From: an uncultured Gammaproteobacteria bacterium
Lineage (GTDB): Bacteria > Patescibacteriota > Microgenomatia > Levybacterales > GWA1-39-11
Direction of reading: 5' to 3'
Length of the DNA: 64,000 nucleotides
NCBI GenBank assembly: GCA_964425075.1
Contig: CAYRKM010000001.1
Span: forward strand, 106,137 to 170,136
The position numbers and the translations under genes are program-made. The notes under the pieces were generated by a model. The model made no database searches, had not been told where the DNA came from, and saw only the letters and a list, made by a program, of their open reading frames with translations. This document shows, piece by piece, positions 1 through 64,000 of the stretch; the stretch's first letter is position 1, and every line of letters starts with the position of its first letter.

Positions 1-2
1 AT

Positions 3-614
3 ATTCTTATCACTCAAGACTTCAATGGTTTTTGCCTAACCGCAGTTGACTTCAAGCGAATTGGAGAATCAGAGGCATGTATTGATATCACAACCCCCAT
101 AACCGAAGACCTTTCATATAAGGACATTTTCCTACCACCAACCATAGGACTTTCCAAAAAAGTAATTAATGCAGGTGAAAACGCTGAGATTTATGGTTAT
201 ACAATGCCATTTGCCAAAGTTTATTTGAGCTTAAATGATGAAATTATTACGCTTACTGCTGACTCCACTGGATTTTATAGATATCTATTTAAAAATGTGC
301 CTGCAGGAAGTTATACATTTAGCGCAGCAGCCGAATTGAATGGTAAAAAATCATTGCCGCCCACGAAAAAAGTTACTCTAGAAGCGCGCTCCTTGGTTGG
401 AAGAATTTCTGAAATTCCTAAAGAAGCAGCCGCAAAATTGCCACTCTCTAATATTGGGCTTATTTTGTTGGCATTATTACTCCTAATTGCTATTGGGATT
501 TTGCTATATAAATTAAGATTTAAATTGTGGGTTATTATCGTTGATAAATTTAGAAAAAGACACCGAATGCACCACGATTGGTTCTTAGACGCATGGGATA
601 AAATGGGGAAATAG
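3..614 (+). CDS. 5'-partial CDS (runs off window start): C-terminally membrane-anchored surface-protein fragment
   Basis: Reading frame 3 is open from nt 3 through the ATG at 204 with no stop, so the listed 204..614 ORF is the tail of a longer gene. The C-terminus has a hydrophobic helix (LILLALLLLIAIGILLY) followed by a basic tail (KLRFK..KFRKRHRMHH), a positive-inside anchor. The preceding sequence is beta-rich and Ig-like. Confidence 0.5.
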   Translation: MLITQDFNGFCLTAVDFKRIGESEACIDITTPITEDLSYKDIFLPPTIGLSKKVINAGENAEIYGYTMPFAKVYLSLNDEIITLTADSTGFYRYLFKNVPAGSYTFSAAAELNGKKSLPPTKKVTLEARSLVGRISEIPKEAAAKLPLSNIGLILLALLLLIAIGILLYKLRFKLWVIIVDKFRKRHRMHHDWFLDAWDKMGK

Positions 615-810
615 AATTTAGAATATGGAATATTGAATTTAGAGAATGTGTTTTTGCAGTCAAACAATTTAACCATTTGCTTATAATTGTTCAAGAAAGC
701 CCCGACTGTGAAGTCGAGGATGAATTGAACGGTTACAGACTCGTCGAAGACGAAGTCTGAGAAAACCCCGACCGTAAGGTCGTGGGTTATTTATTTTCGA
801 ATTATGCTAA

Positions 811-2334
811 TTGCGTGAAAATATCTTGACATTAATCTTCAAATCTGGCTTAAATAGAAAAGACCATATCTTTATGTCTTTCTTATCAGGTGTGCAAAAA
901 ACGCTCTTTCCTGTTGTGCTTGTTGTTGGCGCATTATTTTTTTTGAGTGTAAAACAATCCGACGCCGCCTCATTTTCAAGCGCAAGTGCTACTCTTTCCA
1001 CCTCACGTCCTTCTGCCTCAAGCCCACTTAGTGCTGATGCAGCAAGTGGAGCATCTCAAGCTAGCATTTATAGTAATGGCTCAAGATATCTAGCTTCAGA
1101 CTCTGCCCAACTCTACAGAACCTCAAGTGGTGCGTATATTGATGCAGCGATTGTTGTAGCCTCTCAATCAGCAGCATTTACAACTGTTTACTTTGGTGAC
1201 ACAACTGGAGCAGCAGCTCAAAATGGAACAGATGTTCTCATGGTTCCGATCACTTCACTTCATACAATTCGATTTACTCTTACAACAGCACTTCCTGCAG
1301 GAGGCGATATTATTTTAAATTACCCAGGTAGCGCAAATAACACTGCGTCTCCTTCAGCAACTAGTTTTGCATTCAATAATTTAAATGGGACAGGAGGTTT
1401 ACCTGCAAATGTTGTCACAAATGGCATAACGTGTAACTCAAATTCCTATGTTACTTCTCCTCAAATTATGTGTGAAAGCACTGCTGGAGTAAGCGCCGGA
1501 ACAACTATTACTTTTCTTATTGGTTGTTCTGCCCAAAGCGGAGGTTCCTGTACAACCCAGGTTCCTAGAATGATAAATCCAACTAAATCAGCTGCTGCCG
1601 GAACTGCAGACGTTTGGAAAGTTGTTGTTCAATCTCGCGACTCTAGTGATGTGGTGCTAGATACTTCAACACTTGCTATGGGTGTTATTGAAACGGTTAC
1701 TATTCGAGCTACAGTTGACCCTAGTCTTACATTTACAATTGCAGGTATATCAAATGCCACTGCTGTAAATAATGGAAACACAACCGGATGTTTACAAACA
1801 GAAACTACAAATTCTGGTATTGCCTCAACTGCTACTGAGGTAGCATTAGGAGTTCTTGGACAAATTCCAGGCACTAATACCAAACTTCCAAATATTGCGG
1901 CCCAACTTCTGACAGTTAGTACAAATGGTGCGGCTGGATACTCACTTGTTGCAACATCAAGCGGAAAACTCAGAAATCCTGCAACAGGTTTTTCTATAAA
2001 TAGCTCAACTACCCCCCAAGCCTTCCCTGCTTCTACCCCCTTCTTTGGACTACATGCTTGTGGACTAGATAGTGACGTTACTTTCTGGAATTCTACGGGA
2101 AGCTCTGCGTGCAACAGCTATGTAACCGGCTCAACTGATCCAATTTGTCGTTATGGTTGGCCTACGACAACAGAACCAGTTCTTTTGTCTTCTGACTCTA
2201 CAGGACCAATTGGAAATAGCATTCTTGCAGGAAATGGGCTGACAAGCGTTTCATATGCATCTGCAATTGATGCAACCGTACCACCAGGCGAATACACGAC
2301 AGTTGTAACTTATGTTGCAACACCGTCATTTTAA
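811..2334 (+). CDS. secreted Ser/Thr/Gly-rich surface protein; paralog of 17819..18595 (shared C-terminal ...TYVATPS[FI] end); possibly a divergent WxL-like cell-wall-binding domain
   Basis: A signal peptide is visible if translation starts at the internal Met (MSFLSGVQKTLFPVVLVVGALFFLSVKQSDA, nt 874). The C-terminal half aligns by eye with 17819..18595 (LTVSTNGAAGYSLVATSSGKLRNPATG vs LTISNGSAYGYSVLASENHPLRVNPIG; ends TTVVTYVATPSF vs NVITYVATPSI). No TM anchor. Confidence 0.6.
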   Translation: MRENILTLIFKSGLNRKDHIFMSFLSGVQKTLFPVVLVVGALFFLSVKQSDAASFSSASATLSTSRPSASSPLSADAASGASQASIYSNGSRYLASDSAQLYRTSSGAYIDAAIVVASQSAAFTTVYFGDTTGAAAQNGTDVLMVPITSLHTIRFTLTTALPAGGDIILNYPGSANNTASPSATSFAFNNLNGTGGLPANVVTNGITCNSNSYVTSPQIMCESTAGVSAGTTITFLIGCSAQSGGSCTTQVPRMINPTKSAAAGTADVWKVVVQSRDSSDVVLDTSTLAMGVIETVTIRATVDPSLTFTIAGISNATAVNNGNTTGCLQTETTNSGIASTATEVALGVLGQIPGTNTKLPNIAAQLLTVSTNGAAGYSLVATSSGKLRNPATGFSINSSTTPQAFPASTPFFGLHACGLDSDVTFWNSTGSSACNSYVTGSTDPICRYGWPTTTEPVLLSSDSTGPIGNSILAGNGLTSVSYASAIDATVPPGEYTTVVTYVATPSF

Positions 2335-2429
2335 AAGAGTAGTAAGTATTAAGTAGCAAGTATTAAGGTTTGTCAGATGAAGACTGATATCTACTAGCTA
2401 CATACTACTTTCTACCCGATACCAAACAT

Positions 2430-3404
2430 ATGTCGACTGCCAAAATTTGTAAAACAAAATATTTTATAAAGTCATTCTTCATTACTTCTCTTTTTAGTTT
2501 GTTTTTGGTTTTAACTGCAAAATTTATATTTGCTCAGGAAAACCCCCGCACGATTACAATTGTACCCCCCACTGTTGAAAGAAGTGTGAATCCTGGAGAC
2601 AGGGCTGAAGGTACCCTAAAAATCGTAAATGATAGCAAGACTCCTATAACCTTTAAGGCATACGTGAGAGATTTTATAGTTGAGGATACAATTGGAACAC
2701 CAAAAATCTTAGCAGACGATATATTATCAAAAAAATATTCAGCCTCGTCCTGGATAGCCGTTGTTCCTGATGCTTTTATAGTTTCTCCAGGTACAAGCCA
2801 AACCCTTAATTACTACCTTCAAGTTCCACTTGATGCTCGTCCAGGCGGTAGATATGCAGCAGTTGTATACGAACCTCAAGAGTTAATAGGTGTTCAAGGC
2901 ACAGGTGCTGGTGTTGAAACTCGACTTGGTTCTCTTTTTATCCTAAGAGTGAGTGGAGATGTATTGGAAAACGCAACTGTCGAGAAATTTCAAGCTCCAG
3001 GTTTTGCCGAGTATGGTCCAGTGAGCTTAATAACAGAAATTAAGAACCTGAGCGATGTACACATAAAACCAAAGGGAATAATAACTATTAAAAATATGTT
3101 TGGACAAATTATGGAAACCCAACCTCTTCCTGAACATAATATTTTTCCTGAAGCGGTAAGAAAATTTGAAAATTCAGTTGGAAAAAAATATTTGGCCGGA
3201 AGGTATACTGCAGAGCTTCAAGCAACATATGGAATTAATAACAACCTTACTCTCTACGCAACGACTAACTTTTTTGTTTTTCCTTGGAAAATAGCCGGAA
3301 TTGTATTGCTTGCAGGAATTCTTGCCATTCTTCTTGTTCTTTATATCAAGAAAAGGAAGGAAGAAAAAAAGTCATCTTCAAGCCCCGACCACACAATACA
3401 ATAA
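2430..3404 (+). CDS. cell-surface protein with N-terminal signal peptide and C-terminal TM anchor + basic tail (CscA/DUF916-like architecture); paralog of 18996..19958
   Basis: N-terminal signal (FFITSLFSLFLVLTAKFIFAQ). C-terminal helix IAGIVLLAGILAILLVLYI followed by KKRKEEKK. Blocks of similarity to 18996..19958 (TITIVPPTVERSVNPG vs LSVSVYPPILEVQTTPP; the C-terminal anchors). Confidence 0.6.
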   Translation: MSTAKICKTKYFIKSFFITSLFSLFLVLTAKFIFAQENPRTITIVPPTVERSVNPGDRAEGTLKIVNDSKTPITFKAYVRDFIVEDTIGTPKILADDILSKKYSASSWIAVVPDAFIVSPGTSQTLNYYLQVPLDARPGGRYAAVVYEPQELIGVQGTGAGVETRLGSLFILRVSGDVLENATVEKFQAPGFAEYGPVSLITEIKNLSDVHIKPKGIITIKNMFGQIMETQPLPEHNIFPEAVRKFENSVGKKYLAGRYTAELQATYGINNNLTLYATTNFFVFPWKIAGIVLLAGILAILLVLYIKKRKEEKKSSSSPDHTIQ

Positions 3405-3479
3405 TATTACCAAAAAGTATTATAGTAATTTGACTGCTTAGATTTTTGCTGCTAAAATTCGTTGTGATTTGAACAGTTG

Positions 3480-4150
3480 AAGGTTGTTTGTGGGACCGAG
3501 AGTACTGCATTCTCGAACCCTTTATCCTTCTCTTTTCATCAGCCCATAAGCATTACTATTATGCTTTTGGTGCACATTGACAAATCCTGAGTGAAAATTC
3601 AGCTGCTCTTGAGCAGTTTTACCAACTAGAGGGGCTTGCCCCGCAAGATTTGGAGCGGCGAGGATGCCAAAAAGAAAACGGGCCAGGGGAAACCTAGGCA
3701 AACGGCTAACTACCGGGCAACTTGGGCTCTGGGAAAGCATGATGCGCGAGCCGGGTGTCCAACCGGACATCTACGAGGGCGTTATTGCCGATGTTGACGC
3801 CTCCGGGCGTCAGATCGTACCCCGTGACCGCGACGAGGAAGGAGAAGCGCATGTGGCAACTAATTAAATGGGTACCTGGAGGTCCCAACAAGGTTCTAGT
3901 CGAGGCTCTCGATGAACCAAGAGCTGCTTCTGCTTTCCGTAGCAGACGGGAGGGCCAGTACACCATACGGGTTATCCAGCCAACTGGAGAGGAAGTCCCA
4001 CTGGACTGGTACAATCTCGCGCTCGACCACGAGATCTAGCTCACTCAGGACGGGTGAAGAAAGAGAAACTACCCGCAAGGGAATTATTTGCCACGAATTG
4101 CTCGTGTCAACTGATTGGGCAGCGCCCTTTTCACTCTTTCTTCACCTTCG
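3480..4150. other. GC-rich ~670-bp island without a convincing CDS (only short mutually overlapping ORFs on both strands); candidate structured RNA or remnant of foreign DNA
   Basis: Abrupt composition shift relative to the AT-rich flanks. Several local hairpins (for example GGGGCTTGCCCC at ~3632, GTGTCCAACCGGACAT at ~3753). Six-frame ORFs are 60-100 aa and overlap each other. Confidence 0.3.
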
Positions 4151-4157
4151 TCCCAAA

Positions 4158-5882
4158 TTAATTTACAATTCTTTGGGACTTTTCTAAATCCACATTTCGA
4201 TCTTTTTTATTCTCAAGAATGCGAATAAATGGTAATGTGAACACAATTGATGTTCCTTCTCCAAATTTTGAATGAACAGAAATATTGCCTCCATGGCTCT
4301 CAATGATAGCTTTTGATATATATAGACCTAGTCCAGTTCCGCGTCTCCTATGAAGATTGGTTGCTTGAGAAAATGGTTGGAAAAGCTGTTTTATTTTTTC
4401 ATCCTCTATTCCTATTCCATTGTCTCTTACCTCAATTTCTATGTTATTTCCTTTTAATCTAGAAAAAATCTCAACTCTCCCTCCCCTATTTCCAAACTTA
4501 ATTCCATTAGACACCAAATTTGCCAAAACTTGCTCAATTCTAACGGGATCAAAGGCAAAGATGGGTACATCTACACCTTTGTACTTTTCTATCGTTATTC
4601 CCCTATTGTTGGCCTCGTACGTGAATGTTTGGACAAGCTTGTCGATAATTTCATTGATGTCTGACTGTTTGGGAATTATTTGCATTTTTCCTATATCGAT
4701 TTTGGCCGTGTCAAGAAGCTCTTGAATATCATTCAAAAGCCTTTCTGTTGAGTCATGAAGAATGTGCTTAAGCTTTAATTCATCATCTCTCTCTAATTTT
4801 TCTGCTAAAAGAAGCGAGGAAGCTCCCCTCATAGCTGTTAATGGCGCTCTAAGCTCATGAATGACCATATTTACAAATCCCTCACGTGTTTTATCAAGCT
4901 CTTTTTCAACAGTTATATCCTGCATCGTAACGGAAACCCCAATTATGGTTTCGTCATTTGAATCAAAAACAGGCGTAAGATAAATATTGAAGTGTTTTTC
5001 ACTTATCTCTACATTTCGGTAAAATGTACTTTTTTTCATAAGGATTACCTCTTTCATTTCGGTAATTAAGTTTGGGGAAAGTTTGAAGCTATTCAAAACC
5101 TGAACAAGCTCCAATTCTCCTGAAAGTTTCAAAAATCTTTTAGCTGCATTATTTATCGTAAACAGTTTCAAACTATTATTTTCTATAGTAAAAAGCATCG
5201 CTCCAGACGAAAGGCTTTTTATCAATGACTCAACTTTGCCCTTCTCTGTCTCAATTACATTCTCTAACCTACCGATTGCAAATTGAGCCTGATTTACGAT
5301 TTTATACAAAAGACTCATATCCTCGTCTTGATAAGCATGCGGAGTGCTTGATGATATATTTATAATTCCAATAAAGCGATTGTTAAGAACCAATGGAATA
5401 TTAAAATAAGACTGAGGAACCCCATCATAGGGAGTCAAACTATCAAGCAATGACTCATCTTCCTTGGAAATATGTGCTCCTGCGGACTTCTCAATAAGCG
5501 GAAAAGATTTTAGCGAATCATCTATTTCATAAACTGCCTGGAGCATGATTTGCTTAACACCCGAAAGATATGAAGGGCCCACCTTCTCTTTGGTTAAAGT
5601 TGTAAGTTCTAAATGCCCTTTATCAATTATCGTGAAAGAAACAGATGAAACTTTAAAAAGCTTTTCTATGGTTGAGGCCAAAGTTGTTGCTACATCTTTT
5701 ATGCTTAATGTGTATCCTGTTTTGTCTGAGATCTCCTTTAAAATGCTTAATTCAAATAGTTGCTGAGAATGTTTTTTTTCTTTTTTAAAAAGCTCTAGTT
5801 TGGTAGACTTGAGGCGAAAATACAAATAAACGGTCGTAAGACTCGTTATCAAAAATCCAAACATTGTAAAAGTCTCAAGCAT
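4158..5882 (-). CDS. sensor histidine kinase (N-terminal TM, GAF/PAS-like sensory region, HisKA + HATPase_c)
   Basis: H-box HELRAPLTAMRG. N/G1/G2 boxes (LVSNGIKFGNRGGRVEI.. DNGIGIEDEKIKQLFQPF.. GTGLGLYISKAIIESHGG). N-terminal hydrophobic segment. Confidence 0.85.
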   Translation of the reverse strand: MLETFTMFGFLITSLTTVYLYFRLKSTKLELFKKEKKHSQQLFELSILKEISDKTGYTLSIKDVATTLASTIEKLFKVSSVSFTIIDKGHLELTTLTKEKVGPSYLSGVKQIMLQAVYEIDDSLKSFPLIEKSAGAHISKEDESLLDSLTPYDGVPQSYFNIPLVLNNRFIGIINISSSTPHAYQDEDMSLLYKIVNQAQFAIGRLENVIETEKGKVESLIKSLSSGAMLFTIENNSLKLFTINNAAKRFLKLSGELELVQVLNSFKLSPNLITEMKEVILMKKSTFYRNVEISEKHFNIYLTPVFDSNDETIIGVSVTMQDITVEKELDKTREGFVNMVIHELRAPLTAMRGASSLLLAEKLERDDELKLKHILHDSTERLLNDIQELLDTAKIDIGKMQIIPKQSDINEIIDKLVQTFTYEANNRGITIEKYKGVDVPIFAFDPVRIEQVLANLVSNGIKFGNRGGRVEIFSRLKGNNIEIEVRDNGIGIEDEKIKQLFQPFSQATNLHRRRGTGLGLYISKAIIESHGGNISVHSKFGEGTSIVFTLPFIRILENKKDRNVDLEKSQRIVN

Positions 5883-6004
5883 AATTTAAGTATGAAATAA
5901 AAATTAACAGGTAGCAAGTAGTAGCGGACTTAAGGTATGGGGAATTATTAAGAGTGATTGGTGGGAGACGACGCGCGATGCGTCGCCCCCCACCGGTTGC
6001 AGAG

Positions 6005-6409
6005 CTACGAAGCAGCGAGTGCTTCCTCGACCTCGAACATGTCGCTGGATCGAAAGAAGAGGAATTTTTGTTTCCATGAGAGACGTTCCACATCAACTGC
6101 GTTGATGATTTCACGTCCCCGCTGGCTATCGTCCCGGACAATCCCTTGGATTTCCGAGAGGCTAATGGGCGCTCCTTCGATCTCGGCATCGTCAAGTTTG
6201 CCCGTGCGGGCATCCCTCAACCCTTCCGAGATGTTCTGGAGCTCTGCCATCAAGATGGCAAAAGCCCCCTCGTCGTACTCCCTGCGGGAGCAGACGACGA
6301 ACCCGAACAGTCGAACAGCCACGAAACACTTCCCTTCTCGGCATAGCCGAATTCGCTCTGCTATATGTCTTACCGAAAGTGACTTTTGAGAACGTGCAAC
6401 CGCGCTCAT
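6005..6409 (-). CDS. hypothetical protein encoded in a GC-rich island (likely horizontally acquired)
   Basis: 134-aa ORF that fills the GC-rich block ~5940-6410. Other-frame ORFs are shadows typical of GC-rich DNA. A CGACGC-GCGAT-GCGTCG hairpin lies just past its stop. Confidence 0.4.
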   Translation of the reverse strand: MSAVARSQKSLSVRHIAERIRLCREGKCFVAVRLFGFVVCSRREYDEGAFAILMAELQNISEGLRDARTGKLDDAEIEGAPISLSEIQGIVRDDSQRGREIINAVDVERLSWKQKFLFFRSSDMFEVEEALAAS

Positions 6410-6570
6410 ACATCACAAACAGTACCTACAATTTTACTCCTTTTGAACCCAAATGTCAAGCTATAGGATGTTTCTGCTACCCAGAAATAGGATAACTTTT
6501 TGAGCAATGACTAATGGTTAATAGCTAATAGTTTTTTTGTATTTCAAACTAATTTTTCTCTTTCGTCGTT

Positions 6571-6760
6571 TAGTACTGAACATATGAATAACCGAATGAA
6601 TGAGTGGCCGCGAAGCGGAAGAACTGAAAAGGCGAAGTCCGAGTTCTTAACGAATGAATGAGGTTTTGAATACGTGAAGGACTATTGACGAGAGCTTTTG
6701 CCTGCACTGAGTGAAACGAATGTGGTACTTTTCTCGGTAGAAAAGTACATGAGCTCGTTA
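6571..6760. repeat. intergenic repeat element, copy A (family shared with 43025..43130 and 61327..61510); contains a 9-bp-stem hairpin GTACTTTTC-tcggta-GAAAAGTAC
   Basis: Shared blocks with copy B: GTACYGAACATATGAA, CGAATGAG (x2), GAATACGTGARGRAC-ATTGACGAGAG-CTTTGC, then the hairpin followed by A(T/A)GAG. Confidence 0.6.
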
Positions 6761-7102
6761 TTTCGTGAGGCTTTCCAATCTATCCGCGGTTTTCTTACTC
6801 CCTATCACAATAATGTACGTTCCCAATACAAAACATACACCTTTTATCAAAAATACTCCAACGGAATAGACATTGCTATAACTTATCTGAAAATAGGAGT
6901 TAATTGCATCAATTATTATTCCCAAAGCCAAAAATAATACTCCTGTAGCAATTGTTTTAAAACCGTGAGCCAAAATTCCACTTCCAAATTTTTTTGTAAC
7001 CTGATACATAATAAGCGCGGCGGTAATTGCAGCAAATGCAGCCACAAAAGAAATTCCATTTACGATAATGGTTAAGAATTGAAGGTCATTAAATTCGTAC
7101 AT
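6758..7102 (-). CDS. small polytopic membrane protein (3-4 predicted TM helices), hypothetical
   Basis: Hydrophobic helices throughout (FLTIIVNGISFVAAFAAITAALIMY, ATGVLFLALGIIIDAI, VGVFLIKGVCFVLGTYIIVIG). Confidence 0.5.
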   Translation of the reverse strand: MYEFNDLQFLTIIVNGISFVAAFAAITAALIMYQVTKKFGSGILAHGFKTIATGVLFLALGIIIDAINSYFQISYSNVYSVGVFLIKGVCFVLGTYIIVIGSKKTADRLESLTK

Positions 7103-7155
7103 AATCTATTCTAGTCACAATAAAGATAAGATGTAAACCACCTATCTCAATTCAT

Positions 7156-7719
7156 TTACTTTTGAGCTGAATTCTCGGTTGATAATGGCGACTTTGAGAG
7201 TTCATCAAGAGCATGATTCAATTCGTCCAATTGGTTTTGAGAAAATTGTGGCGGCTCTATTTTTTCTTCAGTTTTATTTTCTTCTATAACTTGAGGTTGT
7301 GGATTTGCATTTATAATAGGTGGTTGATCCACTTTTATTGGAGTGGGTGAAAGAACTGAATTAAGAGGTACGGTTTCTTGGGGCATAACTTGAGGCTGAG
7401 ATGGAGAATACATGGGAGCTCCAAGGGTTACTGCAGACTGAGAAGCATTCCCCAATAACACTCCTGGATATGAAGTCAAAATCGACTCCATTGTCTTTTT
7501 CACAATCATTCCAGAAAGCTCAACGAATTGATTGATAAGTTGCTGCAAAAGTTGTTGAGGATCCCCCGTAATGGTTTGAACTACTCCCCCATTATCTACT
7601 GTAATCCCTTGTACGTTTTTGACCTTGGCAAGCGTAATATCGGGCCCCAAAACAAGCATTTGCTTTCGGATTAGCTCAGTAAAGATTGTTTTATAGTCTG
7701 TGTCGTTAGTGGGCAGCAT
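7156..7719 (-). CDS. hypothetical protein with low-complexity Pro/Gln-rich C-terminus, co-directional and immediately downstream of the response regulator
   Basis: ORF abuts 7726..8106. No recognisable motif. Confidence 0.4.
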   Translation of the reverse strand: MLPTNDTDYKTIFTELIRKQMLVLGPDITLAKVKNVQGITVDNGGVVQTITGDPQQLLQQLINQFVELSGMIVKKTMESILTSYPGVLLGNASQSAVTLGAPMYSPSQPQVMPQETVPLNSVLSPTPIKVDQPPIINANPQPQVIEENKTEEKIEPPQFSQNQLDELNHALDELSKSPLSTENSAQK

Positions 7720-7725
7720 ATGAAT

Positions 7726-8106
7726 TTATGATTGGTTATCTCCTAAAATTCCTTTTACCTTTTTCACCAAATCCTCATTTGAAATTTGATATTTCAAAAT
7801 ATAGTCAACTGCCCCAACTCCAAGGGACTCATTTACCATTTGGTCATTTGAAAAATTGGTTAGCATTGCAACTTTTACGTTATTCGTTAATGAATTACCT
7901 TTTAATTTCCTTAAAACCTCATTGCCAGATAAATCGGGCATCATTTGATCAAGCAAAACAAGGTCGTATGCAATATGTTGAGCCTTATCAAGCGCCTGTT
8001 GACCATTTTCCGCAATTGTTAACTCGTAGCCAGCTTGTTTTAAAACAGTTTCAAATACTGTCCGTGTCTCTGGCTCGTCATCAACCAACAAAATCTTTTT
8101 TGACAT
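7726..8106 (-). CDS. CheY-like single-domain response regulator (receiver domain only)
   Basis: KILLVDDEP..D..LLDQMMPDLSG..VAMLTN receiver signature (DD pair, phospho-acceptor Asp, conserved T and K). 126 aa, so no output domain. Confidence 0.8.
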   Translation of the reverse strand: MSKKILLVDDEPETRTVFETVLKQAGYELTIAENGQQALDKAQHIAYDLVLLDQMMPDLSGNEVLRKLKGNSLTNNVKVAMLTNFSNDQMVNESLGVGAVDYILKYQISNEDLVKKVKGILGDNQS

Positions 8107-8330
8107 AAAAACCTCCTAATATCAGGCTATCAACTCTGTAAAAAAATTGCAAGCCCTCCTACGTTAAAACTTCGGAGGGCACAGTCCACCTAAAATCATT
8201 CTTCAAACCGTGTTCAAAATTGAACTAAAAAAGTTTGAAGCAAGATATGGCGATCAAGGTTTCACCAACTTTCTTTTGAGGCTAATATAGTATAATTGCC
8301 AAACAAAAACTGTCATGCTAGTATGAATGC

Positions 8331-9245
8331 ATGAGTGAGAATATGAATGCAGAGATTGTAAATCCGGAAACGGTTCAAAAAAGTCCAGAAATTGCAGTCG
8401 TAACAGCCACATTCTATCCTCAGTGGCATGATACAAATACTGAAAGCGAGGCAACCTCTGATAAATTGAGGGGTGATTTGGCCCTTCAATCCGTTGATGC
8501 TGCCATAAACCAAGGATTTAGAGTGGCAATTGTAGATGGTGGGAGTTCTCAGGAATTTGTAGATACTTTAAAACTACGCGGTGTAGATTTTGAGGCACAA
8601 AAAGAACAAGGCGGGCAAGGACCCGCTCGGCGTCAGGCTCTAGAGATGGCAACTCGAGCTGAAGGAGTACAAGTAATTTGTCAAACTGAACCTGAAAAAG
8701 TTTCTATGGTCGCAGATTGTCTCCAAATCGCAGCCCAACCCATCTTAAATGGTGAAGCTGATATTGTGGTTCCAAAAAGAGGACCAGAAAGTTTTGCTAC
8801 TTACCCTGAGTATCAAGCTCTGCAAGAACAAAAATCTAATGCTTTATATAATAGGATTTTGCGCTCACGTGGACTATTAAAAGAGGAAGAACCTGATATT
8901 GATTTTTGGGTTGGTGTAAGGATATTTACCAATAAGCCTGAAGTTTTACAAGTTTTTACAGAAAAAGAAGAATTTGAACCCATTGATACAGAGCTGGATA
9001 AAAAGATAAGGATTGATATGTATTCAAATCCTCTTTTCTATCCTGTTGTAAAAGCTCTTTATAACGGTTTGCGAGTAAAATCAGTTGATGTGCCCTACGT
9101 TCATCCTGCCGCTCAAACCGAGCTGGAATCGGGAAATAAGGAGTTTGATAGAAAACGCGATACTCAAAGAAGAACTATTTTGACAGAATTAATACATCTT
9201 ATTCGAACAAAAGAAAACCCAAAAAAATCTCGCCTCAAACATTAA
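8331..9245 (+). CDS. hypothetical protein, possibly GT-A fold glycosyltransferase-like
   Basis: IAVVTATFYP ... RVAIVDGGSS loosely recalls the GT2 N-terminal and DxD region. Weak. Confidence 0.3.
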   Translation: MSENMNAEIVNPETVQKSPEIAVVTATFYPQWHDTNTESEATSDKLRGDLALQSVDAAINQGFRVAIVDGGSSQEFVDTLKLRGVDFEAQKEQGGQGPARRQALEMATRAEGVQVICQTEPEKVSMVADCLQIAAQPILNGEADIVVPKRGPESFATYPEYQALQEQKSNALYNRILRSRGLLKEEEPDIDFWVGVRIFTNKPEVLQVFTEKEEFEPIDTELDKKIRIDMYSNPLFYPVVKALYNGLRVKSVDVPYVHPAAQTELESGNKEFDRKRDTQRRTILTELIHLIRTKENPKKSRLKH

Positions 9246-9375
9246 TTCACCCAGAATTTAGCCCGTTCATTTAATATCCCAAATTAAATTGTAATAATTG
9301 ATCCCGTAGAAAAACAGTAAAAAAATGTCTTAGAACTTTCACTCACTTGAATTTGAAGATACTAAGCACTATTAT

Positions 9376-10110
9376 ATGGACATGAAAAAGATTGACGTAA
9401 TTATTCCTGCTGGAGGACCCGGTGGTGGTATGTATCCCTTCACTGCAGGAATGCCTAAATCTTTAATTCCAATTGATGATAAGCCGATGCTTATTCATAT
9501 ACTTGAAAATTTGGATCCAAACGTATTTAAGAGGATAATTATTGTTAGTGATAAGTTTTATCCAATGATAGTTGAATATGTAAATGCCTTTAAACACAAA
9601 ATCTCCATACCTATCGAGTTCAAGCAAATATTTCTACCCCCAACTCAAACCTTGCTAGAGCTTAGAGATGAACTTTCAGATGACTTTGCAATTCATTACT
9701 GCGATATCATAACAGGCAAGATAGCATGGAAAGATGCATATCAAAATTATTTAGATAAGAAAAAAACTGAGCCAGAACTAGCCGGAAATCTTTTTGTAAG
9801 CAAATACTACTATCTCCCTATTGGAATAGTAAGACAAGACTCAAAACAGCCTGAATATATCTCTGAATTTGTTGAAAAACCCGAAAGAATAATGCTCAAT
9901 TATGTAAATATGGCTGTTTCTATTTTTAGTAAAAAAATACTTGACGATATCAAACCATCACATATGAGTTTGTACGGAGAGTCAATTCCAAACTCAATAA
10001 CTAAAGGTAAAAAATTTATTTACGAGGAACATGGAAAATGGTATCACTTTCAAAGAATTGGAGAATGGTTTGATAACCAACACGATTTTTACGAAAACAG
10101 ATCTAAATAA
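9376..10110 (+). CDS. nucleotidyltransferase (sugar-phosphate nucleotidylyltransferase-like, NTP_transferase fold)
   Basis: N-terminal VIIPAGGPGGGMYPFTAGMPKSLIPIDDKPML resembles the G-x-G-x-R-L-x-P-L-T..PK..P-v motif of sugar nucleotidyltransferases, although GGMY replaces GTRL. Confidence 0.5.
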   Translation: MDMKKIDVIIPAGGPGGGMYPFTAGMPKSLIPIDDKPMLIHILENLDPNVFKRIIIVSDKFYPMIVEYVNAFKHKISIPIEFKQIFLPPTQTLLELRDELSDDFAIHYCDIITGKIAWKDAYQNYLDKKKTEPELAGNLFVSKYYYLPIGIVRQDSKQPEYISEFVEKPERIMLNYVNMAVSIFSKKILDDIKPSHMSLYGESIPNSITKGKKFIYEEHGKWYHFQRIGEWFDNQHDFYENRSK

Positions 10111-10112
10111 TC

Positions 10113-10955
10113 CTAATTCACCCAAAATTTAGTCCCGTCTGTAACAATTTCAATATCCCCTTTCTCATCAGTTCTTAAGTATTTTAGGTTATTTTGCTTT
10201 AAAACATCTAAAACTTCTTTATGGGGATGCCCATAGCGGTTGTTTTTGCCTGAAGAAATTATTGATAACTCCGGCTTTATGTGTGAGAAAGTTTCATTGT
10301 CCGTACCTGTATATGAGCCGTGATGGGAAAGTTTGAGAACATCAATATCTTTTTGAGTATCAATTATTGTATTCAAAATCTCTTTATCAAGATCTCCATC
10401 AAGTAGTAATTCAAAATTCCCAAACTTTACGATTTGAACTAAAGATAAATTGTTATCATCCGCCCCAACATTTTTTTCAAATTCCTTTGTTGGCCAAAGG
10501 GTAAGTATCTCGACTGAACTTGAGAATACAAATTTGTCTCCTTTGTAAATTATTTTATTTACAGAACCCTCTTTCTTGACTAATTCCTCCAAATACTCAT
10601 AGCTTTGGGCAGGAGAAGTATTGCTGCTTTTAGCATAATAAATTATTTTATAAGCCTCAAAAATACCACTTAAGCCACCATAATGATCAAGGTCAGCGTG
10701 AGTTGAGAAAACTATATCAATGGTTCTGTCCCAAAACGGCATGTGACGACTCAAGCACTCAAGCATTTTTTCATTTGCCCCTGCGTCCACTACAATATCT
10801 TTTTTGTCAGGAGTTCTTATGTAAATCCCGTCCCCCTGCCCCACGTCACAAAATACAATATGAAGCCTATTATCAGACGACTTTATGGCTTGATAAATAC
10901 TCATAGTCATTAAGACAAAAGTTGAAAATAATATTAATATGAGGTTTTTCTTCAT
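10113..10955 (-). CDS. ComEC C-terminal-type metallo-beta-lactamase-fold domain protein (separate ORF)
   Basis: HxHxDH motif (STHADLDHYGG), additional His/Asp ligands. ATGA start/stop overlap with the ComEC membrane ORF upstream. Confidence 0.7.
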   Translation of the reverse strand: MKKNLILILFSTFVLMTMSIYQAIKSSDNRLHIVFCDVGQGDGIYIRTPDKKDIVVDAGANEKMLECLSRHMPFWDRTIDIVFSTHADLDHYGGLSGIFEAYKIIYYAKSSNTSPAQSYEYLEELVKKEGSVNKIIYKGDKFVFSSSVEILTLWPTKEFEKNVGADDNNLSLVQIVKFGNFELLLDGDLDKEILNTIIDTQKDIDVLKLSHHGSYTGTDNETFSHIKPELSIISSGKNNRYGHPHKEVLDVLKQNNLKYLRTDEKGDIEIVTDGTKFWVN

Positions 10956-12142
10956 TTACCCTTTACTTTTATAATTACTGCAAGCAACAACAAATAGTAT
11001 CCTAACATCAATGGCAAAGGCAAATATGATGAATTTATACTCAAGTTTATACTGCTAAAAGTTTCGACAATTAGCCTGAAATAGAACAAAAATGGATAGG
11101 AAATTAAGAAAAACGGGTAGGAAAGCGCTGGAAATAGTAAGGAAATAAGACTACCAATCCCCGCTAGTCCCATAATCAACGGCACTGTCCATAGAATTAA
11201 AAAATTAACTGGAAAAGAAATTAGTGGAAAAGATCCAAAAGTACCAAGAAGAAGTGGAAATGTTGTGATTTGGGCAGAAACAGTTGTTGAAATATCATCT
11301 CTTATAATTGTAAACATAAAAAAGCGGTCTATGAGAGGTTTTATTACAAGAATTCCAAATGTTGCGGCAAATGAAAGTTGAAAAGAGATGTCCTCAATTA
11401 ATGTGGGTGAGAAAAGCACCATGAACCAACCTGAAAGGACCAGGAGCCAAACGCTCACCTGCTGTTTGCCCAAAAGCAATGCAGTATACGACAAAAATGC
11501 CATGATACTTGCCCTTACAATCGGCGGATCAAAACCTGCAAGAAGTGCGTAAAACAGTATAATTAAGCCTGTTGAGGCAACTGCAAACTTTCTTTTCATG
11601 AAGGATTGAAACACTGGCAACAAAAAGCCTGCAAGAATTGAAACATTTGCGCCGCTTGCCGCAACTACATGTAAAACCCCTACACTTCTAAGTTCCTCAT
11701 AATAACCTGGTGGGATTTTATCCCTAACCCCAAGTACGATTCCAAGTAATAATCCTGCTTCTTTTGCTGGCATTACTGCCATAACTGATGATGACACTCT
11801 CTGGCGGATGAATTTTGAGAGTGCTAGAAATGAACTTGAATTTTTGTATTTTGTAACCTTTGGGTTTTTTACCAACAAAAGGTCGCCATTTACTGACAAC
11901 TCTACTTCTCCTTCTAATTTTACCTTGTCTCCGTATTCAAATTTGGGAAATAGGGGTAAGGTTACCAAAACATTATCTGTGAAAAAGTATTGTGAAATAT
12001 CATTTTTTTTGGGTTCCTTAAGGAAAGTATAATCTTTAACAAAAGTCTCTCCAGGCTCAAATACGTGTCTTTCTGAATAAAAAAAGAGAAGTCTTATGGA
12101 AAGTACTATAAAAAGGATGATAAAAAGAAGAAATCGCTGCAT
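10952..12142 (-). CDS. comEC: DNA internalisation competence protein ComEC/Rec2, membrane (competence) domain
   Basis: Polytopic. LRSVGVLHVVAASGANVSILAGF matches the ComEC channel motif (..G..HL.A.SG.HV..L). Sits between comEA and the MBL-domain ORF. Confidence 0.7.
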   Translation of the reverse strand: MQRFLLFIILFIVLSIRLLFFYSERHVFEPGETFVKDYTFLKEPKKNDISQYFFTDNVLVTLPLFPKFEYGDKVKLEGEVELSVNGDLLLVKNPKVTKYKNSSSFLALSKFIRQRVSSSVMAVMPAKEAGLLLGIVLGVRDKIPPGYYEELRSVGVLHVVAASGANVSILAGFLLPVFQSFMKRKFAVASTGLIILFYALLAGFDPPIVRASIMAFLSYTALLLGKQQVSVWLLVLSGWFMVLFSPTLIEDISFQLSFAATFGILVIKPLIDRFFMFTIIRDDISTTVSAQITTFPLLLGTFGSFPLISFPVNFLILWTVPLIMGLAGIGSLISLLFPALSYPFFLISYPFLFYFRLIVETFSSINLSINSSYLPLPLMLGYYLLLLAVIIKVKGK

Positions 12143-12753
12143 TAAAAGGTGGAAATATTATCTTTTATAGCATCAAATGTTTTTTGGCCAAGCACTTTCT
12201 TCTCGATAAGCTCTTCAATTTTTACATATGGCCGATTATCTATTATTTTTTGAGCTGTAACAGGACCAATTTTTGGCAAACTTTCAAGTTGGGATGAGGA
12301 AGCTGAATTGATATTGATTAAACCCGAAAATGAGGTTGTGGAGTTCGAATTTGAGCCCGTAGAGACAATTCCAGCAACCTCCTCGCCCCTGGCTGGAATA
12401 TAAATTTTCAAACCATCGGTAACCGGTTGAGCTAGATTTAGGGCCTTTGAGATATATTCTCTATCAGCGTCAACCGAAAGTCCGCCCGCTGCAGATAAAG
12501 CATCTTGTATTCTTGAATTAGCTTTAAGCTCATAAACACCAGGTTTCTCTACACTACCTGCAACATCAATAAATATTTTTGAATTAGTATCATCTGCCTT
12601 AGCCTCTGAGGGAATAAATTCTATGTCATTTTTTGGAGGTGATAGATACTGAAATAATCCAAAAACTATTAAGATAATTGAAGCTGAAAAAAGACCAACG
12701 AAGAGAAGATTTTGACGGATAAATTTGAGTATGAATGGTTGTTCACCCTCCAT
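12142..12753 (-). CDS. comEA: ComEA-like DNA-binding competence protein (N-terminal TM anchor, C-terminal helix-hairpin-helix)
   Basis: C-terminal HhH region INSASSSQLESLPKIGPVTAQKIIDNRPY...LGQKTFDAIKD. N-terminal TM. Confidence 0.75.
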   Translation of the reverse strand: MEGEQPFILKFIRQNLLFVGLFSASIILIVFGLFQYLSPPKNDIEFIPSEAKADDTNSKIFIDVAGSVEKPGVYELKANSRIQDALSAAGGLSVDADREYISKALNLAQPVTDGLKIYIPARGEEVAGIVSTGSNSNSTTSFSGLININSASSSQLESLPKIGPVTAQKIIDNRPYVKIEELIEKKVLGQKTFDAIKDNISTF

Positions 12754-12869
12754 ACCACTAGACTAACAATAAATAGAAATGCTTGTAAAGAAGGAAAATA
12801 ACGATTTTCTTTTGCAGTTGAAACAAAAGCTTTTGGTACTTCTGGAGGTCAAAAAGACCAAATAGAAAA

Positions 12870-15869
12870 CTATTTAACCACTATATTGAGGATTTTTCCC
12901 TCTACGTATATAACTTTTACAACATCTTGCCCTTCTAAGTACTTTGAAAGTTGCTCTCTTGCCATTTTTTCTATCTTTTCCTTATCCTTTGCCTCAAGAG
13001 ACTTAACCTCAATAATAAGCCTCTTTTTACCGTTAACCTGCACTACAATATCAGCAGTTTCACTCTGAAGCATTGCGCTATCAAAGTCTGGCCATGAGCT
13101 TATGTGAATTGAGTTAGTATTTCCTAATTTCTGCCACAGCTCCTCTGTCATGTGAGGCGCAAATGGGGCCAAAAGCTTTAAATATGTCTCTTTTTCTTCT
13201 CTCATCAACCCTTCTTGAGTAGAAAGAAAGTTATACCATTCCATTAGTGAGGCTAAAGCAGTATTGTTTGTAAACTCTTCTACCTGTTTTGTTACCTTTT
13301 GAATTGTTCTGTGCATAAATCTTTTTGCTTCAATTGAAGCTTCGTTTGTCTCAGGTTTCTCGCTTATGAGTTTCCAAACTTTCTTAAGGAATCTATTCAT
13401 TCCCTCAATTCCACTATCTCTAAAGTCTCCACCCTCAGATAAAGGTGCGATAAACATTAAATAAGAGCGCAAAGTATCAGCCCCATATTTAGAGATATAT
13501 GCATCAGGAACTACCACATTGCCCTTAGACTTTGACATTTTCGCCCCATCTTTTATCACAAGGCCATTAGCAAAAAATCTGGAAAATGGTTCTTCGAAGT
13601 TCAAATATTTCAAATCGTGAAGCGCCATCGTGATAAAACGCGCATACAAAAGATGTAGCACTGAATGTTCAGCTCCGCCAATATACATATTCACAGGAAG
13701 CCATTTTTTAGTAATTTCTGTATCAAAAGGTGCGGTTTGTATATCAATTGATGGGTATCTTAAGAAATACCATGCGCTATCAAGAAACGTATCACTAACA
13801 TCAGTCTCGCGTTTAGCTGGCTTACCACACTTAGGACAATCAACTTCAAAAAACTCAGGATGGTTATCAAGGGGAGCTTTTCCTGTGCCCATTGGTTTCC
13901 AATCTTCTACATCCGGAAGCAAAACAGGCAATTTATCATCAGAAACACAATACCATCCGGGCATGTCATTACGCTCACCCTTATTGTTTGTTGCACAATT
14001 CTCACAATAAATCATCGGAATTGGTGGTCCCCAATAACGTTGTCTAGAGATAAGCCAATCTCTAAGGTGATACTGTATCTTTCTTTTGCCAATTTTCTTT
14101 GCCTCAAGCGAGCTCAAAATTTTATCAGCGTCTTCCGGCATGTGAAAACCATTCCATTCATCAGATCCTATAATTTCTCCTTTTCCCTCAAACGCTTCAC
14201 TTAATTCTCCATTCTTAATTCTTGACTCTTTATCTTGAATTACTTGGACAATCGGTAGATCATATTTCTTAGCAAACTCGAAGTCTCTCTGGTCATGAGC
14301 TGGAACTGCCATAATTGCACCCGTCCCATAGCCTGAAAGAACATAGTCTGCTACAAAAATTCGTATTTTTTTCTGATTGAGTGGATTTATGGCAAAAAGA
14401 CCAGTATCTACTCCAGTTTTTTCTTTTCCTTCTGCAGTACGCTCAATATCCGTCTTGCTCTTCGCCATTTCTATATACTCTTTAACTTCTTGACCATTGT
14501 TATTATTTGCTACTTGCTCCGCAAGCGGGTGCTCTGGTGCAATTACCATAAAAGTTGCCCCATATAATGTATCAGGCCTAGTTGTAAAGACTTTTAGGCT
14601 ATTTAGCAAAACTTCAAGTACCTTTGGCTCAATTTCTCCACAGATGTGATCATCTTTGGACTCAAAATCTATGATTTCTCCACCAATTTGTTCCTTTATG
14701 TAGTCTGCTCTCTCTTTTGGTACAGCAGTATCATTTTTAGCTCTTAACAGTACTATATTCGCCACATTTTTCTTTATGGTTTGTGTATCAAACTGTCCGA
14801 TTTGTTCCTCAAATGACTTATCATGATCTAAAAATCCTGGCTGCATAAATCCGGCTCCTAAAACTAAATTTTTAATAGGCTTTTCCAGCTTTTCAAGAAC
14901 TTTTAAGGCAACGACTGAACCAAGGCTATGCCCTAAAATTACCGTATTTTCATCAATTTGAGCATTTTTTAAAACAAATTCAGCCTGTTCATCTATATTA
15001 GGATTATCAGTATTGGGCAGGTTTTGAGCCCAAACTTTATTGCCCCTCTTTTCTAGTTCTTTCTTAAGCCATGGAAAGAAATTAGCCTCAACTGACCCAG
15101 TATATCCATGCAAAAGAACATAATTAGACTTTTCATCTACTTCAAACTCCACTTCTGCTCCTTCGCTTTTTCCTATCCAATTTCTTTGGGCAATTTTGAC
15201 CTTTTCAGTCCAATTGAGACTCTCAATATTATTTAAAAGTCTCTCAGCGTAATTTGTAATCCTAAAAAACCACTGCTCAAGCTCTTTCTTCTCCACTTTG
15301 CTTCCACATCTCTCACACTCTCCTGCTATAACCTGCTCGTCAGATAACACTGTTTGATCCTGAGGACACCAATTTACGGTCGCCTTTTTACGGTAAGCAA
15401 GGCCATTTTTAAAGAGTTGTGTGAAAAGCCATTGTGTCCATTTATAATATTCAGGGTCATAAGTTTCAATTGTCCTATTCCAATCAAATGAATTTCCAAT
15501 ACTTTTAAGTTGGCGGTAGAAGTTAGACTCTGCTATTTCAGCCTGAACTTTTGGATGACGGCCCACTTTCATGGCATAGTTTTCACTATGGATTCCAAAT
15601 CCATCAAGCCCAATTGGCTCGAAAACATCATTTCCCTTCATTCTCTGGTAACGCCCATATACATCAGCGCCTGTAAAAGCGTACATATTACCCACGTGAA
15701 GACCCTCAGCTGAAGGGTACAGGAACATCATGAGGTTGAAAAAAGGTTTTTTTGCGTTGATTATATTTGGAGAATACAATTTATCACTCTCCCAAACTTC
15801 CTGCCATTTGGCTTCAATTTCTGAGTGGTTATACTCCTTTTTTGAACTGTTTTGTTTATCTTGTGCCAT
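12870..15869 (-). CDS. leuS: leucyl-tRNA synthetase with an inserted alpha/beta-hydrolase (RBBP9/YdeN-type serine hydrolase) domain preceding the CP1 editing domain
   Basis: HIGH-type motif LHVGNMYAFTGADVYGRY. KMSKS motif (KMSKSKGN). CP1 editing signature TTRPDTLYGATFMVIAPEHP...GTGAIMAVPAHDQRD. Anticodon-binding and C-terminal domains present. About 175 extra residues (aa ~250-426) carry GHSLG plus Asp and His. Confidence 0.9.
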   Translation of the reverse strand: MAQDKQNSSKKEYNHSEIEAKWQEVWESDKLYSPNIINAKKPFFNLMMFLYPSAEGLHVGNMYAFTGADVYGRYQRMKGNDVFEPIGLDGFGIHSENYAMKVGRHPKVQAEIAESNFYRQLKSIGNSFDWNRTIETYDPEYYKWTQWLFTQLFKNGLAYRKKATVNWCPQDQTVLSDEQVIAGECERCGSKVEKKELEQWFFRITNYAERLLNNIESLNWTEKVKIAQRNWIGKSEGAEVEFEVDEKSNYVLLHGYTGSVEANFFPWLKKELEKRGNKVWAQNLPNTDNPNIDEQAEFVLKNAQIDENTVILGHSLGSVVALKVLEKLEKPIKNLVLGAGFMQPGFLDHDKSFEEQIGQFDTQTIKKNVANIVLLRAKNDTAVPKERADYIKEQIGGEIIDFESKDDHICGEIEPKVLEVLLNSLKVFTTRPDTLYGATFMVIAPEHPLAEQVANNNNGQEVKEYIEMAKSKTDIERTAEGKEKTGVDTGLFAINPLNQKKIRIFVADYVLSGYGTGAIMAVPAHDQRDFEFAKKYDLPIVQVIQDKESRIKNGELSEAFEGKGEIIGSDEWNGFHMPEDADKILSSLEAKKIGKRKIQYHLRDWLISRQRYWGPPIPMIYCENCATNNKGERNDMPGWYCVSDDKLPVLLPDVEDWKPMGTGKAPLDNHPEFFEVDCPKCGKPAKRETDVSDTFLDSAWYFLRYPSIDIQTAPFDTEITKKWLPVNMYIGGAEHSVLHLLYARFITMALHDLKYLNFEEPFSRFFANGLVIKDGAKMSKSKGNVVVPDAYISKYGADTLRSYLMFIAPLSEGGDFRDSGIEGMNRFLKKVWKLISEKPETNEASIEAKRFMHRTIQKVTKQVEEFTNNTALASLMEWYNFLSTQEGLMREEKETYLKLLAPFAPHMTEELWQKLGNTNSIHISSWPDFDSAMLQSETADIVVQVNGKKRLIIEVKSLEAKDKEKIEKMAREQLSKYLEGQDVVKVIYVEGKILNIVVK

Positions 15870-16216
15870 GTTTTAATTGTAAATTGCCCCCCTGGCGAGC
15901 CTCGCCTTTGGCGGGAAAACTGTGAATTAGCTTCGAAATTCAATACGACTTTATAATCGTTATATCCGACATTACTTTATTATAAGGCATATTTCATTGA
16001 AAATTGAAAATTGAAAAATGAAAATTGCACTCTAGTATACCAAATGAGGCTAAAAAAACACCATGCAATTTACTCCAGGATATATAATTATGGTATAATT
16101 ACTTCCTTAGCAACCCGGTTCTGACACGCAAAAAGCTTGCGCTTATTAGGACTGTGGATGCAGTTCTTTGACAGCGTAGGTTAACACCAACGATAACTCG
16201 CTATAGGAGGTAAAAC

Positions 16217-16489
16217 ATGCCGCTCCTGATTGCTCTGTGGCTGATGTCCTGCATCGGCATTGGAGTACGAACGTACTCCAATCCGAAGGACATTAAGGGC
16301 ATCGCAATTGCGTTTGGACTTTGTGCTGTCCCACTCACGTGGGCATTCGGCAACGGTCCGGCCGCAATCATCATTGCGGTCTCTTTCCTCGTCTGTATTC
16401 TCTTTGGAGCCTGGCTTCGAAGATATTACGGCGAGGAGATCAACCAGTTCTTGTGCAGGCTCGAGGAGAAATTCTACGAGCTGAAATAA
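16217..16489 (+). CDS. small membrane protein in a GC-rich island (hypothetical)
   Basis: Strong SD (TAGGAGGTAAAACATG). Two to three TM helices. GC-rich relative to flanks. Confidence 0.5.
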   Translation: MPLLIALWLMSCIGIGVRTYSNPKDIKGIAIAFGLCAVPLTWAFGNGPAAIIIAVSFLVCILFGAWLRRYYGEEINQFLCRLEEKFYELK

Positions 16490-16544
16490 TGCAGACTAGA
16501 AAACCCAGCGACCAATACCCAACCTGAAAGGAAGGGATGAACAG

Positions 16545-17084
16545 ATGCGACCAGGAAAAGAAACCGTCAAGAACGCAGGCTTTGTTACTATCGTGGCAAC
16601 GTTTACGATCATGATTGGGGTACTCTTTGTGGCTTCTGGAGAGAAACCAGAACCTGCAACGAGCTCCAGGGCCAAAGTTGACCTCCAGTTGTTGGCCTCG
16701 CCAACAACTGTACCAACACTGCTTCCTGCAGCTTCTCGCTGTTCTGAAGCAATATACATATACCCTCAAGGCGTAATTCTATTCCACAACTTGGATCCAT
16801 ATCCTGTCGATGGATTCGATTTCCAAGTCTGCACAACAGACAGGATGACGCCGATAACAGCTGCTGATATGATGGTCGCAGCTAACGAGGGGCAACTCGC
16901 AATGGAGGAAAGTCTCCTCTGGGATCCAGACCTTCTAATGAGAGTATTCTTAGAAGCGGCTGTCCCAAGGATATCGCAACTCCATCCCGAGCTAAGAGGG
17001 CTGCTTCTGGAGACATACTTCCAGTTCATACCTAAAGGAGGAGTCATCCCCACAGCGACAGCAACATCAAGACCCTCTACATAG
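16545..17084 (+). CDS. hypothetical N-terminally TM-anchored protein in a GC-rich island
   Basis: N-terminal TM (FVTIVATFTIMIGVLFVASG). Same GC-rich block as 16217..16489. Overlapping ORFs in other frames are treated as GC shadows. Confidence 0.45.
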   Translation: MRPGKETVKNAGFVTIVATFTIMIGVLFVASGEKPEPATSSRAKVDLQLLASPTTVPTLLPAASRCSEAIYIYPQGVILFHNLDPYPVDGFDFQVCTTDRMTPITAADMMVAANEGQLAMEESLLWDPDLLMRVFLEAAVPRISQLHPELRGLLLETYFQFIPKGGVIPTATATSRPST

Positions 17085-17124
17085 GGGCGGCACATCGATT
17101 GGCTAAGAAACCTACGCGACTAGA

Positions 17125-17165
17125 CTCCCGCTTTGCCCTAACCGGCTGAGCGGGAGAAACCCTTT
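17125..17165 (+). terminator. stem-loop (CTCCCGCT ... AGCGGGAG, 8-bp stem) followed by a short T-run; terminator-like, closes the GC-rich island
   Basis: Perfect 8-bp inverted repeat 17125-17132/17149-17156, then AAACCCTTTT. Confidence 0.35.
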
Positions 17166-17213
17166 TAAAGCCCCAAACTTGAACTTTCTATATAAATCCA
17201 CTACGATTAAATT

Positions 17214-17822
17214 ATGCCGCTACTCTTTCAATCAATATCAATTCTCTCATCCATATTCTTTGTTTATTTAGTACAAAACTCTGTATTTAGCAGTTATTCT
17301 TCGTATCTGCTAGCCCTCCTAATTATCTTTTCAATTATCTATACTACGCTCAAAAAACGCTCAAAATCAGCTAATACTCTTTTTTCTGGCACTCCTATGG
17401 AGTTGTTTGCTAGTAGCAGCATAATTCTTTTGATAATTAGCCTTACAGGCAATATTTCCTCCCCTCTCTTCTTCTTTCTATACTTTTTATTAATAATGCT
17501 TGTTTTTCTTTCAGGCCCAATTAGCACTCTCATATTTGCTTTGGGATTAACTCTATACTTTTTACCTGAAACCTTAAATAATCCTGTCCCTGAAAACATT
17601 GTAAAACTAGCTTCATTTATTCTTTTAGCTCCAATCGGATACTTTATAGGGCGGGAATTTGAAAACAGAAAGGTGCTTGATGAAAAAATTGAAGCTAAAA
17701 CTGAGGAAATTATACAAGAAGCTCAAAATCTTAAAGAAGCGTCAAAGCAGCCTGATGAAGAAGAAGCTTTGGACGAAATTATCGAAGAGGCAGAAAGTTT
17801 GAGGCAAGACAGTGAAAAATGA
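17214..17822 (+). CDS. polytopic membrane protein with acidic coiled-coil C-terminal tail, hypothetical; ATGA-overlaps the next gene
   Basis: Four to five hydrophobic helices. C-terminus EEEALDEIIEEAESLRQDSEK. Stop overlaps the start of 17819..18595. Confidence 0.5.
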   Translation: MPLLFQSISILSSIFFVYLVQNSVFSSYSSYLLALLIIFSIIYTTLKKRSKSANTLFSGTPMELFASSSIILLIISLTGNISSPLFFFLYFLLIMLVFLSGPISTLIFALGLTLYFLPETLNNPVPENIVKLASFILLAPIGYFIGREFENRKVLDEKIEAKTEEIIQEAQNLKEASKQPDEEEALDEIIEEAESLRQDSEK

Positions 17823-18595
17823 ATATGAAAACTGCTATTAAACACCTCTATTCTCCCATGGGCACAATTGCTTTCTTAAGCATAAACTTTGCCCTTTTTG
17901 CTCTATTTTATGCTCAGACTATTGATGCTCAAAGTCGAATGTCAAACGATAGGTTCATTATTAGGTTCGGAAATCTTAACACCGCAGCTGGAAATTCTTC
18001 CAATTCACAATATGGCTTGGGACAAACTGTTGGACAAATAGCCCCAGGCCTTTATAGTGGCACAAATTACAAGGTTCGCGCGGGTTTCCAGTACATACAT
18101 AGCATCATACCCTTTGCCTTCTCTATTTCGTCACAATTTGTTGATTTTGGGCCAATTACACCAGGCGCTGCAATTACCCGTACAAATGTACTTACAATTT
18201 CAAATGGCTCAGCTTATGGATACTCAGTTCTTGCTTCAGAAAACCATCCTTTGAGGGTAAATCCGATAGGCGTAGATATTCCCGACACAACGTGTGACTC
18301 TGGAACTTGTAACGAACAAACAGCCTCAGCCTGGACAAGTGTACTCACTTATGGCTTTGGCTACCGCTGCGATAACTTAGTCGGGGCTGACTGCCAATCT
18401 GGATTTTCATCAAGTGATAATTATCGTCAGTTTGCCTCAAGTAGTTCTGGAGAATTAGCATTTCCTGTAATGCGTGGTGTAAATGTAGGCAGAAACATCC
18501 AGTCACAGATTACATATAAGGTAAATATTTCCTCAACTCAGCCTGCGGGATTATATGAAAATGTCATTACATACGTAGCTACTCCCTCTATCTAA
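17819..18595 (+). CDS. secreted surface protein, paralog of 811..2334 (C-terminus ...ITYVATPSI); possibly a divergent WxL-like domain
   Basis: Signal peptide (IAFLSINFALFALFYAQTIDAQS). C-terminal half aligns with 811..2334, see above. Confidence 0.6.
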   Translation: MNMKTAIKHLYSPMGTIAFLSINFALFALFYAQTIDAQSRMSNDRFIIRFGNLNTAAGNSSNSQYGLGQTVGQIAPGLYSGTNYKVRAGFQYIHSIIPFAFSISSQFVDFGPITPGAAITRTNVLTISNGSAYGYSVLASENHPLRVNPIGVDIPDTTCDSGTCNEQTASAWTSVLTYGFGYRCDNLVGADCQSGFSSSDNYRQFASSSSGELAFPVMRGVNVGRNIQSQITYKVNISSTQPAGLYENVITYVATPSI

Positions 18596-18995
18596 ATTTA
18601 TAAGTGAAAAGTTGCATCTTCGGAGTTAAAAGTCGCAATTTGAGCTTGGATTTGTATAATTGTAGTATATTTTGTGCGTAGTAAAGGCTAGGAATTTAAA
18701 AAACGTTGATATATCAATCCAAAGTCTATACTCTACTTGTTATCACTTTGACCATCTTTTTGCCATTTGCAATTTTGAAAACCAAGCAAACTAAATGATA
18801 TACTTTGATATATATATTTTCACAGAGTGCTTTTCACACTTAATCTCGGAAGTAAAATAAATCTATTACCGCATAACTCGAAAAATAATACAAACTTGGG
18901 CTTATATATAACTCCGCTAGAATACTACTTCTGTGAAACATAAACCCGGGAACATAAAACTTTAACTTTTAGATTATTTACAGTAGTATGAATAT

Positions 18996-19958
18996 ATGAA
19001 GCGGTTGTTTTTTATTCTTTCTTTAAGCTTATTCTTTTGCATCATTTCTTCGCAAAATGTTAGCGCCCAAGCTCTTTCTGTTAGTGTTTATCCACCCATT
19101 CTTGAAGTTCAAACTACACCTCCATCCTCACCAACGGCTCCAATTACAATTCAAAACCTAGGGGAAACAGATATTGCACTTTCAATTCAACTAATTCCCC
19201 TCAAAATGAACCCAAACGGAACAGGGGACGTTTTATTTTTCCCCGATGCACTAAATCAAGGCTTTTATGGCTACTACAAGGGTAGGATTCAATTCTTAGT
19301 TGATGACGTAAAAACTGAAAAAGTAACACTTCAAGCTCAAGAATCTAAGCAAGTAACCCTTAACATTAATCTTAAAAAGGGAGATCCTCCAGGAGACTAT
19401 TACTATGGAATTGTTTTCCTTAGCGAAGGAAAAACACTTGAGGACACATCTTTAACCTCACTTCCTGCAGGGATTTCTACCAATCTTCTACTCTCAGTTG
19501 GACCCAAAAAACCGTCGGTTGGAGGCATAACTGAATTCAGTACTTCAGCTTTTAAGAACAATGGACCGGTTGAATTTACTCTAAAGCTTCATAACGGCAG
19601 CGAGCACCTTATCAGTCCAACTGGAAAAGTATCAATAAATAATATGCTTGGTAAAAAGGTTGCCTCAATTGACATTCTACCCCAATATATTCTTGCTCAA
19701 AGCGATCGTTACTTAATAAATCAATCTTCATCAACCTCTGCTACTTTAAGCACAAATGAGACTCCAAAGGTTATTTGGAATGAAAAATTTCTTTTAGGAT
19801 TTTATACTGCAACAGCCAATATAAGGCTTGAAGAAAATGGAAATATCTTAACAGAAAAAACCTACTTCTTTGCTTTTCCTATTTATCTCTTCTTTGGTGT
19901 CGCAATTGTATTCTTTGTTCTTGCTGGAATTTATCTTAGAGTGAAGAAAAAGATGTAA
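18996..19958 (+). CDS. cell-surface protein with signal peptide and C-terminal TM anchor (CscA/DUF916-like architecture); paralog of 2430..3404
   Basis: Signal LFFILSLSLFFCIISSQNVSAQA. C-terminal FAFPIYLFFGVAIVFFVLAGIYL followed by RVKKKM. Confidence 0.6.
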   Translation: MKRLFFILSLSLFFCIISSQNVSAQALSVSVYPPILEVQTTPPSSPTAPITIQNLGETDIALSIQLIPLKMNPNGTGDVLFFPDALNQGFYGYYKGRIQFLVDDVKTEKVTLQAQESKQVTLNINLKKGDPPGDYYYGIVFLSEGKTLEDTSLTSLPAGISTNLLLSVGPKKPSVGGITEFSTSAFKNNGPVEFTLKLHNGSEHLISPTGKVSINNMLGKKVASIDILPQYILAQSDRYLINQSSSTSATLSTNETPKVIWNEKFLLGFYTATANIRLEENGNILTEKTYFFAFPIYLFFGVAIVFFVLAGIYLRVKKKM

Positions 19959-20613
19959 AGCCCCCAATACTCTTTTGCATCTTTATAGTTTCCTCGAATA
20001 ATCCTGTGTCATCTCTCAATATTCTCCAATGTATTAATTTATCCTTACATAATATGACTAAATTTAAATGGACAATTCTGTCACATCTCAATTTAATTTG
20101 CTAATATACGTCCTATAAATGATGAGTAAGCCATTTCTACTCCAGGATTTTTGGAATATATAGTAAATTAAGACACTCTACTCCTCCTTTTTTTGTAATT
20201 ATTTTACACGGGAATACAATTTATCTCCGCATAATATCAAAGTGTATCAACAATAAAAAGAACAGTTTGTTATATTTTGATATATTATTTTTTGAGCAAA
20301 ATATTTTTTTTATATATATAGGAAATTGTGAAAATTTAAAAATTAGATTTTCGCAGGATTTTGGTCAAAATTGCTAATGATGTAATCAGTATCTTAATGC
20401 ATCAAAGAAGTGCTTCCTTTTCACACACCTATTGACACCAATTACCTACTTTATTTACGCTTAGTATTAGCTATGTATAATCGATATAATCAGTATAATT
20501 TTGAGCTTATCTTCTTATCTTTCGGTAATAGTTTTTTGGCACTTTCACACACCCAAAAAATATCACATGAAAATAATATTTCTTGTTTTTCACACCCTTT
20601 CTAATATTTCACC

Positions 20614-23600
20614 ATGGAATTCCTTGAACTATTCAAAAGACAACTTACACAAACTTCAAATGGTATTTCAAAAATAAGCCTGAAGAACTATCTTTCTGAT
20701 ATTCGTCACTTTATTAACTGGTTTGAGTACACCACAGGGAACACTTTTTCACCAAAAAATATTACCGCAGAGGTAATTGAGCTATATATTGCATCCCAGG
20801 GAGCAGTAATTTCAGACGGAAACCTTTCAACCCAAGACAAACTTTCGCCAAGCTCTATGAAAAGACATCTTTCCTCGCTTCGAAAGTTTGTCTCGGTGCT
20901 CAAAAAAGAAAACCTACTTGAAGAAAATCCGTTTGAGGAAATTAACCAGACAAATGAAGAACAGAATTACGATTATTGGCACTTTGATTCATTTAAAGAT
21001 TATTTGCTCCAAAATAATGCCTCAAAATTAACCGTAAAAAATTATCTTTCTGATATAAAAGGTTTTGCAAGTTGGTACGAACAGGCAATATTACCTACGC
21101 TTATTTCCCCTCTCACCTCAACTAATGGTGCTTATCGGATCTCTCAAGAAATAGTTCAGGAATATAAAGACAGATTGTTTAATATACAATCATCAGCTCC
21201 ACGCACAATTAACCGCAAACTGTCTTCACTCCGCCGATATTTGGAGTTTGGAACGAATAAGGGCTTTATTAATCCTGGAGAAATAGTTCTACCTTCTATC
21301 CAAATAGGGAAAGAGGAGGCAGAACCTGTAAAGATTCAGCTAAAAGATCTTAATCAAACTCAAACTTTAGAAACAAAAAGCTATTCTTCCTTTCCTCCAG
21401 CAAGACTTCTTCAAAAGCTAGTTATTTTCCCTTATTTACTTCTTGAAGATGCCGTTGCCTCAAAAGTCGCAACAATTATGACTGGAAAAGAAATGATTGC
21501 AGGAATTGCACTTTCTCAATTAGATAAAGTGAAAATGAGCACTCGCGCTATAGTCAATGCTCAAAATCAATCAATTGACGCGATTTTGGGCGTAAGAAAT
21601 GTAAAAAAGGAATTCTATGCTCCTCACCAAGTACAATTATCTGGACTCCCTTTCCACAAAAAATTACTTTATCATGCACGATATACTAGACCAAAATGGT
21701 ATAAAACATATCATAGTTATCCATTTGTACATTATGCCCATTTTGCACTCCTTATAATCTTTGCAGTTGGAGTTGGGGTTGCAGCTTATCAGAATTTGGT
21801 AGGAAAAAATCAAAGACCAACCTTTGCCGCCCCCACGGCTCCACCGAGAATACTTTCATTTCAGGGAAGACTAACTGACGCAAGTGATAACCCAATTACA
21901 AGTGCAACGGATATCCGGTTTGCAATTTATAATGATCTTTCAGCATCAGGCGCTGCTCTTTTGTGGCAAGAAGTTCACTACGTTGTAACCCCTGACCAAG
22001 ATGGAATATTCTCCGTACTTTTGGGAACAAATGATGCAATACCTTCAACTGTATTTTCAGATAATGCAGGAACTTATCTTGGTGTTACAATCAACCAAAC
22101 ATCAGAACTTACGCCACGTCAAAGAATTGCCGCAGTTGCATACGCTACTAATTCTGAACAGCTTCAAGGAATGCCTCCTATTACCGCAGGTGGGGCTGGA
22201 ACCTCAAATGTTGTACTAGCACTTGATTCATCAGGTAATCTAACCATTGGTGGAAGCGCAGCTCCAACCTTTACAGCCTCGGGGGGTCAATTCAGACTAT
22301 CGGGTCAGCCTCTTGTTCTAAATACAAATTCAAGTTCAAATGGAAATATCGTTCTTGCTCCTGATGGACTTGGAAGGATAGATCTTCAAAAACCACTAGT
22401 AAATAGTGGAACTTCAGGGAACATTACTCCAGGGGGAGTTGAGGTAAATGATAAATTTGGAGTTCTTGCAACAGAATCGGGAGTCGCATCATTTGTTATC
22501 AACAACAATGGTTCAAGCGACATTTTTACAGCCTCATCATCGGGATCTCCTCGCTTTACTATCTCAACAACAGGCGCTCTTACTATTCCAACATATAACA
22601 CAAATGGTGGAATCTTCTATGCAAATGGTTCGGGAGTTGTTGCACAGACAACTGCAGGAAGCTCGGGGGAATGTTTGCAGTCAATTGGAGGAGGAACACC
22701 AACTTGGGGATCTTGCGGAAGCGGCAGCGGAAGTCTTTGGAGATTATCAAGTGGCGCTTTATCTCCCATAAATGATACTGCGGATGTATTGATTGGAAGT
22801 AATGCTACAGCAAGCGCGAAATTCGCATTCATAAATGTTGCTGGGGGAACACCAACAGCTTCAATCTCTGCAAGTAGCGGAAACAATTGGACAACATTAA
22901 GCGGAGATGGAATTTTGGGAACAACAAACAAACAAACACTTTCTATAGGAAACAGCTCGACAGGAATTATTGCAATTAATTCTCCCGAGAACAGTAAAAC
23001 CTCAATTGGAACAGGCTCAACACTTGGAACACTTAAGATTTCAGGTCAGTCTCCGGGAAAAGCTTTAGTAAACCTCCAATATCTAGGGTCTGGTCAAAAT
23101 ATTTTGGTTGCATCAAATTCCGCCGGAACCAATGTCTTTACTATCGAGGAGGACGGAGACATTATTGTGGGAAATGCGGGTGCAGGCAAATTGACAGCTG
23201 CAATAATTGACCCTTATCTAATCCAAAATCAATACACGTCAGTTACTCCCGAACTTATTTTCCAAACAATGGCAGCTACAAGTGGAGACTTTATATATAA
23301 AAACCAATCAACCGAGCTTGCACGCCTTGCCCAAGCCGGACAATTTCAACTTCCAATAACAGGCTCTTCAGGAGGACTTGTAATTGGAGCTGACACACAG
23401 CTTTTTAGAGGCTCTGCCGATAGGCTTGATTTAGCATCAGGCGACTCATTTAATCTTGTTTCGGGTAGCATTCAAATTGGCGGAACTACGGTTATTGACT
23501 CCTCACAAAATGCAACATTCAGCAGCCTAACTGTTACTGGTGGATGTACGGGTTGTGTAAGCGCATCAGATTCACCTTTTAAGGTATTAAGTGGTGCAAT

Positions 23601-26600
23601 TGTACCACTCAACTCAACGCTTGACTTCACTCTTGGTGGTCAATCAAGCGCATCAGCAAAATTTGCAGTACTTAATATCGGCACAGGAACACCCACAGCT
23701 TCAATCTCTGCAAATTCTGGAGATAATGCTCTATATATAACAGGAGACGGTTCTCTTGCAACAACCAATAGACAAAGCCTAACAATTGGAAATTCATCAA
23801 CATATAACACAACGGGAAATGTGCTGATAAATTCTAATGCAACCGGCAATGTTGGGTTAAGAACCGCAACGCCTACAAGTTTCAACGTAGAATTTGCGGG
23901 AAGCCTTGGACCAGCAGTAGATAATTCCTCTGTTCTTGGATCTGCATCAAGGAGATTAAATTCTATATATTTAGGTGACGGTGGTCTCCAAGCTGTAGGC
24001 AATGCCGGAACTTCCGGATCTGTAAATATCAATACAGCTGCAAGTGCTGTTACGGTCACTAGATACGGACAAAGGATATTGAATAATACGTTAAATACTA
24101 CAACAGACGGAATTGATAAATATGGACTTTATATCAACAACACAGGTTCTTTTACAGGACTGACAGGAACTTCTACCAATAACTACTCTTTATACATCTC
24201 TACACCTTCAGGTGCTGATAACAATTATTCTATATATTCAGCGGGTGGAACAAATTACCTTGCAGGAAATACAGGACTTGGTACAACAACACCGACAGCT
24301 CTTCTTGATGTAGCAGGTACTGCTTCTGTTTCAGGGGCTTTGAAGCTATATGGAACTCCTACCATCCAATCTACTGCAAATCAAACATTGACACTAGGTG
24401 GAGATACAACTGGAAGTATTGTGCTTTCACCTCTCAATGGTTCGGGGACAATTCAACTTACAAATTTTACTACAAACGGTGGCTTAATATATACTAATGG
24501 ATCAGGTGTACTGGCTCAAACCGGTGCAGGAAGCGCTACTCAATGTTTGCTTGGAGGCACTACTCCTACTTATGGCAGTTGTGCAACTGGAACAACCGTA
24601 ACACCTTTCCAAGAATTAACTGGTGCAATAGTACCAAATAATTCAACTCTGGACTTCCTAATTGGAGGGCAAGCAACAGCAAGTGCTAAATTTGGAATAT
24701 TAAATATAGCCGGAGGAACACCAACCGCCTCAATTAGTGCAAATAATGGGAATATAGCAACTTACCTTGCCGGTGACGGGACTCTTGCAACTACAAATAG
24801 GCAAACTTTAACTATTGGTAATTCCTCTACATACAACACAACGGGAGAAGTACTAATAAATCCTAATGGAACTGGAAATGTAGGCGTCGGGACAACAAGC
24901 GCAAGGTCAAAATTCCATGTTGCCAATGCTTACTCAGGCCAAGCAACACCTAATGCCTCTTCTATCTTAACAATTGAAAACAATGCTAATGCATATTTAA
25001 GTTTTCTTACACCGGCCAATGTTCAGAGCGGTATCCTTTTTGGAAGTCCTACAAATTCAGCTCAAGGACAAATTACCTACAATCATTCTTCAAATTATTT
25101 AAATTTTTATACAGGAGGAGCTGATAGGGCTAGAATTACAAGCACGGGTTTTGGAATCGGCATGACTTCACCAATATCTCAACTTCATGTTTCAAGAAGT
25201 GCAGCGGCTACGGGCAAAGCATTGGCTGTTTTTGATCAAACGGAAAGTCAAGATATAATAACAGCTTCTGCTTCTGGTATTACAAAGTTTGCAATTACAA
25301 ACAGTGGGGTTTTGCAACTTGTTGGTGGACAAACTTCAGATATTGATACTTTAACAAATGCTACTCTAAATATTGGGGCGACAAATGCCACCACTATTTC
25401 TATTGGTCGATCAAGCCAAGGTATTACACTTCCTGGATTTACTGGTCAAAATGGAATACTTTATGGAACTTCAGGAACTGGAGTATTAGCTCAAGCGACT
25501 ACTGCCTCTACTGGTCTTTGTCTACTCTCAGGAGCCGCAAATCCAGCTTGGGGAACTTGTCCAACAACAGGAAATTCAAGCTCAAACTGGACACTGAACT
25601 CAACAGATGGAACTCTTTATCCAATAAATAGTACTCTTGATGTATTAATAGGTAATACTGCATCAACTTCTGCCAAATTTGCATTCTTAAATGTTGCTGG
25701 AGGAGTACCCACAGCTTCAATTTCTGCAAATACAGCTGATAACAATACTTTCTTAACAGGAGCTGGTAACCTTGCAACAACCAACAAACAAACCCTAACA
25801 CTTGGGGGCAGCACAACAGGAGGAATAGTTATTGATTCAGGAAGCTCCTCAATAAATCTTGCGGATGATACCTCTATAACAGGTAATATTACTGGCTCAG
25901 GTACAACTGGACTTACTCTCACGGGTGCTGGAGCTGGAATTACCTTCTCAGGAAGTGGACTTCATGAAATAGGTGCCTCATCAGGAACTCTTCGAATTGG
26001 AACACACACACTAACCGGCGCAATAACCGGAGGAAATCAAAATATCAGCTCAATTGGTAACATCTCAGCGAATTCTTCCTCAAATACATTAACTGGTTTT
26101 GGAACAATTGGAACTTCTGGAACTACTGCTTTCGTTGGCACCAACCTAACCCTAGCAGGTGCTGCAACTGATATAACTTCAGGTGCCAATCAAGACTTGG
26201 CAATAACTGCAAATGGTACAGGAAACCTAATACTTACCACAGATTTTGATACTAGCGTAAAAGTTGGTACATCAAATAATATCATGGCACCTCTTTCGGT
26301 ATCTGGAGGTATCGGATCTAATGCTGGATTTATCCTAGATCAACTTAATGATGGGGACTTATTCACTGCCTCTGCTGCTGGGGTTACTAAATTTACTTTC
26401 ACAAACGGCGGGTCGCTTAACCTTACAGGTGGTCAAACAATAGATACTTTAGCTTCCGGAACTCTAGGAATTGGCACTACAACAGCTACTACTCTTACGT
26501 TGGGCAGAAGTGGACAAGGGATTACACTTCCAGGCTTTACGGGTCAAAATGGAATACTTTATGGAACTTCAGGAACTGGAGTACTTGCACAGGCCACGAC

Positions 26601-29577
26601 TGGCACTCCTAGTCTTTGTCTTCTCTCAGGAGCCTCAAATCCAACCTGGAGCACTTGCCCAACCTCAGGAAGTTCTAATTGGACTCTTGATACAGCTGCT
26701 GGTGTGATACGTCCAAACAACAATACAGTTGATTTTCTATTAGGTGGAACAGCAACTGCAAGCGCTAAATTTGCAGTTCTAGGGATTAATGGAGCTACAG
26801 TTCCAACTGCATCACTTTCTGCAACAACCGCTTCCGGCGGCGATGGAAATGGTATTACTCTAAGTGGAGATGGATCAATACAAAGCTTGAGAAATAATAC
26901 ATTAACGCTAGGAGGAGCCACAACTGGAAGTATCCAATTCAAACCAGGCAATATTTCAACTCCTTCACTCTACCTTGCAACCGGCGGAAATGTGGGAATT
27001 GGAATAGCAGCTCCAACAGAACTTCTTCATTTGTATAAAACAACTGGTAATTATGCAACATTACGGTTTGATTCAGGAACTACCCAAGGATATGCCTTCT
27101 CATATGACGGAGATAATAGTGTAAATATAGGAGCAAATAGTAGCAGTCTATTGCACTTAAGAACGAGTAATGCAGCAAGAGCAACAATCCTTGCAAGCGG
27201 AGAATTCGGTATTGGTACTACGACCCCTGTCTCTCAATTACATGTAACAAGGGCGCTCTCCCTTGGAGCAACTGGAAAAGCCTTGGGGATATTTGACCAG
27301 ATAGAGAACCAGGACATCTTTACGGCCTCCTCTGCAGGTATCACGAAGTTTGTTATGGGAAATGATGGAAGAATTGGCATAAATACTGCTGCCTCACCTA
27401 CAGGAGTTAACCCACTTGCAATGCTTCAGGTTTACTCAAGTCTTGGCACTACTCCAGCAGCTTCAATTTCAGCTACAACTGCTAACGCTGTCCTTAGAGT
27501 AGACCAGAATGGAGTTGGGGATTTCATAGTTGCTTCAAAAGCTGGTCAAACATATTTCAAGATAACTGCAAGTGGAGATGCAGAAATTGGAGTTAATGCG
27601 GGTGGAAAACTTAATGCAGGAACCGTTGACCCTCCTTATACTATTGATGGAGAAGGATATGCTACTTATATGCCTTCAATGATAGGTGTAAAGGAAGAAT
27701 ATGCAGGAAAAGCCGTCCTTTCTTATGATTCTCGTGCAGGTGCTTACGTATATAAATTAGACTTCAATAACTTTGAGAGACAATCTGACCAGTGGGTTTA
27801 TAACCGCATTATCGATCCTGATATTTCCAATGTTTCGGTTTTGATGACTCCAAATTCAGCAGCGCGCACATGGTACAAAAAAGATGGTACAAATCGCACC
27901 ATAACTCTATATGCAGATAGACCTGTTGAAATTTCTTATAGATTAACTGCTCCAAGATTTGATCATGATAAATGGAAAACTTATACAGGTATTCCAAAGG
28001 GACATATTGCTCCACCGCCAACAATTAACGGTAGTTCAGAAAACGACAACAACATGGAGGTTGATCCTTACTTTGCAACTCTTTCTATAAATGAAGAAAA
28101 CGGACAATATGTTCTAAAAGATTCATACAATAACAAAGTGAATCATATTGATGCATTCTCAAAAACAATTTCTGCCAAGATTGAGGCGGGATGGGTACAA
28201 GCCAAAAAGATAACTTCTGACACAATTTCTGCAGGAAGTGCTAATTTCAACAACCTTACAGCCTCAACTCTTGCGCTAACGAGTGACTCAATAACAATTA
28301 GTGGCCAAAATCTTCGCGACTTTATAGTTGCGACAGTTCAAAATGCAGGCTTAACTCAAAATGGCAATGAAATTATCTCCCCTCTTGCATCAATTGACAT
28401 GATAAAAACAAATGTAATTTCACCACTTGCTGAAGAAGGTTCAGTTGCTCTTCACATAAATCCAAACGACCTTACTCTTAAAAATACGCAGACAGGTGAA
28501 ACGGTTGCAAAGATTGATAATCAGGGTAATTTAAATGCCCGAAGCGCGAGCTTCTCAGGAACACTTGAATCAGAAGTTGCCTTATTTGACAGTGCAAGCG
28601 TATCAGGCAATTTAGCAACCAACACTCTTCAAGCCAATAATGCTTCAGTTGCTGGAACTTTGAGGGCTGACAAGATTATCGCAAATGATATTGAAGGCAT
28701 TGATAACCGCATCTCATCAATTGCAAACAACCTCATCAATACAGCCTCAGGCTCAGGCAGCTTTACAGATGGAGGCAATTTGGCAGTTGGTTCTCTTAAT
28801 GCCCAATTTGGATTATTTGAGCAAGGAATAGTATCTCTTGGTTCAGGAACATTTACTCAACTTACTGCAATGGACTCTATCTCTATTGGTCAAGGATTTA
28901 TTTTAGGCAATAATTCAATTAATACATTGGGTGCAGATCTAGAAATCCAACCGCTTCGCCAGGGAAATATTTCATTCATGGCGGGACGAGTCACGATTGA
29001 CACCGATGGAAATATGGCGGTAGACGGAAATATTAGCATACAGGGTAATTTGGCTGCCGCACGCGGAATATTTAGCGACACTATAGAATCCCGTGCATTA
29101 GTTACTAACATAATCTCACCACTTGCTGATAAAGATTTGGTGTTCAAGCTTAATGGTGAAAGTTTTGCCTCAAATTCAGGTAAACTTCAAATTCAAAATA
29201 CCCAAGGAAACCAGGTATTGGCAATTAATAACAAGGGAGATATTATCTCTTCCGGATCTGCAAGGTTTGGCAAGCTTAACCTTTCCCTAGTGGGTAAGGC
29301 TGAGGCTATAAATGAAAACGAAGCAGTTGCAACAGGAAGCGCAGGATTTGCAACCCTAAAGAGAGGAAGAACTGAGCTTACTATCATTAATCCAAATGTT
29401 ACTAAGGACTCACTTATTTACGTTACTCCATTTGGGGACACAAGCAACAAGGTCATATATTTATTGCGCCAAACTCCAAATGAACCTGAGAATGGTATAC
29501 AAGGATCATTTACGGTCGGGGTTTCGGGAACTACTACGACACAGGACTTACAATTTAACTGGCTTGTTGTGAATTAA
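20614..29577 (+). CDS. giant (2987 aa) single-pass membrane protein: cytoplasmic N-terminus with two tandem tyrosine-recombinase N-terminal SAM-like (core-binding) domains, one TM helix (~aa 374-396), huge extracellular region with >=5 tandem ~130-aa Cys-pair repeat modules and a C-terminal Gly/Asn/Ser-rich fibre-like region
   Basis: aa ~15-110 and ~135-225 each match the integrase SAM-like/core-binding pattern (LKNYLSDIRHFINWFE..ITAEVIELYIA..MKRHLSSLRKFVSVLKKENLLEENPFEEI; and LTVKNYLSDIKGFASWYE..ISQEIVQEYKDRL..RKLSSLRRYLEFGTNKGFINPGEI). TM is YAHFALLIIFAVGVGVAAYQNLV, preceded by the basic stretch HARYTRPKWYKTYH. Repeat consensus ..NG(I/L)(L/F)YxxGSGVLAQ(A/T)T(A/T)GSxxxCLLSG..NP.WG.CP...(N)WTL....G.(I/L).P.N.T.D.L(I/L)GG.A(T/S)ASAKFA.LN(V/I)AGGTPTASISAN.(G/A)(D/N)N....(L/T)G.G.LATTN(K/R)Q(T/S)LT(I/L)G.S(T/S)T. 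Confidence 0.8.
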   Translation: MEFLELFKRQLTQTSNGISKISLKNYLSDIRHFINWFEYTTGNTFSPKNITAEVIELYIASQGAVISDGNLSTQDKLSPSSMKRHLSSLRKFVSVLKKENLLEENPFEEINQTNEEQNYDYWHFDSFKDYLLQNNASKLTVKNYLSDIKGFASWYEQAILPTLISPLTSTNGAYRISQEIVQEYKDRLFNIQSSAPRTINRKLSSLRRYLEFGTNKGFINPGEIVLPSIQIGKEEAEPVKIQLKDLNQTQTLETKSYSSFPPARLLQKLVIFPYLLLEDAVASKVATIMTGKEMIAGIALSQLDKVKMSTRAIVNAQNQSIDAILGVRNVKKEFYAPHQVQLSGLPFHKKLLYHARYTRPKWYKTYHSYPFVHYAHFALLIIFAVGVGVAAYQNLVGKNQRPTFAAPTAPPRILSFQGRLTDASDNPITSATDIRFAIYNDLSASGAALLWQEVHYVVTPDQDGIFSVLLGTNDAIPSTVFSDNAGTYLGVTINQTSELTPRQRIAAVAYATNSEQLQGMPPITAGGAGTSNVVLALDSSGNLTIGGSAAPTFTASGGQFRLSGQPLVLNTNSSSNGNIVLAPDGLGRIDLQKPLVNSGTSGNITPGGVEVNDKFGVLATESGVASFVINNNGSSDIFTASSSGSPRFTISTTGALTIPTYNTNGGIFYANGSGVVAQTTAGSSGECLQSIGGGTPTWGSCGSGSGSLWRLSSGALSPINDTADVLIGSNATASAKFAFINVAGGTPTASISASSGNNWTTLSGDGILGTTNKQTLSIGNSSTGIIAINSPENSKTSIGTGSTLGTLKISGQSPGKALVNLQYLGSGQNILVASNSAGTNVFTIEEDGDIIVGNAGAGKLTAAIIDPYLIQNQYTSVTPELIFQTMAATSGDFIYKNQSTELARLAQAGQFQLPITGSSGGLVIGADTQLFRGSADRLDLASGDSFNLVSGSIQIGGTTVIDSSQNATFSSLTVTGGCTGCVSASDSPFKVLSGAIVPLNSTLDFTLGGQSSASAKFAVLNIGTGTPTASISANSGDNALYITGDGSLATTNRQSLTIGNSSTYNTTGNVLINSNATGNVGLRTATPTSFNVEFAGSLGPAVDNSSVLGSASRRLNSIYLGDGGLQAVGNAGTSGSVNINTAASAVTVTRYGQRILNNTLNTTTDGIDKYGLYINNTGSFTGLTGTSTNNYSLYISTPSGADNNYSIYSAGGTNYLAGNTGLGTTTPTALLDVAGTASVSGALKLYGTPTIQSTANQTLTLGGDTTGSIVLSPLNGSGTIQLTNFTTNGGLIYTNGSGVLAQTGAGSATQCLLGGTTPTYGSCATGTTVTPFQELTGAIVPNNSTLDFLIGGQATASAKFGILNIAGGTPTASISANNGNIATYLAGDGTLATTNRQTLTIGNSSTYNTTGEVLINPNGTGNVGVGTTSARSKFHVANAYSGQATPNASSILTIENNANAYLSFLTPANVQSGILFGSPTNSAQGQITYNHSSNYLNFYTGGADRARITSTGFGIGMTSPISQLHVSRSAAATGKALAVFDQTESQDIITASASGITKFAITNSGVLQLVGGQTSDIDTLTNATLNIGATNATTISIGRSSQGITLPGFTGQNGILYGTSGTGVLAQATTASTGLCLLSGAANPAWGTCPTTGNSSSNWTLNSTDGTLYPINSTLDVLIGNTASTSAKFAFLNVAGGVPTASISANTADNNTFLTGAGNLATTNKQTLTLGGSTTGGIVIDSGSSSINLADDTSITGNITGSGTTGLTLTGAGAGITFSGSGLHEIGASSGTLRIGTHTLTGAITGGNQNISSIGNISANSSSNTLTGFGTIGTSGTTAFVGTNLTLAGAATDITSGANQDLAITANGTGNLILTTDFDTSVKVGTSNNIMAPLSVSGGIGSNAGFILDQLNDGDLFTASAAGVTKFTFTNGGSLNLTGGQTIDTLASGTLGIGTTTATTLTLGRSGQGITLPGFTGQNGILYGTSGTGVLAQATTGTPSLCLLSGASNPTWSTCPTSGSSNWTLDTAAGVIRPNNNTVDFLLGGTATASAKFAVLGINGATVPTASLSATTASGGDGNGITLSGDGSIQSLRNNTLTLGGATTGSIQFKPGNISTPSLYLATGGNVGIGIAAPTELLHLYKTTGNYATLRFDSGTTQGYAFSYDGDNSVNIGANSSSLLHLRTSNAARATILASGEFGIGTTTPVSQLHVTRALSLGATGKALGIFDQIENQDIFTASSAGITKFVMGNDGRIGINTAASPTGVNPLAMLQVYSSLGTTPAASISATTANAVLRVDQNGVGDFIVASKAGQTYFKITASGDAEIGVNAGGKLNAGTVDPPYTIDGEGYATYMPSMIGVKEEYAGKAVLSYDSRAGAYVYKLDFNNFERQSDQWVYNRIIDPDISNVSVLMTPNSAARTWYKKDGTNRTITLYADRPVEISYRLTAPRFDHDKWKTYTGIPKGHIAPPPTINGSSENDNNMEVDPYFATLSINEENGQYVLKDSYNNKVNHIDAFSKTISAKIEAGWVQAKKITSDTISAGSANFNNLTASTLALTSDSITISGQNLRDFIVATVQNAGLTQNGNEIISPLASIDMIKTNVISPLAEEGSVALHINPNDLTLKNTQTGETVAKIDNQGNLNARSASFSGTLESEVALFDSASVSGNLATNTLQANNASVAGTLRADKIIANDIEGIDNRISSIANNLINTASGSGSFTDGGNLAVGSLNAQFGLFEQGIVSLGSGTFTQLTAMDSISIGQGFILGNNSINTLGADLEIQPLRQGNISFMAGRVTIDTDGNMAVDGNISIQGNLAAARGIFSDTIESRALVTNIISPLADKDLVFKLNGESFASNSGKLQIQNTQGNQVLAINNKGDIISSGSARFGKLNLSLVGKAEAINENEAVATGSAGFATLKRGRTELTIINPNVTKDSLIYVTPFGDTSNKVIYLLRQTPNEPENGIQGSFTVGVSGTTTTQDLQFNWLVVN

Positions 29578-29611
29578 CGAAGTCAATTTAATGATAAATG
29601 CTAAATGATAT

Positions 29612-29995
29612 ATGGTAAACAATAATACAAACAAGTATGCAAATGTAGAGGAATTACCTGTATGGCAAAAGGCTCATGAATTTACTCTCCTAATCTATAA
29701 GCATTCCTCCGTGTTTCCTTCTTCTGAAGTATATGGTCTCACATCTCAAATCAGAAGATCTACCTCATCCATTCCTGCAAATATAAGCGAAGGATTTTAT
29801 AGAAAAAGTACCAAAGAACTTATTCAATTTATTTATAATGCACGTGGCTCTCTTGGAGAGACTCTTTATCACATTCGATTGGCGAAAGATCTAAAATATT
29901 TAGATGAAAAAACATTTTTATTACTTCGTTCAGAAGCTGAAGATATCAGCAAGCAAATGAACGGCTGGTTAAAAAGCTTAAAATCCAAACTCTAA
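29612..29995 (+). CDS. four-helix-bundle protein of the 23S-rRNA-intervening-sequence / Avd (DGR accessory variability determinant)-like family
   Basis: LPVWQKAHEFTLLIYKHSSVFPSSEVYGLTSQIRRSTSSIPANISEGFYRKSTKELIQFIYNARGSLGETLYHIRLAKDLKYL matches the family signature as I recall it (VWQKAH.L.L.IYK....FPK.E.YGLTSQ(I/L)RRAA.SI.(A/S)NIAEG..R.S.KE...FL.IA.GS..E...). 127 aa. Confidence 0.75.
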   Translation: MVNNNTNKYANVEELPVWQKAHEFTLLIYKHSSVFPSSEVYGLTSQIRRSTSSIPANISEGFYRKSTKELIQFIYNARGSLGETLYHIRLAKDLKYLDEKTFLLLRSEAEDISKQMNGWLKSLKSKL

Positions 29996-30052
29996 TTTTA
30001 CTCCTTCATTTACCATCCACCCACTTATTTACCATTCACCATCAACCATTTA

Positions 30053-32185
30053 TCATTTAATTATGTAGCTTATTTCAATTGCTGTAAAACCAGAGCGTAC
30101 AATGGGGTCAAAAACAGGTGGTTTGGGTGAAAGGCTTGGCTTAGTTTCAAACTGTTCAATGTAAAAAACGATGTTTCGGTAAGTATCGGGTTGACGACTA
30201 AAATAAATCGGTAAAATTTGTTTTGATAAACTGTTGTCATAAAAAGATAAAAATACATAAGGCGAATTAATATGATTTTTAGCGAAATTCACGGCGTCTT
30301 CAGTTTCTCTTTGATTTAAACCAAAATTTATTGCATATTCACGAATTGTTTTATCAATACTTGAGGCATCTATAACTTTTCCATATGCAGGCCGCTCAAG
30401 TTTCATATCTGGATTGTAGTTAAAAGATATATTCTCAACGGATTTTCCGTTTGCAACAAAGGAGCCATTATTGCCTAAAGTAATTTTGAAACCTTCCTCA
30501 GGATTGTAGGCAGTATTTACGGAATAAATTGGTATTCCAACGGACACCTTCAAATTTGTTCCCTCTTCTCCGTACAAATATAACGGGCATGTTCCTGAGC
30601 ACATATTTGTAGCATTGTTTACGCAAGAAGCTTGCTCAGCACCATCAGTAAGAGTTCCACAGGCTTGTGCTGCTGCTGTTTGTGTACAGTCCAATTGAGA
30701 AGTATTATTTGCGTTCGTTGATGAAGGGAAATTATTCCTTGCGATTCTTACAGGTGCAAGCGTTGGTTTTACAACAAATGTATCAAGTTGCAATTGTTCT
30801 CTTTGCGGTTTGACTGCGTTTCTACCCAAAACTGCTGAATCAAAAAAATTTGCATCTGTTAGTGCTATGAATTGTATAAAAGAATCATTATGATTTACAG
30901 CTACACGCTCACCTGTTTTTTGGTCAAAAATGGATACCGCACTAAGAGACTGTTCGTATCTTGCTCCAAGATTTCCCATAGCAGATTGACCGGTAGCAAC
31001 GCTTGTTAGTAAGAGTTTTCCGTTAGATAAAGAGGTTTTAATGGTGTTTACAGATGTTTTAGATGAATCATCATACGCAATGTCAAAATCTATCTTTTTT
31101 GAAGAATTTTGACTAAATGAATAGCTGTGTGTTTCAAGAGATTTCGTTGTAGAGTTTACAACTTGGTATAGAATGTCTCCTGTTGTTAAATCAAAAGTAG
31201 CTGAAGTAAAGACATCATCTCCTTGAGCTGTTATTAATTTTGTCCTGCTTTTTGTTGTAACATCTAATGTTTCTATGGTATTTGCAACCGAAAATACTCT
31301 TTTTGCTCCATTCACAATTTGAGTTCCGTCACCTCTCGCCCCATCATAACCCACAAAAACAAATTTTGATTCATCCTCTGAAAGCGTGGGTTGATTAGCA
31401 TAGGTCCCATCTTGCATAGAAGTAAGATCCCCCCTGCTTGTTCCTGTAAAATTAGAAACGCTCATGCCATATGACCATCCCATGCCAGCGTTTGGTATAA
31501 ATTTATTAACATAAATTTCACCACTACTTGTAATTGCAATGGGATAGCGAATTGTGTTTCCGGGAGTTGCAACCTCGTCATAAATTAAGTTTTTTTGTCC
31601 AGGATTTTGTATATCAATGCTATAAATCCTTGATTTTGCGTCTATAAGCTGAGGGGAATCTGAGGCTAGACTTAATTCCCAGGTTGTTATATATCTACCG
31701 TTTTTAGACACAAAGTAGTCATCTATTCCAAAATTCTCTTCTGCAGTTACAATCACTGTTTCTTTTTTAGAAGAAATATCATAAAGAACAAGAGACTTTG
31801 CATAGTCTCGCGCATCTGTATCTTTTAGAAATAAAAGCTCGTTATTCGATAGAACTTTTACGTTCTTAATATTGGTTGGTAGAGTTGCAAGTGTGGCAGC
31901 TGTATTTGTTGAAAGATCCGTAACTTCAATCACAGAGGAGCTTCCTGCCCAATATCCATACACTAAAGCATTATCGGACAAAAATTTTTTTTCAACTGTC
32001 TGTTTTTGTTGGTTTTGAGAAGACTTGCTATTGTTTTGACGGGCTGAATTCCATGCAAACGCGCCTCCAAATAAAATAATCACAACTAGCAAAACCACTA
32101 CTCCTTTTATATTGGTTCTAGGATCTACTTTCTGAAACCAAGAACTTTGGTTGACTTGTACCTGGGGCTGATTATTTTCTTCCAC
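30053..32185 (-). CDS. N-terminally TM-anchored beta-propeller (TolB/WD40-like) protein with Cys-containing conserved C-terminal domain; tandem paralog of 32235..34370
   Basis: N-terminal TM (GVVVLLVVIILFGGAFAW). Repeated propeller-blade-like segments. C-terminal ~110 aa nearly identical to the paralog. Confidence 0.55.
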   Translation of the reverse strand: MEENNQPQVQVNQSSWFQKVDPRTNIKGVVVLLVVIILFGGAFAWNSARQNNSKSSQNQQKQTVEKKFLSDNALVYGYWAGSSSVIEVTDLSTNTAATLATLPTNIKNVKVLSNNELLFLKDTDARDYAKSLVLYDISSKKETVIVTAEENFGIDDYFVSKNGRYITTWELSLASDSPQLIDAKSRIYSIDIQNPGQKNLIYDEVATPGNTIRYPIAITSSGEIYVNKFIPNAGMGWSYGMSVSNFTGTSRGDLTSMQDGTYANQPTLSEDESKFVFVGYDGARGDGTQIVNGAKRVFSVANTIETLDVTTKSRTKLITAQGDDVFTSATFDLTTGDILYQVVNSTTKSLETHSYSFSQNSSKKIDFDIAYDDSSKTSVNTIKTSLSNGKLLLTSVATGQSAMGNLGARYEQSLSAVSIFDQKTGERVAVNHNDSFIQFIALTDANFFDSAVLGRNAVKPQREQLQLDTFVVKPTLAPVRIARNNFPSSTNANNTSQLDCTQTAAAQACGTLTDGAEQASCVNNATNMCSGTCPLYLYGEEGTNLKVSVGIPIYSVNTAYNPEEGFKITLGNNGSFVANGKSVENISFNYNPDMKLERPAYGKVIDASSIDKTIREYAINFGLNQRETEDAVNFAKNHINSPYVFLSFYDNSLSKQILPIYFSRQPDTYRNIVFYIEQFETKPSLSPKPPVFDPIVRSGFTAIEISYIIK

Positions 32186-32234
32186 AGTTAAATAGTAGAC
32201 TTAAAGATATATTCATGTCAAGAAAATTTAATGA

Positions 32235-34370
32235 TTACCTAACGATGGAGCTTATCTCGATTGCTGTAAAACCAAAACGCACAATGGGGTCAAAGACAGG
32301 AGGTTTGGGTGAAAGGTTTGGCTTAGTTTCAAACTGTTCAAAATAGAACACAATGTTTCGATATGTATCAGGATGTATCGAAAAGTATAGAGGTAGGATT
32401 TGTTTTGAGAGATTATCATCATAAAATGAAACGTACACATAGGGGCTTGTAATTTCTTTTGCAAACATCACACTATCTTCTGTTTCCTTTTGATTAAATC
32501 CTAATTTTTCAGAATATTCCTTAATGGTTTGCTTGAGATCTGAAAGTTTTACAATTTTTCCGTAAGAAGGTCTAGATAATTTTCTGATGGCAGATGTGTA
32601 ATCAAAGGAGATACTTTCAACTACACTTCCATTTGCCCGAAACTTCCCATCCGATAAAAGCGTAATATCAAATCCATTTTGAGGTAAATATAAAACATTT
32701 GTAGAAAAAATTGGAGTACCTACAGATACATTTAAACTAACTCCCTGTTGTCCATATAAATATAACGGGCTTCTATAACACGACCCCGATGTTCCATCTG
32801 CATCTGTCCATGATTGAATAAAACACCCGTCTTTTGTGTCAAGACCCGCACACTGCTGCTGCAAAAGATCACTTCCACAACCCCTGTCTATTGGGGTATT
32901 TTGTATAGGACCTTGTTGAGGCGGTTGACTTTGGTTTATTTCTCGCACTGGAGCAAGTGTAGGTTTTACTGCAAATGTTTCCAATTGAAGCTGCTTTCCC
33001 TGAGAATTAATTGATTTATTTGCCTGCTTGTTTGCATTTAAATTAGAAGTTTTAAAGTATTTAGAACCTTTTAAGGCTATAAATTGCACGTACCCACCAT
33101 TTAGGCTAACTCGTTCACTGCTTCCTGATTTTGGAGTAAAAACTGACAAACTACTTATTGATGGTTCATAACTAAAACCTAGATTCCCAAGCGCTGAGTC
33201 CGAAAGAACACTTTCTGATAACAATAAACTCCCTCCCTGAAGAGATGACCGCACCGATCCTCTATTACCTTCCGGAAGGTCAACTTTTTTAGAGGAATGA
33301 GTGTCAAAATAATATTTATTTATGTCCCTGCCAGTTTTATCATCATAAGAAGCGTAAATTATATTTCCGTCTTGTAAATCCCATTGCGCCTTCTGGTAAA
33401 TTCCGTCAATACCCGAAACCAATTTGGTTCTGATTTTTGTATTTGTATCAAAAACTTCAATAGTATTAGGAGTAACAGACGCTCTTCTGTAACCATTCAC
33501 AATTTCCACACCATCCCCTTTACTACCATCATAGCCTATAAAAAGTATTTTTCCCCCGTCCGGTGATATTATTGGTTGGCTTGAATATGTTCCGTTGGCC
33601 ATTGAAGCAATTTCTGACTTAACTGAACCTGTAAAATTGCTCATACTCATACCATAAGCCCAACCCACACCCGAATTTGGCAAAAATTTATCCATAAAAA
33701 TCTCACCATTATCCGTTATTCCAACAGGATAATGCACTGCAATACCTACGGGCGCAGCCTCATCATAAATTAAATTTTTACTTCCTGGTTTTGAAATATC
33801 AACACTATAAACTCTTGAACGACCTCCCGATAGTATTGATGAATTTGGTGCTGGGCTTATTTCCCATATGGCAATATATTTACCATTTGGTGAAACCACA
33901 TATAAATCAATTCCATACCCTGAATCTGTAGTGGATATAACATTCTCAGTACTATCACTAATCCTATAACTAACAACGCTCTTCCCATAGTCAGATGCGT
34001 CAGTATCTTTTATAAAAATTAAATTGTCATCTGAAACAACACTAACCTGCTTGATGTTATTTGGCAAAACGGCAAGTGTGCTGTTTGTGCTTGTTGATAG
34101 ATCTACTGACTCAATAACTGAATTTTTATCAACCCAATAACCATATACTACTGAATTGTCTGCAAGAAATTTTGTCTCTGTAGACTGCTTTTGTTGTTCT
34201 GTCTCTTTTTTTGAAGAATTTCTCTCAGAATTCCATGCAATCGCACCTCCAAACAAAATAATCACAACTAGCAAAACCACTACTCCTTTTATATTGGTTC
34301 TAGGATCTACTTTCTGAAACCAAGAACTTTGGTTCACCTGAACCTGATGAGGCTGATTATTTTCTTCCAT
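32235..34370 (-). CDS. N-terminally TM-anchored beta-propeller protein; tandem paralog of 30053..32185
   Basis: Same architecture. The first ~45 aa and last ~80 aa are nearly identical to the paralog at protein and DNA level. Confidence 0.55.
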   Translation of the reverse strand: MEENNQPHQVQVNQSSWFQKVDPRTNIKGVVVLLVVIILFGGAIAWNSERNSSKKETEQQKQSTETKFLADNSVVYGYWVDKNSVIESVDLSTSTNSTLAVLPNNIKQVSVVSDDNLIFIKDTDASDYGKSVVSYRISDSTENVISTTDSGYGIDLYVVSPNGKYIAIWEISPAPNSSILSGGRSRVYSVDISKPGSKNLIYDEAAPVGIAVHYPVGITDNGEIFMDKFLPNSGVGWAYGMSMSNFTGSVKSEIASMANGTYSSQPIISPDGGKILFIGYDGSKGDGVEIVNGYRRASVTPNTIEVFDTNTKIRTKLVSGIDGIYQKAQWDLQDGNIIYASYDDKTGRDINKYYFDTHSSKKVDLPEGNRGSVRSSLQGGSLLLSESVLSDSALGNLGFSYEPSISSLSVFTPKSGSSERVSLNGGYVQFIALKGSKYFKTSNLNANKQANKSINSQGKQLQLETFAVKPTLAPVREINQSQPPQQGPIQNTPIDRGCGSDLLQQQCAGLDTKDGCFIQSWTDADGTSGSCYRSPLYLYGQQGVSLNVSVGTPIFSTNVLYLPQNGFDITLLSDGKFRANGSVVESISFDYTSAIRKLSRPSYGKIVKLSDLKQTIKEYSEKLGFNQKETEDSVMFAKEITSPYVYVSFYDDNLSKQILPLYFSIHPDTYRNIVFYFEQFETKPNLSPKPPVFDPIVRFGFTAIEISSIVR

Positions 34371-34501
34371 ACTTCTATACTAGAAGTTTTTAACCTATTG
34401 TGTCAACTTTTTGACTTTACCCCGACTAGATCGTGGTTGACCCCGTTAGAAATTTTGAGAAATATTTCCTTTGATTTTTCAAACCAGTTTTTTTAACGGG
34501 G

Positions 34502-35089
34502 TTGACAAATATATTTACCTCCTTCTACTATATATGTATGGAACAGAACGTTGAAGTGCCCACAACTGCTAGCTCCACATCATTCCTCTCACGATATGTA
34601 ATGATTACATCTATTCTTGTTATCATCGGCGTTGCAGGAATTGCTATTTATTTACTTTTAAATAAAGGATCAATAAAACCTACCTCAAATAATCAAACTC
34701 TCGCCTCCTCCCCAAATTGCACGAATGAAAAAATTTATACTGATGTAAAAGAAGCGTTGCTTTTAGAAGGGCAAAAAATTTGCTACATTGATGCAAAAGC
34801 CCCAGACAAAGAATATGTTTTTCCTAGTGATATTGTCAAACATGCAAATACCCGAAATCTAGTCTATCTTTCACTTGATGGATATAACTTATCAGCTATG
34901 AGAGATTCACTTGAAGTTTTACAGGATTTAGAAGTTCTTAAACTCAAAAATGCACATTTGTCCGCACTTCCAAGGGGAATAGACAAACTTACAAAACTTA
35001 AAGAGCTCGATCTTTCAGGTAACGAATTCACTGAAACAGGAAAAAACGAAATCCACCAGAAATTCCCAAATGTAAAAATCAGCTTCTAA
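34502..35089 (+). CDS. TM-anchored leucine-rich-repeat (LRR) protein
   Basis: TM ITSILVIIGVAGIAIYLLL. LRR units LVYLSLDGYNLSAM / LEVLKLKNAHLSALPRGIDKLTKLKELDLSGNEF. The true start may be the internal Met (MEQNV.., nt 34538). Confidence 0.55.
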   Translation: MTNIFTSFYYICMEQNVEVPTTASSTSFLSRYVMITSILVIIGVAGIAIYLLLNKGSIKPTSNNQTLASSPNCTNEKIYTDVKEALLLEGQKICYIDAKAPDKEYVFPSDIVKHANTRNLVYLSLDGYNLSAMRDSLEVLQDLEVLKLKNAHLSALPRGIDKLTKLKELDLSGNEFTETGKNEIHQKFPNVKISF

Positions 35090-35202
35090 AGGAATCCGCA
35101 TTAAGTATTAAGATAGGTATTGAGTTTTGGTTTCAGGGATTCGGCTTGAACTTTTTTTAAACCCCACCGGACATACTACATACAATATACTTATATACCA
35201 AC

Positions 35203-38200
35203 CTATCTGCAGCCCAACAATTCTGTAGTTCCAACACTATCGCTGAAGCGGTATTTTACCGGAGAAAGCGCTTGTGAACAATTAGAGCTGCTGTAAAGAG
35301 TTCTAACAACTGTAGAACCACATGTTGTTGAAGTTGTTACATCACCGGTTACACTTCCAACATACGTATCCCCCCCCCAACAATTTGTAAGTGACTGATT
35401 TGAATATGCAGTGCAAGAGGCGCTGTAATCTTTGTAATACCATCCCTGACAACTTCCCGTTGTAGTACCGTTGGTTGCAGAAGTATATGAACTCTGATCA
35501 TTTACAACGGTAGAATCTCTTGTATAGCTTGAGCCGCCAACGCAATCATAGTCAAAACTACCATCTCCCCTATTAGTCGAGAAGTATGCCGTCTGTCCGG
35601 GTTTTGCATTTGAATTACTGTCATAACAATCTGCTGTACTTTGTGTTCCTCGAGAATTTGCAGCACCACAGTAAGTATAGGAAGTAGCAGAAGCTAAATA
35701 ACCATCTCCATCTGCATCAGCTCCTGTATATCCTGAGCTTGTAGTTGAATTCGTAGAATTACTATCTGCATCGTTACAATCAGTTGTGTTACTTGCATAC
35801 CCTGCAGGAGGACTGCCGGCCCCACATACAGAACTTGACCCATCCCCTGAATAAATTGTTATCTTGATTCCATCAATGCTTGCCGTTCTTGATGATCCAC
35901 TTGTATTCTTATAAGAAACAACAACTCCAAAGCCAGATGCATTTACGTCACTTGAAGTTAGTGTTGTTCCCCACAAATCATTTGCCCTACCATACACCTT
36001 ATTAGTATCAGAACCTGTTAATCTAGAACTTCCTACATCAGCCCTCTCCTCACCTACGATAGACCCACCCTTTACTAACTTTACGCTGTAATCACCTATA
36101 CTACTCGTAGCACTCGCTTTACTCTCAACTTCAACTATTACACCATTTATAGTGCCACTTACATTAAATCCAAAATTGGTAGCTTTTAAGTATCGTGATA
36201 ATGAACCTGCACCAATAGAAGCTGTTGCATATATATTATCTGATGCTCCAACATTTGTTGCATTTGTCCAGCTAACAGAACCTACGCTGTTATCGGTTGC
36301 CGCGGTCTGTGGGAAGGTTGCACTTGATATATTTGATGCAACTCCTTTAGTATCAGCATCACTGTCGGGATAATAAGTGTCAGAAGTCCAACAAGTTGAA
36401 GAGGCCGATACTCCATCGCTACAAAGCCCAGTATCAGCACAATCAGTTGAACCTCCTCCAAGAACAGCAGCCGAAGCTAGTCTAGTATAAGCTCCTGCTG
36501 AATCTTTATAGTAAGTTCTTGTATTTATAACAGAGGTTGCTCCAACACACTGGTCTGAAGCCGCAGCTGAAGTTTTGTACCCATCATTATCACTATCTGT
36601 TACAAGACTTGTAATTGTTTGATAAATATTTGCATTTGCGCTATTACAATCAAATGTATTTACTGCGCGAAGAAGTGAATAATAAGGATATGTACTTGAA
36701 AAACCATTTCTTCTTACAAATCCTGCACCCGGAGAAGTCGCACTCACTGCTCTTGTACCGTCATCAACTACTCCATCTGCATCTGCATCTTTTACCCAAA
36801 CCCCACCCCTAATAAGACTTCCACCACTTGCAAGAATAAGAGTACCACCACTTAATGCAATACTTCCTCTTCCAATTTTTTGGCCTGAATTCAGAGTAAG
36901 AGATGCGCCTGTGCTAAGAGTAAGACTTGCAGTATTTGAAGTTCCAGCTCCTAAATCAACTCCATCATTATCATCATCAAAACTACATGATTCAGAGATT
37001 GTTAGATTGCCAGATGTAGCCGGATCGCAAGGACTTACTTGTCCTGAAGTCGTAGTAAATGCTTGCGGAGTTGTAGAAGTGGTAGTTCCTGCTGAATTCG
37101 TAGCATAAGTACAATACCAATAATTTGTGCTTGGTGTAAGCCAGCTTGGATTCCCATAACCGGTAGTTATGCTTTTCTGTTGTGTTACAGCATTAGTAGT
37201 AAGAGCTATATCGTTTCCGGACAAAAGAGGGACTCTCGTTCCTCCTGTATCATTAGTTGCACAGGTTCCGGGGTCTGACGTAAGTACTCTAAAATGCATT
37301 GTAGTGGCCAAACTATTAGGATTTGCGCTTCCGTTAAGAGTTACCTTGAAGGAGCCTACATTTGTCTCTGCATCTGCAGTAACTGAGTTTGGGGCATTTG
37401 AGGCAGTTGTAAAAGTATCATCCGTTGTATAGCTCGTACCAACTGCATTTGTCGCATATGCTCTATAGTGATATAAAGTGTCTGCGTTTAAGCCAGTTGC
37501 ACTGACTGTAAATACACCTGTTGTTCCAGTTGTACTAAAACATGTTCCTCCAAGAGCAGGATTGGAACTAGTACCAACACATACCCCTCTTCCGGTTATG
37601 CTTGAGCCTCCATTTGAGGTCACATTACCACCTAGGGTTGCGCCACTTGAAGTAATACTTGTGTTGGTAGGGGTTGTAATTGTTGGAGCATCAGGAGGTG
37701 GTACTACAATAGTAAATGCGCGAGATGTCTGAATAGCTCCACTTAACGTAAATGCTCCTGGATTTTCAGAGGAAGCATTCAGCTGTCTGTATGCAGAACC
37801 TGCCAATTGTTGAGAGATACCTCCGGTCTGATTTGAAGGTGTTGTGCTTGTATAGTCAGTTGGATATGTTGAGATAGTACGTGTAGTACCAAAAAGATGA
37901 CCATGTAAATCATAAGCTATCCAAAGCCAATCTTTTGCACCCCCAGTAGGAGTAAACGTTCCGGGATCAACAGAGGAAGTATTAGATCCACTTACTATAC
38001 TACTAACCTGGCTAGCAGATGAAGGATGAGAACCGGTAATAAGATATACCTGGGTTGCCCAACCACCACTCGTGTCTTGGGTAAAGGTTACCGAACCAGA
38101 GCTTTCACTCCCTGAAGCTATTTTTTCATAAACAGAAACATATTGGTTATCATCATATATTCGAGTCCAACCAGAGGGAGCTGAACCCCCACCTCCTCCA

Positions 38201-38829
38201 CCCGATGTAAAAAATGCGGCAACAAGACGGTCACCCGCAGTAACTGCAGGAACTGAAACAGAAAGAGAGGTTTGACTTGAGTTGCTACCATTATTCGTTA
38301 CTGAAGACACAGCAGGAAAAGAAGAACTATCATGAAGTTCAAAAGTATAAATTTGGGTACCGCAATTTCCTGCACTTCCAAGACCGGTTATTTTCCAATA
38401 TTGTGCAGAGGCTGATGTCAGACTTACCAAACCAGTATCTCCCCCTGTTAAATTAGTGGGACTTGTGTAACGGTTTGTCCAATTGCTATCGTCTGTACTT
38501 GATTCAATTTTATACTGAGTCATCCTATGACATTCATTTGATGGCTCTAGCAATCTAAAACCTGTAATAGTTCTTGCTGACCCAAGATTTACTTTTAACC
38601 ATGGAGATGCATTCGTCAATGTAGTAGACATCCAGGCTGTTGAATCATTTACATCAATCGCATCAGCTGGTGTGCCAGAGTAATTATCAATTCCCGTAGC
38701 CGATGCTCCATTTGCAGATGTTGCCCGATTTGCAGCATGTACATTATTTGTAAAAGCAATTTGAAGAAAAATTACAAAAAACAAAATAGCTATACTTTTT
38801 GTAATGTATGATTTTATATATCTATCCAT
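35203..38829 (-). CDS. large (1208 aa) secreted adhesin-like protein: signal peptide, F5/8 type C (discoidin)-like domain, at least two FN3-like modules, Cys-rich C-terminal region
   Basis: Signal AILFFVIFLQIAFTNNVHA. Discoidin-like GIDNYSGTPADAIDVNDSTAWMS..ASPWLKVNLGSARTITGFRLL...YKIESSTDDSNW. FN3-like TGLNADTLYHYRAYATNAVGTSY and NYWYCTYATNSAGTT. Confidence 0.6.
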   Translation of the reverse strand: MDRYIKSYITKSIAILFFVIFLQIAFTNNVHAANRATSANGASATGIDNYSGTPADAIDVNDSTAWMSTTLTNASPWLKVNLGSARTITGFRLLEPSNECHRMTQYKIESSTDDSNWTNRYTSPTNLTGGDTGLVSLTSASAQYWKITGLGSAGNCGTQIYTFELHDSSSFPAVSSVTNNGSNSSQTSLSVSVPAVTAGDRLVAAFFTSGGGGGGSAPSGWTRIYDDNQYVSVYEKIASGSESSGSVTFTQDTSGGWATQVYLITGSHPSSASQVSSIVSGSNTSSVDPGTFTPTGGAKDWLWIAYDLHGHLFGTTRTISTYPTDYTSTTPSNQTGGISQQLAGSAYRQLNASSENPGAFTLSGAIQTSRAFTIVVPPPDAPTITTPTNTSITSSGATLGGNVTSNGGSSITGRGVCVGTSSNPALGGTCFSTTGTTGVFTVSATGLNADTLYHYRAYATNAVGTSYTTDDTFTTASNAPNSVTADAETNVGSFKVTLNGSANPNSLATTMHFRVLTSDPGTCATNDTGGTRVPLLSGNDIALTTNAVTQQKSITTGYGNPSWLTPSTNYWYCTYATNSAGTTTSTTPQAFTTTSGQVSPCDPATSGNLTISESCSFDDDNDGVDLGAGTSNTASLTLSTGASLTLNSGQKIGRGSIALSGGTLILASGGSLIRGGVWVKDADADGVVDDGTRAVSATSPGAGFVRRNGFSSTYPYYSLLRAVNTFDCNSANANIYQTITSLVTDSDNDGYKTSAAASDQCVGATSVINTRTYYKDSAGAYTRLASAAVLGGGSTDCADTGLCSDGVSASSTCWTSDTYYPDSDADTKGVASNISSATFPQTAATDNSVGSVSWTNATNVGASDNIYATASIGAGSLSRYLKATNFGFNVSGTINGVIVEVESKASATSSIGDYSVKLVKGGSIVGEERADVGSSRLTGSDTNKVYGRANDLWGTTLTSSDVNASGFGVVVSYKNTSGSSRTASIDGIKITIYSGDGSSSVCGAGSPPAGYASNTTDCNDADSNSTNSTTSSGYTGADADGDGYLASATSYTYCGAANSRGTQSTADCYDSNSNAKPGQTAYFSTNRGDGSFDYDCVGGSSYTRDSTVVNDQSSYTSATNGTTTGSCQGWYYKDYSASCTAYSNQSLTNCWGGDTYVGSVTGDVTTSTTCGSTVVRTLYSSSNCSQALSPVKYRFSDSVGTTELLGCR

Positions 38830-38840
38830 ATATTAATATG

Positions 38841-39839
38841 TCATCTAACTGTTAACCTTTTAGTTAATGTGTTTCCCGCACTGTCATTTGCTGTTATATC
38901 CATCCCGTATTGTGTGTTGTAAGTATCAGTTACTTGCCATGTTCCGGTCCATATTCCGCTTGTTTCCGTTCCGCTTGTCCTAGTCAACGTAAATTCTCTT
39001 GCTTCATTATCAGAATACAAAACCAAAGAGACATTTGCAGAAATTGGGGCTTCTGTATCATCAATCTTTACTTGAACTTGCTGAGCATTTCCAATAGTCT
39101 GCCACAATGGCATCATGGTTAATTCATAGATGTCAGGATTGGTACCTGCTGGATTTCCAATCGCGTAAGTGACTGAACCATCAGGAAGTGGAGTTGGTGT
39201 TGGTGTTCCCGTTAAACCAATTGTTGGAGCAGCTGAGGTGGGAGTTGGCGTTGTTGTTTGGTATGTCTCCTCTCCTCCAAGCAAACTTGAGGCCGAAAGA
39301 CTACTACAATTTACAGAACCTGAAAGTGTACAAGCCCAATTTCCTTCCGAATAGCCTTCGGGAGCACAGTTGGAAAGAGACGAAAGCGGACAAGCGTTAG
39401 TTATTTGCGTTTCACTGGATAATTTGGCAAAAACCACATTCCACTGAGGACAAGTAGTTCCACTTTCTGTTCTATAGCGATAACAACTCCCACTTCCACC
39501 ATCACAGGTTGGATCCTGGGGCACTTTTTTCATATACACAGTGTTTCCAACTCTCCATTCATCTCCAAAAGGAAGTTGAGTTGGATAGCAATGAGTATCG
39601 TTATAATAAGCATCAGCTGCTATTCGGATTTGGGAAATGTCTGATTGTCTCTGAGCATCTCTGCTTTTATTAATTTGTCTTATTGGATTTAGGGTCAAAA
39701 TTACTCCACCACCAAGAGTCGCAAGAATTGTAACTGCAATAAGAACCTCAACAAGAGTAAAGCCTCTTTCTCTTCCTATATATATGCGGGCAGTTCTCAT
39801 TTTTATAAAATAATTTCTATTGAATAATAATTGTTCCAA
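38841..39839 (-). CDS. type IV pilin / pseudopilin-like protein with prepilin (class III) signal peptide; unusually large (about 320 aa mature)
   Basis: RERG|FTLVEVLIAVTILAT is a canonical prepilin peptidase site (G followed by F-T-L-V-E plus a hydrophobic helix). The start is probably the internal Met (MRTARIYIGRERG, nt ~39800). Cys pairs in the C-terminal region. Confidence 0.7.
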   Translation of the reverse strand: MEQLLFNRNYFIKMRTARIYIGRERGFTLVEVLIAVTILATLGGGVILTLNPIRQINKSRDAQRQSDISQIRIAADAYYNDTHCYPTQLPFGDEWRVGNTVYMKKVPQDPTCDGGSGSCYRYRTESGTTCPQWNVVFAKLSSETQITNACPLSSLSNCAPEGYSEGNWACTLSGSVNCSSLSASSLLGGEETYQTTTPTPTSAAPTIGLTGTPTPTPLPDGSVTYAIGNPAGTNPDIYELTMMPLWQTIGNAQQVQVKIDDTEAPISANVSLVLYSDNEAREFTLTRTSGTETSGIWTGTWQVTDTYNTQYGMDITANDSAGNTLTKRLTVR

Positions 39840-40332
39840 CCAAATTTGTACCTTTTACTTTATATGTATAAGTTCCAGGATTGGTAAATTTAACGTCCTT
39901 TGCATCAGCTACAGCAACTGTAAAATTCAAAAAACTACTTTTTGAGTCTGCTCCTTCAATTACAACTGAATCAGTTCCTATATTAAAAAAGCTAATATTA
40001 TTCCCTGCCTTAATTGTGACGCTTTGGGGATTTAGTCTTCTTGCGTTAATCATTACAGTCATATCCTTTATGGGTGGAATTGTGGGATATGGAGTTGTGT
40101 TTACTCTTTGTGTGGGAAGTGTTGTTACGGGGGTGGATGGTGAAGTCACTTGACTCCCTTTTCCAAAAAGCAAAATAACTGAAAGAATAAGAAAAATTAC
40201 TATTCCGCCTACGAGAACACCCATAATTATCTTTTCATTTCTACTCATAATTCTTTTGAGGTCTGTTGATATGTACCCTTGCTCATCTGCATGAGCATGT
40301 TTTTTGTGGGCATTTTTTCTGTGAGCTTTCAT
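39817..40332 (-). CDS. membrane-anchored protein with a cupredoxin-like beta-sandwich domain lacking copper ligands
   Basis: N-terminal His/Lys-rich stretch, TM (IIMGVLVGGIVIFLILSVILLF), then SVTIKAGNNISFFNIG..VVIEG...FTNPGTYTYKVKG resembling the cupredoxin fold. No Cys/His/Met ligand set. Confidence 0.4.
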   Translation of the reverse strand: MKAHRKNAHKKHAHADEQGYISTDLKRIMSRNEKIIMGVLVGGIVIFLILSVILLFGKGSQVTSPSTPVTTLPTQRVNTTPYPTIPPIKDMTVMINARRLNPQSVTIKAGNNISFFNIGTDSVVIEGADSKSSFLNFTVAVADAKDVKFTNPGTYTYKVKGTNLVGTIIIQ

Positions 40333-40648
40333 TTTTCATTCAAACTAATCACAGAGCAATAAAAAGCTCTTTAACCCAGTATAGATATATCTGAAAAATA
40401 ATGTCAATACCTCAAATGAAGCTACTAAATTTGTCTAGAAAATTTAACCACCCTACTAATAATTTTAAAATATTCTTGCATTGTCCTTAATTAGTGCTTA
40501 ATGTATCAATCTATAAAACAATATCATATTACCTAACAAAAAAATATCCTCCTTCCTATATATACTCTATTTTTCTCAACAGTTTGTTGACAGGAACTTT
40601 AAAACTTTGTTACAGTAAACTATATCCTAATTTGAATTTTGATTCGAT

Positions 40649-42769
40649 ATGAAGAACAACGGAGCTACTACATACATAAATTCAGTTGCAACGATACTAA
40701 TCGCTACAACCTACCTCCTTTTGCCTGTTTTCTTTTTAAATGTTACAACTGACTTTTTTACATTTCCCAAACAAGCTCTTATTGTTGGTTCTTCTCTGCT
40801 TTTATTTGTGTTATGGGGAATACGTAGTTTGGTTGAACGCAAGGTAACCTTACTCCTCAACCCACTAAATCTTCCTGTATTATTATTTGGAGTTGTTACA
40901 ATTCTATCAACTGCTTTCTCTGTTTCTTTTCAAGATTCAATTATTCTCTCTGTGCCCATTGCTCTTCTTTGTCTATTTTTCTTTCTTACGGTAAATTTTG
41001 TACAAGAAAAATCTACTTTTTCAGTTGTTCTGGTCTCTCTTATAATAGGAAGCGCTATTTCTACCGCAATAAGTATTCTTTCCTACTTCAAGATTTATAT
41101 ATTACCTATTGTTCAAACTCACTCTCCAGAATTTAATACCTTTGGAGCACCCATCCAATATATTGCTTTTCTTACCCCTCTTTTTGTAATTTCCACGGCG
41201 TCCCTTGCTACCATTCTAAAAAGTGGCAAATTAGGCTCAATCACACGCAACTATAATAATCTTCTTGAAAGTGCAACAACCCTTATTTTTGGAGGGGGAC
41301 TTATTCTTGCTGCGATCCAAATAATAAATTTGCCTCAAAAACCTATTCTTTTACCCTTCAACTATGGTTTTCAAATTGCGTTTGCAACTATAAGCCAAGA
41401 ATCGACCCGACTCGTGCAAAACTTATTATTGGGTTCTGGATACGGCACTTTTGCGCATGATTTTACTAGATATATAACACCAAGCTTTAATTCATATCCA
41501 TTCTGGAGTTTGCCATTCTCATTTTCATCATCATATGTACTTGAGATTCTTGCAACAACTGGAGTTTTGGGACTTTTTGCTTTTGCTTTTATATTTGTGA
41601 ATTTCCTTCGCACTCGCCGCTCATTTACCAATCCTATCTTTTTAGGAGTTCTTTCAACCTTTATCCTTTCTCTTATTATTCCTTTCTCCTTTGCCTTGAG
41701 CTTCCTTCTTTTTGGACTTCTTGCTTTATATGTTTCACAGCTTACTATCTTAAGAAGTCGCCACACTGACAATGTATCAATCAACTTTATGGCTACTAAC
41801 CAAGGGCTCTTCTCGGTTGCTGATGAATCAAAAAGAACCAGAGAAAACATTGTCCTTCCGTTAACAGTATTTCTTCTAAGCGTTGCTGTTGCAGTTTTTG
41901 TTCTATTTTTCCTTACTGGTGGAGCTGGGGGCACAAGGAAAGGATATATAGCACTTATCAGCTCTGATATTAAATTTGCAAAGTCATTCGCTCCTACTTC
42001 TCTTCAAAGTGGGGTTGAAACTTACAATCTCCAAACACAAGCTATAGCAGAATATCCATACAGAAGCGACTACTACCGAGTCTTCTCTCAAGTGAATCTT
42101 GCGCTTGCATCAAACATTTTGCAGGCTCAACAACCAAATACTCAACCCACTCAAGAAGTTCAACAAAATATCCTAGGACTTTTACAGCAAAGCATAAATA
42201 GTGCCCGACAGGCTGTAACTCTTTCCCCAATGACCTCAGCAAATTGGCAGAATTTAGGTCAAATTTACAGAAATCTTATAGGTGTTGGGGAGAATGCTGA
42301 ACAGTTCGCTATTGCGTCCTACAATCAGGCAATTACCCTGAACCCCTCAAATCCAGGACTTAGGGTTGAACTTGGAGGTATTTATTACCAACTAAAACAG
42401 TGGGATATGGCACAACAACAATTCTTAATCGCTTCTCAGCTTAAGAATGACTATGCAAATGCTTATTACAATTTAGGTAAATCATTTGAGCAAAAAGGTG
42501 AGCTTACCACTGCCCTTCAGCAATTCCAAATCGTAAAACAATTGGTAGCCAATGACAAAAACAATCTTGATATTATCAGTAAAGAAATAGCTGCACTTGA
42601 ATCTAAAATTGGTGAGCAAGCAAAGGTAACTGAGGAAAATCGAACCCCAACTGATGACAAAAGCCCACTTGAAGTACCTCAACCAGCAGCCGATTTTCCA
42701 GACCAGGATCCAAAAATTACAATTCCCAAACCTCCAGTAGATGAAAGCGCCACCAAATCTGCACAGTAA
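40649..42769 (+). CDS. O-antigen ligase (Wzy_C)-like polytopic membrane protein with C-terminal TPR repeats
   Basis: At least ten hydrophobic helices, then TPR-like units (AYYNLGKSFEQKGELTTALQQFQIVKQL; ASYNQAITLNPSNPGLRVELGGIYYQLKQWDMAQQQF). Confidence 0.5.
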   Translation: MKNNGATTYINSVATILIATTYLLLPVFFLNVTTDFFTFPKQALIVGSSLLLFVLWGIRSLVERKVTLLLNPLNLPVLLFGVVTILSTAFSVSFQDSIILSVPIALLCLFFFLTVNFVQEKSTFSVVLVSLIIGSAISTAISILSYFKIYILPIVQTHSPEFNTFGAPIQYIAFLTPLFVISTASLATILKSGKLGSITRNYNNLLESATTLIFGGGLILAAIQIINLPQKPILLPFNYGFQIAFATISQESTRLVQNLLLGSGYGTFAHDFTRYITPSFNSYPFWSLPFSFSSSYVLEILATTGVLGLFAFAFIFVNFLRTRRSFTNPIFLGVLSTFILSLIIPFSFALSFLLFGLLALYVSQLTILRSRHTDNVSINFMATNQGLFSVADESKRTRENIVLPLTVFLLSVAVAVFVLFFLTGGAGGTRKGYIALISSDIKFAKSFAPTSLQSGVETYNLQTQAIAEYPYRSDYYRVFSQVNLALASNILQAQQPNTQPTQEVQQNILGLLQQSINSARQAVTLSPMTSANWQNLGQIYRNLIGVGENAEQFAIASYNQAITLNPSNPGLRVELGGIYYQLKQWDMAQQQFLIASQLKNDYANAYYNLGKSFEQKGELTTALQQFQIVKQLVANDKNNLDIISKEIAALESKIGEQAKVTEENRTPTDDKSPLEVPQPAADFPDQDPKITIPKPPVDESATKSAQ

Positions 42770-42934
42770 AGAGAAGAATTAAAAAGAAAGTATTAAATTG
42801 GAATTTTGCATTAGAAAAGCTCCCTCTTCCTCATTTTGGAAATCAAGCATGAAGTTTCTTTTCTTTTTAAGCTTTTATTTTGCAATTGAAACAAAGAGCG
42901 TAAAGATTTTGTGACCGAAGCACAGCCGGGGGAA

Positions 42935-43130
42935 TCCTCGTCCCGATGCATATCGGGATCGAGGAGGGGGTGATATCCCACACTGTGCGAGGGAACAAAA
43001 TTAGCTCGACTTTCATTGCAAATTCTTTTTGGTACTTTTGTTAAGACAAAAGTACAAGAGTAAACATTGACCAGAGCTTTTGGTACTTTTGGCGGTTCAA
43101 AAGTACAAGAGAAAACAGCGACAAAAAAAC
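42935..43130. repeat. intergenic structured repeats: perfect palindrome CCTCGTCCCGAT-gcat-ATCGGGATCGAGG plus two tandem copies of the family hairpin (GTACTTTTG-n6-CAAAAGTAC-AAGAG)
   Basis: 43025-43063 and 43073-43112 each hold a 9-bp stem/6-nt loop hairpin. The second is preceded by ATTGACCAGAGCTTTTGG and followed by AAGAGAAAAC, as in copy B at 61468. Confidence 0.55.
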
Positions 43131-43190
43131 AAGCCACAAGTAAGTATAAAATTGCAAAATAAATCGCCCTTTGCTAAACTGTAACCTCTT

Positions 43191-44339
43191 ATGCGGCATC
43201 ACAAAGCTTCTTTTGTAGTGGCAAAAAAATACATTTCAGCAATTAACCAAGCACATATTTTCCTCAAAAAAGAATTCGCAAGTTTTTTAATTTTTCTATC
43301 AACATATCTTAAAGATAAGATTATGTTCTTCTCCACTAAATTCGAAAAAAATAAAAATGTTGTGGTTAAGTCTGTTCTTATAAAAAGAGGTAAAAGGAAT
43401 CGCTTCTTTCTTCATGTTAGCGCTATGGCTGTACTTAGCATAGGAGTCCTCATATCTCCCTTCATTACTGAATCAAACCCCTTTACACACCAAGAAAACC
43501 TTCTGACCTTTGCTCAAGAGTTATCTGAAGAAAATCAAAGCCTTGCACCAAATGACGTATTTGAGACCCAATTATCCGATAAGCCTAGAGCAGAAATTAT
43601 TGAATATACTGTACAAAAGGGAGATACAGTGTCTGGAATTGCAAAGAGATTTGGAATATCAGATGACACAATCCGTTGGGAAAATGGCCTTAGAGGCGAC
43701 AATATAACTGTTGGGGATACTCTAAAAATCCTACCGGTTACGGGTATTGCTCACAAAGTAAGTTCTGGAGACACAATTTATACAATTGCTAAAAAATATG
43801 ACTCAAATGCTCAGGCTATCGTTGATTTTCCCTTTAACGACTTTGCAGACCCTCAAACCTTCTCACTTGTTACCGGTCAAACAGTTATTGTGCCAGATGG
43901 GGTTAAACCTGAAGTTCAGCCAACATATATAAGACGCCAACCCTTTATTGCAACAGGGCCGACAGTTGTTTCGGGTGCTGGGTTTACTTGGCCAGTTAGA
44001 GGTAGCCTCAATCAGTACTTCTCTTGGTATCATAGAGCAATTGACATAGGTGCACCAGTTGGTACCCCAATCGTTTCAGCTCAAAGCGGCGTTGTTTCTC
44101 AGGTGTATGTAGGTGGATGGAATGGTGGATATGGAACCCACGTTATTATTTCTGGCGACAATGGCTATTCTACTCTTTATGCTCACATGTCAGGCGTTAA
44201 TGTTTCCCCTGGTCAAAAAGTAAGCGCAGGCTCAAGCCTTGTGGGTTGGGTGGGGCTAACAGGAAGAACTACAGGTGCACATCTTCACTTTGAAATTCGA
44301 GGCTCAGGCGGACTATATAATCCACTTAGTTTCTTATAG
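43191..44339 (+). CDS. LysM-domain M23 family peptidoglycan endopeptidase
   Basis: Two LysM motifs (YTVQKGDTVSGIAKRFGISDDTIRWENGL; HKVSSGDTIYTIAKKYDSNAQAI). M23 catalytic HRAIDIGAPVGTPIVSA ... GYGTHVII ... GAHLHFEI. Confidence 0.85.
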   Translation: MRHHKASFVVAKKYISAINQAHIFLKKEFASFLIFLSTYLKDKIMFFSTKFEKNKNVVVKSVLIKRGKRNRFFLHVSAMAVLSIGVLISPFITESNPFTHQENLLTFAQELSEENQSLAPNDVFETQLSDKPRAEIIEYTVQKGDTVSGIAKRFGISDDTIRWENGLRGDNITVGDTLKILPVTGIAHKVSSGDTIYTIAKKYDSNAQAIVDFPFNDFADPQTFSLVTGQTVIVPDGVKPEVQPTYIRRQPFIATGPTVVSGAGFTWPVRGSLNQYFSWYHRAIDIGAPVGTPIVSAQSGVVSQVYVGGWNGGYGTHVIISGDNGYSTLYAHMSGVNVSPGQKVSAGSSLVGWVGLTGRTTGAHLHFEIRGSGGLYNPLSFL

Positions 44340-44395
44340 GAAAATCTATCATTTGAGGCTAATTTCTATTTTCTGCTTTCTAACTCTCTAAAACC

Positions 44396-45616
44396 CTATT
44401 CCTTCCCCAATCCATTGAGGAATTCTTCGTTAGTCTCAGTCTGTGAGATACGTTCAATTAGAATTTGGGTACGCTCATCTGGACCCAAAACGTCCATCAT
44501 GCGTCTCATGGTGGCAATCTTCCTATATGTAGTCTCTCCCAACAATAATTCCTCTTTTCGAGTACCAGAACGCTCAATATTTATTGAAGGGAATATTCTT
44601 CTCTCAGCAAGTCTTCTATCAAGATGAAGCTCCATGTTTCCTGTTCCCTTGAATTCCTCATAAATAAGATCGTCCATTCTTGAACCTGTATCAACCAAAG
44701 CTGTTCCGATTACTGTCAAAGATCCACCCTCTTCACAATTTCTTGCAGCTCCAAAAAAACGTTTTGCAGGATAAAGAGCTGCAGGATCAAAACCTCCAGA
44801 CAATGTCCTTCCCGAAGGATCAATAGCCAAATTGTAAGCGCGGGCAAGACGAGTAATTGAGTCTAGAAGAATAACAACATCCTCCCCATTTTCAACCAAT
44901 CTCTTAGCTCTATCTAGAGCAATTTCGGCTGCATTTGTTTGAGCTTCAGGTGGTTCATCAAAGTTTGAAGCCACTACTTCACCCTTAACAGAACGCGAAA
45001 TATCAGTTACCTCCTCAGGCCTCTCTCCTATAAGAACAGCCATCAAATGAACTTTAGGGAAATTAGCTGCAATTCCAGCTGCCAAATCTTTAAGAATAGT
45101 CGTTTTTCCTGCTTTTGGAGGGGATACAATCATTCCTCTTTGTCCAAATCCAATTGGTGAGGCGATATCAATGATTCTAGTTGAAAGGGGTGTTTTCTTG
45201 GTTGAAAGAACTAATTGCTTATCTGGGTAAATTGAAGTGAGATCTTCAAAATAAACTCTTTTAGTTGCCTCTTCTGCTTTTTTACCATTTACTTTCTCTA
45301 TCTTTAAAAGTCCATAGTAACGCTCATTATCTTTCGGAGGGCGACCCTGTCCCTCAACAAAATCACCATTTCTAAGCCAAAATCTACGGATTTGGGATGA
45401 AGAAATGTAAATATCTTTCTCAGAAGGTCTAAATTTTGGTCTTAAAAATCCATGGCCTTCGGGTTTTATGTCCAAAATTCCTGCAACTTCCTCGGTTGCT
45501 TGATCATCACGTTGCATACGACCTTGCTCGTATGAATTAGATTCGGCCACATGAGTACTCTCCTCCTGCTCGGAAGCTAAATCCATATCTGTCTGAGATT
45601 TACGAATTGGGCTCAT
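44396..45616 (-). CDS. rho: transcription termination factor Rho
   Basis: Walker A GQRGMIVSPPKAGKTTIL. LIGERPEEV. Q- and R-loop regions. N-terminal RNA-binding domain. Confidence 0.9.
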   Translation of the reverse strand: MSPIRKSQTDMDLASEQEESTHVAESNSYEQGRMQRDDQATEEVAGILDIKPEGHGFLRPKFRPSEKDIYISSSQIRRFWLRNGDFVEGQGRPPKDNERYYGLLKIEKVNGKKAEEATKRVYFEDLTSIYPDKQLVLSTKKTPLSTRIIDIASPIGFGQRGMIVSPPKAGKTTILKDLAAGIAANFPKVHLMAVLIGERPEEVTDISRSVKGEVVASNFDEPPEAQTNAAEIALDRAKRLVENGEDVVILLDSITRLARAYNLAIDPSGRTLSGGFDPAALYPAKRFFGAARNCEEGGSLTVIGTALVDTGSRMDDLIYEEFKGTGNMELHLDRRLAERRIFPSINIERSGTRKEELLLGETTYRKIATMRRMMDVLGPDERTQILIERISQTETNEEFLNGLGKE

Positions 45617-45867
45617 ATTTTCCTCTTATTGAGGCGACTTTTAGTGTATTCTGGAAAATGAGAACGAAGCTTTGAAGTTGTCACTTTTTTGCGTTCGTTT
45701 TCCTAATTAAACCACTCACCAATACAAAAGTCAAGGACTCTTTACGCATAAAACTTTCAATATACAACCAAACACATCTTATAAGAAACTGCATCTAATC
45801 ATTACTATGAGTTTTATATATTTGATAATCACACCTTCCTAATCGTTACCAATGCGTCCTATAGCAC

Positions 45868-45896
45868 TTGACATCGAATGATTGCATTGATATAAT
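45868..45896 (+). promoter_or_regulatory. near-consensus sigma70-type promoter (TTGACA-17 bp-TATAAT) giving a very short leader for 45909..46607
   Basis: TTGACA at 45868-45873, a 17-nt spacer, TATAAT at 45891-45896. The ATG at 45909 lies only ~12 nt past the -10 box. Confidence 0.45.
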
Positions 45897-45908
45897 GCTC
45901 ATCAATAT

Positions 45909-46607
45909 ATGAAAAAGTCAGTAATTGCACTTTGTGCATCACTTCTTTTCGCAACAAGTACAGCAATGGCAAGCGCCGCTGGTACCGGATATGGACAAAG
46001 TAATTGTCAAATGATCTACGGTGGGGGAGAAGTTTGTAGCGATAAAATAGAATTTACTATTGATAAGAAAGTACTTACTCCAAACAATAGCGGTTTCGTC
46101 GACAATCTTGGTTCAAACGACGCAAAATTTCAACCTGGACAGCAAGTTACATTTAAAATCATTGTTAAAAATACCGGAAACAAGAAAATTGAAAGGCTTG
46201 ATGTAAGAGATACTCTTCCATCATATATAACATTTGTTTCAGGCGTTGGTACATATGATAAAAACGCAAATGTTATAAGTTACACTATTTCAAACCTTGA
46301 AAAAGGAGCAACCAATGAGCAGTCTTTTATTGGAGCAATTGCTTCAGCTGATAAGCTTCCACAAAATCAAAACGTTGTATGTCTTACAAACCATGCACAG
46401 GCAACCGACAATAATGGCATAGTTGCGAAGGACGATGCAGGTCTTTGTGTGGAAAAAGGAATTATCGTAAAAAAACCAACTCCACAAGTATTTGAAAGTG
46501 TTCCTGTGAAGAAAATTCCTGAAACAGGACCTGAAGCACTCTCTCTTATCGCATTAATTCCTGCAGGACTTGCAGGATTTGCACTACGAAAGAAAAAATT
46601 TAATTAA
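45909..46607 (+). CDS. secreted DUF11-like repeat-domain protein with LPXTG-type sortase sorting signal (IPETG + hydrophobic + RKKK)
   Basis: Signal peptide (VIALCASLLFATSTAMASAA). KIIVKNTGNKKIERLDVRDTLPSYITFVSGVG resembles the DUF11 repeat. C-terminal KKIPETGPEALSLIALIPAGLAGFALRKKKFN. Confidence 0.6.
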   Translation: MKKSVIALCASLLFATSTAMASAAGTGYGQSNCQMIYGGGEVCSDKIEFTIDKKVLTPNNSGFVDNLGSNDAKFQPGQQVTFKIIVKNTGNKKIERLDVRDTLPSYITFVSGVGTYDKNANVISYTISNLEKGATNEQSFIGAIASADKLPQNQNVVCLTNHAQATDNNGIVAKDDAGLCVEKGIIVKKPTPQVFESVPVKKIPETGPEALSLIALIPAGLAGFALRKKKFN

Positions 46608-46699
46608 CTTATATACAATTGAGGTTAGAGAAGGCAGCTTTTCTCACACACTCTTCTATTCTTCCCAAGTTTTAGACCTCACCCCAAAAAAGCTCCCTT

Positions 46700-46730
46700 C
46701 CCTAACTTTAAGTTAGGGGTTTTTGTTTGG
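46700..46730 (+). terminator. rho-independent terminator (CCCTAAC-tttaa-GTTAGGG then GTTTTTGTTTGG)
   Basis: Perfect 7-9 bp inverted repeat followed by a T-run, ~90 nt after the stop of 45909..46607. Confidence 0.6.
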
Positions 46731-47181
46731 AAACATCGCCGTTTTGCATGGCAAATATCCAACTCACAAAAACCTTGTTCTTTGACAAGGTAACAGGAAA
46801 AAGGCATTTTTGGTGCCGGGCACAGCGTACCATATTGAACCAAAAGGTTCATATGTCCGATTTCACAATCGGTCATAACAAGCTGCTACGAAGGGGTAAA
46901 ACCTGACGTATAAATATGGTGCGCGCTGTCCGGCGCCAAATGAGCGTGGAAAAACGGGTTTAGAGAAAGGAGGCCAATAATGGCCTATTGCTTGAACTTC
47001 TGCATACTCCTGCTCGACTCCCTTTGGGGAGCGAACAGGATCCGTGCAGGCCCGTTTATTTGAAACGGAAACATCAACCCAGTAGCATAGTAATGACTAA
47101 GCCTTCGCGCAAGCGGAGAGGCAGGTAACTCTGCTAAACCATGCATGCCGGCAAAGTCCGGTTAGCAAAAGGGAGATCACC

Positions 47182-47913
47182 GTGAGGTGGTATTCGTACA
47201 TTGGCCTGGGAGCCGCCGTGATCTTCATGGCTGGATTCTTCAGTGCCTGCTCGGACGACAGTGGAGCCACTGCTGACGAGATCGCTGCTGCGATCATCGC
47301 CGCCCAAGCGACTGCAACCCCAGCAGCAACGGCGGCAGCAACGGCAACGGCTAGCGCACTCACGCCCGACCAAATTCGCCAGATCGTTCTGGACGAAATG
47401 GCCAAGGCGGGGCTGCCAGAGCCGACCAGCGCACAGCTGCAAGAGATCCTCAAGAGCCTCACTGAGGCCCTGAAGGGCTCGACCCAGACTGCAGATCAGT
47501 TCCGCGGTGCCGTCAAGGTCTGGCTGACTTCTAACCAGAAGGTCCAGGCTGGCGTCGTGCCCGCCTATAACCCAGCAGCGTTCCCCAAGAGCGCCGCTGA
47601 GGCAGCAGCCATCTTCGGAGGCGACGCTTCCCGTTGGGAGCCGACGGCTGACTGCTGTGGTTGGCATCTGCGCGAGGAGGCGTTCACCACTCTCATCCAG
47701 CCGAAAGGTTTCCTGGGTGAGGGCTACAACGACACCAAGCCTGGGAAGAATCCGGACTGCTACACGTTCGTTGCGCCAACTTCGGTCCAGGGCGCCACGA
47801 TCTGGCAAGAGGCCGGCACCTACCCGAACGCCGTCGCGCTTCAGAAGAAGATGGCCATCCCCGTCTGGGATGATGGCAAGCAGCACGCTTGCCAGGTACT
47901 CGCAACGCCATAA
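47182..47913 (+). CDS. putative lipoprotein (GTG start) encoded in a GC-rich island; likely horizontally acquired
   Basis: GGGAG SD 7 nt before the GTG. Signal plus lipobox-like AGFFSAC. Ala/Thr-rich linker. Strongly GC-rich versus flanks. A ~280-bp GC-rich leader lies upstream. Confidence 0.55.
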   Translation: MRWYSYIGLGAAVIFMAGFFSACSDDSGATADEIAAAIIAAQATATPAATAAATATASALTPDQIRQIVLDEMAKAGLPEPTSAQLQEILKSLTEALKGSTQTADQFRGAVKVWLTSNQKVQAGVVPAYNPAAFPKSAAEAAAIFGGDASRWEPTADCCGWHLREEAFTTLIQPKGFLGEGYNDTKPGKNPDCYTFVAPTSVQGATIWQEAGTYPNAVALQKKMAIPVWDDGKQHACQVLATP

Positions 47914-48008
47914 GCGCTTAGCTTCTCGCATGGGAGGGGGGTCCGATACGTCGGCCCCCCTCAAATACTTTCACTGGGACATTCCTGTTACCTTGTCCCC
48001 TTTGCCCG

Positions 48009-49382
48009 ATGTGTATCGGGCCTGATGAGTCCAAAAGGACGAAAAGGAAAATGAAGAATTTATTCAAAAAATACAATACACTTGACACTTTGATAGTTAT
48101 CTCTAGCTACCCAAAAAAACAGGAGATATATAGCAAGGGTGTATGCGCTGTGGCCTCATTTACCAAAAACACCATTAGGCCACTTATTAAGAAAGGTCAA
48201 TATAAAAAAATTGTTGTTCTGACAATGATTGTTGATAAAGAAGAAGTCTACGAAGAGGATGGTATTTTAGTAGTAAGATGTTTTAAACGCAATAACCCTC
48301 TGTCTTATTTTTCCCTTTTAAAAAAACTTTTACATTTCTCTCTTGCAAAAAGAGTGCTTATAGAATTTGAGTTTGCCTCTTTTGGAGATACAAAAGCTAC
48401 TCTTGCCATTCTTCCTCTAATTTGGTCGCTTTTTTTCTTGGGAAAAAATGTAACTCTTGTTATTCACCAAGTCGTTATCGACCTTCAAAAATTAAGTGGG
48501 CATATCGGAATAAATTCAAAGGAACTTATCTCACTACTCTTCAATCCAGGACTAAAACTTTATTACAAACTATTATCTTTTCCTGTCTCGTCAATTATAG
48601 TTCTCGAAGATAGCCTTAAAGAATCGCTTTCAACCATCGTAAATAAAGACAAAATAACTGTTATTCCTCATGGTGTACCAATTGTTAATAAAATATTTTC
48701 AAAAAATAAAGCCAAACAGAAATTGGGTGCAAAAAATGAAGTTGTGATTTTGTATTTTGGCTACCTTACATGGTATAAAGGCGTTGATTTCCTTATAAAG
48801 TCGCTTCTTAACCAAAAAACTTTTAAAGGTAAAAAAATTCGCTTGATAATTGCAGGTGGACCAAGTTTTACTCAGGAAGAGAAGTCTCACTACAAGAAAT
48901 TTCTTGCAAAAATCTATAACCTTATAAATAAAGCCCCCGATAGAATAACTATTACTGGATTTGTGAAGGAAGAAGACATACCAGTCTATTTTGCCGCTGC
49001 TGACCTTGTCGTATTTCCATATCGTACTTTTATTTCCTCTTCTGGTCCTCTCTCATTTGCTCTTGCTTACAACAAACCTTTTCTTATTTCCTCTAGATTA
49101 GAAACCATTTTGGACAGCATTGACGCAAAAAAATCGCTGCAAAGAGCGGGAATTACTAAAAATGATGTTGTGTTTAACTTTAACTCAAAAGATTTATTGA
49201 CAAAAATATCAAACTCTCTATCAAAAGAACAATTAAAGAAACTTGAAAGATTCAGCTTATATTTATCAAAAGAAAGGTCATTTGGCAATTTGTCTGCATC
49301 TTATCAAGAAGTACTCTCAAGAAATGTTACGAGAAAAATTCCTTTAATTCCATATCCTACATATCAGTTCCACCATGAATAA
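48009..49382 (+). CDS. glycosyltransferase family 1 (GT-B, GT4-like)
   Basis: C-terminal GT1 signature region ..ITITGFVKEEDIPVYFAAADLVVFPYR... Probable true start MKNLFKK at nt 48051. Confidence 0.65.
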   Translation: MCIGPDESKRTKRKMKNLFKKYNTLDTLIVISSYPKKQEIYSKGVCAVASFTKNTIRPLIKKGQYKKIVVLTMIVDKEEVYEEDGILVVRCFKRNNPLSYFSLLKKLLHFSLAKRVLIEFEFASFGDTKATLAILPLIWSLFFLGKNVTLVIHQVVIDLQKLSGHIGINSKELISLLFNPGLKLYYKLLSFPVSSIIVLEDSLKESLSTIVNKDKITVIPHGVPIVNKIFSKNKAKQKLGAKNEVVILYFGYLTWYKGVDFLIKSLLNQKTFKGKKIRLIIAGGPSFTQEEKSHYKKFLAKIYNLINKAPDRITITGFVKEEDIPVYFAAADLVVFPYRTFISSSGPLSFALAYNKPFLISSRLETILDSIDAKKSLQRAGITKNDVVFNFNSKDLLTKISNSLSKEQLKKLERFSLYLSKERSFGNLSASYQEVLSRNVTRKIPLIPYPTYQFHHE

Positions 49383-52300
49383 AAAACACTTCCTTCCCTT
49401 ATTAACAATTGCACTAGCATTTGTTGTTGTTTTTATTACAAATGTTTCGTTTGGAAAATTTCTAGTTGGTTGGGACAATTTATTGCCTGAGTTAGACTTC
49501 GGACTCAATATCAAACGCTCTATTTTTTCTGTCTGGGAAGAATACCAAAGCTTTGGACTACTTGCAGGCAATGGCCATGGTGCTAATATTATCCATCAAA
49601 TATTTCTTTACATAACCTCACTAATCATCCCTACAAACTTTCTAAGGCAAATCTATGTTTTCCTTACGCTCTTAGTAGGCACTCTGGGGGCCTATGCCCT
49701 GTGTTATTTTGTCCTAAATTATCATTCAAAAAAAATACCTACGCTTGAATCTAGAAATATACTTGCAAGTATTTCAGCTTCACTTTTCTATTTACTTAAC
49801 CTTGCCACAGTACAGAATTATTTTGTCCCATTCGAGCCTTTTGTAACTCACTTTGCCTTCTTGCCTTGGCTACTTTTTAGTGCCCTTTATTATATTTACA
49901 ATAGGTCGAAAAAAGCCCTGTTATTGCTTATTGGAATAAATATTCTTTCCCTTGGACAAGGACAAGTACCTACAGTATTTATAGTTTATTTTTGTGCCTT
50001 GGCAATGATTCTTCTCTTTACGGGTTTTAGAACTAAACAACTAAAAGCAAACGTAAAAGTACTTCTTTTAACACTAATTATTAATGCTTTTTGGTTACTT
50101 CCCTTTCTCTACTTTGCAATTACAAATTCCTCTATTGCGCTTACTGCAAAAATAAATCAGATGTCGACAGAAACAGTAATCGCTCAAAACAAGGAATTTG
50201 GAAATCTGCTTGACGTTATTCTCCTAAGGGGATTTTGGTTCAATAATCTTGATCCCGATATGTCGGGAAGGTTTAGATTCATGCTTGAACCATTTAGAGA
50301 ACATTTACAAAATCCGTTAGCTGTAGTTACCGGCATATCTCTTTTCAGTGTAATTTTGCTAGGTGTAATTGTAAGCTTTCTAAAGCGAAGTAGATTATCG
50401 GGCGCATTTTTTTTACTTTTCTTAAGTGTTTTTTCATTACTTGCTCTTAATGTATTCCCATTTTCATTCTTTGACAGTGTCTTGCGAAAACTTCCCCTTA
50501 TCAATGAAGTGCTTCGTTTTCCCTTTACAAAATTCTCAATATTGGCTGCCCTTATCTATTCTGTCTTTTTTGCCTTCGGGATACGGTTTTTAATTGCATG
50601 GGTATCATTGTACTCAAAAAAGGCAATATACGCTGTGCCAACAATATTTATCGCTTTGCTTATATTTTTTGTTTGGCCAATTTTTAAAGGAAATCTTATT
50701 TACGAAAATGAAAAGATTGTAATTCCCAATGAGTATCATCAAACCTTTGATTTCTTTAAAAATCAGGACAAAAACACACGCATAGCTACTCTTCCACTCC
50801 AATCATTTTGGGGATGGAATTATTATGAATGGGGATATGGAGGCTCAGGATTTTTGTGGTATGGAATAAAACAACCAATCGTTGACCGAGCATTTGATGT
50901 ATGGTCTAAAAATTCTGAAGGAAGTTATTATGAACTCTCCAATGCTCTCTACTCTAACAACGCATTGGCCTTTGAGAAGACTTTAAATAAATTTGATATC
51001 ACATGGCTAATTTTGGATAAAAATGTTTACTCCCCCTCTTCTCCAAAGTCTTTACGCTTTGAAGAAACAGAAGAACTCTTGAAAAAAGTCCCATCTATAA
51101 AAAAGGCTGCAGAATATGGAAATATTGTAATTTATAAAACCTCAATAAATGATGCTACTAAAAATTACTTGGACTCAAAACCAATTCTTCCAAGTGTAAA
51201 TTCCTACAACTATTCAACAGCGGATCTTCATTATGAAAATTTTGGAGATTATAAATCAAACTCGCAAAATTCATATTTCTATCCTTTCAGAACCCTTTTT
51301 TCAAATAAAAAACAGGTGGACAAAGAATTTGTAGTTTTTAAAAGTGGAAAATCATATATTTTTGAGAGAGAGATTCAAAACATCAAAGAGGACGATGAAC
51401 TTACAATACCAAGCTTGCTTAAGGAAAATATCATACCAGTTGAAATAGTTTCTGAAAAAGGAGCTGATGAGACTGTAATTATCTCAGCTAAGATTCTTAC
51501 TCCTAAGGTCATTATTAATAATAATGTCGTGTACGGCAACACACCCATTTATTTTCCTTTATTTGTAATTCCCAATGGAATTATAGAAGATTTAAGCATA
51601 AGTCTTAATGGAAATATTATTTCAAATATTACATCCCCATCATCTACATTTATTTCAACTCAAAATTCAAATTACTTTGTGCTTGAGAATAAAGCAAAAA
51701 CAATACTTGCATCACAAAGCATTGAGCCTGATTATCTTGCCACTCTACCTGAACTTAGTGAGAAAAAAATAAAAGTTGAAAAAGAAAATATTAAAATTAG
51801 CATCCAAGTTCCTGAAGTATTTGATAATACCAATAGTATTGCTTTTAAACCTAGTCAACTTAATACTACTGAAAAATGTAATCTCTTTAAGCAAGGTTCT
51901 TCAAAAAATATATTAAAAGATGGTTACAAAGAATTAAGCTCTATTAATTCCACATTATGTACGTCAGTATACGCAGGAGAATTAGCTCACAGCCAAGGAT
52001 ATCTGATTGCGGCAAACGTAAAGAACATAAAAGGACGTGGAATCCATTTCTGGGTCTTAAATGAAAATCAGGGCCAAGCACCAATTGATACATATTTTGA
52101 GAAGGAAGACACAAGCATTAACATAATCCTTCCTCCTCAAGAATCATATGCCAAAGGCTATTCTCTTCATTTTGACAACATTTCAATTGGCAATGATGAG
52201 GTAAAAAATCAACTTGGAGATTTTTCAATTTCTGTAATCCCCTATAAGTTTCTGACAAATATTGTAGCCAAAAATGATAATTCTAACTTACCTAATAAGT

Positions 52301-52743
52301 TTACCTTTACTTCAACTCATCCAAATGAAAGCTTATATCGTATATCAGATATAGTTTCACAAAACGCCAATCAAGCAACACTTACATTATCTCAAAGCTA
52401 CGATAAAGGCTGGGCTGCATATGTGGTCAACAGAGACAGCAAGTTTGCTTCATTTCTTCCATTTGTTTTTGGAAAAAAACTTAATGAACATGTAAAGATT
52501 AATAACTGGGCTAACGGATGGGAAGTATCCCCTTCTGAAGTTGAAGGTAAAGATGTAGTTATTGTTTTTCTACCTCAATATCTCCAATATTTTGGGTTCC
52601 TGCTTCTTGGCATATTGCTTTCTATTTTATTGCTTCGTCCTCTTCATCCTGCTTTTGCAAGTATATACAAAACAATCAACAATTACTTTGAGACAAAGTC
52701 TTTACATATGAAACATAAAGTATCAACTCTTCTAACAACCTAA
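49375..52743 (+). CDS. large (1122 aa) polytopic membrane protein, putative GT-C/YfhO-like membrane glycosyltransferase with big extracytoplasmic domain and C-terminal TM
   Basis: At least ten N-terminal TM helices, a ~600-aa soluble domain, and a final TM (FGFLLLGILLSILLL). 8-nt overlap with the GT1 gene. Confidence 0.35.
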   Translation: MNKKHFLPLLTIALAFVVVFITNVSFGKFLVGWDNLLPELDFGLNIKRSIFSVWEEYQSFGLLAGNGHGANIIHQIFLYITSLIIPTNFLRQIYVFLTLLVGTLGAYALCYFVLNYHSKKIPTLESRNILASISASLFYLLNLATVQNYFVPFEPFVTHFAFLPWLLFSALYYIYNRSKKALLLLIGINILSLGQGQVPTVFIVYFCALAMILLFTGFRTKQLKANVKVLLLTLIINAFWLLPFLYFAITNSSIALTAKINQMSTETVIAQNKEFGNLLDVILLRGFWFNNLDPDMSGRFRFMLEPFREHLQNPLAVVTGISLFSVILLGVIVSFLKRSRLSGAFFLLFLSVFSLLALNVFPFSFFDSVLRKLPLINEVLRFPFTKFSILAALIYSVFFAFGIRFLIAWVSLYSKKAIYAVPTIFIALLIFFVWPIFKGNLIYENEKIVIPNEYHQTFDFFKNQDKNTRIATLPLQSFWGWNYYEWGYGGSGFLWYGIKQPIVDRAFDVWSKNSEGSYYELSNALYSNNALAFEKTLNKFDITWLILDKNVYSPSSPKSLRFEETEELLKKVPSIKKAAEYGNIVIYKTSINDATKNYLDSKPILPSVNSYNYSTADLHYENFGDYKSNSQNSYFYPFRTLFSNKKQVDKEFVVFKSGKSYIFEREIQNIKEDDELTIPSLLKENIIPVEIVSEKGADETVIISAKILTPKVIINNNVVYGNTPIYFPLFVIPNGIIEDLSISLNGNIISNITSPSSTFISTQNSNYFVLENKAKTILASQSIEPDYLATLPELSEKKIKVEKENIKISIQVPEVFDNTNSIAFKPSQLNTTEKCNLFKQGSSKNILKDGYKELSSINSTLCTSVYAGELAHSQGYLIAANVKNIKGRGIHFWVLNENQGQAPIDTYFEKEDTSINIILPPQESYAKGYSLHFDNISIGNDEVKNQLGDFSISVIPYKFLTNIVAKNDNSNLPNKFTFTSTHPNESLYRISDIVSQNANQATLTLSQSYDKGWAAYVVNRDSKFASFLPFVFGKKLNEHVKINNWANGWEVSPSEVEGKDVVIVFLPQYLQYFGFLLLGILLSILLLRPLHPAFASIYKTINNYFETKSLHMKHKVSTLLTT

Positions 52744-52779
52744 TTTTTACACAACATCCAAAACACGTATAATGAAATC

Positions 52780-53781
52780 GTGTCTTTAAAACGTATCACC
52801 AAACAACACATCCAAATTGTAATTATTGCCCTTTTAAGCATTCTTATTATTGTTTTGGGGGGAATTTATCTTACTCAAAAAAGAAACTTACCATCAGTAA
52901 AACTTACGGCCGAAGAACTCATTTGGAGTAATAAAATCAAAGAACTGGGTGGAAAGAAAGCCTATCAAGAATTAAGTAAAAAAATAAAAAATCTCAATCC
53001 CATAGATCAGCATCTTCAGGCTCATAATTTTGGAAAAGCACTTTATCAAAGCCTAGGAATTGAAGGTGTTGTTGTGTGTGATTCCAAATTTAGCTATGGC
53101 TGCTATCATGAATTTTTAGGAACTGCAATTTTCCATGAAGGCATCGGTGTAGCAAAAAAACTTAATGAATATTGCAAAAAAGAGGATAAAAACCAAACTT
53201 TAGCCTGTCAACACGGAATTGGACATGGAATTGTAAGTTATTCTGGGTATACATATGAACATCTTCTGAACTCCCTTGATATCTGTAGCACCCTATCAAA
53301 CAGCGATGCAATTGGTGGCTGCCCCGGCGGTGTTTTTATGGAATACAACTTCCAAACTATGCTTGCAGAAAATGGCAAGATACGAATATTTGACGAGAAA
53401 AACCCTTATTACCCTTGCAATATAATTCCTGAAAAATATAAAAAATCCTGCTATTATTGGCAAAATCAGTGGTGGAGAACAGCCCTACCCGGTAGTGAGG
53501 AAGAAAAATTCAAACAAATGGGAATTCTCTGCTCTACTCTTAAAGAAAAGAGAGAATGCTATAAAGGAACTGGAAATATCGTAGCGCAAGCCTCAGATTA
53601 TAATGTCAATAAAAGTATTCTATTGTGTAACAAGCTCAATAGTATGGAAGGTGAATTGTACTGCAGGTCTACAGCAGTAGTTACCTTTCTTTCAATTCCC
53701 CAATATGAAAGTTCTGCCTGGGATATATGTAATTACCCAACAGAAAAACAAACAATATCATGCGTAAGCCTAGTTAGATAA
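52780..53781 (+). CDS. N-terminally TM-anchored Cys-rich extracellular protein, hypothetical
   Basis: TM IVIIALLSILIIVLGGIYL. About 18 Cys, many in CxxC-like spacing. Confidence 0.4.
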   Translation: MSLKRITKQHIQIVIIALLSILIIVLGGIYLTQKRNLPSVKLTAEELIWSNKIKELGGKKAYQELSKKIKNLNPIDQHLQAHNFGKALYQSLGIEGVVVCDSKFSYGCYHEFLGTAIFHEGIGVAKKLNEYCKKEDKNQTLACQHGIGHGIVSYSGYTYEHLLNSLDICSTLSNSDAIGGCPGGVFMEYNFQTMLAENGKIRIFDEKNPYYPCNIIPEKYKKSCYYWQNQWWRTALPGSEEEKFKQMGILCSTLKEKRECYKGTGNIVAQASDYNVNKSILLCNKLNSMEGELYCRSTAVVTFLSIPQYESSAWDICNYPTEKQTISCVSLVR

Positions 53782-54499
53782 ATAACCCACGACCCTTACG
53801 ATCAGGGCTTTCTTGAACAATTGTAAGTATTTAATCCCCACCAAGTTAATACATTTCCCTCATACCCCTCTTACGCTACCTCTCCACACTATAGTTGTCT
53901 TTGAAGTGCACTTTGGACATTAAAATTTCAATAATCGAAAAATAGTGTTTTAAGAAAAAAGTTGTAGACATGGTTATCCACATTTTTTATTTATTTTAAA
54001 AAACGTTGATATATCAATCTATTTTGTTAATCCAAAAACTCTAGGGTTATATAAAACCATATCAGTTTTGTTATAGGTTGAAGATGTTGACAGCATGTGC
54101 TATACTTTTCTTTAACTTGTATTTTGGATGTTTTATAAACATCCTCATATATGGGCATACAACATGAAACTTTTCTCTTTCACTAAGAAATCACAACAAA
54201 AGAGTCTTCGTAGAAGAAGAATTATCTCCGATTATTATCAAGAATCCATTAACACTTACGGGAAAAAGCAATTGATATCACTCATTGACAGAGGCCTTAA
54301 CCCTCAGTGGTAAATAGTACTTACCATAGGGTTGGATCTTTTGAGTTCATGAGGATCTTTTACAAGAAGTTACAGAAAAATTCCTGGCTATGCTAGGAGA
54401 AAGAAAAAGAGCATCGCTTTCGCTACTACAAAGATAAGTTCAAGTACGAAAAGCAATGCTCTTTTAACTGTTAGCTTTTAGTCTTTTAGGCAGGGTAAG

Positions 54500-55017
54500 A
54501 CTATGCTATAGAACAAAGTAGCAAAAGTAATTTCTCTTGTCAAGAAAACTATGTGAGGCAAATTTTGGCGGTTTGGACTGTCGGATAGGCCTTTTTTTAG
54601 AAAAAAAACTAGATTCTTTGGAAGCTCGTTCTGTCGGTTTGTTTGTAGGTTTTGTTGAGGTAGTAGTGTTGGGCACCATGCCCGCTTTGCCTTTAACCGG
54701 CGGAGTTTGTAAGTTTACTTGGAGGTAGGAGTGTTGGGCAGGCATTCTTACTTCCAATTAAGCATATAAATTTTCGGTGCTTAATTGGAAGGAAGCTCGT
54801 CTTACCTTCAATTAAGAATAGAAGCTTTGGCAGGCGGGGGCATTATTACCTCTATAAAGTTTATAAGCATAGCTTGCGGACTTTGTTCCTAAAGCAAAGC
54901 TTCATTTTCTCGTTCTACTTCAAAAATAGGCAAAGCTTGCGGACTTTGTTCCTAAAGCAAAGCTTGCGAACTTCGTTCTAAAGCAAATTTTCAGTCATTT
55001 GGGCAGAACCCTAACTA
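54500..55017. repeat. hairpin-dense repeat tract downstream of pyruvate kinase: 14-bp perfect inverted repeat CTTCCAATTAAGCA..TGCTTAATTGGAAG and three copies of AGCTTGCG(G/A)ACTT(T/C)GTTC(C)TAAAGCAA
   Basis: Direct repeats at ~54868, ~54928 and ~54958. The 14-bp inverted repeat is at ~54757-54797. The overlapping 83-aa ORF is not credible. Confidence 0.5.
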
Positions 55018-56499
55018 TTAATTACTTGGGGGAATTACCTTAACTGTTGAAACGTGACCCTCTTCCATCCAGTTATCTCCGTATAGAAGAATATAATATT
55101 TATCCGCATCAAAATACTTTTCTTCTCGAAGATAGGAAATGGCATTTTGCATATCCTCAAGTCTCACAGGTTGCCCTTTTTTGAAGATTTTCGGTTGCAA
55201 GAGCGGTACTACTCCGTAATTTACGGTTAGACTGTCTCTCACTCTCTCATTTGGTGCAAAAACATAAATTGGAGCTTTTGGACGATATCTAGAAAGTTTC
55301 CTTGCTGTTCTGCCTGTTTCTGTAAATACAACAAAGCCACCGAAGTTAAAGTCTTTTTTCTTGAACTGATTGAAAAGATTGTAGGCAGTATCACAAAGCA
55401 TTTCCTCAGCGTCCACTATGTCAAAGTTGAAAAGTGTTCGTGTATCTTGAGGTAAAACGTGCTTCTCATTGAAAACAATCGTTCGTTTCATTGCCTCAAC
55501 TGCCTCAACAGGATACTGTCCTGCTGCGGACTCTTCGGAAAGCATTACCATATCAGTCATGTCATATGTTGCGTTGGCAATATCTGAAATCTCAGCTCTT
55601 GTTGGATATGGCTTATCAAGCATTGATTGAATCATCTGAGTAGCAGTAATTACGGGAAAACCTCGTTCGAGGCATTTTTTTATCATGATTTTTTGGTAAT
55701 GTGGCACTTGCTCCAAAGGCAGCTCTACTCCAAGGTCACCTCGTGCCACCATAATTCCTTCTGAAACATCAATAATTTCGTCTAAATTATCTATTGCTAG
55801 TTTGGTTTCAATTTTTGAAATAACTCTTGAGGTAAAATTCACTTTTGACATGTATTTCTTTAGATCCAAAACATCCTGAGCAGTCCTAACAAATGAAAGC
55901 GCAACAAAATCAACCTGAGAATCCGATAATCCTCGAATTGCATCTTTATCTCTTTCAGTTATTGCGTCAAGTGGAAAATATACTCCGGGGACATTGAAAG
56001 TTTTTCGGGTTTTAAGAATTCCATTTGAATTTGAAATTAAAACAGCTCCAGAACTTGATGAATTCTTAACTTCAAACTGGAATTTTCCATCATCGACTAC
56101 TATTTTTTGTCCCGACCTAAGATATTCAAGAACTTTATCATTTGTTAAATAAAATCTCTCGCTGTCCTTTTTTACACCAATGTTTATTTCCTGACCCTTG
56201 GTAAGAGTTATGTCTTGCGTTTGAGGCGTAATAAGCCTAATTTCGGGTCCTTGAAGATCAATCAGCGTTCCAATTGCTTTGTCTAATTTAGATGCCACAT
56301 CCTTAACTCTTTGAATTCTTTCCTTGTGCCATGAAAGTTCATTGTGCTTTAGGTTAAAACGAAAAACATCAACTCCGGTCTCTATAAGTTTCTTTATCAT
56401 CTCCTCACTCTCAGAAGATGGGCCAATTGTGGCAATAATCTTTGTATGGTCTGTATGGTGCATAAACAAAAAAAACCGGTACCAAAATGATACCGCCAA
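55018..56499 (-). CDS. pyk: pyruvate kinase
   Basis: N-terminal TKIIATIGPSS..E.....G.DV.RFN.SH. MVARGDLGVE. C-terminal regulatory domain. Probable start at the internal Met (MHHTDHTKII, nt 56463). Confidence 0.85.
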   Translation of the reverse strand: MAVSFWYRFFLFMHHTDHTKIIATIGPSSESEEMIKKLIETGVDVFRFNLKHNELSWHKERIQRVKDVASKLDKAIGTLIDLQGPEIRLITPQTQDITLTKGQEINIGVKKDSERFYLTNDKVLEYLRSGQKIVVDDGKFQFEVKNSSSSGAVLISNSNGILKTRKTFNVPGVYFPLDAITERDKDAIRGLSDSQVDFVALSFVRTAQDVLDLKKYMSKVNFTSRVISKIETKLAIDNLDEIIDVSEGIMVARGDLGVELPLEQVPHYQKIMIKKCLERGFPVITATQMIQSMLDKPYPTRAEISDIANATYDMTDMVMLSEESAAGQYPVEAVEAMKRTIVFNEKHVLPQDTRTLFNFDIVDAEEMLCDTAYNLFNQFKKKDFNFGGFVVFTETGRTARKLSRYRPKAPIYVFAPNERVRDSLTVNYGVVPLLQPKIFKKGQPVRLEDMQNAISYLREEKYFDADKYYILLYGDNWMEEGHVSTVKVIPPSN

Positions 56500-56540
56500 G
56501 TGAATATTTTACTATAAATGAAGCTATTTGTGAAGAGGAA

Positions 56541-57335
56541 TTAATTTACTACTTTTCCAAAAAAGATACGGCCAACGTCGGTTTGAATAACTCGCGAAAC
56601 AAGAACCTTCACGGTTCTACCGATTAGAACTTCCCCATCCTCTACCACAATCATTGTTCCGTCGGGCAAATAACCTACCCCTTGATTCTCCCCTTTCCCC
56701 TTCTGAACCACCTTTATAAAAAACACCTCACCTGGAAGCGCTGTAGTTTTTAGCACATTGGCCACCTCATACATATCAATTGCAGTGACTTTTGAAATTT
56801 GGGCTTTTTTTGCGAGATTGAAGTCGCAAGTTATAATTTTTCCCTTATTTTTCTTAGCTGATGCAATTATCCTCTCGTCCACTGGTTTTTTAATGGAGGA
56901 ATCATCATATGTTTCAAACTTTATCCCTTTTTCGCGTCGCAATGTCTCTAGCTGAGTAAGCCCCTTTCGTCCACGTTCCTTCTTAATCTCATCTTTGGAA
57001 TCAGCTATGTGCTTTAGCTCATCCAAAACACCTTCAATTGCAATAAATGTTCCCGTAAATATTCCAAGTTTTATTAGCTCAAACACACGGCCGTCAATAA
57101 TTGCCGAGGTATCCAAAAATAATGGGTTTTCAAGCTTTTGAGCTGGCTTAGATTTTTTTCTTCCAGTACCCCTTCTCAATTGCTTAGTTACCATACTGGC
57201 AACTTCTTCTGCTATTTGGCTTACTACCCTTTGCGGAAGCCTTATTTGCTCAAGAAGTCTTCTTGCTTCATGTTCTGGATGTGATCTAACAACAGTTAGG
57301 GCAGGTTGTTTTTTTTCTGTGGATTTTTTTGCCAT
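56541..57335 (-). CDS. PIN/TRAM-domain protein (YacL-like), downstream of radA as in Firmicutes
   Basis: PIN core FLDTSAIIDGRV. C-terminal TRAM-like GEVLIGRTVKVLVSRVIQTDVGRIFFGKVV. Confidence 0.6.
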   Translation of the reverse strand: MAKKSTEKKQPALTVVRSHPEHEARRLLEQIRLPQRVVSQIAEEVASMVTKQLRRGTGRKKSKPAQKLENPLFLDTSAIIDGRVFELIKLGIFTGTFIAIEGVLDELKHIADSKDEIKKERGRKGLTQLETLRREKGIKFETYDDSSIKKPVDERIIASAKKNKGKIITCDFNLAKKAQISKVTAIDMYEVANVLKTTALPGEVFFIKVVQKGKGENQGVGYLPDGTMIVVEDGEVLIGRTVKVLVSRVIQTDVGRIFFGKVVN

Positions 57336-57342
57336 AATTTGT

Positions 57343-58731
57343 TTATCGCTTATTCAATAATCGTAATGCCTCTTTTAGATATGGAGCATTTTTTGCTGAA
57401 AGTAGGTTTGTATATCCTAGTTTTTTGGCTTCTTTGAGGCGTTTTTCAAGGTTTATGACAGTTTTTGTTTCACCCAAGAGGCCAACTTCAGCAATTGCAA
57501 CAGCAGAATTTAATGGAATATCCCTAATGCTTGATGCGACAGCAAGACATACTGCCAAGTCCGATGCTGTTTCTGTAATTTTCAATCCGCCTACAATATT
57601 TACAAAAATATCGTATTTATCTACAGGTATTGTACCATGGCGCTTCAGGACTGCCAAGAGAAGCTCCATTCTTTTCTCTACAATCCCAGACGAAACGCGT
57701 CTTGGAAACGCAAGAGTGGATGGAACTGATAAAGCTTGAACCTCAACCAAAAGAGGACGGGAACCCTCCATAACAACAGTCACACATGAACCGGGAACAT
57801 TTTTCCCACTGTTTCCCAAGAAAAAGTCTTTAACATTGGATATTTCAACCAACCCCTTTTCCTGCATTATAAAAATTCCAACTTCATTAGTATCCCCAAA
57901 CCTATTCTTAAGAGAACGTAGAATTCTTGTCCCAGTAAGTGCCTCCCCTTCAAGATATAATACGCAATCAACCATATGAGCCAACAGCTGAGGACCCGCA
58001 ACCGAACCCTCTTTCGTAACGTGCCCAATGAAGAAAACCGGAACATTATTTCCTTTTGCAAAATTTACCAACTTCATCGTGGAGTATCTTATTTGAGGAA
58101 GAGAACCTGCAAACCCTGTTGCGTCATTTGACGCCATTGTTTGTATCGAATCAATTATTAAAAGATCAACTTTCTCCTTCTCAGCAACTTGCACAGCCTG
58201 ATCAATATCTGTACTTGAAAATACAATTAATTCAGACTGGGAAAGTATTTTTTCACTTACAATTCTCTCAGCCCTTATCTTAATTTGGGATTCACTTTCC
58301 TCTCCTGAAACATAAAGCACTTTTTTCTTTTTCAAAGAAATCGCAAGTCCTATCTGAAGACATATGGTGGACTTTCCAATTCCGGGGTCGCCTGATATTA
58401 AAATTACTTCTCCAGGAACTATACCCTGATACCCCTCTTCCCCACCAAGAACTCTATCAAATTCTACAATTGTTGTTGAGTAACGCTGTAAAGAAGCACT
58501 CTTTACCTGGCCAATTTTTTTTATTTGAGTAGGTAATTCAGTCTGTGAAGTACTGCCTCCAAAGCCTTTTTTAGGCTTATCAGGGATTATCATCTCCTGA
58601 AATGTATTCCAATTTTGACACTCAGGACATAATCCCATCCATTTTGCAGATTCATTTCCACAGTTATTACATACGAATATTTTCTTTGACATCTCGGATT
58701 TCACTGTACCATTGAAAGGGCTAAAATTCAA
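57343..58731 (-). CDS. radA: DNA repair protein RadA/Sms
   Basis: N-terminal C4 zinc finger (CNNCGN..CPECQNW). Walker A GDPGIGKSTI. KNRFG motif. Lon-protease-like C-terminal domain. Confidence 0.9.
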   Translation of the reverse strand: MNFSPFNGTVKSEMSKKIFVCNNCGNESAKWMGLCPECQNWNTFQEMIIPDKPKKGFGGSTSQTELPTQIKKIGQVKSASLQRYSTTIVEFDRVLGGEEGYQGIVPGEVILISGDPGIGKSTICLQIGLAISLKKKKVLYVSGEESESQIKIRAERIVSEKILSQSELIVFSSTDIDQAVQVAEKEKVDLLIIDSIQTMASNDATGFAGSLPQIRYSTMKLVNFAKGNNVPVFFIGHVTKEGSVAGPQLLAHMVDCVLYLEGEALTGTRILRSLKNRFGDTNEVGIFIMQEKGLVEISNVKDFFLGNSGKNVPGSCVTVVMEGSRPLLVEVQALSVPSTLAFPRRVSSGIVEKRMELLLAVLKRHGTIPVDKYDIFVNIVGGLKITETASDLAVCLAVASSIRDIPLNSAVAIAEVGLLGETKTVINLEKRLKEAKKLGYTNLLSAKNAPYLKEALRLLNKR

Positions 58732-58752
58732 TGAACTTGGAAGAATTTATGG

Positions 58753-59817
58753 CTATCGGTAGCCGATGAATTTACTTTTTAGAACTGGGGAAACATTTAT
58801 GAGTCGTTTTCTTGAATCAAAATCAACAACTTCAACCTCAACTGAATCATCAACTGCATAAGTTGTTCCTGTTGGGATTTTTGAAGAATTAATAAATGCC
58901 ATTACACCGGGCTCAATTTCTAGGGTAATTCCTCTAGTCTTTACGTCTTTAACGACTGCTTTTACAACTTGCTCTGCTTTGTATTTCTCTTTTACCTCAT
59001 CGAATGTATCTTTTTCAAGGCGCTTCAATGAAACATTTACTCTCTTGTTTTCTCTATCAATATCAATAATCTCAGCTTCCAAAGTCTGACCAATTGAGAA
59101 TTTACCTTCAAGTCCCTCTACTCTTTGATGAGAAACTTCTGAGATATGAATAAATGCCTCAGCAAGTTTTCCTTTTTCAAGCTCAATTTCTCCGTACATT
59201 CCATATGAAGTTACAAATTTCACAGTAACTTTTACTTTGGCATTTTTCTTTGCCAGTTTTTCAAGTTCTGAAACATTCATTACATATTTCGTAGCTTTTT
59301 GGGAAATTATTACCCTCTTTTTCTCCCTGTCATACTCAATAACTTTTACCTCAATTGTGTCTCCAATATTTGGTTTGTCATTTAATAGTTGTGAGTTTGG
59401 TAAAAATCCCTTAATTCCCTCAGCGGTTTGAATGAAATATCCACCTCGAGTGGACTCTACGATTTGTGCTCTGAAGGTTTCGTTCCCCTCATAAAATTTA
59501 TCAAGTGAGGTATATACCTTGTCTTCAAGCATTCTTCGCAATGAAACTACAGGAAAACCATCTTCACTTTCAGGGGAAATTACGCTTGCAGTTACACTAT
59601 CTCCTACTTTTAGAATACTTAAAAGATTCTCAAGATTTTGCTTGTCATACTCAATTACTAAAGCGTCGGACTTATATCCAATGTCAAGTAAAATTTCTTG
59701 AGGTGTGAGTTTTTTGACCGTGCCTTTTACTGCCTGGCCCTTTTTCAATGACTCAAACTGAGTTGATTGGCGAGCCATTAGCTCGGCCATGCTAGTTGCT
59801 TTCGATGCGGTTGGCAC
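58753..59817 (-). CDS. ribosomal protein S1-like protein with four S1 RNA-binding domains
   Basis: Four repeated S1 OB-fold units (G..V.G.V.........V.L..G..GF(L/I)...). 354 aa, shorter than E. coli S1. Confidence 0.65.
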   Translation of the reverse strand: MPTASKATSMAELMARQSTQFESLKKGQAVKGTVKKLTPQEILLDIGYKSDALVIEYDKQNLENLLSILKVGDSVTASVISPESEDGFPVVSLRRMLEDKVYTSLDKFYEGNETFRAQIVESTRGGYFIQTAEGIKGFLPNSQLLNDKPNIGDTIEVKVIEYDREKKRVIISQKATKYVMNVSELEKLAKKNAKVKVTVKFVTSYGMYGEIELEKGKLAEAFIHISEVSHQRVEGLEGKFSIGQTLEAEIIDIDRENKRVNVSLKRLEKDTFDEVKEKYKAEQVVKAVVKDVKTRGITLEIEPGVMAFINSSKIPTGTTYAVDDSVEVEVVDFDSRKRLINVSPVLKSKFIGYR

Positions 59818-59908
59818 AATTATTAGATCCTTTCATAGTAGATTGATCAATTTTACCAAATTTTAGGCTAACTTGCAAAGTGAGAGTACATATGAGTAGA
59901 ATTAAGGA

Positions 59909-60514
59909 ATGGAAACAGAAAACCCACAACAACCAACATCTACGCCACAGCCCTCTAATCCCACCCCAGTAGCACCAAATCCAGCAAAGAATTCTAGTAA
60001 AATTATAATTATTCTTCTATTTGTTATTATCACACTGCTTTTGGGCGTAATTGGCTATTTTTATTTCATGAATAACACCAAAGAAACAGCCACAACAACT
60101 CCTACCCCAACAGTAACTCAGGCCATTGCAACTCCTTCTCCCTCTATTTCCCCTACTCAAGCTATAAATATTGATGAAAATACACAGGCTGCAATTGAAA
60201 GCAAAAATTATGCTGCTCTTGAAGGATACATGACTCCTTCAGTAAGTGTTCTTCTATATGCTTCTGAATGTTGTGGTCCCCAAACACCAACGCAAGCATT
60301 AGCCCAGCTTGACTACTTTAATGAAGCAAAAGCACCATGGAATTGGAACCAGGAAAGCGAAACAATAAAACAAATCAAAGCTGAGCACCCTACAACTTTT
60401 GGTAAAGGTACTATTGGTATAGCTGACAACGAATATACAGTGTCATACGAAGTTGTGAATGGGAAAATTAACGCTCTTTATATCTCTGCAAGCTACAAGC
60501 TACTTATTCCCTAA
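59909..60514 (+). CDS. N-terminally TM-anchored hypothetical protein (Pro/Thr-rich linker)
   Basis: TM IIIILLFVIITLLLGVIGYFYF followed by a Thr/Pro-rich linker. Confidence 0.4.
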   Translation: METENPQQPTSTPQPSNPTPVAPNPAKNSSKIIIILLFVIITLLLGVIGYFYFMNNTKETATTTPTPTVTQAIATPSPSISPTQAINIDENTQAAIESKNYAALEGYMTPSVSVLLYASECCGPQTPTQALAQLDYFNEAKAPWNWNQESETIKQIKAEHPTTFGKGTIGIADNEYTVSYEVVNGKINALYISASYKLLIP

Positions 60515-60672
60515 CGTCCGTCTCGAGGAATTCTTCTCATTGAACGCCTAATAATATGTTGCTGCACCTTGGATAAACCCTGCTCTCAGAGGCAAAAACA
60601 AGGCGCAATACGCAATTTAGAAAGTTTTTTTATCATCTGGTATGATACTATAACTACTAATAAAACAGCTCA

Positions 60673-61278
60673 ATGGAACATTTGCTCTTAGGAATCATCG
60701 TTCTTCTTTTCTCAGCTATACTGCATGAAATTGCACATGGCTATGTTGCCGATAGGCTCGGCGACCCAACTGCTCGCCATGCAGGACGACTAACCCTAAA
60801 TCCTATTCCTCACATTGACCCAATTATGAGTATCGCAGTCCCTGCAATTCTCATTATTTCAGGCTCACCAATCATATTCGGAGCGGCAAAACCGGTACCG
60901 GTTAATCCGATTATGCTAAAGGAAGGAAGAAAAGATCTTGCGCTTGTAGCTCTTGCAGGGCCATTAACTAATATACTACTAGCTCTTTTAGCTTCAGGGA
61001 TTTTAAAAGCATTCTCACTTGACTCAACTATAACTACATTTTTAGCGTTGGTAGTTTTTTATAATTTAGCTTTAGGATTTCTTAACTTAATCCCTATCCC
61101 CCCACTTGATGGTTCTAAGTTTTTCTCCATTATTCTACCTGAAAGAATTGCTCAGCAATACTTCATGCTTGCCCCATTTGGTATTTTTATTCTATTTTTC
61201 CTTCTTCTTACCTCCCCACTTGGAGATATTCTTTCCTCATTGATATTTAACACTATTACCCTTCTGGGATTAAGATAA
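60673..61278 (+). CDS. site-2-protease family (peptidase M50) membrane metalloprotease
   Basis: HEIAHG (HExxH) in the first TM. NLIPIPPLDGSK matches the M50 NxxPxxxLDG motif. Four TM helices. Confidence 0.7.
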   Translation: MEHLLLGIIVLLFSAILHEIAHGYVADRLGDPTARHAGRLTLNPIPHIDPIMSIAVPAILIISGSPIIFGAAKPVPVNPIMLKEGRKDLALVALAGPLTNILLALLASGILKAFSLDSTITTFLALVVFYNLALGFLNLIPIPPLDGSKFFSIILPERIAQQYFMLAPFGIFILFFLLLTSPLGDILSSLIFNTITLLGLR

Positions 61279-61326
61279 GAACTTCTATAATTCTGAATGA
61301 TTAATTTCGCCATTTTGTACCGAACA

Positions 61327-61510
61327 TATGAACCAGTAAGCGAATGAGGGATTCTGAGCTTTGTGAAGAAGAAAGATGTAAAGGCTGAACGAAGTGAACT
61401 GCCGAATCTTTCAGCGAATGAGCGAAACCGGTGAATACGTGAGGAACAATTGACGAGAGGCTTTGCTACTTTCGCCGGTACGAAAGTAGAAAGAGAAAAC
61501 CTGCTGTTGA
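61327..61510. repeat. intergenic repeat element, copy B (same family as 6571..6760); hairpin CTACTTTCG-ccggta-CGAAAGTAG then AAAGAGAAAAC
   Basis: See copy A. Relative to A and C the stem is changed on both arms (GTACTTTTC/GAAAAGTAC to CTACTTTCG/CGAAAGTAG), which preserves pairing. Confidence 0.6.
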
Positions 61511-61549
61511 ATTTTAGTTCTCTAAACTCTAGTTTCCAGCCTCAAGCTA

Positions 61550-62806
61550 GTGTATACTAGTTCTATGAAAATCAAAGATATTAAAGCTTTAGAAATCCTT
61601 GATTCCCGCGGCAATCCAACTATTCGCACATTCGTAACTCTAGAGGACGGCTCTATTCACTCCGCCTCTGTGCCATCTGGCGCTTCAACTGGTAGCCATG
61701 AAGCAACAGAACTTAGAGATGGAGATAAATCTCGATATATGGGAAAAGGGGTTATGAAGGCAGTTGAGAATGTGAATACGGTTATTAAAAATGCTCTTGT
61801 TGGAATGACTGCTGATCCTACTACTATCGACTCGAAACTTCTCGAACTTGATGGGACCCCAAATAAAACCAGTCTAGGAGCCAACTCTATCCTTTCAGTA
61901 AGCATGGCTGTAGTCAGGGCTGCAGCTCACTCTAAAAAACAGCCTCTCTGGAAATTTATGAATGATTATTTCTTTGAAGGTAAATCTGCTGGTTTTCCTC
62001 GATTATTAGTAAATATTATTAACGGCGGCAAACATGCTTCCTGGAATTTTGACATTCAGGAATTTATGATAGTACCAAATGCAACACAACCCTCTGAGGC
62101 TATAAGAGTTGCTTCTGAAATTTTTCATTCTTTAGAAAATCTTTTAAAAGAAAAAGGGTTTTCCACTCTTTTGGGTGATGAAGGGGGTTATTCTCCAAAT
62201 TTAGGCTCAAATGAGGATGTTTTGGACAATATAATTGAAGCCGCAAAGAAAGCCGGATACGAAAATGTAAAAGACTATCGTCTCTCTCTGGATGTTGCCT
62301 CCACTGAATTTTACAAAGACGGAAAATATGAATTTAAAAAGCAAAACAAATGGCTTACTCCAGAAGAATTAACGCAATACTACTCGGAAATTGGCCAGAA
62401 ATACTTCATTCTATCTTTTGAGGATGCTTTTGCTGAAGATGATTGGGAATCTTGGAAAAACTTTTCTGATATGGCAGACCGTTTCCAATTCATTACAATC
62501 GGGGACGACCTTTTTGTGACAAACCCTGAACGTATTAAGCGTGGGATTGATGAAAAAGCAGCTAACGCAGTGCTTATTAAGCCAAACCAAATTGGTACTA
62601 TTAAAGAAACCGTTGAGGCAATAAATATGACACATAAGGCCGGATGGAAAACAGCTATCTCGCACCGCTCAGGTGAAACAGAAGACTCATTTATCGCAGA
62701 CCTTGCCTATGCTTGTGGCAGTGAATTTATTAAAACGGGCAGCATGGCCCGATCCGAACGCCTTTCAAAATATAATAGATTGCTAGAGATTGAACACAAT
62801 CTCTAA
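61550..62806 (+). CDS. eno: enolase (phosphopyruvate hydratase)
   Basis: IKALEILDSRGNPT. SHRSGETED. IKPNQIGT(I/V). KYNRLLEIE. Confidence 0.9.
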   Translation: MYTSSMKIKDIKALEILDSRGNPTIRTFVTLEDGSIHSASVPSGASTGSHEATELRDGDKSRYMGKGVMKAVENVNTVIKNALVGMTADPTTIDSKLLELDGTPNKTSLGANSILSVSMAVVRAAAHSKKQPLWKFMNDYFFEGKSAGFPRLLVNIINGGKHASWNFDIQEFMIVPNATQPSEAIRVASEIFHSLENLLKEKGFSTLLGDEGGYSPNLGSNEDVLDNIIEAAKKAGYENVKDYRLSLDVASTEFYKDGKYEFKKQNKWLTPEELTQYYSEIGQKYFILSFEDAFAEDDWESWKNFSDMADRFQFITIGDDLFVTNPERIKRGIDEKAANAVLIKPNQIGTIKETVEAINMTHKAGWKTAISHRSGETEDSFIADLAYACGSEFIKTGSMARSERLSKYNRLLEIEHNL

Positions 62807-62904
62807 ATTACTAATTGAACTAATTTCTAATTTCTAAAAAATTAGAGAGTTAGGATTTGATTAGATTAATTAGGTTAATTAGAATAATTAGAAATTAATT
62901 TAAT

Positions 62905-63534
62905 ATGGCAACACTAGTTTTAGTCAGACATGGAAAAAGTGAATGGAATGAATTGAATCTTTGGACTGGCTGGCGAGATATTCCGCTTGCTCAAAGCGGT
63001 TATGAGGAAGCAAAAGTAACAGGCGAACAGCTTAAAGACATTCACTTTGACTTTGCTTATACCTCTGCTCTTTCTCGTGCTCAGCAAACATTGGATGAGA
63101 TACTAAAAGTAATTGACCAAAATCCTCCAATTATTCGCGATAAAGCTCTTGATGAGCGTGATTATGGTGACTACACCGAAAAGAACAAGTGGGATATCAA
63201 AAGAGAAGTTGGTGAGGAAGAGTTCCAGAAAATACGAAGAAGCTGGGATTACCCTCCTCCAAACGGTGAAAGTCTGAAAATGGTATACGAGCGGGTTTTA
63301 CCCTATTATGAATCTGAGATTCTTCCAAAGCTTAAAGAGGGAAAAAATATATTAGTCTCTGCTCATGGCAATAGCCTTCGTGCTCTTGTTAAATACCTTG
63401 AAAATATTTCAGATGAGAACATTGCTCTTCTTGAAATTGGTACAGGCGAGGCGTACGTGTATCAAATTGATGAAAATGGGAATATAACAAATAAAGAAGT
63501 GAGAGGAAATAACCCCAATACTGGCAAAAAGTAA
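62905..63534 (+). CDS. gpmA: phosphoglycerate mutase, histidine-phosphatase superfamily (dPGM-like)
   Basis: LVLVRHGKSEWNELNLWTGWRDIPL (RHG.SEWN..N.FTGW.D). C-terminal HGNSLRAL. Adjacent to eno. Confidence 0.7.
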   Translation: MATLVLVRHGKSEWNELNLWTGWRDIPLAQSGYEEAKVTGEQLKDIHFDFAYTSALSRAQQTLDEILKVIDQNPPIIRDKALDERDYGDYTEKNKWDIKREVGEEEFQKIRRSWDYPPPNGESLKMVYERVLPYYESEILPKLKEGKNILVSAHGNSLRALVKYLENISDENIALLEIGTGEAYVYQIDENGNITNKEVRGNNPNTGKK

Positions 63535-63535
63535 C

Positions 63536-64000
63536 CTATCTTGATTGATCCGATGTCTTTGGTAAAGGCTTGTAAGTCAACCCTGACACATAAACATCAA
63601 TAGGCTTTCCATTCTCCATTCCTTGCATTTTAAGCCACGTACTTAATTCTAGTCCATCTACTGCGCTTTCCCCACCCACATGACCACCATATACTACAAT
63701 TCCTTTTACCTTTTTCGGGTCTATATTAACATCCTTAAGCTCTTTTCTTTCCCCGCCCTGAGAAGGTTCAGTTCTAACAAATATCGGCATTTCGTTTCCT
63801 TTGGAATCTATAACCGGAATTAACTCTGCTTCTATTATTTCCCCATCATTAATTGGCTTTCCCATAAGAGACCTTTCTTTCCATCCTTCCTGCGCTTCCT
63901 CTGAAAAGAGTGCATCTTTAACTGTTTCTGCGGCATCTTCACCAGCATCTTTAATTTTACCTGCAACTCCCTCTGCAGCATCATTTATGCCTCCTGCTAC
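63536..64000 (-). CDS. 5'-partial CDS (start lies beyond window end), hypothetical protein
   Basis: The minus-strand frame is open from nt 64000 through the listed Met at 63865 with no stop (..AGGINDAAEGVAGKIKDAGEDAAETVKDALFSEEAQEGWKERSLMGKPINDGE..). Confidence 0.45.
   Translation of the reverse strand, partial: VAGGINDAAEGVAGKIKDAGEDAAETVKDALFSEEAQEGWKERSLMGKPINDGEIIEAELIPVIDSKGNEMPIFVRTEPSQGGERKELKDVNIDPKKVKGIVVYGGHVGGESAVDGLELSTWLKMQGMENGKPIDVYVSGLTYKPLPKTSDQSR

Follow-up and report, generated by a model that had tools for sequence, protein, structure and literature searches.

An accessory two-gene operon within a predicted 5'-3' UTR clamp: probable exchangeable envelope cargo between leuS and a surface-protein cluster

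What is a GC-rich pair of genes doing between leuS and a conserved surface-protein cluster, and has it landed there recently or does it belong to something older? The initial annotation of this DNA (64,000 nucleotides, the whole of which we call the window) described a recently acquired foreign module. Our analysis shows that the locus is a genuine two-gene accessory operon of a small-genome host, probably a Patescibacteria/CPR-like bacterium, and alignment with relatives shows that its cargo differs or is missing among them while being framed by a conserved leader motif and a conserved 3' motif. Our best explanation, to which we give a probability of roughly 55%, is an exchangeable accessory envelope operon that would sit inside a conserved clamp between its 5' and 3' UTRs.

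The module (16100-17174, 1.07 kb) has a GC content of about 50%, compared to 38% (0.384) across the window, and the sharp composition shift that had been described at 16100-17165 is thus borne out (0.50 versus 0.384). In 200-nt windows, GC stays at or above 0.46 without a break over 16101-17200 and peaks at 0.54; in 400-nt windows, it is 0.48-0.50 within the module and 0.33-0.39 in the flanks. The 4-mer profile is also an outlier (robust z 3.6), exceeded only by an island at 46.8-48.1 kb, and GC at third codon positions is 0.65 in ORF1 and 0.46 in ORF2, as against 0.284 +/- 0.032 (maximum 0.37) in 41 native ORFs. The left border falls immediately 3' of the native -10 box (16094-16099) and the right border at about 17174, just 5' of native AAACTTGAACTTT; the native sequence that resumes there holds a -35-like TTGAAC and a -10-like CTACGATTAA belonging to the 202-aa gene, which looks leaderless. 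The coordinates of all features are collected in the table.

Table. Features of the module and its borders, in window coordinates
Feature	Coordinates	Strand	Basis or remark
Native divergent promoter block	16031..16099	.	Conserved in the window, L003, L099 and L086, the last being an empty site
GC-rich 5' leader of the module operon	16100..16216	+	Missing where the site is empty (L086 and L091)
Conserved leader RNA motif, model R1	16124..16188	+	RNAalifold consensus
5' strand of predicted long-range 5'UTR-3'UTR helix (GCGUAGGUU ... CCAACGAU)	16174..16194	+	Pair probabilities, co-variation
Shine-Dalgarno AGGAGG of ORF1	16205..16210	+	Anti-SD pairing energy
ORF1, 90-aa small membrane protein	16217..16489	+	Three hydrophobic segments, charged C-terminal tail (hydropathy)
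Perfect 11-bp hairpin inside ORF1	16259..16282	+	Among the two longest perfect hairpins in 64 kb
ORF2, 179-aa protein	16545..17084	+	One N-terminal hydrophobic segment, residues 8-34 (hydropathy)
Perfect 11-bp hairpin inside ORF2	16686..16710	+	Identical in L003
3' strand of predicted long-range helix, including motif c AACCTACGC (17109-17117)	17094..17117	+	Fold, complementarity
Terminal GC-rich stem-loop, terminator-like	17125..17156	+	z -3.1; 0/200 shuffles equally stable
Native sequence resuming at the right border	17175..17213	+	Common to the empty site L086 and all relatives

An assembly chimera, the outcome by which the initial annotation would have fallen, is contradicted by independent contigs that span both junctions. 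Logan contig L001 matches window positions 16275-18701 exactly, L002, from a second run, crosses the right junction, and two ENA MEGAHIT contigs from strain variants (L003 and L004) cross the left one; taken together, four contigs, drawn from four samples and built by two assemblers, cover both junctions. L001 begins within the perfect hairpin of ORF1. The four GC-rich islands of the window show no similarity to one another and are therefore not copies of one element. No recombinase or transposase adjoins any of them, and no tRNA is found anywhere in the window; the module's own neighbors are leuS on the left and the 202-aa gene/membrane protein on the right. A Rho gene lies within the window at 44396-45616.

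Comparison with the strain variant L003 shows, on substitution patterns, that both ORFs are under purifying selection: dS in the ORFs is 0.16-0.21, and dN/dS is 0.16 for ORF1, in which third codon positions hold 10 of the 14 substitutions, and 0.46 for ORF2. Hydropathy agrees with the earlier description of a small membrane protein followed by a membrane-anchored one. The N-terminal segment of ORF2 is probably a membrane anchor or a signal peptide, which would place the protein outside the cytoplasm; it has two conserved cysteines. An AlphaFold2 model of ORF2 alone had a pLDDT of 39, too low to be usable, and protein function is here read from hydropathy and neighborhood only. The ribosome-binding site of ORF1 is TAGGAGGTAAAACATG at 16204-19. 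The contrast drawn earlier between its strength and the weak or absent Shine-Dalgarno (SD) sequences of native genes is confirmed by anti-SD pairing energies of -11.5 kcal/mol for ORF1 and -8.3 for ORF2 versus a native median of +0.2; the host's own genes mostly lack SD sequences, with just about 10% of them at -6 or below.

The RNA of ORF1 is strongly folded (z -7.15; a second fold has z -4.3). Fold scores of -4 to -7 are within the range of structured RNAs, which, with proteins that have no homologues, could point to a structured non-coding RNA with chance ORFs, if the locus were not simply an assembly artifact. We find either reading hardly tenable. The codon-position bias and dN/dS below 1 speak for coding sequence, the SD-ATG geometry suits translation, a 179-codon ORF would arise by chance at 50% GC at about 2e-4 per start by our own estimate, and both junctions are reproduced in four samples by four contigs. 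In addition, substitutions between the window and L003 disrupt the predicted intra-ORF pairs as often as chance would have it; conserved RNA structure within the ORFs is therefore not supported, and it does not explain the strong foldedness. Rfam 15 gave no gathering-score match in the window and none at E <= 5 in 15850-17300, and a hammerhead or other ribozyme at the module border was sought by reading the sequence and by a permissive Rfam scan, with none found.

Searches of both proteins failed to supply the donor that a foreign origin would call for. Neither the two ORFs nor the cargo proteins of the relatives matched a Pfam, PHROGs, PADLOC or NCBIfam profile above cut-off, with sub-threshold chance matches only. 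An exhaustive HMMER search of 1.84 billion representative proteins returned ORF2 itself and a spurious repeat match, and a word-indexed search of 5.8 billion proteins found no ORF2 match beyond itself; the sole relative of ORF1 in a protein database search was a 96% variant. P0052 (E 4e-15) was rejected as an ORF2 homologue, since the match is to a 20-aa motif, NLDPYPVEG, that occurs nine times in a eukaryotic Ig-repeat protein. Phage and plasmid collections (blastn) and viral contigs (pattern and protein scans) held nothing matching the module. These database searches show both ORFs to be lineage-restricted ORFans as far as sequence similarity can tell. With no donor or homologue found, the case for foreign origin is one of composition alone.

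The site itself, bounded by leuS and by the 202-aa gene that opens the conserved surface-protein cluster, is more informative. A LeuRS-based scan of GTDB species genomes yielded only relatives of at most 53% identity, which were no help for synteny, and a metagenome scan with the neighbor protein yielded two loci. A search for homologues of the 202-aa neighbor gave 49 clusters. The module does lie upstream of a conserved surface-protein cluster, as had been stated, and it is accessory: two relatives, L086 (351 bp, GC 0.26-0.37) and L091 (212 bp, GC 0.325), have an empty spacer at the syntenic position, and both keep the order comEC-comEA-leuS followed by the 202-aa, 256-aa, 320-aa and giant genes. 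An identical 206-aa neighbor is present in L091 and L092, yet 143 bp occupy the site in L091 and 876 bp in L092; their flanks are 100% identical on the right and 89% identical on the left. Different GC-rich cargo is found in L085, L088, L099, L100, L092, L093 and L095; its recognizable genes include ndk and acpP (L093 and L092) and one for a lipoprotein (L099 and L088). No blastp cross-matches link the cargo of different islands. A resemblance by eye of ORF2 to the L099/L088 lipoprotein was not supported (hhalign probability 0.2%), and a comparison of ORF1 with the L099 membrane protein gave E 0.06. Cargo orientation is the same in nine of nine island-bearing contigs, the GC-richness of the cargo persists across diverged lineages, and comEC and comEA lie 3-6 kb to the left of the site in relatives. 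Judged from these gene orders, the site is a hot spot of gene turnover.

What surrounds the cargo is conserved. Transcription of the module runs rightwards, and its promoter is part of the host site, since the same block is also present in the empty site L086. This block, 100% identical in L003, has a rightward extended -10 (TGgTATAAT, 16091-16099) and the sequence TAGTATACCAAATGAGGC, which carries the leuS-side -10 on the minus strand. The 186 nt upstream of ORF1 differ from L003 at a single position, while dS in the ORFs has the values given above. Within the leader, strands a (AGCTTGCGCT, 16134-16143) and b (AGCGTAGGTT, 16173-16182) of motif R1 flank a variable hairpin, and 93.7% of cells in the R1 alignment are paired, compared to 31-45% when partners are slid. 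The R1 covariance model matches at 57-82 bits at this locus only (window, L003, L004, L099 and L092-L095), the matches outside its training set being L004, L094 and L095, each a close relative of a training sequence. In fold prediction, the local a-b helix is not the thermodynamic choice in the window. A helix sequestering the SD, suggested by a leader-only fold, was dropped as it is not conserved in L099 or L093.

The 3' end is likewise framed. The closing stem-loop at 17125-17156 is real by its stability, but its description as the module's own terminator is not borne out as worded: there is no U-tract or T-run, the tail being AAACCCUUUUAAAG, and a consensus terminator scan makes no call. 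The same stem-loop, with one base different, closes the island of L085 with its unrelated cargo, and further relatives carry different GC hairpins at this position. In relatives whose neighboring protein is only 55-70% identical, islands holding unrelated cargo have a leader and 3' end homologous to the module's own, and such ends, common to diverged relatives, argue for an old platform with cargo turnover.

The two ends are also complementary to each other. Between the last stop codon and the terminal hairpin lies motif c, AACCTACGC, the exact reverse complement of leader motif b, GCGTAGGTT, about 930 nt away; homologous motifs stand directly 3' of the last stop codon in L088, L099, L100, L093 and L092. 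The duplex reads GCGTAGGTT/AACCTACGC in the window and L099, CGCAGGTT/AACCTGCG in L093 and L095, and AAACGCAGGAAA/TTTCCTGCGTTT in L092, that is, a perfect core of 9-12 bp with compensatory changes in the only three independent sequence states available. In the window, the complementarity reaches 22 bp including two U-G wobbles, which fits pairing in sense-strand RNA. Folding of the full-length transcript gives the long-range helix, short and interrupted (9+8+5 bp), a pair probability of 0.80-1.0 in the window. It is predicted also in L099, L093 and L095, with p ~1 in four of the five lineages, while in L092 it is unpredicted (p 0.01) despite 12 nt of complementarity. The predicted pairing encloses the whole coding region as one loop (p ~1). 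The 5'/3' flank duplex amounts to -48.8 kcal/mol; native genes give -20.8 +/- 5.6, and the remaining GC-rich islands -31 to -34. On the leader side, the predicted helix ends at 16194, or 16203 with the extension, leaving the SD of ORF1 unmasked.

These observations bear directly on the simplest alternative, a plain and recent horizontal insert, in which a foreign two-gene fragment with its own ribosome-binding site and terminator landed once and the conserved ends reflect shared ancestry of one old, since diverged insert. The contrast in composition and SD usage, the absence from L086 and L091 and the ORFan status, typical of island genes, would all be expected of it. However, the leader and 3' end are common to islands whose cargo has no detectable similarity, b and c change together instead of drifting independently, the promoter is native, and the dS between strain variants speaks against recency. 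We therefore consider this unlikely as a full account: the complementary UTRs, changing together across relatives, indicate more than a simple recent foreign insert. Given the frame common to islands of unrelated cargo, the claim of a recently acquired foreign module holds only in part; its foreign-looking composition and SD-led translation stand, whereas recency is not supported as stated and the promoter belongs to the host.

The same inverted repeats could equally act in DNA. Motifs b and c would then be the recombination sites of an invertible or exchangeable cassette (an inverton, recombinase-mediated cassette exchange, or an integron-like or MITE-like element) served by a recombinase encoded elsewhere. 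Perfect inverted repeats of 9-12 bp around lineage-variable cargo at a fixed site downstream of a promoter, and ends that are conserved while content varies, agree with such a scheme, and integron cassettes offer a close parallel, with an outside promoter driving promoterless, exchangeable small ORFs bounded by inverted-repeat elements and a hairpin-rich 3' end. Yet sites recognized by a protein should be conserved and not co-varying, the U-G wobbles of the extended complementarity would be C-A mismatches on the other strand, and cargo orientation is uniform in all nine island-bearing contigs. Moreover, no integrase or transposase adjoins any island, the module being a single locus without integrase, attI or array, and no second copy of its ends occurs in the 64 kb or the related loci searched. 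Reading the sequence revealed neither attC-type R''/R' cores nor a target-site duplication: there is no attC (R''-L''...L'-R' in ~60-140 nt; RYYYAAC ... GTTRRRY) in 17085-17175, where the hairpin is 32 nt and lacks matching cores, and unlike in IS elements or MITEs, the inverted repeat lies within the conserved ends, the borders have no direct repeat and there is one copy. A DNA-level element thus seems distinctly improbable to us.

Fold-back pairing of the two ends of an mRNA is known from hok, where fbi and tac pair in a type I toxin-antitoxin system. The module resembles hok/sok in having a highly structured mRNA with 5'/3' end pairing and a small membrane protein first, and ORF1, small and hydrophobic with a charged tail and encoded by exceptionally folded RNA, could be imagined as a membrane-damaging toxin whose mRNA is kept inactive by the fold-back. 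This we judge to be very improbable. At 90 aa with three hydrophobic segments, ORF1 is no single-helix peptide of under 60 aa, and a second gene follows it; the same frame holds housekeeping-type cargo in L093 and the lipoprotein in L099; no antisense promoter for an sRNA stands out, and there are no PADLOC or Pfam matches. Another known arrangement is that of rRNA processing stalks and of intervening sequences that RNase III excises, where the flanks of a long RNA segment pair into a helix around it. Here too the flanks would pair and enclose the segment, but the enclosed RNA is an mRNA and the predicted helix is short and interrupted.

A further likeness is to bacterial mRNAs controlled by 5'-3' UTR pairing (PMC3868564, PMC5737220), as in icaR of Staphylococcus aureus (PMC3868564) and hbs of Bacillus subtilis (PMC5737220). 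In these, as here, a 3' UTR motif is complementary to the transcript's own 5' UTR near the ribosome-binding site, with an effect on translation and RNase access that would be expected for the module as well. The module shares with the icaR-like class the 5'/3' complementarity with compensatory changes (three states), but not the masking of the SD: its predicted duplex lies 10-20 nt upstream of the SD and not on it, and encloses a two-gene operon, being kept while the enclosed genes are swapped. Under the UTR-clamped operon that we favor, b and c would pair in RNA and close the SD and both ORFs into one domain of ~950 nt, flanked by a 5' hairpin domain and, at its other end, by the terminal hairpin. 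As with icaR or hbs, the clamp may set how stable the mRNA is, how it is processed or how it is translated.

As to how the cargo would be exchanged, Patescibacteria commonly have genomic islands and competence (PMC12455944). The locus resembles flexible genomic islets in its fixed slot between core genes, polymorphism of presence and content, atypical GC and codon usage, ORFan cargo, lack of a mobility gene and competence machinery in the genome; it differs in its size of ~1 kb, locus-specific leader/3' frame, native promoter and GC-richness persisting across lineages. Deviant composition and syntenic presence/absence are also what horizontally acquired islands display, although searches found no donor or homologues, and no mobility genes or tRNA/att sites at the borders. 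The cargo may originate in GC-richer organisms that use SD sequences, and strains could exchange it by homologous recombination after DNA uptake, anchored by the conserved frame and the flanking core genes. Both proteins, encoded beside the surface cluster, would act at the cell envelope as variable surface or interaction factors.

A bolder version, which we think rather doubtful, is an RNA-framed "cassette socket", a fixed frame of host promoter, conserved leader and co-varying complementary 3' motif into which unrelated GC-rich genes are swapped repeatedly. The pairing, whether of RNA or of single-stranded DNA imported through the competence system, may then help to define or exchange the cargo; if true, ultra-small bacteria would have a cassette system that lacks an integrase.

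For the accessory operon in its predicted UTR clamp, the broader interest lies in the biology of ultra-small, host-dependent bacteria, which have few ways to innovate and which probably meet their hosts and phages through variable surface and membrane genes. One concrete route is seen at this locus, where one intergenic slot next to a conserved surface-protein cluster gains, loses and replaces GC-rich, SD-bearing genes in a mostly SD-free genome. If the clamp works in RNA, it would amount to a regulatory frame that can be reused to render foreign genes expressible, and a testable addition to the very few 5'-3' UTR interactions known in bacteria.

The initial annotation described a GC-rich module of two genes, which lies between leuS and a 202-aa gene; its GC shift, Shine-Dalgarno (SD) strength and stable hairpin were all borne out by measurement. 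GC in 400-nt windows is 0.48-0.50 within this module (island 3, one of four GC-rich intergenic stretches with at least 46% GC in 200-nt windows) vs 0.33-0.39 outside, the mean of the window being 38.4%. GC3 is 0.65 for ORF1 and 0.46 for ORF2 vs 0.284 +/- 0.032 (maximum 0.37) for 41 native ORFs, and the k-mer check that had been proposed places the 4-mer profile of the island as the second strongest outlier in the window (robust z 3.6). Upstream anti-SD pairing is -11.5 kcal/mol for ORF1 and -8.3 kcal/mol for ORF2, with a native median of +0.2 and just about 10% of native genes at or below -6 kcal/mol. Almost all native genes across the window are without an SD sequence, and in many of them a TATAAT-like box lies 6-10 nt ahead of the ATG, a spacing that points to widespread leaderless mRNAs. 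The terminal stem-loop is stable (z -3.1), but it carries no U-tract and was not called by the terminator scan, and the label "terminator" is doubtful.

The concern that the island is an assembly chimera can be set aside. A Logan contig from SRR14271365 matches window 16275-18701 base for base, a second run (SRR14271372) also covers the right junction, and the left junction is spanned by two MEGAHIT contigs from ENA assemblies, the strain variants L003 and L004. The Logan contig breaks where it does because its start falls within a perfect 11-bp palindrome (16259-16282).

Compared with L003, ORF1 has nine synonymous and four non-synonymous codon changes (dN/dS 0.16), with 10 of 14 substitutions at third positions, and dN/dS is 0.46 over the first 110 codons of ORF2; judged by these codon patterns, both are genuine genes. 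Hydropathy gives ORF1 three hydrophobic segments and a charged tail, and ORF2 a single N-terminal segment (residues 8-34). Neither matches a family in Pfam, PHROG, PADLOC or NCBIfam. The database check called for earlier, over 5.8 billion clustered proteins, returned only ORF2 itself and a 96% variant of ORF1. When HMMER was run exhaustively over 1.84 billion representatives, one further match appeared, a eukaryotic Ig-repeat protein of 1765 aa with nine copies of a 20-residue motif; we regard it as spurious. An AlphaFold model from the ORF2 sequence alone was too poor to use (pLDDT 39). Compared with shuffled sequences, the island RNA folds far more readily (z -7.15 for ORF1, -4.3 for ORF2), with sliding-window z of -2.4 to -6.3 inside and about 0 in native flanks, and each ORF contains one of the two longest perfect hairpins in the 64 kb, both of 11 bp. 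Islands of relatives at this site are also shifted (z -0.1 to -3.7), and substitutions relative to L003 break predicted pairs at chance rate; in these models the foldability looks less like one conserved fold than like a general richness in hairpins. A non-coding RNA or an artefact is the least credible reading.

Features of the window and of the syntenic site in relatives (L-numbered loci)
Feature	Position or size	Strand	GC	Content
GC-rich stretch 1	3501-4200		maximum 0.61	
Small ORFan ORF	3755-4039	+		
GC-rich stretch 2	5901-6450		maximum 0.585	
Small ORFan ORF	6005-6409	-		
Recurring hairpin	6725-6748, 43032-43055, 43083-43106			GTACTTTT-loop-AAAAGTAC
LeuRS	12870-15869	-		999 aa
Promoter block	16031-16099			extended -10 TGgTATAAT
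Island 3	16101-17200			third GC-rich stretch
Leader	16100-16216			GC-rich
Leader core	16124-16188			65 nt
Motif b	16173-16182			AGCGTAGGTT
ORF1	16217-16489	+		90 aa
ORF2	16545-17084	+		179 aa
Motif c	17109-17117			AACCTACGC; between ORF2 stop and terminal hairpin
Terminal stem-loop	17125-17156			
Neighbour of island 3	17214-17822			202-aa membrane protein
Surface cassette	17819-19958, 20614-29577			
GC-rich stretch 4	46801-48100			
Candidate structured RNA	46790-47180	+		
Lipoprotein-like ORF	47182-47913			243 aa
Hammerhead-like junction	47999-48047	+		
L086	spacer 351 bp		0.26-0.37	empty
L091	spacer 212 bp		0.325	empty
L092	945 bp		0.53	degraded Clp_N-like ORF, acyl carrier protein
L093/L095	~1.7 kb		0.55	two uncharacterized proteins, nucleoside-diphosphate kinase, acyl carrier protein
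L099	~1.5 kb		up to 0.62	membrane protein, lipoprotein, small helical protein
L088, L085	partial		GC-rich	cargo related to L099 island
L100	partial		GC-rich	cargo unrelated to L099 island

The neighbouring membrane protein has 49 relatives (46-85% identity), and synteny is kept in their contigs, with comEC, comEA and leuS on one strand and the 202-aa, ~256-aa, ~320-aa and giant genes in that order on the other. The site itself is polymorphic, and the window's cargo (the genes within the island) has no detectable similarity to any other cargo there. L091 and L092 encode an identical 206-aa neighbour, and their site is, on alignment, a recombination mosaic because the flanks are unequally similar (100% identical on the right, only 89% on the left) around a replacement of 143 bp by 876 bp. 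No recombinase adjoins any of the window's four GC-rich islands.

Our main departure from the initial annotation concerns its "recent foreign insert", as the cargo appears to be exchanged inside a conserved frame with a native promoter, a homologous leader and complementary ends. The promoter block is also present in the empty site L086 and is, on this comparison, therefore native. The leader differs from L003 at 1 of 186 positions, compared with an ORF synonymous divergence of 0.16-0.21, and its core is homologous in L099, L092 and L093-L095 despite different downstream genes. A covariance model of this core (R1) scores 57-82 bits at this locus, and a search of the window and of 26 related loci gave no match at any other place; the helix in the model is 93.7% paired vs 31-45% in slid controls, with few independent changes. 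The terminal hairpin is shared with L085 apart from one base, though the L085 cargo is unrelated, and other lineages have different GC hairpins at that position. A plain insert, old or recent, with drifting ends would fit the compositional shift; weighed against this frame, it is a distinctly weaker explanation.

Motif b, the 3' strand of the leader helix, and motif c are exact reverse complements, and relatives keep the arrangement with compensatory changes (GCGTAGGTT/AACCTACGC in L099, CGCAGGTT/AACCTGCG in L093 and L095, AAACGCAGGAAA/TTTCCTGCGTTT in L092). In the window, complementarity extends to three blocks of 9 + 8 + 5 bp (16174-16203 with 17086-17117). Folding of 16105-17160 predicts this long-range helix at pair probabilities of 0.80-1.0, with a 5' hairpin domain (16110-16161), a closed domain (16165-17124) containing the SD and both ORFs, and the terminal hairpin; the same closure is predicted in L099, L093 and L095, and not in L092. 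For the duplex between the 5' and 3' flanks, the energy is -48.8 kcal/mol vs -20.8 +/- 5.6 for native genes, and -31 to -34 kcal/mol for the other GC-rich islands. The evidence for this putative clamp is comparative and thermodynamic, with three independent sequence states. Complementary ends could also be DNA-level inverted-repeat recombination sites; the two U-G wobbles within the extended pairing fit sense-RNA pairing rather than a protein-binding DNA repeat, and we consider such sites improbable. A hok-like toxin locus is more doubtful again. When tested, the locus did not qualify as an IS or MITE, as an integron cassette, as a type I toxin locus or as a member of any Rfam family.

We favor, at a probability of roughly 0.55, a reading of island 3 as an accessory operon for envelope proteins, sited at a hot spot of gene turnover. 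The genes, the polymorphism of the site, the native promoter, the conserved ends and their covarying complementarity are established here; pairing of the RNA in vivo, what that pairing does, how the cargo is exchanged and the role at the envelope are inferred. The operon's expression would be driven by the native promoter, and the conserved 5'-3' UTR clamp would govern stability, processing or translation; the cargo would originate from a GC-richer, SD-using source and be exchanged by homologous recombination following DNA uptake. In its behaviour the locus resembles flexible genomic islets; both genomic islands and competence genes have been described from Patescibacteria (PMC12455944). The predicted clamp may be likened to the 5'-3' UTR interactions of icaR and hbs (PMC3868564, PMC5737220); unlike these, it leaves the SD uncovered and is kept while the enclosed genes change.

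Several other features of the window were recorded. The 5' part of the fourth island, upstream of the lipoprotein-like ORF, has a multi-branched fold (z -8.87; sliding windows down to -11.5) and no Rfam match; on this modeling it is a strong candidate structured RNA or leader of a kind not yet described. A hammerhead-like three-way junction (z -4.0; stem I GCCCGAU/AUCGGGC, II GUCC/GGAC then GAAA, III CCUUU/AAAGG, core CUGAUGA) lies at the island's right edge, just before a native glycosyltransferase gene, and scores only 18.8 bits against Rfam Hammerhead_3 (gathering score 48.5). The first two islands (fold z -2 to -4.8) have no sequence in common with island 3 and lack the R1 leader; each contains a small ORFan ORF and a GC-rich hairpin of its own. 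The recurring intergenic hairpin might serve as a native terminator or as a repeat with a regulatory role. LeuRS has an inserted domain of ~150-190 aa that differs among relatives: Ser_hydrolase/abhydrolase-like in L093-L095 and probably in the window, weakly NUDIX-matching in L092 (1014 aa) and absent in L091 (852 aa). The downstream surface cassette, which keeps its synteny in every relative examined, is similar to WxL-type surface loci of Gram-positives, with a 320-aa protein (weak WxLIP_PGBD and Fn3-like matches, C-terminal anchor) followed by a 2987-aa giant protein. The closest relative, L085 (neighbour 85% identical), has a second small insertion point in this cluster, a 124-aa 23S_rRNA_IVP/bAvd-like gene (1343-1717) between 207-aa and 264-aa genes whose counterparts overlap in the window.

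Finally, the "empty" site of L086 retains, at 540-585 just downstream of the native promoter, a c-like motif (CCCCTACGT) and then a weak AT-rich hairpin (TATTCC-TGCT-GGAATA), which may be a decayed 3' end. If so, this lineage would have lost an island rather than never having gained one.

Follow-up and report, generated by a model that had tools for sequence, protein, structure and literature searches.

A giant membrane-anchored fibre protein with tandem integrase-type core-binding domains in a patescibacterial genome

A giant open reading frame at a conserved locus

The window, i.e., the whole 64-kb stretch of DNA that was analysed, carries an ORF with an ATG start whose product consists of two SAM-like/core-binding domains of the integrase type, a linker, a single predicted transmembrane (TM) helix and a very long fibre (Table 1). 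In Levybacteria, the gene lies at a fixed locus, where comEC, comEA and leuRS are followed by three genes for membrane or surface proteins and then by the fibre gene. Among these three, the gene at 18996-19958 encodes a protein of the WxL-interacting type (DUF916/WxLIP_PGBD), which has a signal peptide as well as a TM anchor at its C-terminus; WxLIP_PGBD is matched by 16 of the 24 members of its family (best E=1.4e-8; window copy E=0.008). A WxL-domain identity was also considered for the gene at 17819-18595 and found no support, and no WxL-domain protein was found.

Table 1. Positions of the fibre gene, its domains, its leader elements and an upstream gene in the window
Feature	Position	Strand	Basis or remark
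Conserved polytopic membrane protein, upstream	17214-17822		
Three TTTCACAC(A/C)C leader motifs	20419..20597 (20419, 20543, 20588)	+	Sole matches in the window
TTGACA, -35-like hexamer of the conserved upstream promoter	20432..20437	+	Orthologous loci
Three tandem 9-nt units GTATAATCG ATATAATCA GTATAAT; candidate operator, or promoter/pause element	20475..20499	+	Repeat specificity
Whole ORF	20614..29577	+	2987 aa plus stop
SAM-like/core-binding domain 1 (aa 1-117)	20614..20964	+	Pfam, NCBIfam, AF2, Foldseek
SAM-like/core-binding domain 2 (aa 124-216)	20983..21261	+	Pfam, XerA model, duplication, AF2
Cytoplasmic linker and juxtamembrane segment (aa 217-369), predicted	21262..21720	+	Alignment, AF2, charge count
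Single TM helix (aa 370-397), predicted N-in/C-out signal anchor	21721..21804	+	Hydropathy, AF2 helix, charge bias
Membrane-proximal beta-rich domain (~aa 405-520; PPRILSFQGRLTD...LWQE...PDxDGIFS...PRQ)	21826..22173	+	Conserved in all relatives
Cys-pair module 1 (Cys687/701)	22570..22986	+	Cys spacing, module homology
Cys-pair module 2, truncated (Cys978/981)	23464..23850	+	Cys spacing, module homology
Cys-pair module 3 (Cys1311/1323)	24448..24870	+	Cys spacing, module homology
Cys-pair module 4 (Cys1636/1649)	25420..25848	+	Cys spacing, module homology
Cys-pair module 5 (Cys2002/2015)	26518..26946	+	Cys spacing, module homology
Beta-sandwich domain (~aa 2360-2455)	27691..27978	+	AF2 pLDDT 80-96
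Conserved C-terminal region (~aa 2520-2987)	28171..29574	+	Same ORF in 45 orthologous loci; 117 database relatives
Beta-sandwich tip domain (aa 2890-2987)	29281..29574	+	AF2 pLDDT >90, last 100 aa

Only 35 nt downstream of the fibre gene lies a gene (29612-29995) that matches 23S_rRNA_IVP (E=4.4e-37) and the PHROG 'Avd protein of DGR' (E=1.9e-10), with bAvd below the cut-off, and an Avd-like gene also follows the fibre cluster in locus L002. Such a neighbour would be expected if the fibre were the hypervariable target of a diversity-generating retroelement (DGR). However, Pfam detected no reverse transcriptase among the 40 largest ORFs of the window, no template/variable repeat pair was found for the 3′ end of the fibre gene, and Avd-like genes occur near just 8 of 85 loci, in varying position and orientation. 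The fibre can thus practically be dismissed as a DGR target.

The gene belongs to a conserved family. The same N-terminus, TM helix and C-terminus are found within one ORF in 45 other assemblies, with lengths from 1272 to 3710 aa (full lengths being taken from genome loci and a cluster-representative search), and at least ~300 sequence clusters match at E<=1e-30 in the representative search. Across the orthologous loci, ORF length correlates with the number of Cys modules (r=0.79). A literature search found no published description of this family, in line with the preliminary description, which had not recognised it as a described one.

Could the combination of domains be an assembly artefact, produced by repeat collapse or by a chimera between an integrase fragment and the gene of an unrelated fibre? 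The gene is rich in repeats, its database copies are in many cases split or cut off at contig ends, and a database look-up returned no record of the exact window protein elsewhere. However, N-terminus, TM helix, fibre and C-terminus share one frame in 45 independent assemblies, and in the alignment the juxtamembrane and TM segment runs unbroken into both flanks in all relatives. Moreover, the internal DNA copies of the Cys modules are just 73-77% identical, such that there is no sign of repeat collapse. An artefact is thus exceedingly improbable: the contiguity of the ORF withstands the check for assembly errors, and the proposed architecture recurs in related genomes. The number of repeats in the window copy is as assembled, while the architecture itself is supported across assemblies. 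Among the 'half-SAM' family members that were considered (P0296, P0318 and P0335), at least P0335 is a split-gene artefact.

Membrane anchor and fibre

Hydropathy and the AF2 model agree on one strong hydrophobic segment, and no signal peptide is predicted. The segment that leads into it is disordered or forms low-confidence helices in the AF2 model, with long disordered linkers at aa 225-254 and 289-330, and carries the family motifs YSxFPPxRLxQK and RYTRPxWYKxYHSY. It is also basic, the loop of aa 291-369 containing 13 K/R versus 4 D/E. Over 46 orthologues, the net charge amounts to +5.3 ahead of the TM helix and +2.0 behind it, with 41 of them showing the higher value ahead of it. This is the arrangement that had been proposed at the outset, namely a basic stretch followed by one TM helix in positive-inside orientation, and it predicts a type-II (N-in/C-out) membrane protein whose SAM-like domains are cytoplasmic. 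A weaker hydrophobic helix is present at aa 261-290. A topology with two TM helices that makes use of it was rejected, because the loop up to the TM helix is strongly basic and the second peak exceeds the threshold in just 6 of 46 orthologues. Taken together, we are highly confident in the architecture and topology of the protein as outlined here.

The predicted exterior part comprises 2590 aa rich in Gly (10-18%), Ser (7-17%), Thr (8-19%) and Asn (5-11%), so the giant exterior region of the preliminary description is borne out, and as part of a conserved family. It begins with a membrane-proximal beta-rich domain that is conserved in all relatives, and a query of aa 340-560 matches 3001 cluster representatives at E<=1e-10. 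A single-sequence PDB search gave noise only and no sequence relative for this domain. Further out, five Cys pairs sit in homologous modules of ~130 aa that are 41-58% identical to each other. The modules had been described as five in tandem, each with a conserved Cys pair. Their number and homology hold, and there is a pair in all five, but they are not tandem, having a period of 300-365 aa within larger super-repeats, and the second copy is truncated (CTGC).

Relatives of ~1200 aa combine the two SAM-like domains and the TM helix with a Peptidase_G2 domain (32-38 bits, cut-off 25; P0076, P0107, P0114 and P0135) or a Peptidase_S74 domain (37 bits, cut-off 22; P0129 and P0087, with the motif SSDERLKHNI), and one relative has collagen triple-helix repeats. 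In the window protein, the position of this S74/G2 chaperone domain is taken by the first of two beta-sandwich domains. Pfam searches with five fragments of the ectodomain found no match to S74, G2 or collagen, and Pfam together with PHROGs returned nothing usable on them. The window protein without an S74 match therefore corresponds to the non-S74 type.

Fold comparisons point towards tail fibres. The top matches in the PDB by Foldseek, which are weak (E>=0.008), are the Bdellovibrio MAT fibres, the receptor-binding domain of the Pam1 tailspike, T4 gp34, lambda gpJ and pyocin fibres, and the conserved C-terminal region likewise gives matches of the tail-fibre type. In BFVD, 62 matches were obtained at E<=1e-3 (best 3.5e-10), mostly to Caudovirales fibre or chaperone-domain proteins. 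These matches support a kinship with tail fibres, though they rest on a monomer AF2 model with a mean pLDDT of 65 and low confidence in the shaft. As modelled, the ectodomain appears to be phage-tail-fibre-like and close in kind to the MAT fibres, and it is likely an adhesive fibre. By analogy to its relatives, the fibre is probably trimeric, and it would be exposed on the cell surface.

The N-terminal head and the leader of the gene

The claim of two tandem SAM-like/core-binding copies was confirmed by several methods. Pfam places Phage_int_SAM_1 on two stretches (E=1.4e-11, 44.9 bits, cut-off 22.3) and Phage_int_SAM_4 on the N-terminal region (E=9.5e-10), and the NCBIfam XerA model marks a second stretch at aa 126-222. 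The two copies are an internal duplication (aa 7-110 versus 127-225, 29.7% identity, E=1.6e-8). AF2 folds them into two confident helical bundles (pLDDT ~90), whose best fold matches in the PDB by Foldseek are XerA, the integron integrase IntI and isolated integrase N-domains. A single-sequence PDB search with aa 1-230 yielded noise only. A profile match to PDB 9i5v chain 14 ('RaiA') was discarded as irrelevant, being the ordinary integrase-type N-terminus of a 400-aa P. gingivalis protein with 34 residues modelled. Both copies carry near-canonical motifs of the XerC/D type with invariant polar and basic residues. The family alignment gives as invariant K24, N25, Y26, D29, F33, S81, R84, S87, L89 and F92 in domain 1, and T140, K142, N143, Y144, D147, F151, W154, R201, K202, S204 and S205 in domain 2.

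The catalytic domain that would follow in a recombinase, with its R-K-H-R-H/W residues and its Tyr nucleophile, is missing, as had been noted: Pfam found no PF00589 match at E<=1 anywhere in the protein, and the NCBIfam XerC/XerD models are covered at positions 8-100 of ~295 alone (61.7 bits versus a cut-off of 335). Hence, the window protein cannot be a recombinase, and the database labels of family members, 'site-specific integrase, partial' or 'XerD', are misannotations, which inflate the counts of mobile elements in these genomes. Pfam and NCBIfam also gave no match to Trans_reg_C, the OmpR-type winged helix; the head is of the core-binding/SAM-like type. We know of no earlier case in which an integrase core-binding domain has been separated from the catalytic domain and co-opted as the intracellular part of a membrane protein.

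From the retained motifs, we infer that the core-binding domains of the fibre protein may still bind DNA, although isolated core-binding domains of known recombinases do so weakly. An argument for this comes from six paralogous or positionally equivalent fibre genes, in which a MerR/HTH_17 (excisionase-type) HTH replaces the SAM-like pair while the juxtamembrane motif, the TM helix and the ectodomain are kept. Had DNA binding not been selected, one would hardly expect two unrelated DNA-binding folds in equivalent positions of sister fibres. We thus consider it rather probable that the cytoplasmic tail binds nucleic acid.

A second line of evidence is the leader of the gene. Family leaders contain two or three tandem 9-nt GTATAATNN units, preceded in most orthologous loci by ACTCTAGGnnnTTGACA-N17-TATTCTAAT, and these units are almost restricted to the region upstream of this gene family. 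TATAAT-N3-TATAAT has 93 occurrences in the 1.28 Mb of orthologous loci, 81 of them within 450 nt upstream of a fibre gene; it lies within this distance in 70 of 78 loci and 450-1080 nt upstream in 5 more. In a reverse search, 65 metagenome contigs with the element could be assessed, and 62 of them (63 with L094, judged by eye) had a SAM-like ORF downstream. The repeats are missing from the six MerR-type fibre genes; a MerR/HTH_17 head encoded in L002 (18019-18400) is accompanied by AAATCTA repeats. On this basis, we tentatively put the GTATAATNN units forward as a candidate binding site of the tail, an assignment that we regard as doubtful. The leader adjoins the N-terminal coding region, and the co-occurrence of leader and head may therefore reflect common descent alone. 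Furthermore, the tandem TATAAT units might simply serve as -10 boxes or form a sigma-dependent pause site. In one locus (L087) they overlap the start-codon region and hence are transcribed there.

The motif GAGGCTAA, which follows the tandem units, also occurs near other genes and in leaders of the MerR type. TTTCACAC(A/C)C has three matches in the 64-kb window, all of them in the leader (0.33 expected), and TTTTCACA recurs in the leaders of 46 of 71 orthologues. The leader has no Rfam match at gathering or E-value thresholds, and RNAalifold found no conserved pairs in 36 leaders. Inversion of the promoter by a recombinase acting at the repeats (phase variation) was rejected, as inverted repeats do not flank the element, whose orientation is the same from locus to locus.

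These observations bear on an alternative, a plain adhesin, in which the SAM-like pair is a structural or assembly anchor without a role in nucleic-acid binding and the leader repeats are a strong or unusual promoter. The pair might, for example, attach to the polytopic membrane protein encoded nearby or assist the tails in oligomerising. The DNA binding of the tail is deduced from sequence, and a conserved polytopic membrane protein and surface proteins are indeed encoded upstream. Also, the TATAAT units resemble -10 boxes, the first having a -35-like TTTACG 16 nt upstream, and in locus L136 the same promoter and element precede a surface-protein gene without a SAM-like domain. However, a mere anchor would not account well for core-binding and MerR/HTH_17 domains, i.e., unrelated folds, at the same position in sister fibres, nor for the fact that it is the polar and basic residues of the canonical XerC/D motifs which do not vary in either copy. 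We therefore consider a plain adhesin unlikely.

A possible membrane-integrated regulator and its known counterparts

The reading that we favour, with somewhat less than even confidence, is that of a trimeric fibre which binds a host or surface and has a DNA-binding tail, and which acts as a ToxR/CadC-like membrane-integrated regulator that is possibly autoregulated. On the outside, the membrane-proximal domain would carry a tail-fibre-like fibre of variable length, in this genome with five disulfide-bearing knob modules and two beta-sandwich domains at its end. This fibre would be the working part that binds the host cell or surface, and thus the same type of object as the MAT fibres of Bdellovibrio. 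On the inside, the two core-binding domains, which have lost the catalytic domain, would have kept DNA binding, their most likely target being the two or three GTATAATNN direct repeats that mark the leader of their gene. How firmly the tails grip the leader DNA would depend on whether the fibre is assembled, clustered or engaged, and this grip would feed back on transcription. To the earlier idea of a one-component signalling or DNA-tethering device, the head swap and the gene-specific leader repeat lend circumstantial support.

The tether variant of that idea would have the tail anchor the chromosome or incoming DNA at the fibre base, in connection with comEC and comEA, which lie within 9 kb in the window; of 85 loci, 31 contain comEC. 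However, the competence genes are on the opposite strand to the fibre gene and separated from it by leuRS and three other genes, and in Woesebacteria the adjacency to leuRS alone is seen, a pattern that fits lineage-wide gene order more than an operon. A DNA-handling function is thus very doubtful. Somewhat less so, though still improbable, is a regulator released by cleavage (Notch-like, or by regulated intramembrane proteolysis), in which engagement of or tension on the fibre leads to a juxtamembrane or intramembrane cut that sets free a soluble transcription factor. Docking or cleavage might take place at the disordered linkers and at the strongly conserved juxtamembrane motifs, self-cleaving S74 domains are present in the ectodomains of relatives, and the proteolytic activation of CadC is a precedent (PMC11484849). 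However, no protease gene is linked to the locus, and the S74 motif is absent from the window protein.

The membrane-integrated regulator would be of interest beyond this one gene. Patescibacteria (CPR) account for a substantial part of bacterial diversity, have few recognisable regulators and live attached to other cells, and to our knowledge it is not known how they sense attachment. An adhesive fibre with a DNA-binding head offers a testable path from surface contact to gene expression. A bolder proposal, which we put forward as speculation and consider unlikely, is that reduced-genome Patescibacteria sense contact via their adhesins: with the fibre continuous with a DNA-binding head, attachment, clustering or tension would alter transcription without an intermediary. 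The head may stay bound to the membrane, as in ToxR, or may be cut loose, as in Notch. The heads would be exapted from modules of site-specific recombination, namely the integrase core-binding domain and the Xis/MerR-type HTH, and each type of head would have its counterpart in direct repeats in the leader of the gene that encodes it.

With the XerC/XerD tyrosine recombinases, the fibre protein shares the N-terminal four-helix core-binding domain and its motifs S..T.KNY..D...F..W and S..R.LS.LR.F; unlike them, it has no catalytic domain, and its core-binding domain is present twice in tandem, linked to a membrane anchor plus fibre. Proteins with an HTH of the Xis/MerR type have the same fold as the cytoplasmic head of the paralogous fibres, but they are small and soluble, whereas the HTH of the paralogues is the N-terminus of a membrane fibre of ~2000 aa; the head of the window protein is of the core-binding type and not such an HTH. 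Lambda Xis binds tandem direct repeats, as does ToxR, and the sites of Xis parallel the direct repeats in the fibre-gene leaders.

Regulators of the ToxR/CadC type are likewise single polypeptides, in which a cytoplasmic DNA-binding domain at the N-terminus is joined through a linker and one TM helix to an extracytoplasmic domain (PMC6320335, PMC5430869, PMC11484849), the same order as is predicted here. CadC locates its target DNA while bound to the membrane (PMC6320335, PMC5430869, PMC11484849). However, the DNA-binding domain of these regulators is an OmpR-type winged helix instead of a tandem core-binding domain (or a MerR/HTH_17 HTH in the paralogues), and a small sensor domain stands in place of a fibre of 900 to >5000 aa.

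For the exterior part, the closest parallels are the MAT fibres and phage tail fibres or tailspikes, which are likewise long and modular with a variable tip (PMC10769870; PDB 8ond, 8oml, 8ol4, 7eea, 4uw8). The MAT fibres resemble the present family at the level of the fold, in having members with or without a self-cleaving chaperone domain of the S74 type, and in being deployed by a bacterium that lives on other bacteria (PMC10769870). They also have a conserved beta-rich domain (~130 aa) beside the export signal, to which aa 405-520 of the window protein may be analogous by position. However, the S74 or G2 domain of relatives of the fibre protein is not terminal as in MAT fibres, but is followed by ~470 further residues. 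Furthermore, MAT fibres start with a signal peptide that is cleaved off and lack a cytoplasmic part, whereas the present family is predicted to carry a signal anchor and a cytoplasmic, putatively DNA-binding module of ~370 aa.

Architecture of the fibre protein

The fibre gene encodes a conserved type-II membrane protein in which a tandem core-binding head is followed by a conserved juxtamembrane segment, one TM helix, a conserved membrane-proximal domain, a tail-fibre-like shaft of variable length and a conserved tip region. Paralogues carry a different DNA-binding head, and the fibre gene's leader has a gene-specific element. The two integrase-type SAM-like copies claimed in the preliminary description were recovered by profile search: Pfam matches Phage_int_SAM_1 in two stretches (E=1.4e-11, 44.9 bits, cut-off 22.3) as well as Phage_int_SAM_4 (E=9.5e-10), and aa 7-110 are 29.7% identical to aa 127-225 (E=1.6e-8). 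AF2, run with a 27-sequence alignment, gives confident helical bundles at aa 1-117 and aa 124-216 (pLDDT ~90), then linkers that are disordered or of low confidence, and a long helix (aa 370-397). The best PDB folds for the bundles are XerA, an integron integrase and three isolated integrase N-domains. The catalytic domain of tyrosine recombinases is absent, as had been claimed: NCBIfam XerC/XerD models are matched at N-terminal positions 8-100 of ~295 only, far under the family cut-offs, with a second matching stretch at aa 126-222. Because it lacks this defining domain, the window protein is not a tyrosine recombinase.

The head residues that do not vary among 27 family members are, in each copy, the polar and basic residues of the XerC/D-type motifs (K24, N25, Y26, D29, F33, S81, R84 and S87 in domain 1; T140, K142, N143, Y144, D147, F151, W154, R201, K202, S204 and S205 in domain 2). 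Two family-specific juxtamembrane motifs, YSxFPPxRLxQK and RYTRPxWYKxYHSY, are likewise invariant. A 400-aa P. gingivalis protein deposited as 'RaiA' (PDB 9i5v chain 14), of which only 34 residues are modelled on the ribosome, also has a SAM-like N-terminus of the integrase type (E=6.7e-10 against the family profile).

Hydropathy gives a single strong segment, aa 371-395. The loop ahead of it (aa 291-369) contains 13 K/R versus 4 D/E, and in 46 orthologues the net charge falls from +5.3 ahead of the TM helix to +2.0 behind it. This basic bias makes N-in/C-out the best prediction for the topology, in agreement with the earlier proposal. The family mean of charged residues is 13.5% in the ectodomain versus 23.8% in the cytoplasmic part.

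Gly, Ser, Thr and Asn abound in the exterior, as first described for its C-terminal fibre, and charged residues are few. Its ten cysteines fall into five close pairs, probably extracellular disulfides, within five homologous modules of ~130 aa (41-58% identical). The size of these modules and their number (at least five in the earlier claim) are confirmed, but their tandem layout is not: they occur once every 300-365 aa. The second copy is truncated. Pfam and PHROG searches with the ectodomain found nothing. Full-length relatives of ~1200 aa (P0107, P0114, P0135, P0129) combine two SAM-like domains and a TM helix with Peptidase_G2 or Peptidase_S74, which is an intramolecular chaperone domain (P0129 has the canonical SSDERLKHNI motif) and lies immediately N-terminal of the homologous counterpart of window aa 2520-2987; in the window protein itself another domain, a beta-sandwich, occupies this position (aa 2360-2455). 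Another relative, P0092, joins one SAM-like domain to collagen triple-helix repeats and the family's C-terminal region.

AF2 of aa 2291-2987 is confident only for the aa 2360-2455 domain and the last 100 residues, which is what one would expect if a trimeric fibre is modelled from a single chain. PDB fold matches of this model are weak (best E=0.008), and the top of the list contains the Bdellovibrio fibres Bd2133, Bd1334, Bd2439 and Bd3182, the cyanophage Pam1 tailspike receptor-binding domain, T4 gp34, lambda gpJ and pyocin fibres. In BFVD there are 62 matches at E<=1e-3 (best 3.5e-10), the named ones being mostly Caudovirales tail-fibre, collagen-repeat or chaperone-domain proteins. We read the exterior as a tail-fibre-like fibre, most likely adhesive and probably trimeric.

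Distribution of the family and its locus

The exact window protein has no database record. One genome per species was scanned for the N-terminal module, which gave at least 164 loci; 80 of them were kept. Nearly all loci with a real organism name are Candidatus Levybacteria/Levyibacteriota, and the window LeuRS is 67% identical to that of the related locus L045 and 60% to those of named Levyibacteriota loci. The many 'uncultured Gammaproteobacteria' titles are probably placeholder names, because those loci have common synteny.

The preliminary description had proposed looking for the architecture in related genomes, and 45 other loci indeed hold one unbroken ORF (1272-3710 aa, median 1494) with both the N-terminal module and a region homologous to window aa 2290-2987. 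The Cys modules, moreover, are only 73-77% identical as DNA. Hence the N-terminal part belongs to the fibre gene, and an assembly artefact, in which it would come from elsewhere, is most improbable. The more Cys modules an ORF has (0 to 5), the longer it tends to be (r=0.79), and the window copy is a long, module-expanded allele, its module count being as assembled.

When 1.84 billion cluster representatives were searched with aa 340-560, which span the juxtamembrane segment, the TM helix and the first external domain, 297 clusters matched at E<=1e-30 and 3001 at E<=1e-10. Among the best 150 representatives, lengths reach 6048 aa, and in most of them the match begins at residue 290-450, which indicates the same two-domain head; database names, where given, are 'site-specific integrase, partial' or 'XerD'. 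A targeted full-text literature search found no description of this architecture, in line with the earlier remark that it was not recognised as a described family. At locus L162 (GCA_900174565.1, FWPU01007154.1) the second SAM-like domain is split by a ~640-bp insertion with a 132-aa ORF, perhaps of mobile or intron-like nature, and a tandem GTATAAT element precedes the first fragment.

The gene order comEC, comEA, leuRS (all minus), three membrane/surface genes, fibre gene is conserved, and the three genes (17214-19958, +) are kept upstream in 45-71 of 85 loci. No recognisable domain was found in the family of the second; in that of the third, 16 of 24 members match the peptidoglycan-binding domain of WxL-interacting proteins (best E=1.4e-8). 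The third protein also has a signal peptide and an anchor, so the locus looks like a surface-structure cluster. That the fibre gene is a DGR target, a reading to which its Avd-like neighbour might point, was rejected and can practically be dismissed: only 8 of 85 loci have such a gene nearby, and its position varies, Pfam detects no reverse transcriptase among the 40 largest window ORFs, and the window has no template/variable repeat.

Several other features of the window were recorded (see table). The LeuRS insert, just before the editing domain, is common to the clade L045, L065, L053, L047 and L072 and absent elsewhere, e.g., from the 766-aa LeuRS of L005. The tandem paralogues behind the fibre gene have no Pfam match, and their ends are 78-90% identical as DNA.

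Coordinates of features in the window and at related loci (L numbers)
Feature	Position	Strand	Remarks
LeuRS	12870-15869	-	999 aa; ~155-aa alpha/beta-hydrolase insert at aa 250-404 (Ser_hydrolase, E=1.4e-11)
Polytopic membrane protein	17214-17822	+	acidic C-terminal tail
Secreted Cys-containing protein	17819-18595	+	258 aa
WxLIP_PGBD-like protein	18996-19958	+	signal peptide, C-terminal anchor; sometimes duplicated
Tandem element GTATAATCGATATAATCAGTATAAT	20475-20499		three 9-nt units; 114 nt before ATG, 38 nt after TTGACA
Fibre ORF	20614-29577	+	ATG start; 2987 aa
23S-rRNA-IVS/Avd-like four-helix-bundle gene	29612-29995	+	127 aa; 35 nt past fibre stop
Tandem paralogues	30053-32185, 32235-34370	-	710 and 711 aa; one N-terminal TM helix each
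Downstream surface-related genes	34502-39839		small LRR protein; 1208-aa protein with F5/8 type C (discoidin) domain; 332-aa protein with prepilin-type N-terminal methylation motif
Short tandem direct repeats	43027-43122		45-nt units, 51 nt apart
Short tandem direct repeats	54863-54992		40-nt units, 63/27-nt spacing
MerR-type fibre gene, L002	18019-22232
MerR-type fibre gene, L068	14324-21424
MerR-type fibre gene, L079	15428-21289
MerR-type fibre gene, L008	~5830-10489
MerR-type fibre gene, L021	~15270-17452
MerR-type fibre gene, L161	3001-3610
Split gene, L162	360-2100

Leader element and head swap

The fibre-gene leader (window 20419-20613; L001-L085; metagenome loci L089-L160) consists of a conserved promoter followed by two or three tandem GTATAATNN units and also has repeated TTTCAC motifs; its tandem element lies outside the region covered by the preliminary description. 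Perfect units number two in 62 loci and three in 15, usually with a degenerate unit before and CTCGAGGCTAAA after them, and a conserved ACTCTAGGnnnTTGACA-N17-TATTCTAAT further upstream plausibly serves as a sigma-70-type promoter. TATAAT-N3-TATAAT was counted on both strands of 82 non-redundant orthologous loci (1.28 Mb). Of its 93 occurrences, 81 precede the fibre gene on the same strand by no more than 450 nt; 70 of the 78 loci with upstream sequence have it there, and 5 more at 450-1080 nt. In the reverse direction, the exact 20-nt version was found on 72 metagenome contigs, with a SAM-like ORF just downstream (median 45 nt) in 62, and by eye in L094. Seven others end too early, one is a chance match in GC-rich coding DNA and one is L136. 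The tandem units are almost exclusive to the fibre gene in both directions.

At L136 (Ga0182027_10001177; element at 1325-1344, minus) the full promoter and element precede a different, TM-anchored surface protein without a SAM-like domain, so the element is not strictly tied to the SAM-type ORF. In L087, a distant SAM-type member, the units overlap the start-codon region and hence are transcribed; the single-domain member L088 has one TATAAT only. Rfam did not match the element, and no conserved RNA structure was found in the leader. The units could be -10 boxes or sites of sigma-dependent pausing, and co-inheritance of adjacent leader and head-coding DNA can by itself account for the association. 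GAGGCTAA lies near other genes in the window too (7 versus 1.85 expected). Between leuRS and the gene that follows, the intergenic DNA (16000-16120) contains GAAAATT(G) repeats, ACTCTAG/ACTCCAGG, GAGGCTAA and TATAAT-N5-TATAAT, which suggests a promoter grammar common to it and the fibre leader.

At L002, L068, L079, L008 and L021, a second fibre gene 3' of the SAM-type gene begins with a MerR/HTH_17 (excisionase-type) HTH, and in the Woesebacteria locus L161 such a gene lies divergently beside leuRS. In L002 and L161 the NTRPxWYxRYH juxtamembrane motif behind the HTH, the TM helix and the PPRILSFQGRLTD ectodomain are the same as in the SAM-type; the other four have an HTH-linker-TM-fibre layout in common. 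Database relatives carry PF12728, PF00376 and PF13411. All six genes lack the tandem TATAAT element and have a conserved promoter of their own, and some of them have other direct repeats (AAATCTA x3 in the L002 and L161 leaders; TTTGTCC x2 in L008 and L021). Since two unrelated DNA-binding folds sit in the same chassis position, this head swap is the best available argument that selection maintains nucleic-acid binding in the tail. A plain adhesin, whose tail would be structural, is a possibility that we take seriously but consider rather improbable.

Possible mechanism and related systems

We rate the family as a putative membrane-integrated DNA-binding receptor fused to a tail-fibre-type adhesin. 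The fibre would be a trimeric adhesin for a host cell or surface, and the head would bind DNA. Its most plausible target is the set of direct repeats in its own leader, since a pair of domains arranged head-to-tail fits repeats of the same arrangement. Tandem direct repeats are bound by ToxR and by lambda Xis. On this reading the window protein would be a one-component regulator integrated in the membrane that feeds back on its own expression. ToxR and CadC are precedents, and CadC has been shown to find its target while membrane-bound (PMC6320335). The simplest idea for how the outside state would reach the head is clustering or avidity of three tails per fibre; the main alternative, a factor released by cleavage, is unlikely, and a DNA tether or competence link is less likely still. 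Apart from the module layout, the preliminary observation holds, and its interpretation is supported in part: the predicted N-in/C-out membrane layout stands, and the regulator role is one that we infer.

A close parallel is the Bdellovibrio MAT family. The exterior is of the MAT or phage-tail-fibre kind, and an analogous beta-rich domain, equally conserved, follows the TM helix here; unlike those fibres, this family has a signal anchor and a cytoplasmic module, and unlike S74-type fibres, the window copy has no S74 domain. Although its DNA-binding fold differs from that of ToxR/CadC-type regulators and places it outside that group, the window protein has the same layout as these regulators, and it may share their role.

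Follow-up and report, generated by a model that had tools for sequence, protein, structure and literature searches.

The question raised by this locus is why a small gene for a four-helix-bundle (4HB) protein should follow immediately upon a giant gene for a protein of 2987 aa. For the 64-kb stretch of DNA analysed here (hereafter the window), the original prediction saw two possible answers: the gene may be the accessory (Avd) of a diversity-generating retroelement (DGR) whose reverse transcriptase (RT) and template repeat (TR) lie elsewhere in the genome, or it may encode a stand-alone 4HB protein of the intervening-sequence (IVS) type, with a suggested functional link to the giant protein. 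The features on which the following argument turns are collected in Table 1.

Table 1. Features of the 4HB locus and its neighbours, in window coordinates.
Feature	Coordinates	Strand	Remarks
2987-aa ORF (giant gene), upstream neighbour, outside the cassette	20614..29577	+	N-terminal integrase-type SAM-like (core-binding) matches, long repetitive region
Whole cassette with inverted-repeat arms	29570..30077	+	Arms and heptad arrays around the ORF
5' heptad array	29590..29617	+	AATGATA AATGCTA AATGATA TATGGTA, read directly; last unit holds the start codon (29612-29614)
Four-helix-bundle protein gene, 127 aa	29612..29995	+	PF05635/TIGR02436 ('S23 ribosomal protein / 23S rRNA IVS protein' family); ATG start
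3' heptad array	30030..30057	+	TACCATT CACCATC AACCATT TATCATT, read directly; reverse complement of the 5' unit
710-aa ORF, convergent downstream neighbour	30053..32185	-	No Pfam family; tandem paralogue of 32235..34370

The predicted membership of the 127-aa product in the four-helix-bundle/23S-rRNA-IVS family was confirmed by profile searches, in which both family models scored above their cut-offs. PF05635 (23S_rRNA_IVP) is matched with 127 bits (cut-off 33.8) over model positions 1-106 of 106, and TIGR02436 ('four helix bundle protein') with 121.5 bits (cut-off 24). In the AlphaFold2 model (pLDDT 94), helices span residues 16-32, 37-62, 67-93 and 99-125, and the protein is basic (pI 9.4). 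The family motif reads QIRRSTSSIPANISEG, with a Q replacing the G of the published consensus GxxRxxxSxxxNxxE (PMC3936711), while P36, E39, Q46, R49, S53, N57, I58, E60, S80, E83 and L94 are invariant across 60 homologues.

The nearest solved relatives are two structural-genomics entries of the 'S23 ribosomal protein' family, XCC0516 (2GSC) and BT_0352 (2RLD), each deposited as 5 chains and each sharing the RxxxSxxxNxxE motif with the 127-aa protein. When a sequence profile of the subfamily was run against the PDB, only 2GSC (E 2e-29) and 2RLD (E 9e-14) were matched, and not Avd (4DWL). Foldseek aligned the model with 2GSC at a TM score of 0.86, an rmsd of 0.6-0.8 Å and 32-35% identity, and also matched 2RLD. 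This degree of identity to the stand-alone XCC0516 supports the second of the two answers, a stand-alone protein of the IVS type. A role in defence was also considered, PF05635 genes embedded in cas operons having been reported (PMC3936711). This reading was rejected, as a PADLOC search returned no defence-system match for the 4HB protein or three of its neighbours, and no cas or restriction genes were found among the scanned ORFs of the window.

The reading as an Avd that serves an RT and a template repeat elsewhere in the genome and thereby diversifies the C-terminus of the giant protein must be weighed against this background, and we regard it as extremely improbable. Avd (4DWL, 8UB7) and the 127-aa protein are both small, basic four-helix bundles and remote homologues, and their common fold is recovered by Foldseek with a TM score of 0.78 to 4DWL, but at only 6-8% identity. 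The matches to the Avd-specific models are likewise weak and below cut-off (PF22296 bAvd, 27 vs 40; NF033474 DivGenRetAVD, 28.5 vs 80), with the Avd equivalog model far under its threshold, whereas PF05635 is matched at the full score given above. The position directly after a gene for a large surface-type protein fits a DGR, and DGRs have been reported as prominent in CPR genomes (PMC6602519). The window offers no component of such a system. The predicted absence of an RT ORF was borne out by a Pfam search of 30 of the larger ORFs, which gave no RVT match, and an [FY]xDD motif is absent from every reading frame of at least 200 aa in the window. The expected lack of a template/variable repeat pair was equally upheld: a sensitive self-BLASTN of the window (word size 7) returned 15 pairs, none adenine-biased and none touching the 3' end of the giant gene, the repeats being only paralogous ones, either internal to the giant gene or shared by the 710- and 711-aa genes. 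To our knowledge, avd genes of DGRs sit beside the TR and RT and not beside remote targets, which further speaks against this reading.

The search was extended beyond the window. For nine close homologues, three of which follow giant-gene homologues, the genes recorded within 6-10 kb include none of an RVT family, and in the loci examined the close relatives of the 127-aa protein, unlike Avd, never lie beside an RT. A scan for DGR-RT motifs over 1.78 Mb (the window and the other loci retrieved, non-4HB loci included) yielded nothing credible with a heuristic regular expression uncalibrated on a known DGR RT. The giant protein itself has no Pfam match to C-type-lectin, FGE-sulfatase or DUF1566 domains, and its C-terminus is conserved to the last residue across 40 metagenomic loci. 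Adenine-specific hypervariability, for which the region near the 3' end of the giant gene had been singled out, was seen in neither of the two contigs compared: L001 is identical to the window, and L002, which is 99% identical and comes from another sample, differs over the final 339 nt (29239-29577) at five scattered positions, with the changes A>C, T>C, T>C, G>A and A>G, two of them at A. Thus, with sub-threshold Avd models, no RT, TR or variable repeat in the window and no A-specific variation at the 3' end of the giant gene, the 4HB gene was rejected as a DGR component, and the proposal of an accessory with its RT and TR elsewhere finds no support in the window and the other loci covered. 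Avd is a pentamer that binds RNA elements flanking the TR (bioRxiv 10.1101/2023.10.23.563531), and it remains a useful analogy for a 4HB protein that may grip structured flanks.

As predicted, the 4HB gene is co-directional with the giant gene and lies directly downstream of it; the gap, previously given as 35 nt, is actually 34 nt (29578-29611), and no terminator-like site is found between the two ORFs. The 2987-aa ORF has a long repetitive region and, near aa 375-395, a predicted membrane helix, both compatible with a surface protein. Matches to the core-binding domain Phage_int_SAM_1, found in two N-terminal stretches of the same ORF and the only domains that Pfam shows there, qualify this label. 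The C-terminal domain, which ends in QFNWLVVN followed by the stop codon, is conserved in L003 (47% identity), in L096 (27-28%) and in the 40 metagenomic loci, across which the last 300 aa are retained up to the final residues (FNW/YLI/VVN, then stop). On the other side, the stop codon of the convergent 710-aa ORF (30053-30055) falls inside the last 3' heptad. In the window, Rfam gave no family at gathering score and a tRNA search no match; the 4HB gene and its flanks lie outside any rRNA gene.

The gene is enclosed by two arms of 53 nt each (29570-29622 and 30025-30077), which are 72% complementary, with a core of 15 nt (29602-29616 with 30045-30059) that reaches 93%. From the first to the last heptad, the cassette spans 468 nt (29590-30057), and an additional 3' unit, TACCATC, lies at 30011-30017. 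Both arrays have their best self-match at period 7 (0.53 for the 3' array), and the 5' array contains TAA/TGA stops and ATGs in several frames. Clusters of at least three AATG[AGC]T hexamers within 60 nt (expected 0.086 per 60 nt) occur in the window at the 5' array alone, and clusters of at least three A[CTG]CATT hexamers at the 3' array alone; no further heptad arrays, ORF-less or MITE-like, are found elsewhere in the 64 kb. The flanks have seven reverse-complement 7-mers in common (empirical p ~0.004 within the window), and the MFE and centroid RNA folds both pair them around the ORF. The predicted flank duplex of -18.8 kcal/mol is no better than that of GC-matched pseudo-cassettes from the same window (p ~0.28), with z = -1.2 against shuffles and z = -0.46 when all 506 nt are folded. 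The stem being weak in energy, the case for this locus rests on the motif arrays and the k-mer complementarity and not on stability. The heptad motif was first spotted by eye, with the window among the sequences inspected, so that the test in the window is independent only inasmuch as the motif is equally visible in other loci. An integron cassette was also considered as an explanation and rejected, because two repeat arms bracket the ORF in place of a single 3' attC and no integrase lies nearby.

The alignment with L002 covers 995 nt, and the ten substitutions in it all lie in the 512 nt of neighbouring sequence (2% difference), none in 29578-30079; contig L001 is identical to the window in the compared region. 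The substitution-free cassette in a second sample and the invariant residues of the 60 homologues are taken as signs of selection.

The same arrangement recurs at other loci. TAATGRT/AYCATTA arrays flank homologues of at least 59% identity in eight gene contexts, that of the window included, and in the seven others an AATGRTA-type unit precedes the ATG of close homologues. Among these contexts are giant genes, a GT4 glycosyltransferase operon, the murE-murF junction, CAP/rml genes, a flippase-GT2 junction and an epimerase-tsaD junction. The murE-murF junction provides states with and without the insertion. In L146, whose MurE is 75% identical, murE overlaps murF at ATGATTAA without a cassette; in L011, the cassette sits exactly at this junction, and its 5' array encodes a new MurE C-terminus; and in L145, the junction holds a 111-nt ORF-less hairpin. 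The 3' array also varies in length, L102 and L104 differing by an indel of 28 nt (2 x 14 nt). The cassettes whose direction can be assigned are nearly all co-directional with the flanking operon, with L142 as the exception. Occupied and empty sites are seen, as are many different contexts; the cassette is gained and lost at gene junctions.

Furthermore, this anatomy extends well beyond the close relatives of the 127-aa protein. A cross-phylum sample of 80 PF05635 loci at 39-56% identity, taken among the matches listed, was compared with control ORFs. Among these listed matches, the median z of the flank-to-flank duplex is -1.68, that of controls -0.07 (Mann-Whitney p 8e-15), and z falls below -3 in 33% of the sampled loci against 1.4% of controls, while the flanks have 4.0 reverse-complement 7-mers in common against 0.8 (p 2e-13). 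Again among the matches listed, purines make up 0.61 of the upstream and 0.44 of the downstream flank (p 2e-11), and the flanks match themselves best at period 7 (0.42-0.44, against 0.25-0.32 for the other periods from 3 to 12). The unit sequence is lineage-specific (GGAGTCA, GTAGGTA, GATGAGTA, CGTAGTT and others), and the flanks of each are still complementary. Inverted period-7 arrays are therefore significantly enriched around PF05635 ORFs across phyla and are clear in about half of the 64-77 sampled among the matches listed; about half of the sampled members in the same set of listed matches lack strong flank complementarity by the measures used. In the literature searched, no account was found of PF05635 cassettes that lie outside rRNA and have inverted heptad arrays.

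Taken together, we favour with moderate confidence the reading that the 4HB gene is a stand-alone PF05635 member in a discrete cassette of ~470 nt, ended by inverted heptanucleotide arrays, which has the anatomy of an ORF-bearing rRNA IVS but occupies the spacer of two protein-coding genes in convergent orientation and is no component of a DGR.

Two further explanations concern the place and the origin of this cassette. One takes the 4HB gene as a dedicated partner of the giant gene that benefits the host, either as an element that stabilises the 3' end of the 9-kb mRNA or signals its processing, or as a nucleic-acid-binding factor that would act together with the cytoplasmic core-binding domains of the giant protein. 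The co-location of the two genes is indeed non-random: a PF05635 gene lies directly downstream in 11-14 of the 40 metagenomic loci in which the 3' end of the giant gene has a homologue (about one third), and a single further copy occurs elsewhere in the 187 kb that these loci comprise. In a rough NJ tree, moreover, the six closest giant-associated PF05635 proteins form a clade that holds the protein of the window, and the association extends to giant proteins whose C-terminus is 27-28% identical, which is compatible with long vertical co-inheritance and leaves room for a host-beneficial role; the full conservation of the cassette between the two samples, next to sequence that differs by 2%, can be read in the same way. 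However, the closest giant homologues (L105, L106 and L114; 48% identity) are without the PF05635 gene, a sister clade (60-67% identity) sits with the same flanks in unrelated envelope-biosynthesis operons, and in L142 the PF05635 gene is reversed relative to the giant gene. The position after giant genes is also used by PF05635 genes from several clearly different lineages and by three unrelated families of small ORFs, namely GIY-YIG, PD-(D/E)XK (PDDEXK_3) and IS200-like ORFs. Genes of the latter kind, IS200-like Y1 transposases (PF01797) that we take to be of the RayT type, follow giant genes in L124, L139, L140 and L144. The absence from the closest homologues and the presence of other small ORFs of the nuclease or transposase type point to the 3' end of the giant gene as an insertion hotspot rather than one half of a dedicated partnership, and we hold the latter to be quite improbable.

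The other explanation, which we consider unlikely, is that of a DNA-level mobile element resembling a miniature transposon. The heptad arrays would then be terminal inverted repeats that a trans-acting recombinase or transposase recognizes, or else the 4HB protein with host factors, and RNA pairing would be incidental. Neither the cassette nor the window contains a transposase and no target-site duplication is evident, yet several observations at other loci agree with such an element: the occupied and empty sites, with the insertion in L011 exactly at the junction whose ATGATTAA resembles the repeat unit, the variable copy number of the arrays (L102 vs L104), the ORF-less hairpin at the equivalent site in L145, and the Y1 transposase (PF01797), GIY-YIG and PD-(D/E)XK genes found elsewhere at the same position after giant genes. 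Transposition also figures among the early hypotheses on the origin of IVSs (PMC4990558). Within the CPR subfamily, one unit sequence is kept across eight gene contexts, as a mobile element would predict, but between lineages the units diverge freely while complementarity and the 7-nt period persist, a pattern to be expected from selection that acts on the pairing, or on a binding protein that co-evolves with the units, rather than from one transposase site held in common. The co-directionality of nearly all orientable cassettes with their operons (L142 excepted) suggests in addition that the transcription context matters.

The favoured reading, a PF05635 cassette with the anatomy of an rRNA IVS, can be set beside several known systems. 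The IVSs of Coxiella burnetii, Leptospira and CPR bacteria likewise place a PF05635/S23p ORF inside terminal inverted repeats capable of forming a stem, and their distribution, like that of the cassette, is sporadic and compatible with gain and loss. In Coxiella, the IVS measures 428 nt (468 nt for the cassette of the window) and contains an S23p ORF and a stem of 28-bp terminal inverted repeats that is cut by RNase III (PMC4990558); PF05635 ORFs were also found in the rRNA insertion sequences of CPR bacteria (bioRxiv 10.1101/2024.02.27.582315). The differences are equally clear. The IVSs lie inside 16S or 23S rRNA genes and the cassette between two convergent protein-coding genes; the Coxiella IVS is bounded by one near-perfect repeat, while the cassette ends in tandem heptad arrays with a weak predicted stem; and excision by RNase III is known for the former and can be proposed for the latter by analogy. 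The ORF is well conserved in the cassette, whereas in Coxiella it is decaying and apparently untranslated (PMC4990558), and the rRNA analogue is therefore no guide to the function of the protein.

In its outline, a small gene flanked by inverted short repeats, the cassette also resembles RAYT/REP systems. RAYT genes are flanked by inverted REPs, and the STRRs of cyanobacteria are tandem heptanucleotide repeats in intergenic DNA and inside stable RNA genes, which recall the arrays described here. Unlike a RAYT, the 127-aa protein has neither a Y1-transposase nor a nuclease fold, and unlike both REPs and STRRs, its arrays have no ORF-less counterparts elsewhere in the window. No link between STRRs and PF05635 was found in the searchable literature.

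For the function of the cassette and its protein we infer the following course. The cassette would be transcribed by read-through from the giant gene, since the spacer is only 34 nt long and devoid of a terminator-like site. In the transcript, the 5' array (AAUGRUA x4) is predicted by folding to pair with the 3' array (UAYCAUU x4), forming a stem that encloses the ORF; the complementarity of the two arrays is seen directly in the window and is supported across the family. As in Coxiella, Leptospira and Salmonella, RNase III may then cut this stem, and the cassette would come free of the host transcript, in which case the insertion would do little harm. On both strands the arrays also bring stop and start codons in several frames, as the sequence itself shows, and so insulate the neighbouring reading frames. 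The basic protein is probably pentameric, as are XCC0516, BT_0352 and Avd, and would bind nucleic acid, the heptad arrays that enclose its own gene being the most plausible target.

A wider and more tentative view is possible. Outside DGRs, PF05635 genes may as a rule be carried by cassettes with inverted heptanucleotide arrays at their ends, a class widespread but hitherto undescribed, which would colonise gene junctions, the 3' ends of giant genes for surface proteins and rRNA genes alike across bacterial phyla. Their pentameric proteins would recognise their own co-evolving arrays, as RNA or DNA, for excision, maintenance or spread. The rRNA 'IVS' would then be merely the habitat in which such cassettes were first noticed, and Avd a domesticated descendant that still grips structured RNA.

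For annotation, the present locus removes a tempting misreading as a DGR: an 'Avd-like' Pfam match beside a big surface protein is no evidence of such a system, and the curated Avd models separate the two. It also draws attention to the 3' ends of giant-protein genes in CPR genomes, a hotspot for small ORFs of a selfish type (PF05635, GIY-YIG, PD-(D/E)XK and IS200-like); this bears on how such genomes are annotated and on how the variable regions with their surface-protein genes are understood. For the family, PF05635 members outside rRNA share the anatomy of an enclosed ORF with lineage-specific, mutually complementary ends of 7-nt period, and have occupied and empty sites in conserved operons. 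The question of what the S23p/IVS family does, standing since the early 1990s, thereby becomes testable through RNase III cutting, binding of the heptads and movement of the cassette.

The gene that follows the giant gene, an ORF encoding a surface-type protein, is an ordinary member of the large, already known PF05635 family. Its basic product (pI 9.4), referred to here as the four-helix-bundle (4HB) protein, scores 127 bits against PF05635 (23S_rRNA_IVP; whole model covered, cut-off 33.8) and 121.5 bits against TIGR02436 ‘four helix bundle protein’ (cut-off 24), which bears out the original prediction of membership in the four-helix-bundle/23S-rRNA-IVS family. The AlphaFold2 model, with 60 homologues as input, consists of four long helices (pLDDT 94). 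The predicted arrangement also stands: the gene is co-directional with the giant gene and lies directly after it, although the gap is 34 nt and not 35. Named relatives belong to Microgenomates and Patescibacteria, and nine of nine homologues with 59–76% identity are co-directional with the upstream gene, 7–50 nt behind it. Two of them (P0004, P0026) come after giant-gene homologues and three (P0006, P0010, P0015) lie inside glycosyltransferase operons; the others are located at the murE–murF junction (P0017), behind a CAP-domain gene and upstream of rml genes (P0029), at a flippase–GT2 gene junction (P0052), and where an epimerase gene borders on a tsaD fragment (P0074).

The ORF is bracketed by short inverted arrays, with which it forms a cassette of 468 nt from heptad to heptad. 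In every homologue context inspected, (T)AATG(A/G)T(T)A is repeated two to four times directly 5′ of the ATG, and its reverse complement, A(T/C)CATT(A), two to five times behind the stop. At least three such hexamers per 60 nt (0.086 expected) occur in the 64 kb only at the 5′ and 3′ arrays. The cassette flanks have seven reverse-complement 7-mers in common (empirical p 0.004, 9043 pseudo-cassettes of the window), and the arms detected by a repeat finder enclose the ORF in both the MFE and the centroid predicted RNA structures; the A/U-rich stem of the window is weak, and energy tests were not significant.

Coordinates of the cassette and of other features in the window
Feature	Position	Strand	Description
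Giant gene	20614..29577	+	2987 aa, surface-type protein
4HB gene	29612..29995	+	127 aa, PF05635/TIGR02436
5′ array	29590–29617		AATGATA AATGCTA AATGATA TATGGTA; start codon within last unit
3′ array	30030–30057		TACCATT CACCATC AACCATT TATCATT; last unit overlaps stop of convergent ORF 30053..32185
Repeat-finder arms	29570–29622 / 30025–30077		53 nt, 72% complementarity; core 15 nt, 93%
Tandem paralogues	30053–34370	−	710 and 711 aa, 66–67% DNA identity, convergent to cassette; no Pfam family
Leucyl-tRNA synthetase ORF	12870–15869	−	999 aa; serine-hydrolase/alpha-beta-hydrolase domain inserted at aa 250–404, directly before editing domain
Local GC peak	46000–48000		0.49 vs ~0.38 elsewhere in window; long overlapping ORFs
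Overlapping ORF	47134..47964	−	no Pfam family (only one of the pair scanned)
Overlapping ORF	47182..47913	+	
ORF-poor stretch	53782–55017		1.2 kb without ORF of at least 100 aa; no Rfam match
Hairpins in this stretch (among several)	54405–54465, 54747–54795		
Direct repeats in this stretch	54863, 54926, 54953		40-nt units
Direct repeats in this stretch	54657, 54722		19-nt units

Comparison with L002, the same locus in another sample (99.0% identical), across 29239–30233 gave 10 substitutions, all of them in the 512 nt that lie outside the cassette; 29578–30079 is free of substitutions, a split with a chance of ~0.001–0.008 by rough calculation. Array copy number varies between populations: two loci with the same gene and context (L102, L104) have 3′ arrays, just behind the 4HB stop (6373 onward), that are set apart by a 28-nt indel made up of two copies of the 14-nt unit accattagtcatta. 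In L094/L095 (6379–6445), the 4HB stop is followed first by a copy of the 5′-type array (tggttaatggataatgattaatggtta) and, ~13 nt on, by ATCATCA repeated four times; these may together be a stem-loop without ORF that was added to the cassette, with the contigs ending there.

A scan of genome contigs provided a cross-phylum sample of at least 80 loci from many phyla (39–56% identity, matches listed). Tandem short units upstream with their reverse complement downstream are visible in about half of the matches listed, among which the unit differs by lineage (GGAGTCA, GTAGGTA, GATGAGTA, CGTAGTT, AGTAGAT, and others). For 63 PF05635 ORFs among these listed matches, the median flank-to-flank duplex z-score was −1.68 versus −0.07 for 294 control ORFs (p 8e-15), with 33% versus 1.4% below −3. 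Also among the matches listed, the flanks had on average 4.0 reverse-complement 7-mers in common (controls 0.8, p 2e-13) and 1.2 direct ones (controls 0.9), while the purine fraction upstream/downstream was 0.61/0.44 (controls 0.51/0.51, p 2e-11). Period-7 self-match reached 0.42–0.44 in both flanks of 77 listed ORFs versus 0.25–0.32 at each of the remaining periods from 3 to 12. By these simple measures, a strong flank signal is missing in about half of the ORFs among the matches listed. Because complementarity persists while the unit sequence changes, the flanks appear to be under selection for pairing or co-evolving recognition and not for one fixed site.

The murE–murF junction occurs in three states among relatives. 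In L146 (MurE 75% identical), the two genes overlap at ATGATTAA (1437–1444) without a cassette; in L145, which is 65% identical, a 111-nt ORF-less hairpin with ATTAGAA-type units (4348–4458) occupies the junction; in L011, a full PF05635 cassette sits precisely at the junction, and its 5′ array codes for the final residues and stop of MurE (...RVMVNN*). The empty-site sequence of L146 resembles the repeat unit of the cassette.

The original prediction regarded the gene as akin to Avd, the accessory variability determinant of diversity-generating retroelements (DGRs). The Avd fold is common to all PF05635 members (PMC10053308), the 4HB protein included, yet the latter groups with stand-alone proteins, because the Avd models PF22296 bAvd (27, cut-off 40) and NF033474 DivGenRetAVD (28.5, cut-off 80) stay below threshold and both profile and fold searches favour other structures. 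Among solved structures, the subfamily profile matched only XCC0516 (2GSC, E 2e-29) and BT_0352 (2RLD), and not Avd; the fold search ranked 2GSC top (TM 0.86, rmsd 0.6–0.8 Å, 32–35% identity), then 2RLD, and Avd (4DWL, 8UB7 complexes) after these (TM ~0.78, 6–8% identity). The alternative of a stand-alone IVS-type protein is thus upheld. As predicted, neither a reverse transcriptase (RT) nor a template/variable repeat (TR/VR) pair is present within the 64 kb: no RVT family was found among 30 of the larger ORFs (Pfam), the [FY]xDD motif is absent from every frame of at least 200 aa, and sensitive self-BLASTN returned only diverged paralogous repeats with unbiased mismatch spectra, either internal to the giant gene or shared by the 710- and 711-aa genes. 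The window also contains no tRNA and no Rfam family. That the 4HB protein is an Avd serving an RT and TR elsewhere in the genome, beyond the window scanned, is extremely improbable. Besides the low scores of the Avd models, no RVT-family gene was recorded within 6–10 kb of the close homologues (0/9), and a heuristic DGR-RT motif scan of 145 sequences (1.78 Mb) gave a single match that is not RT-like. The giant protein has no CLec-type match, and in all homologues its C-terminus is conserved right up to the final residue (FNW/YLI/VVN*). The expected adenine-specific hypervariability did not materialize in the two contigs from other samples that cover the locus: L002 shows five scattered substitutions in the terminal 339 nt of the giant gene, two of them at adenines, and L001 is identical to the window.

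A known analogue is the ORF-bearing rRNA IVS, which has the same parts and size as the cassette but sits in rRNA, whereas the cassette is found in an mRNA context; the rRNA insertion sequences found in CPR bacteria can carry PF05635 ORFs as well (bioRxiv 10.1101/2024.02.27.582315). Since no terminator-like site lies between the giant gene and the 4HB ORF, the cassette would be transcribed by read-through. The 5′ and 3′ arrays could then pair in the transcript, and RNase III-type processing would detach the cassette. The basic, probably pentameric 4HB protein may bind the arrays, given that Avd, its analogue, grips structured RNA beside the template repeat (bioRxiv 10.1101/2023.10.23.563531). 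The main rival to this RNA-level scheme on the mode of movement is a DNA-level element, in which a recombinase acting in trans would use the arrays as terminal inverted repeats; we consider this rival unlikely. A host-beneficial role of the cassette, such as 3′-end protection of the 9-kb giant-gene mRNA, is less probable still. The literature searched, which covered few subscription-journal papers, gave no description of the enclosed-ORF anatomy outside rRNA, of inverted lineage-specific period-7 arrays, of sites within conserved operons that can be empty or occupied, or of a hotspot after giant genes.

Two stretches at the N-terminus of the giant ORF match Phage_int_SAM_1, the core-binding domain of tyrosine recombinases (best aa 6–100); they are followed by a hydrophobic helix near aa 375–395 and a repetitive part of ~2500 aa. 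It is unusual for a surface protein of such size to have a cytoplasmic head of the DNA-binding type. LRR, F5/8-type-C, and pilin-like (N_methyl) genes accompany the 710/711-aa pair in a block syntenic with L003.

Scanning metagenomes with the C-terminal domain of the giant protein yielded 40 loci (L105–L144, 187 kb). In 11 of them (L107, L109, L115, L121, L123, L130, L131, L132, L137, L142 on the opposite strand, and L143), the giant-gene stop is directly followed by a PF05635 gene that reaches the cut-off or has a strong subfamily-HMM match, and in three (L108, L120, L111) by a weaker or truncated PF05635-like gene. This position is strongly enriched for the family, as the 187 kb hold just one more copy (L143). 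Other occupants are a GIY-YIG gene (L113), a PD-(D/E)XK (PDDEXK_3) gene (L116), and IS200-like Y1 transposase genes (L124 by Pfam; L139, L140, and L144 by sequence similarity to it); the remaining loci have none, including the closest homologues L105, L106, and L114 (48% identity). The GIY-YIG gene of L113 is preceded by three tandem ~37-nt units (681–790; cgtgtcatcctgaacgaaagtgaaggatctatt) and is another repeat-associated small ORF at this site. The PF05635 occupants belong to several subfamilies. In a rough NJ tree, the proteins of the window, L003, L107, L096, L121, and L137, the closest giant-associated ones, form one clade, with proteins from envelope-biosynthesis operons as its sister and the remaining giant-associated proteins on much deeper branches. 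The giant-gene 3′ position is a hotspot for small selfish-type ORFs. We read it as an insertion hotspot of long standing, located where a transcription unit ends in a variable surface-protein region, with the cassette persisting vertically in one lineage; we do not read the association of the 4HB gene with the giant gene as a dedicated partnership.
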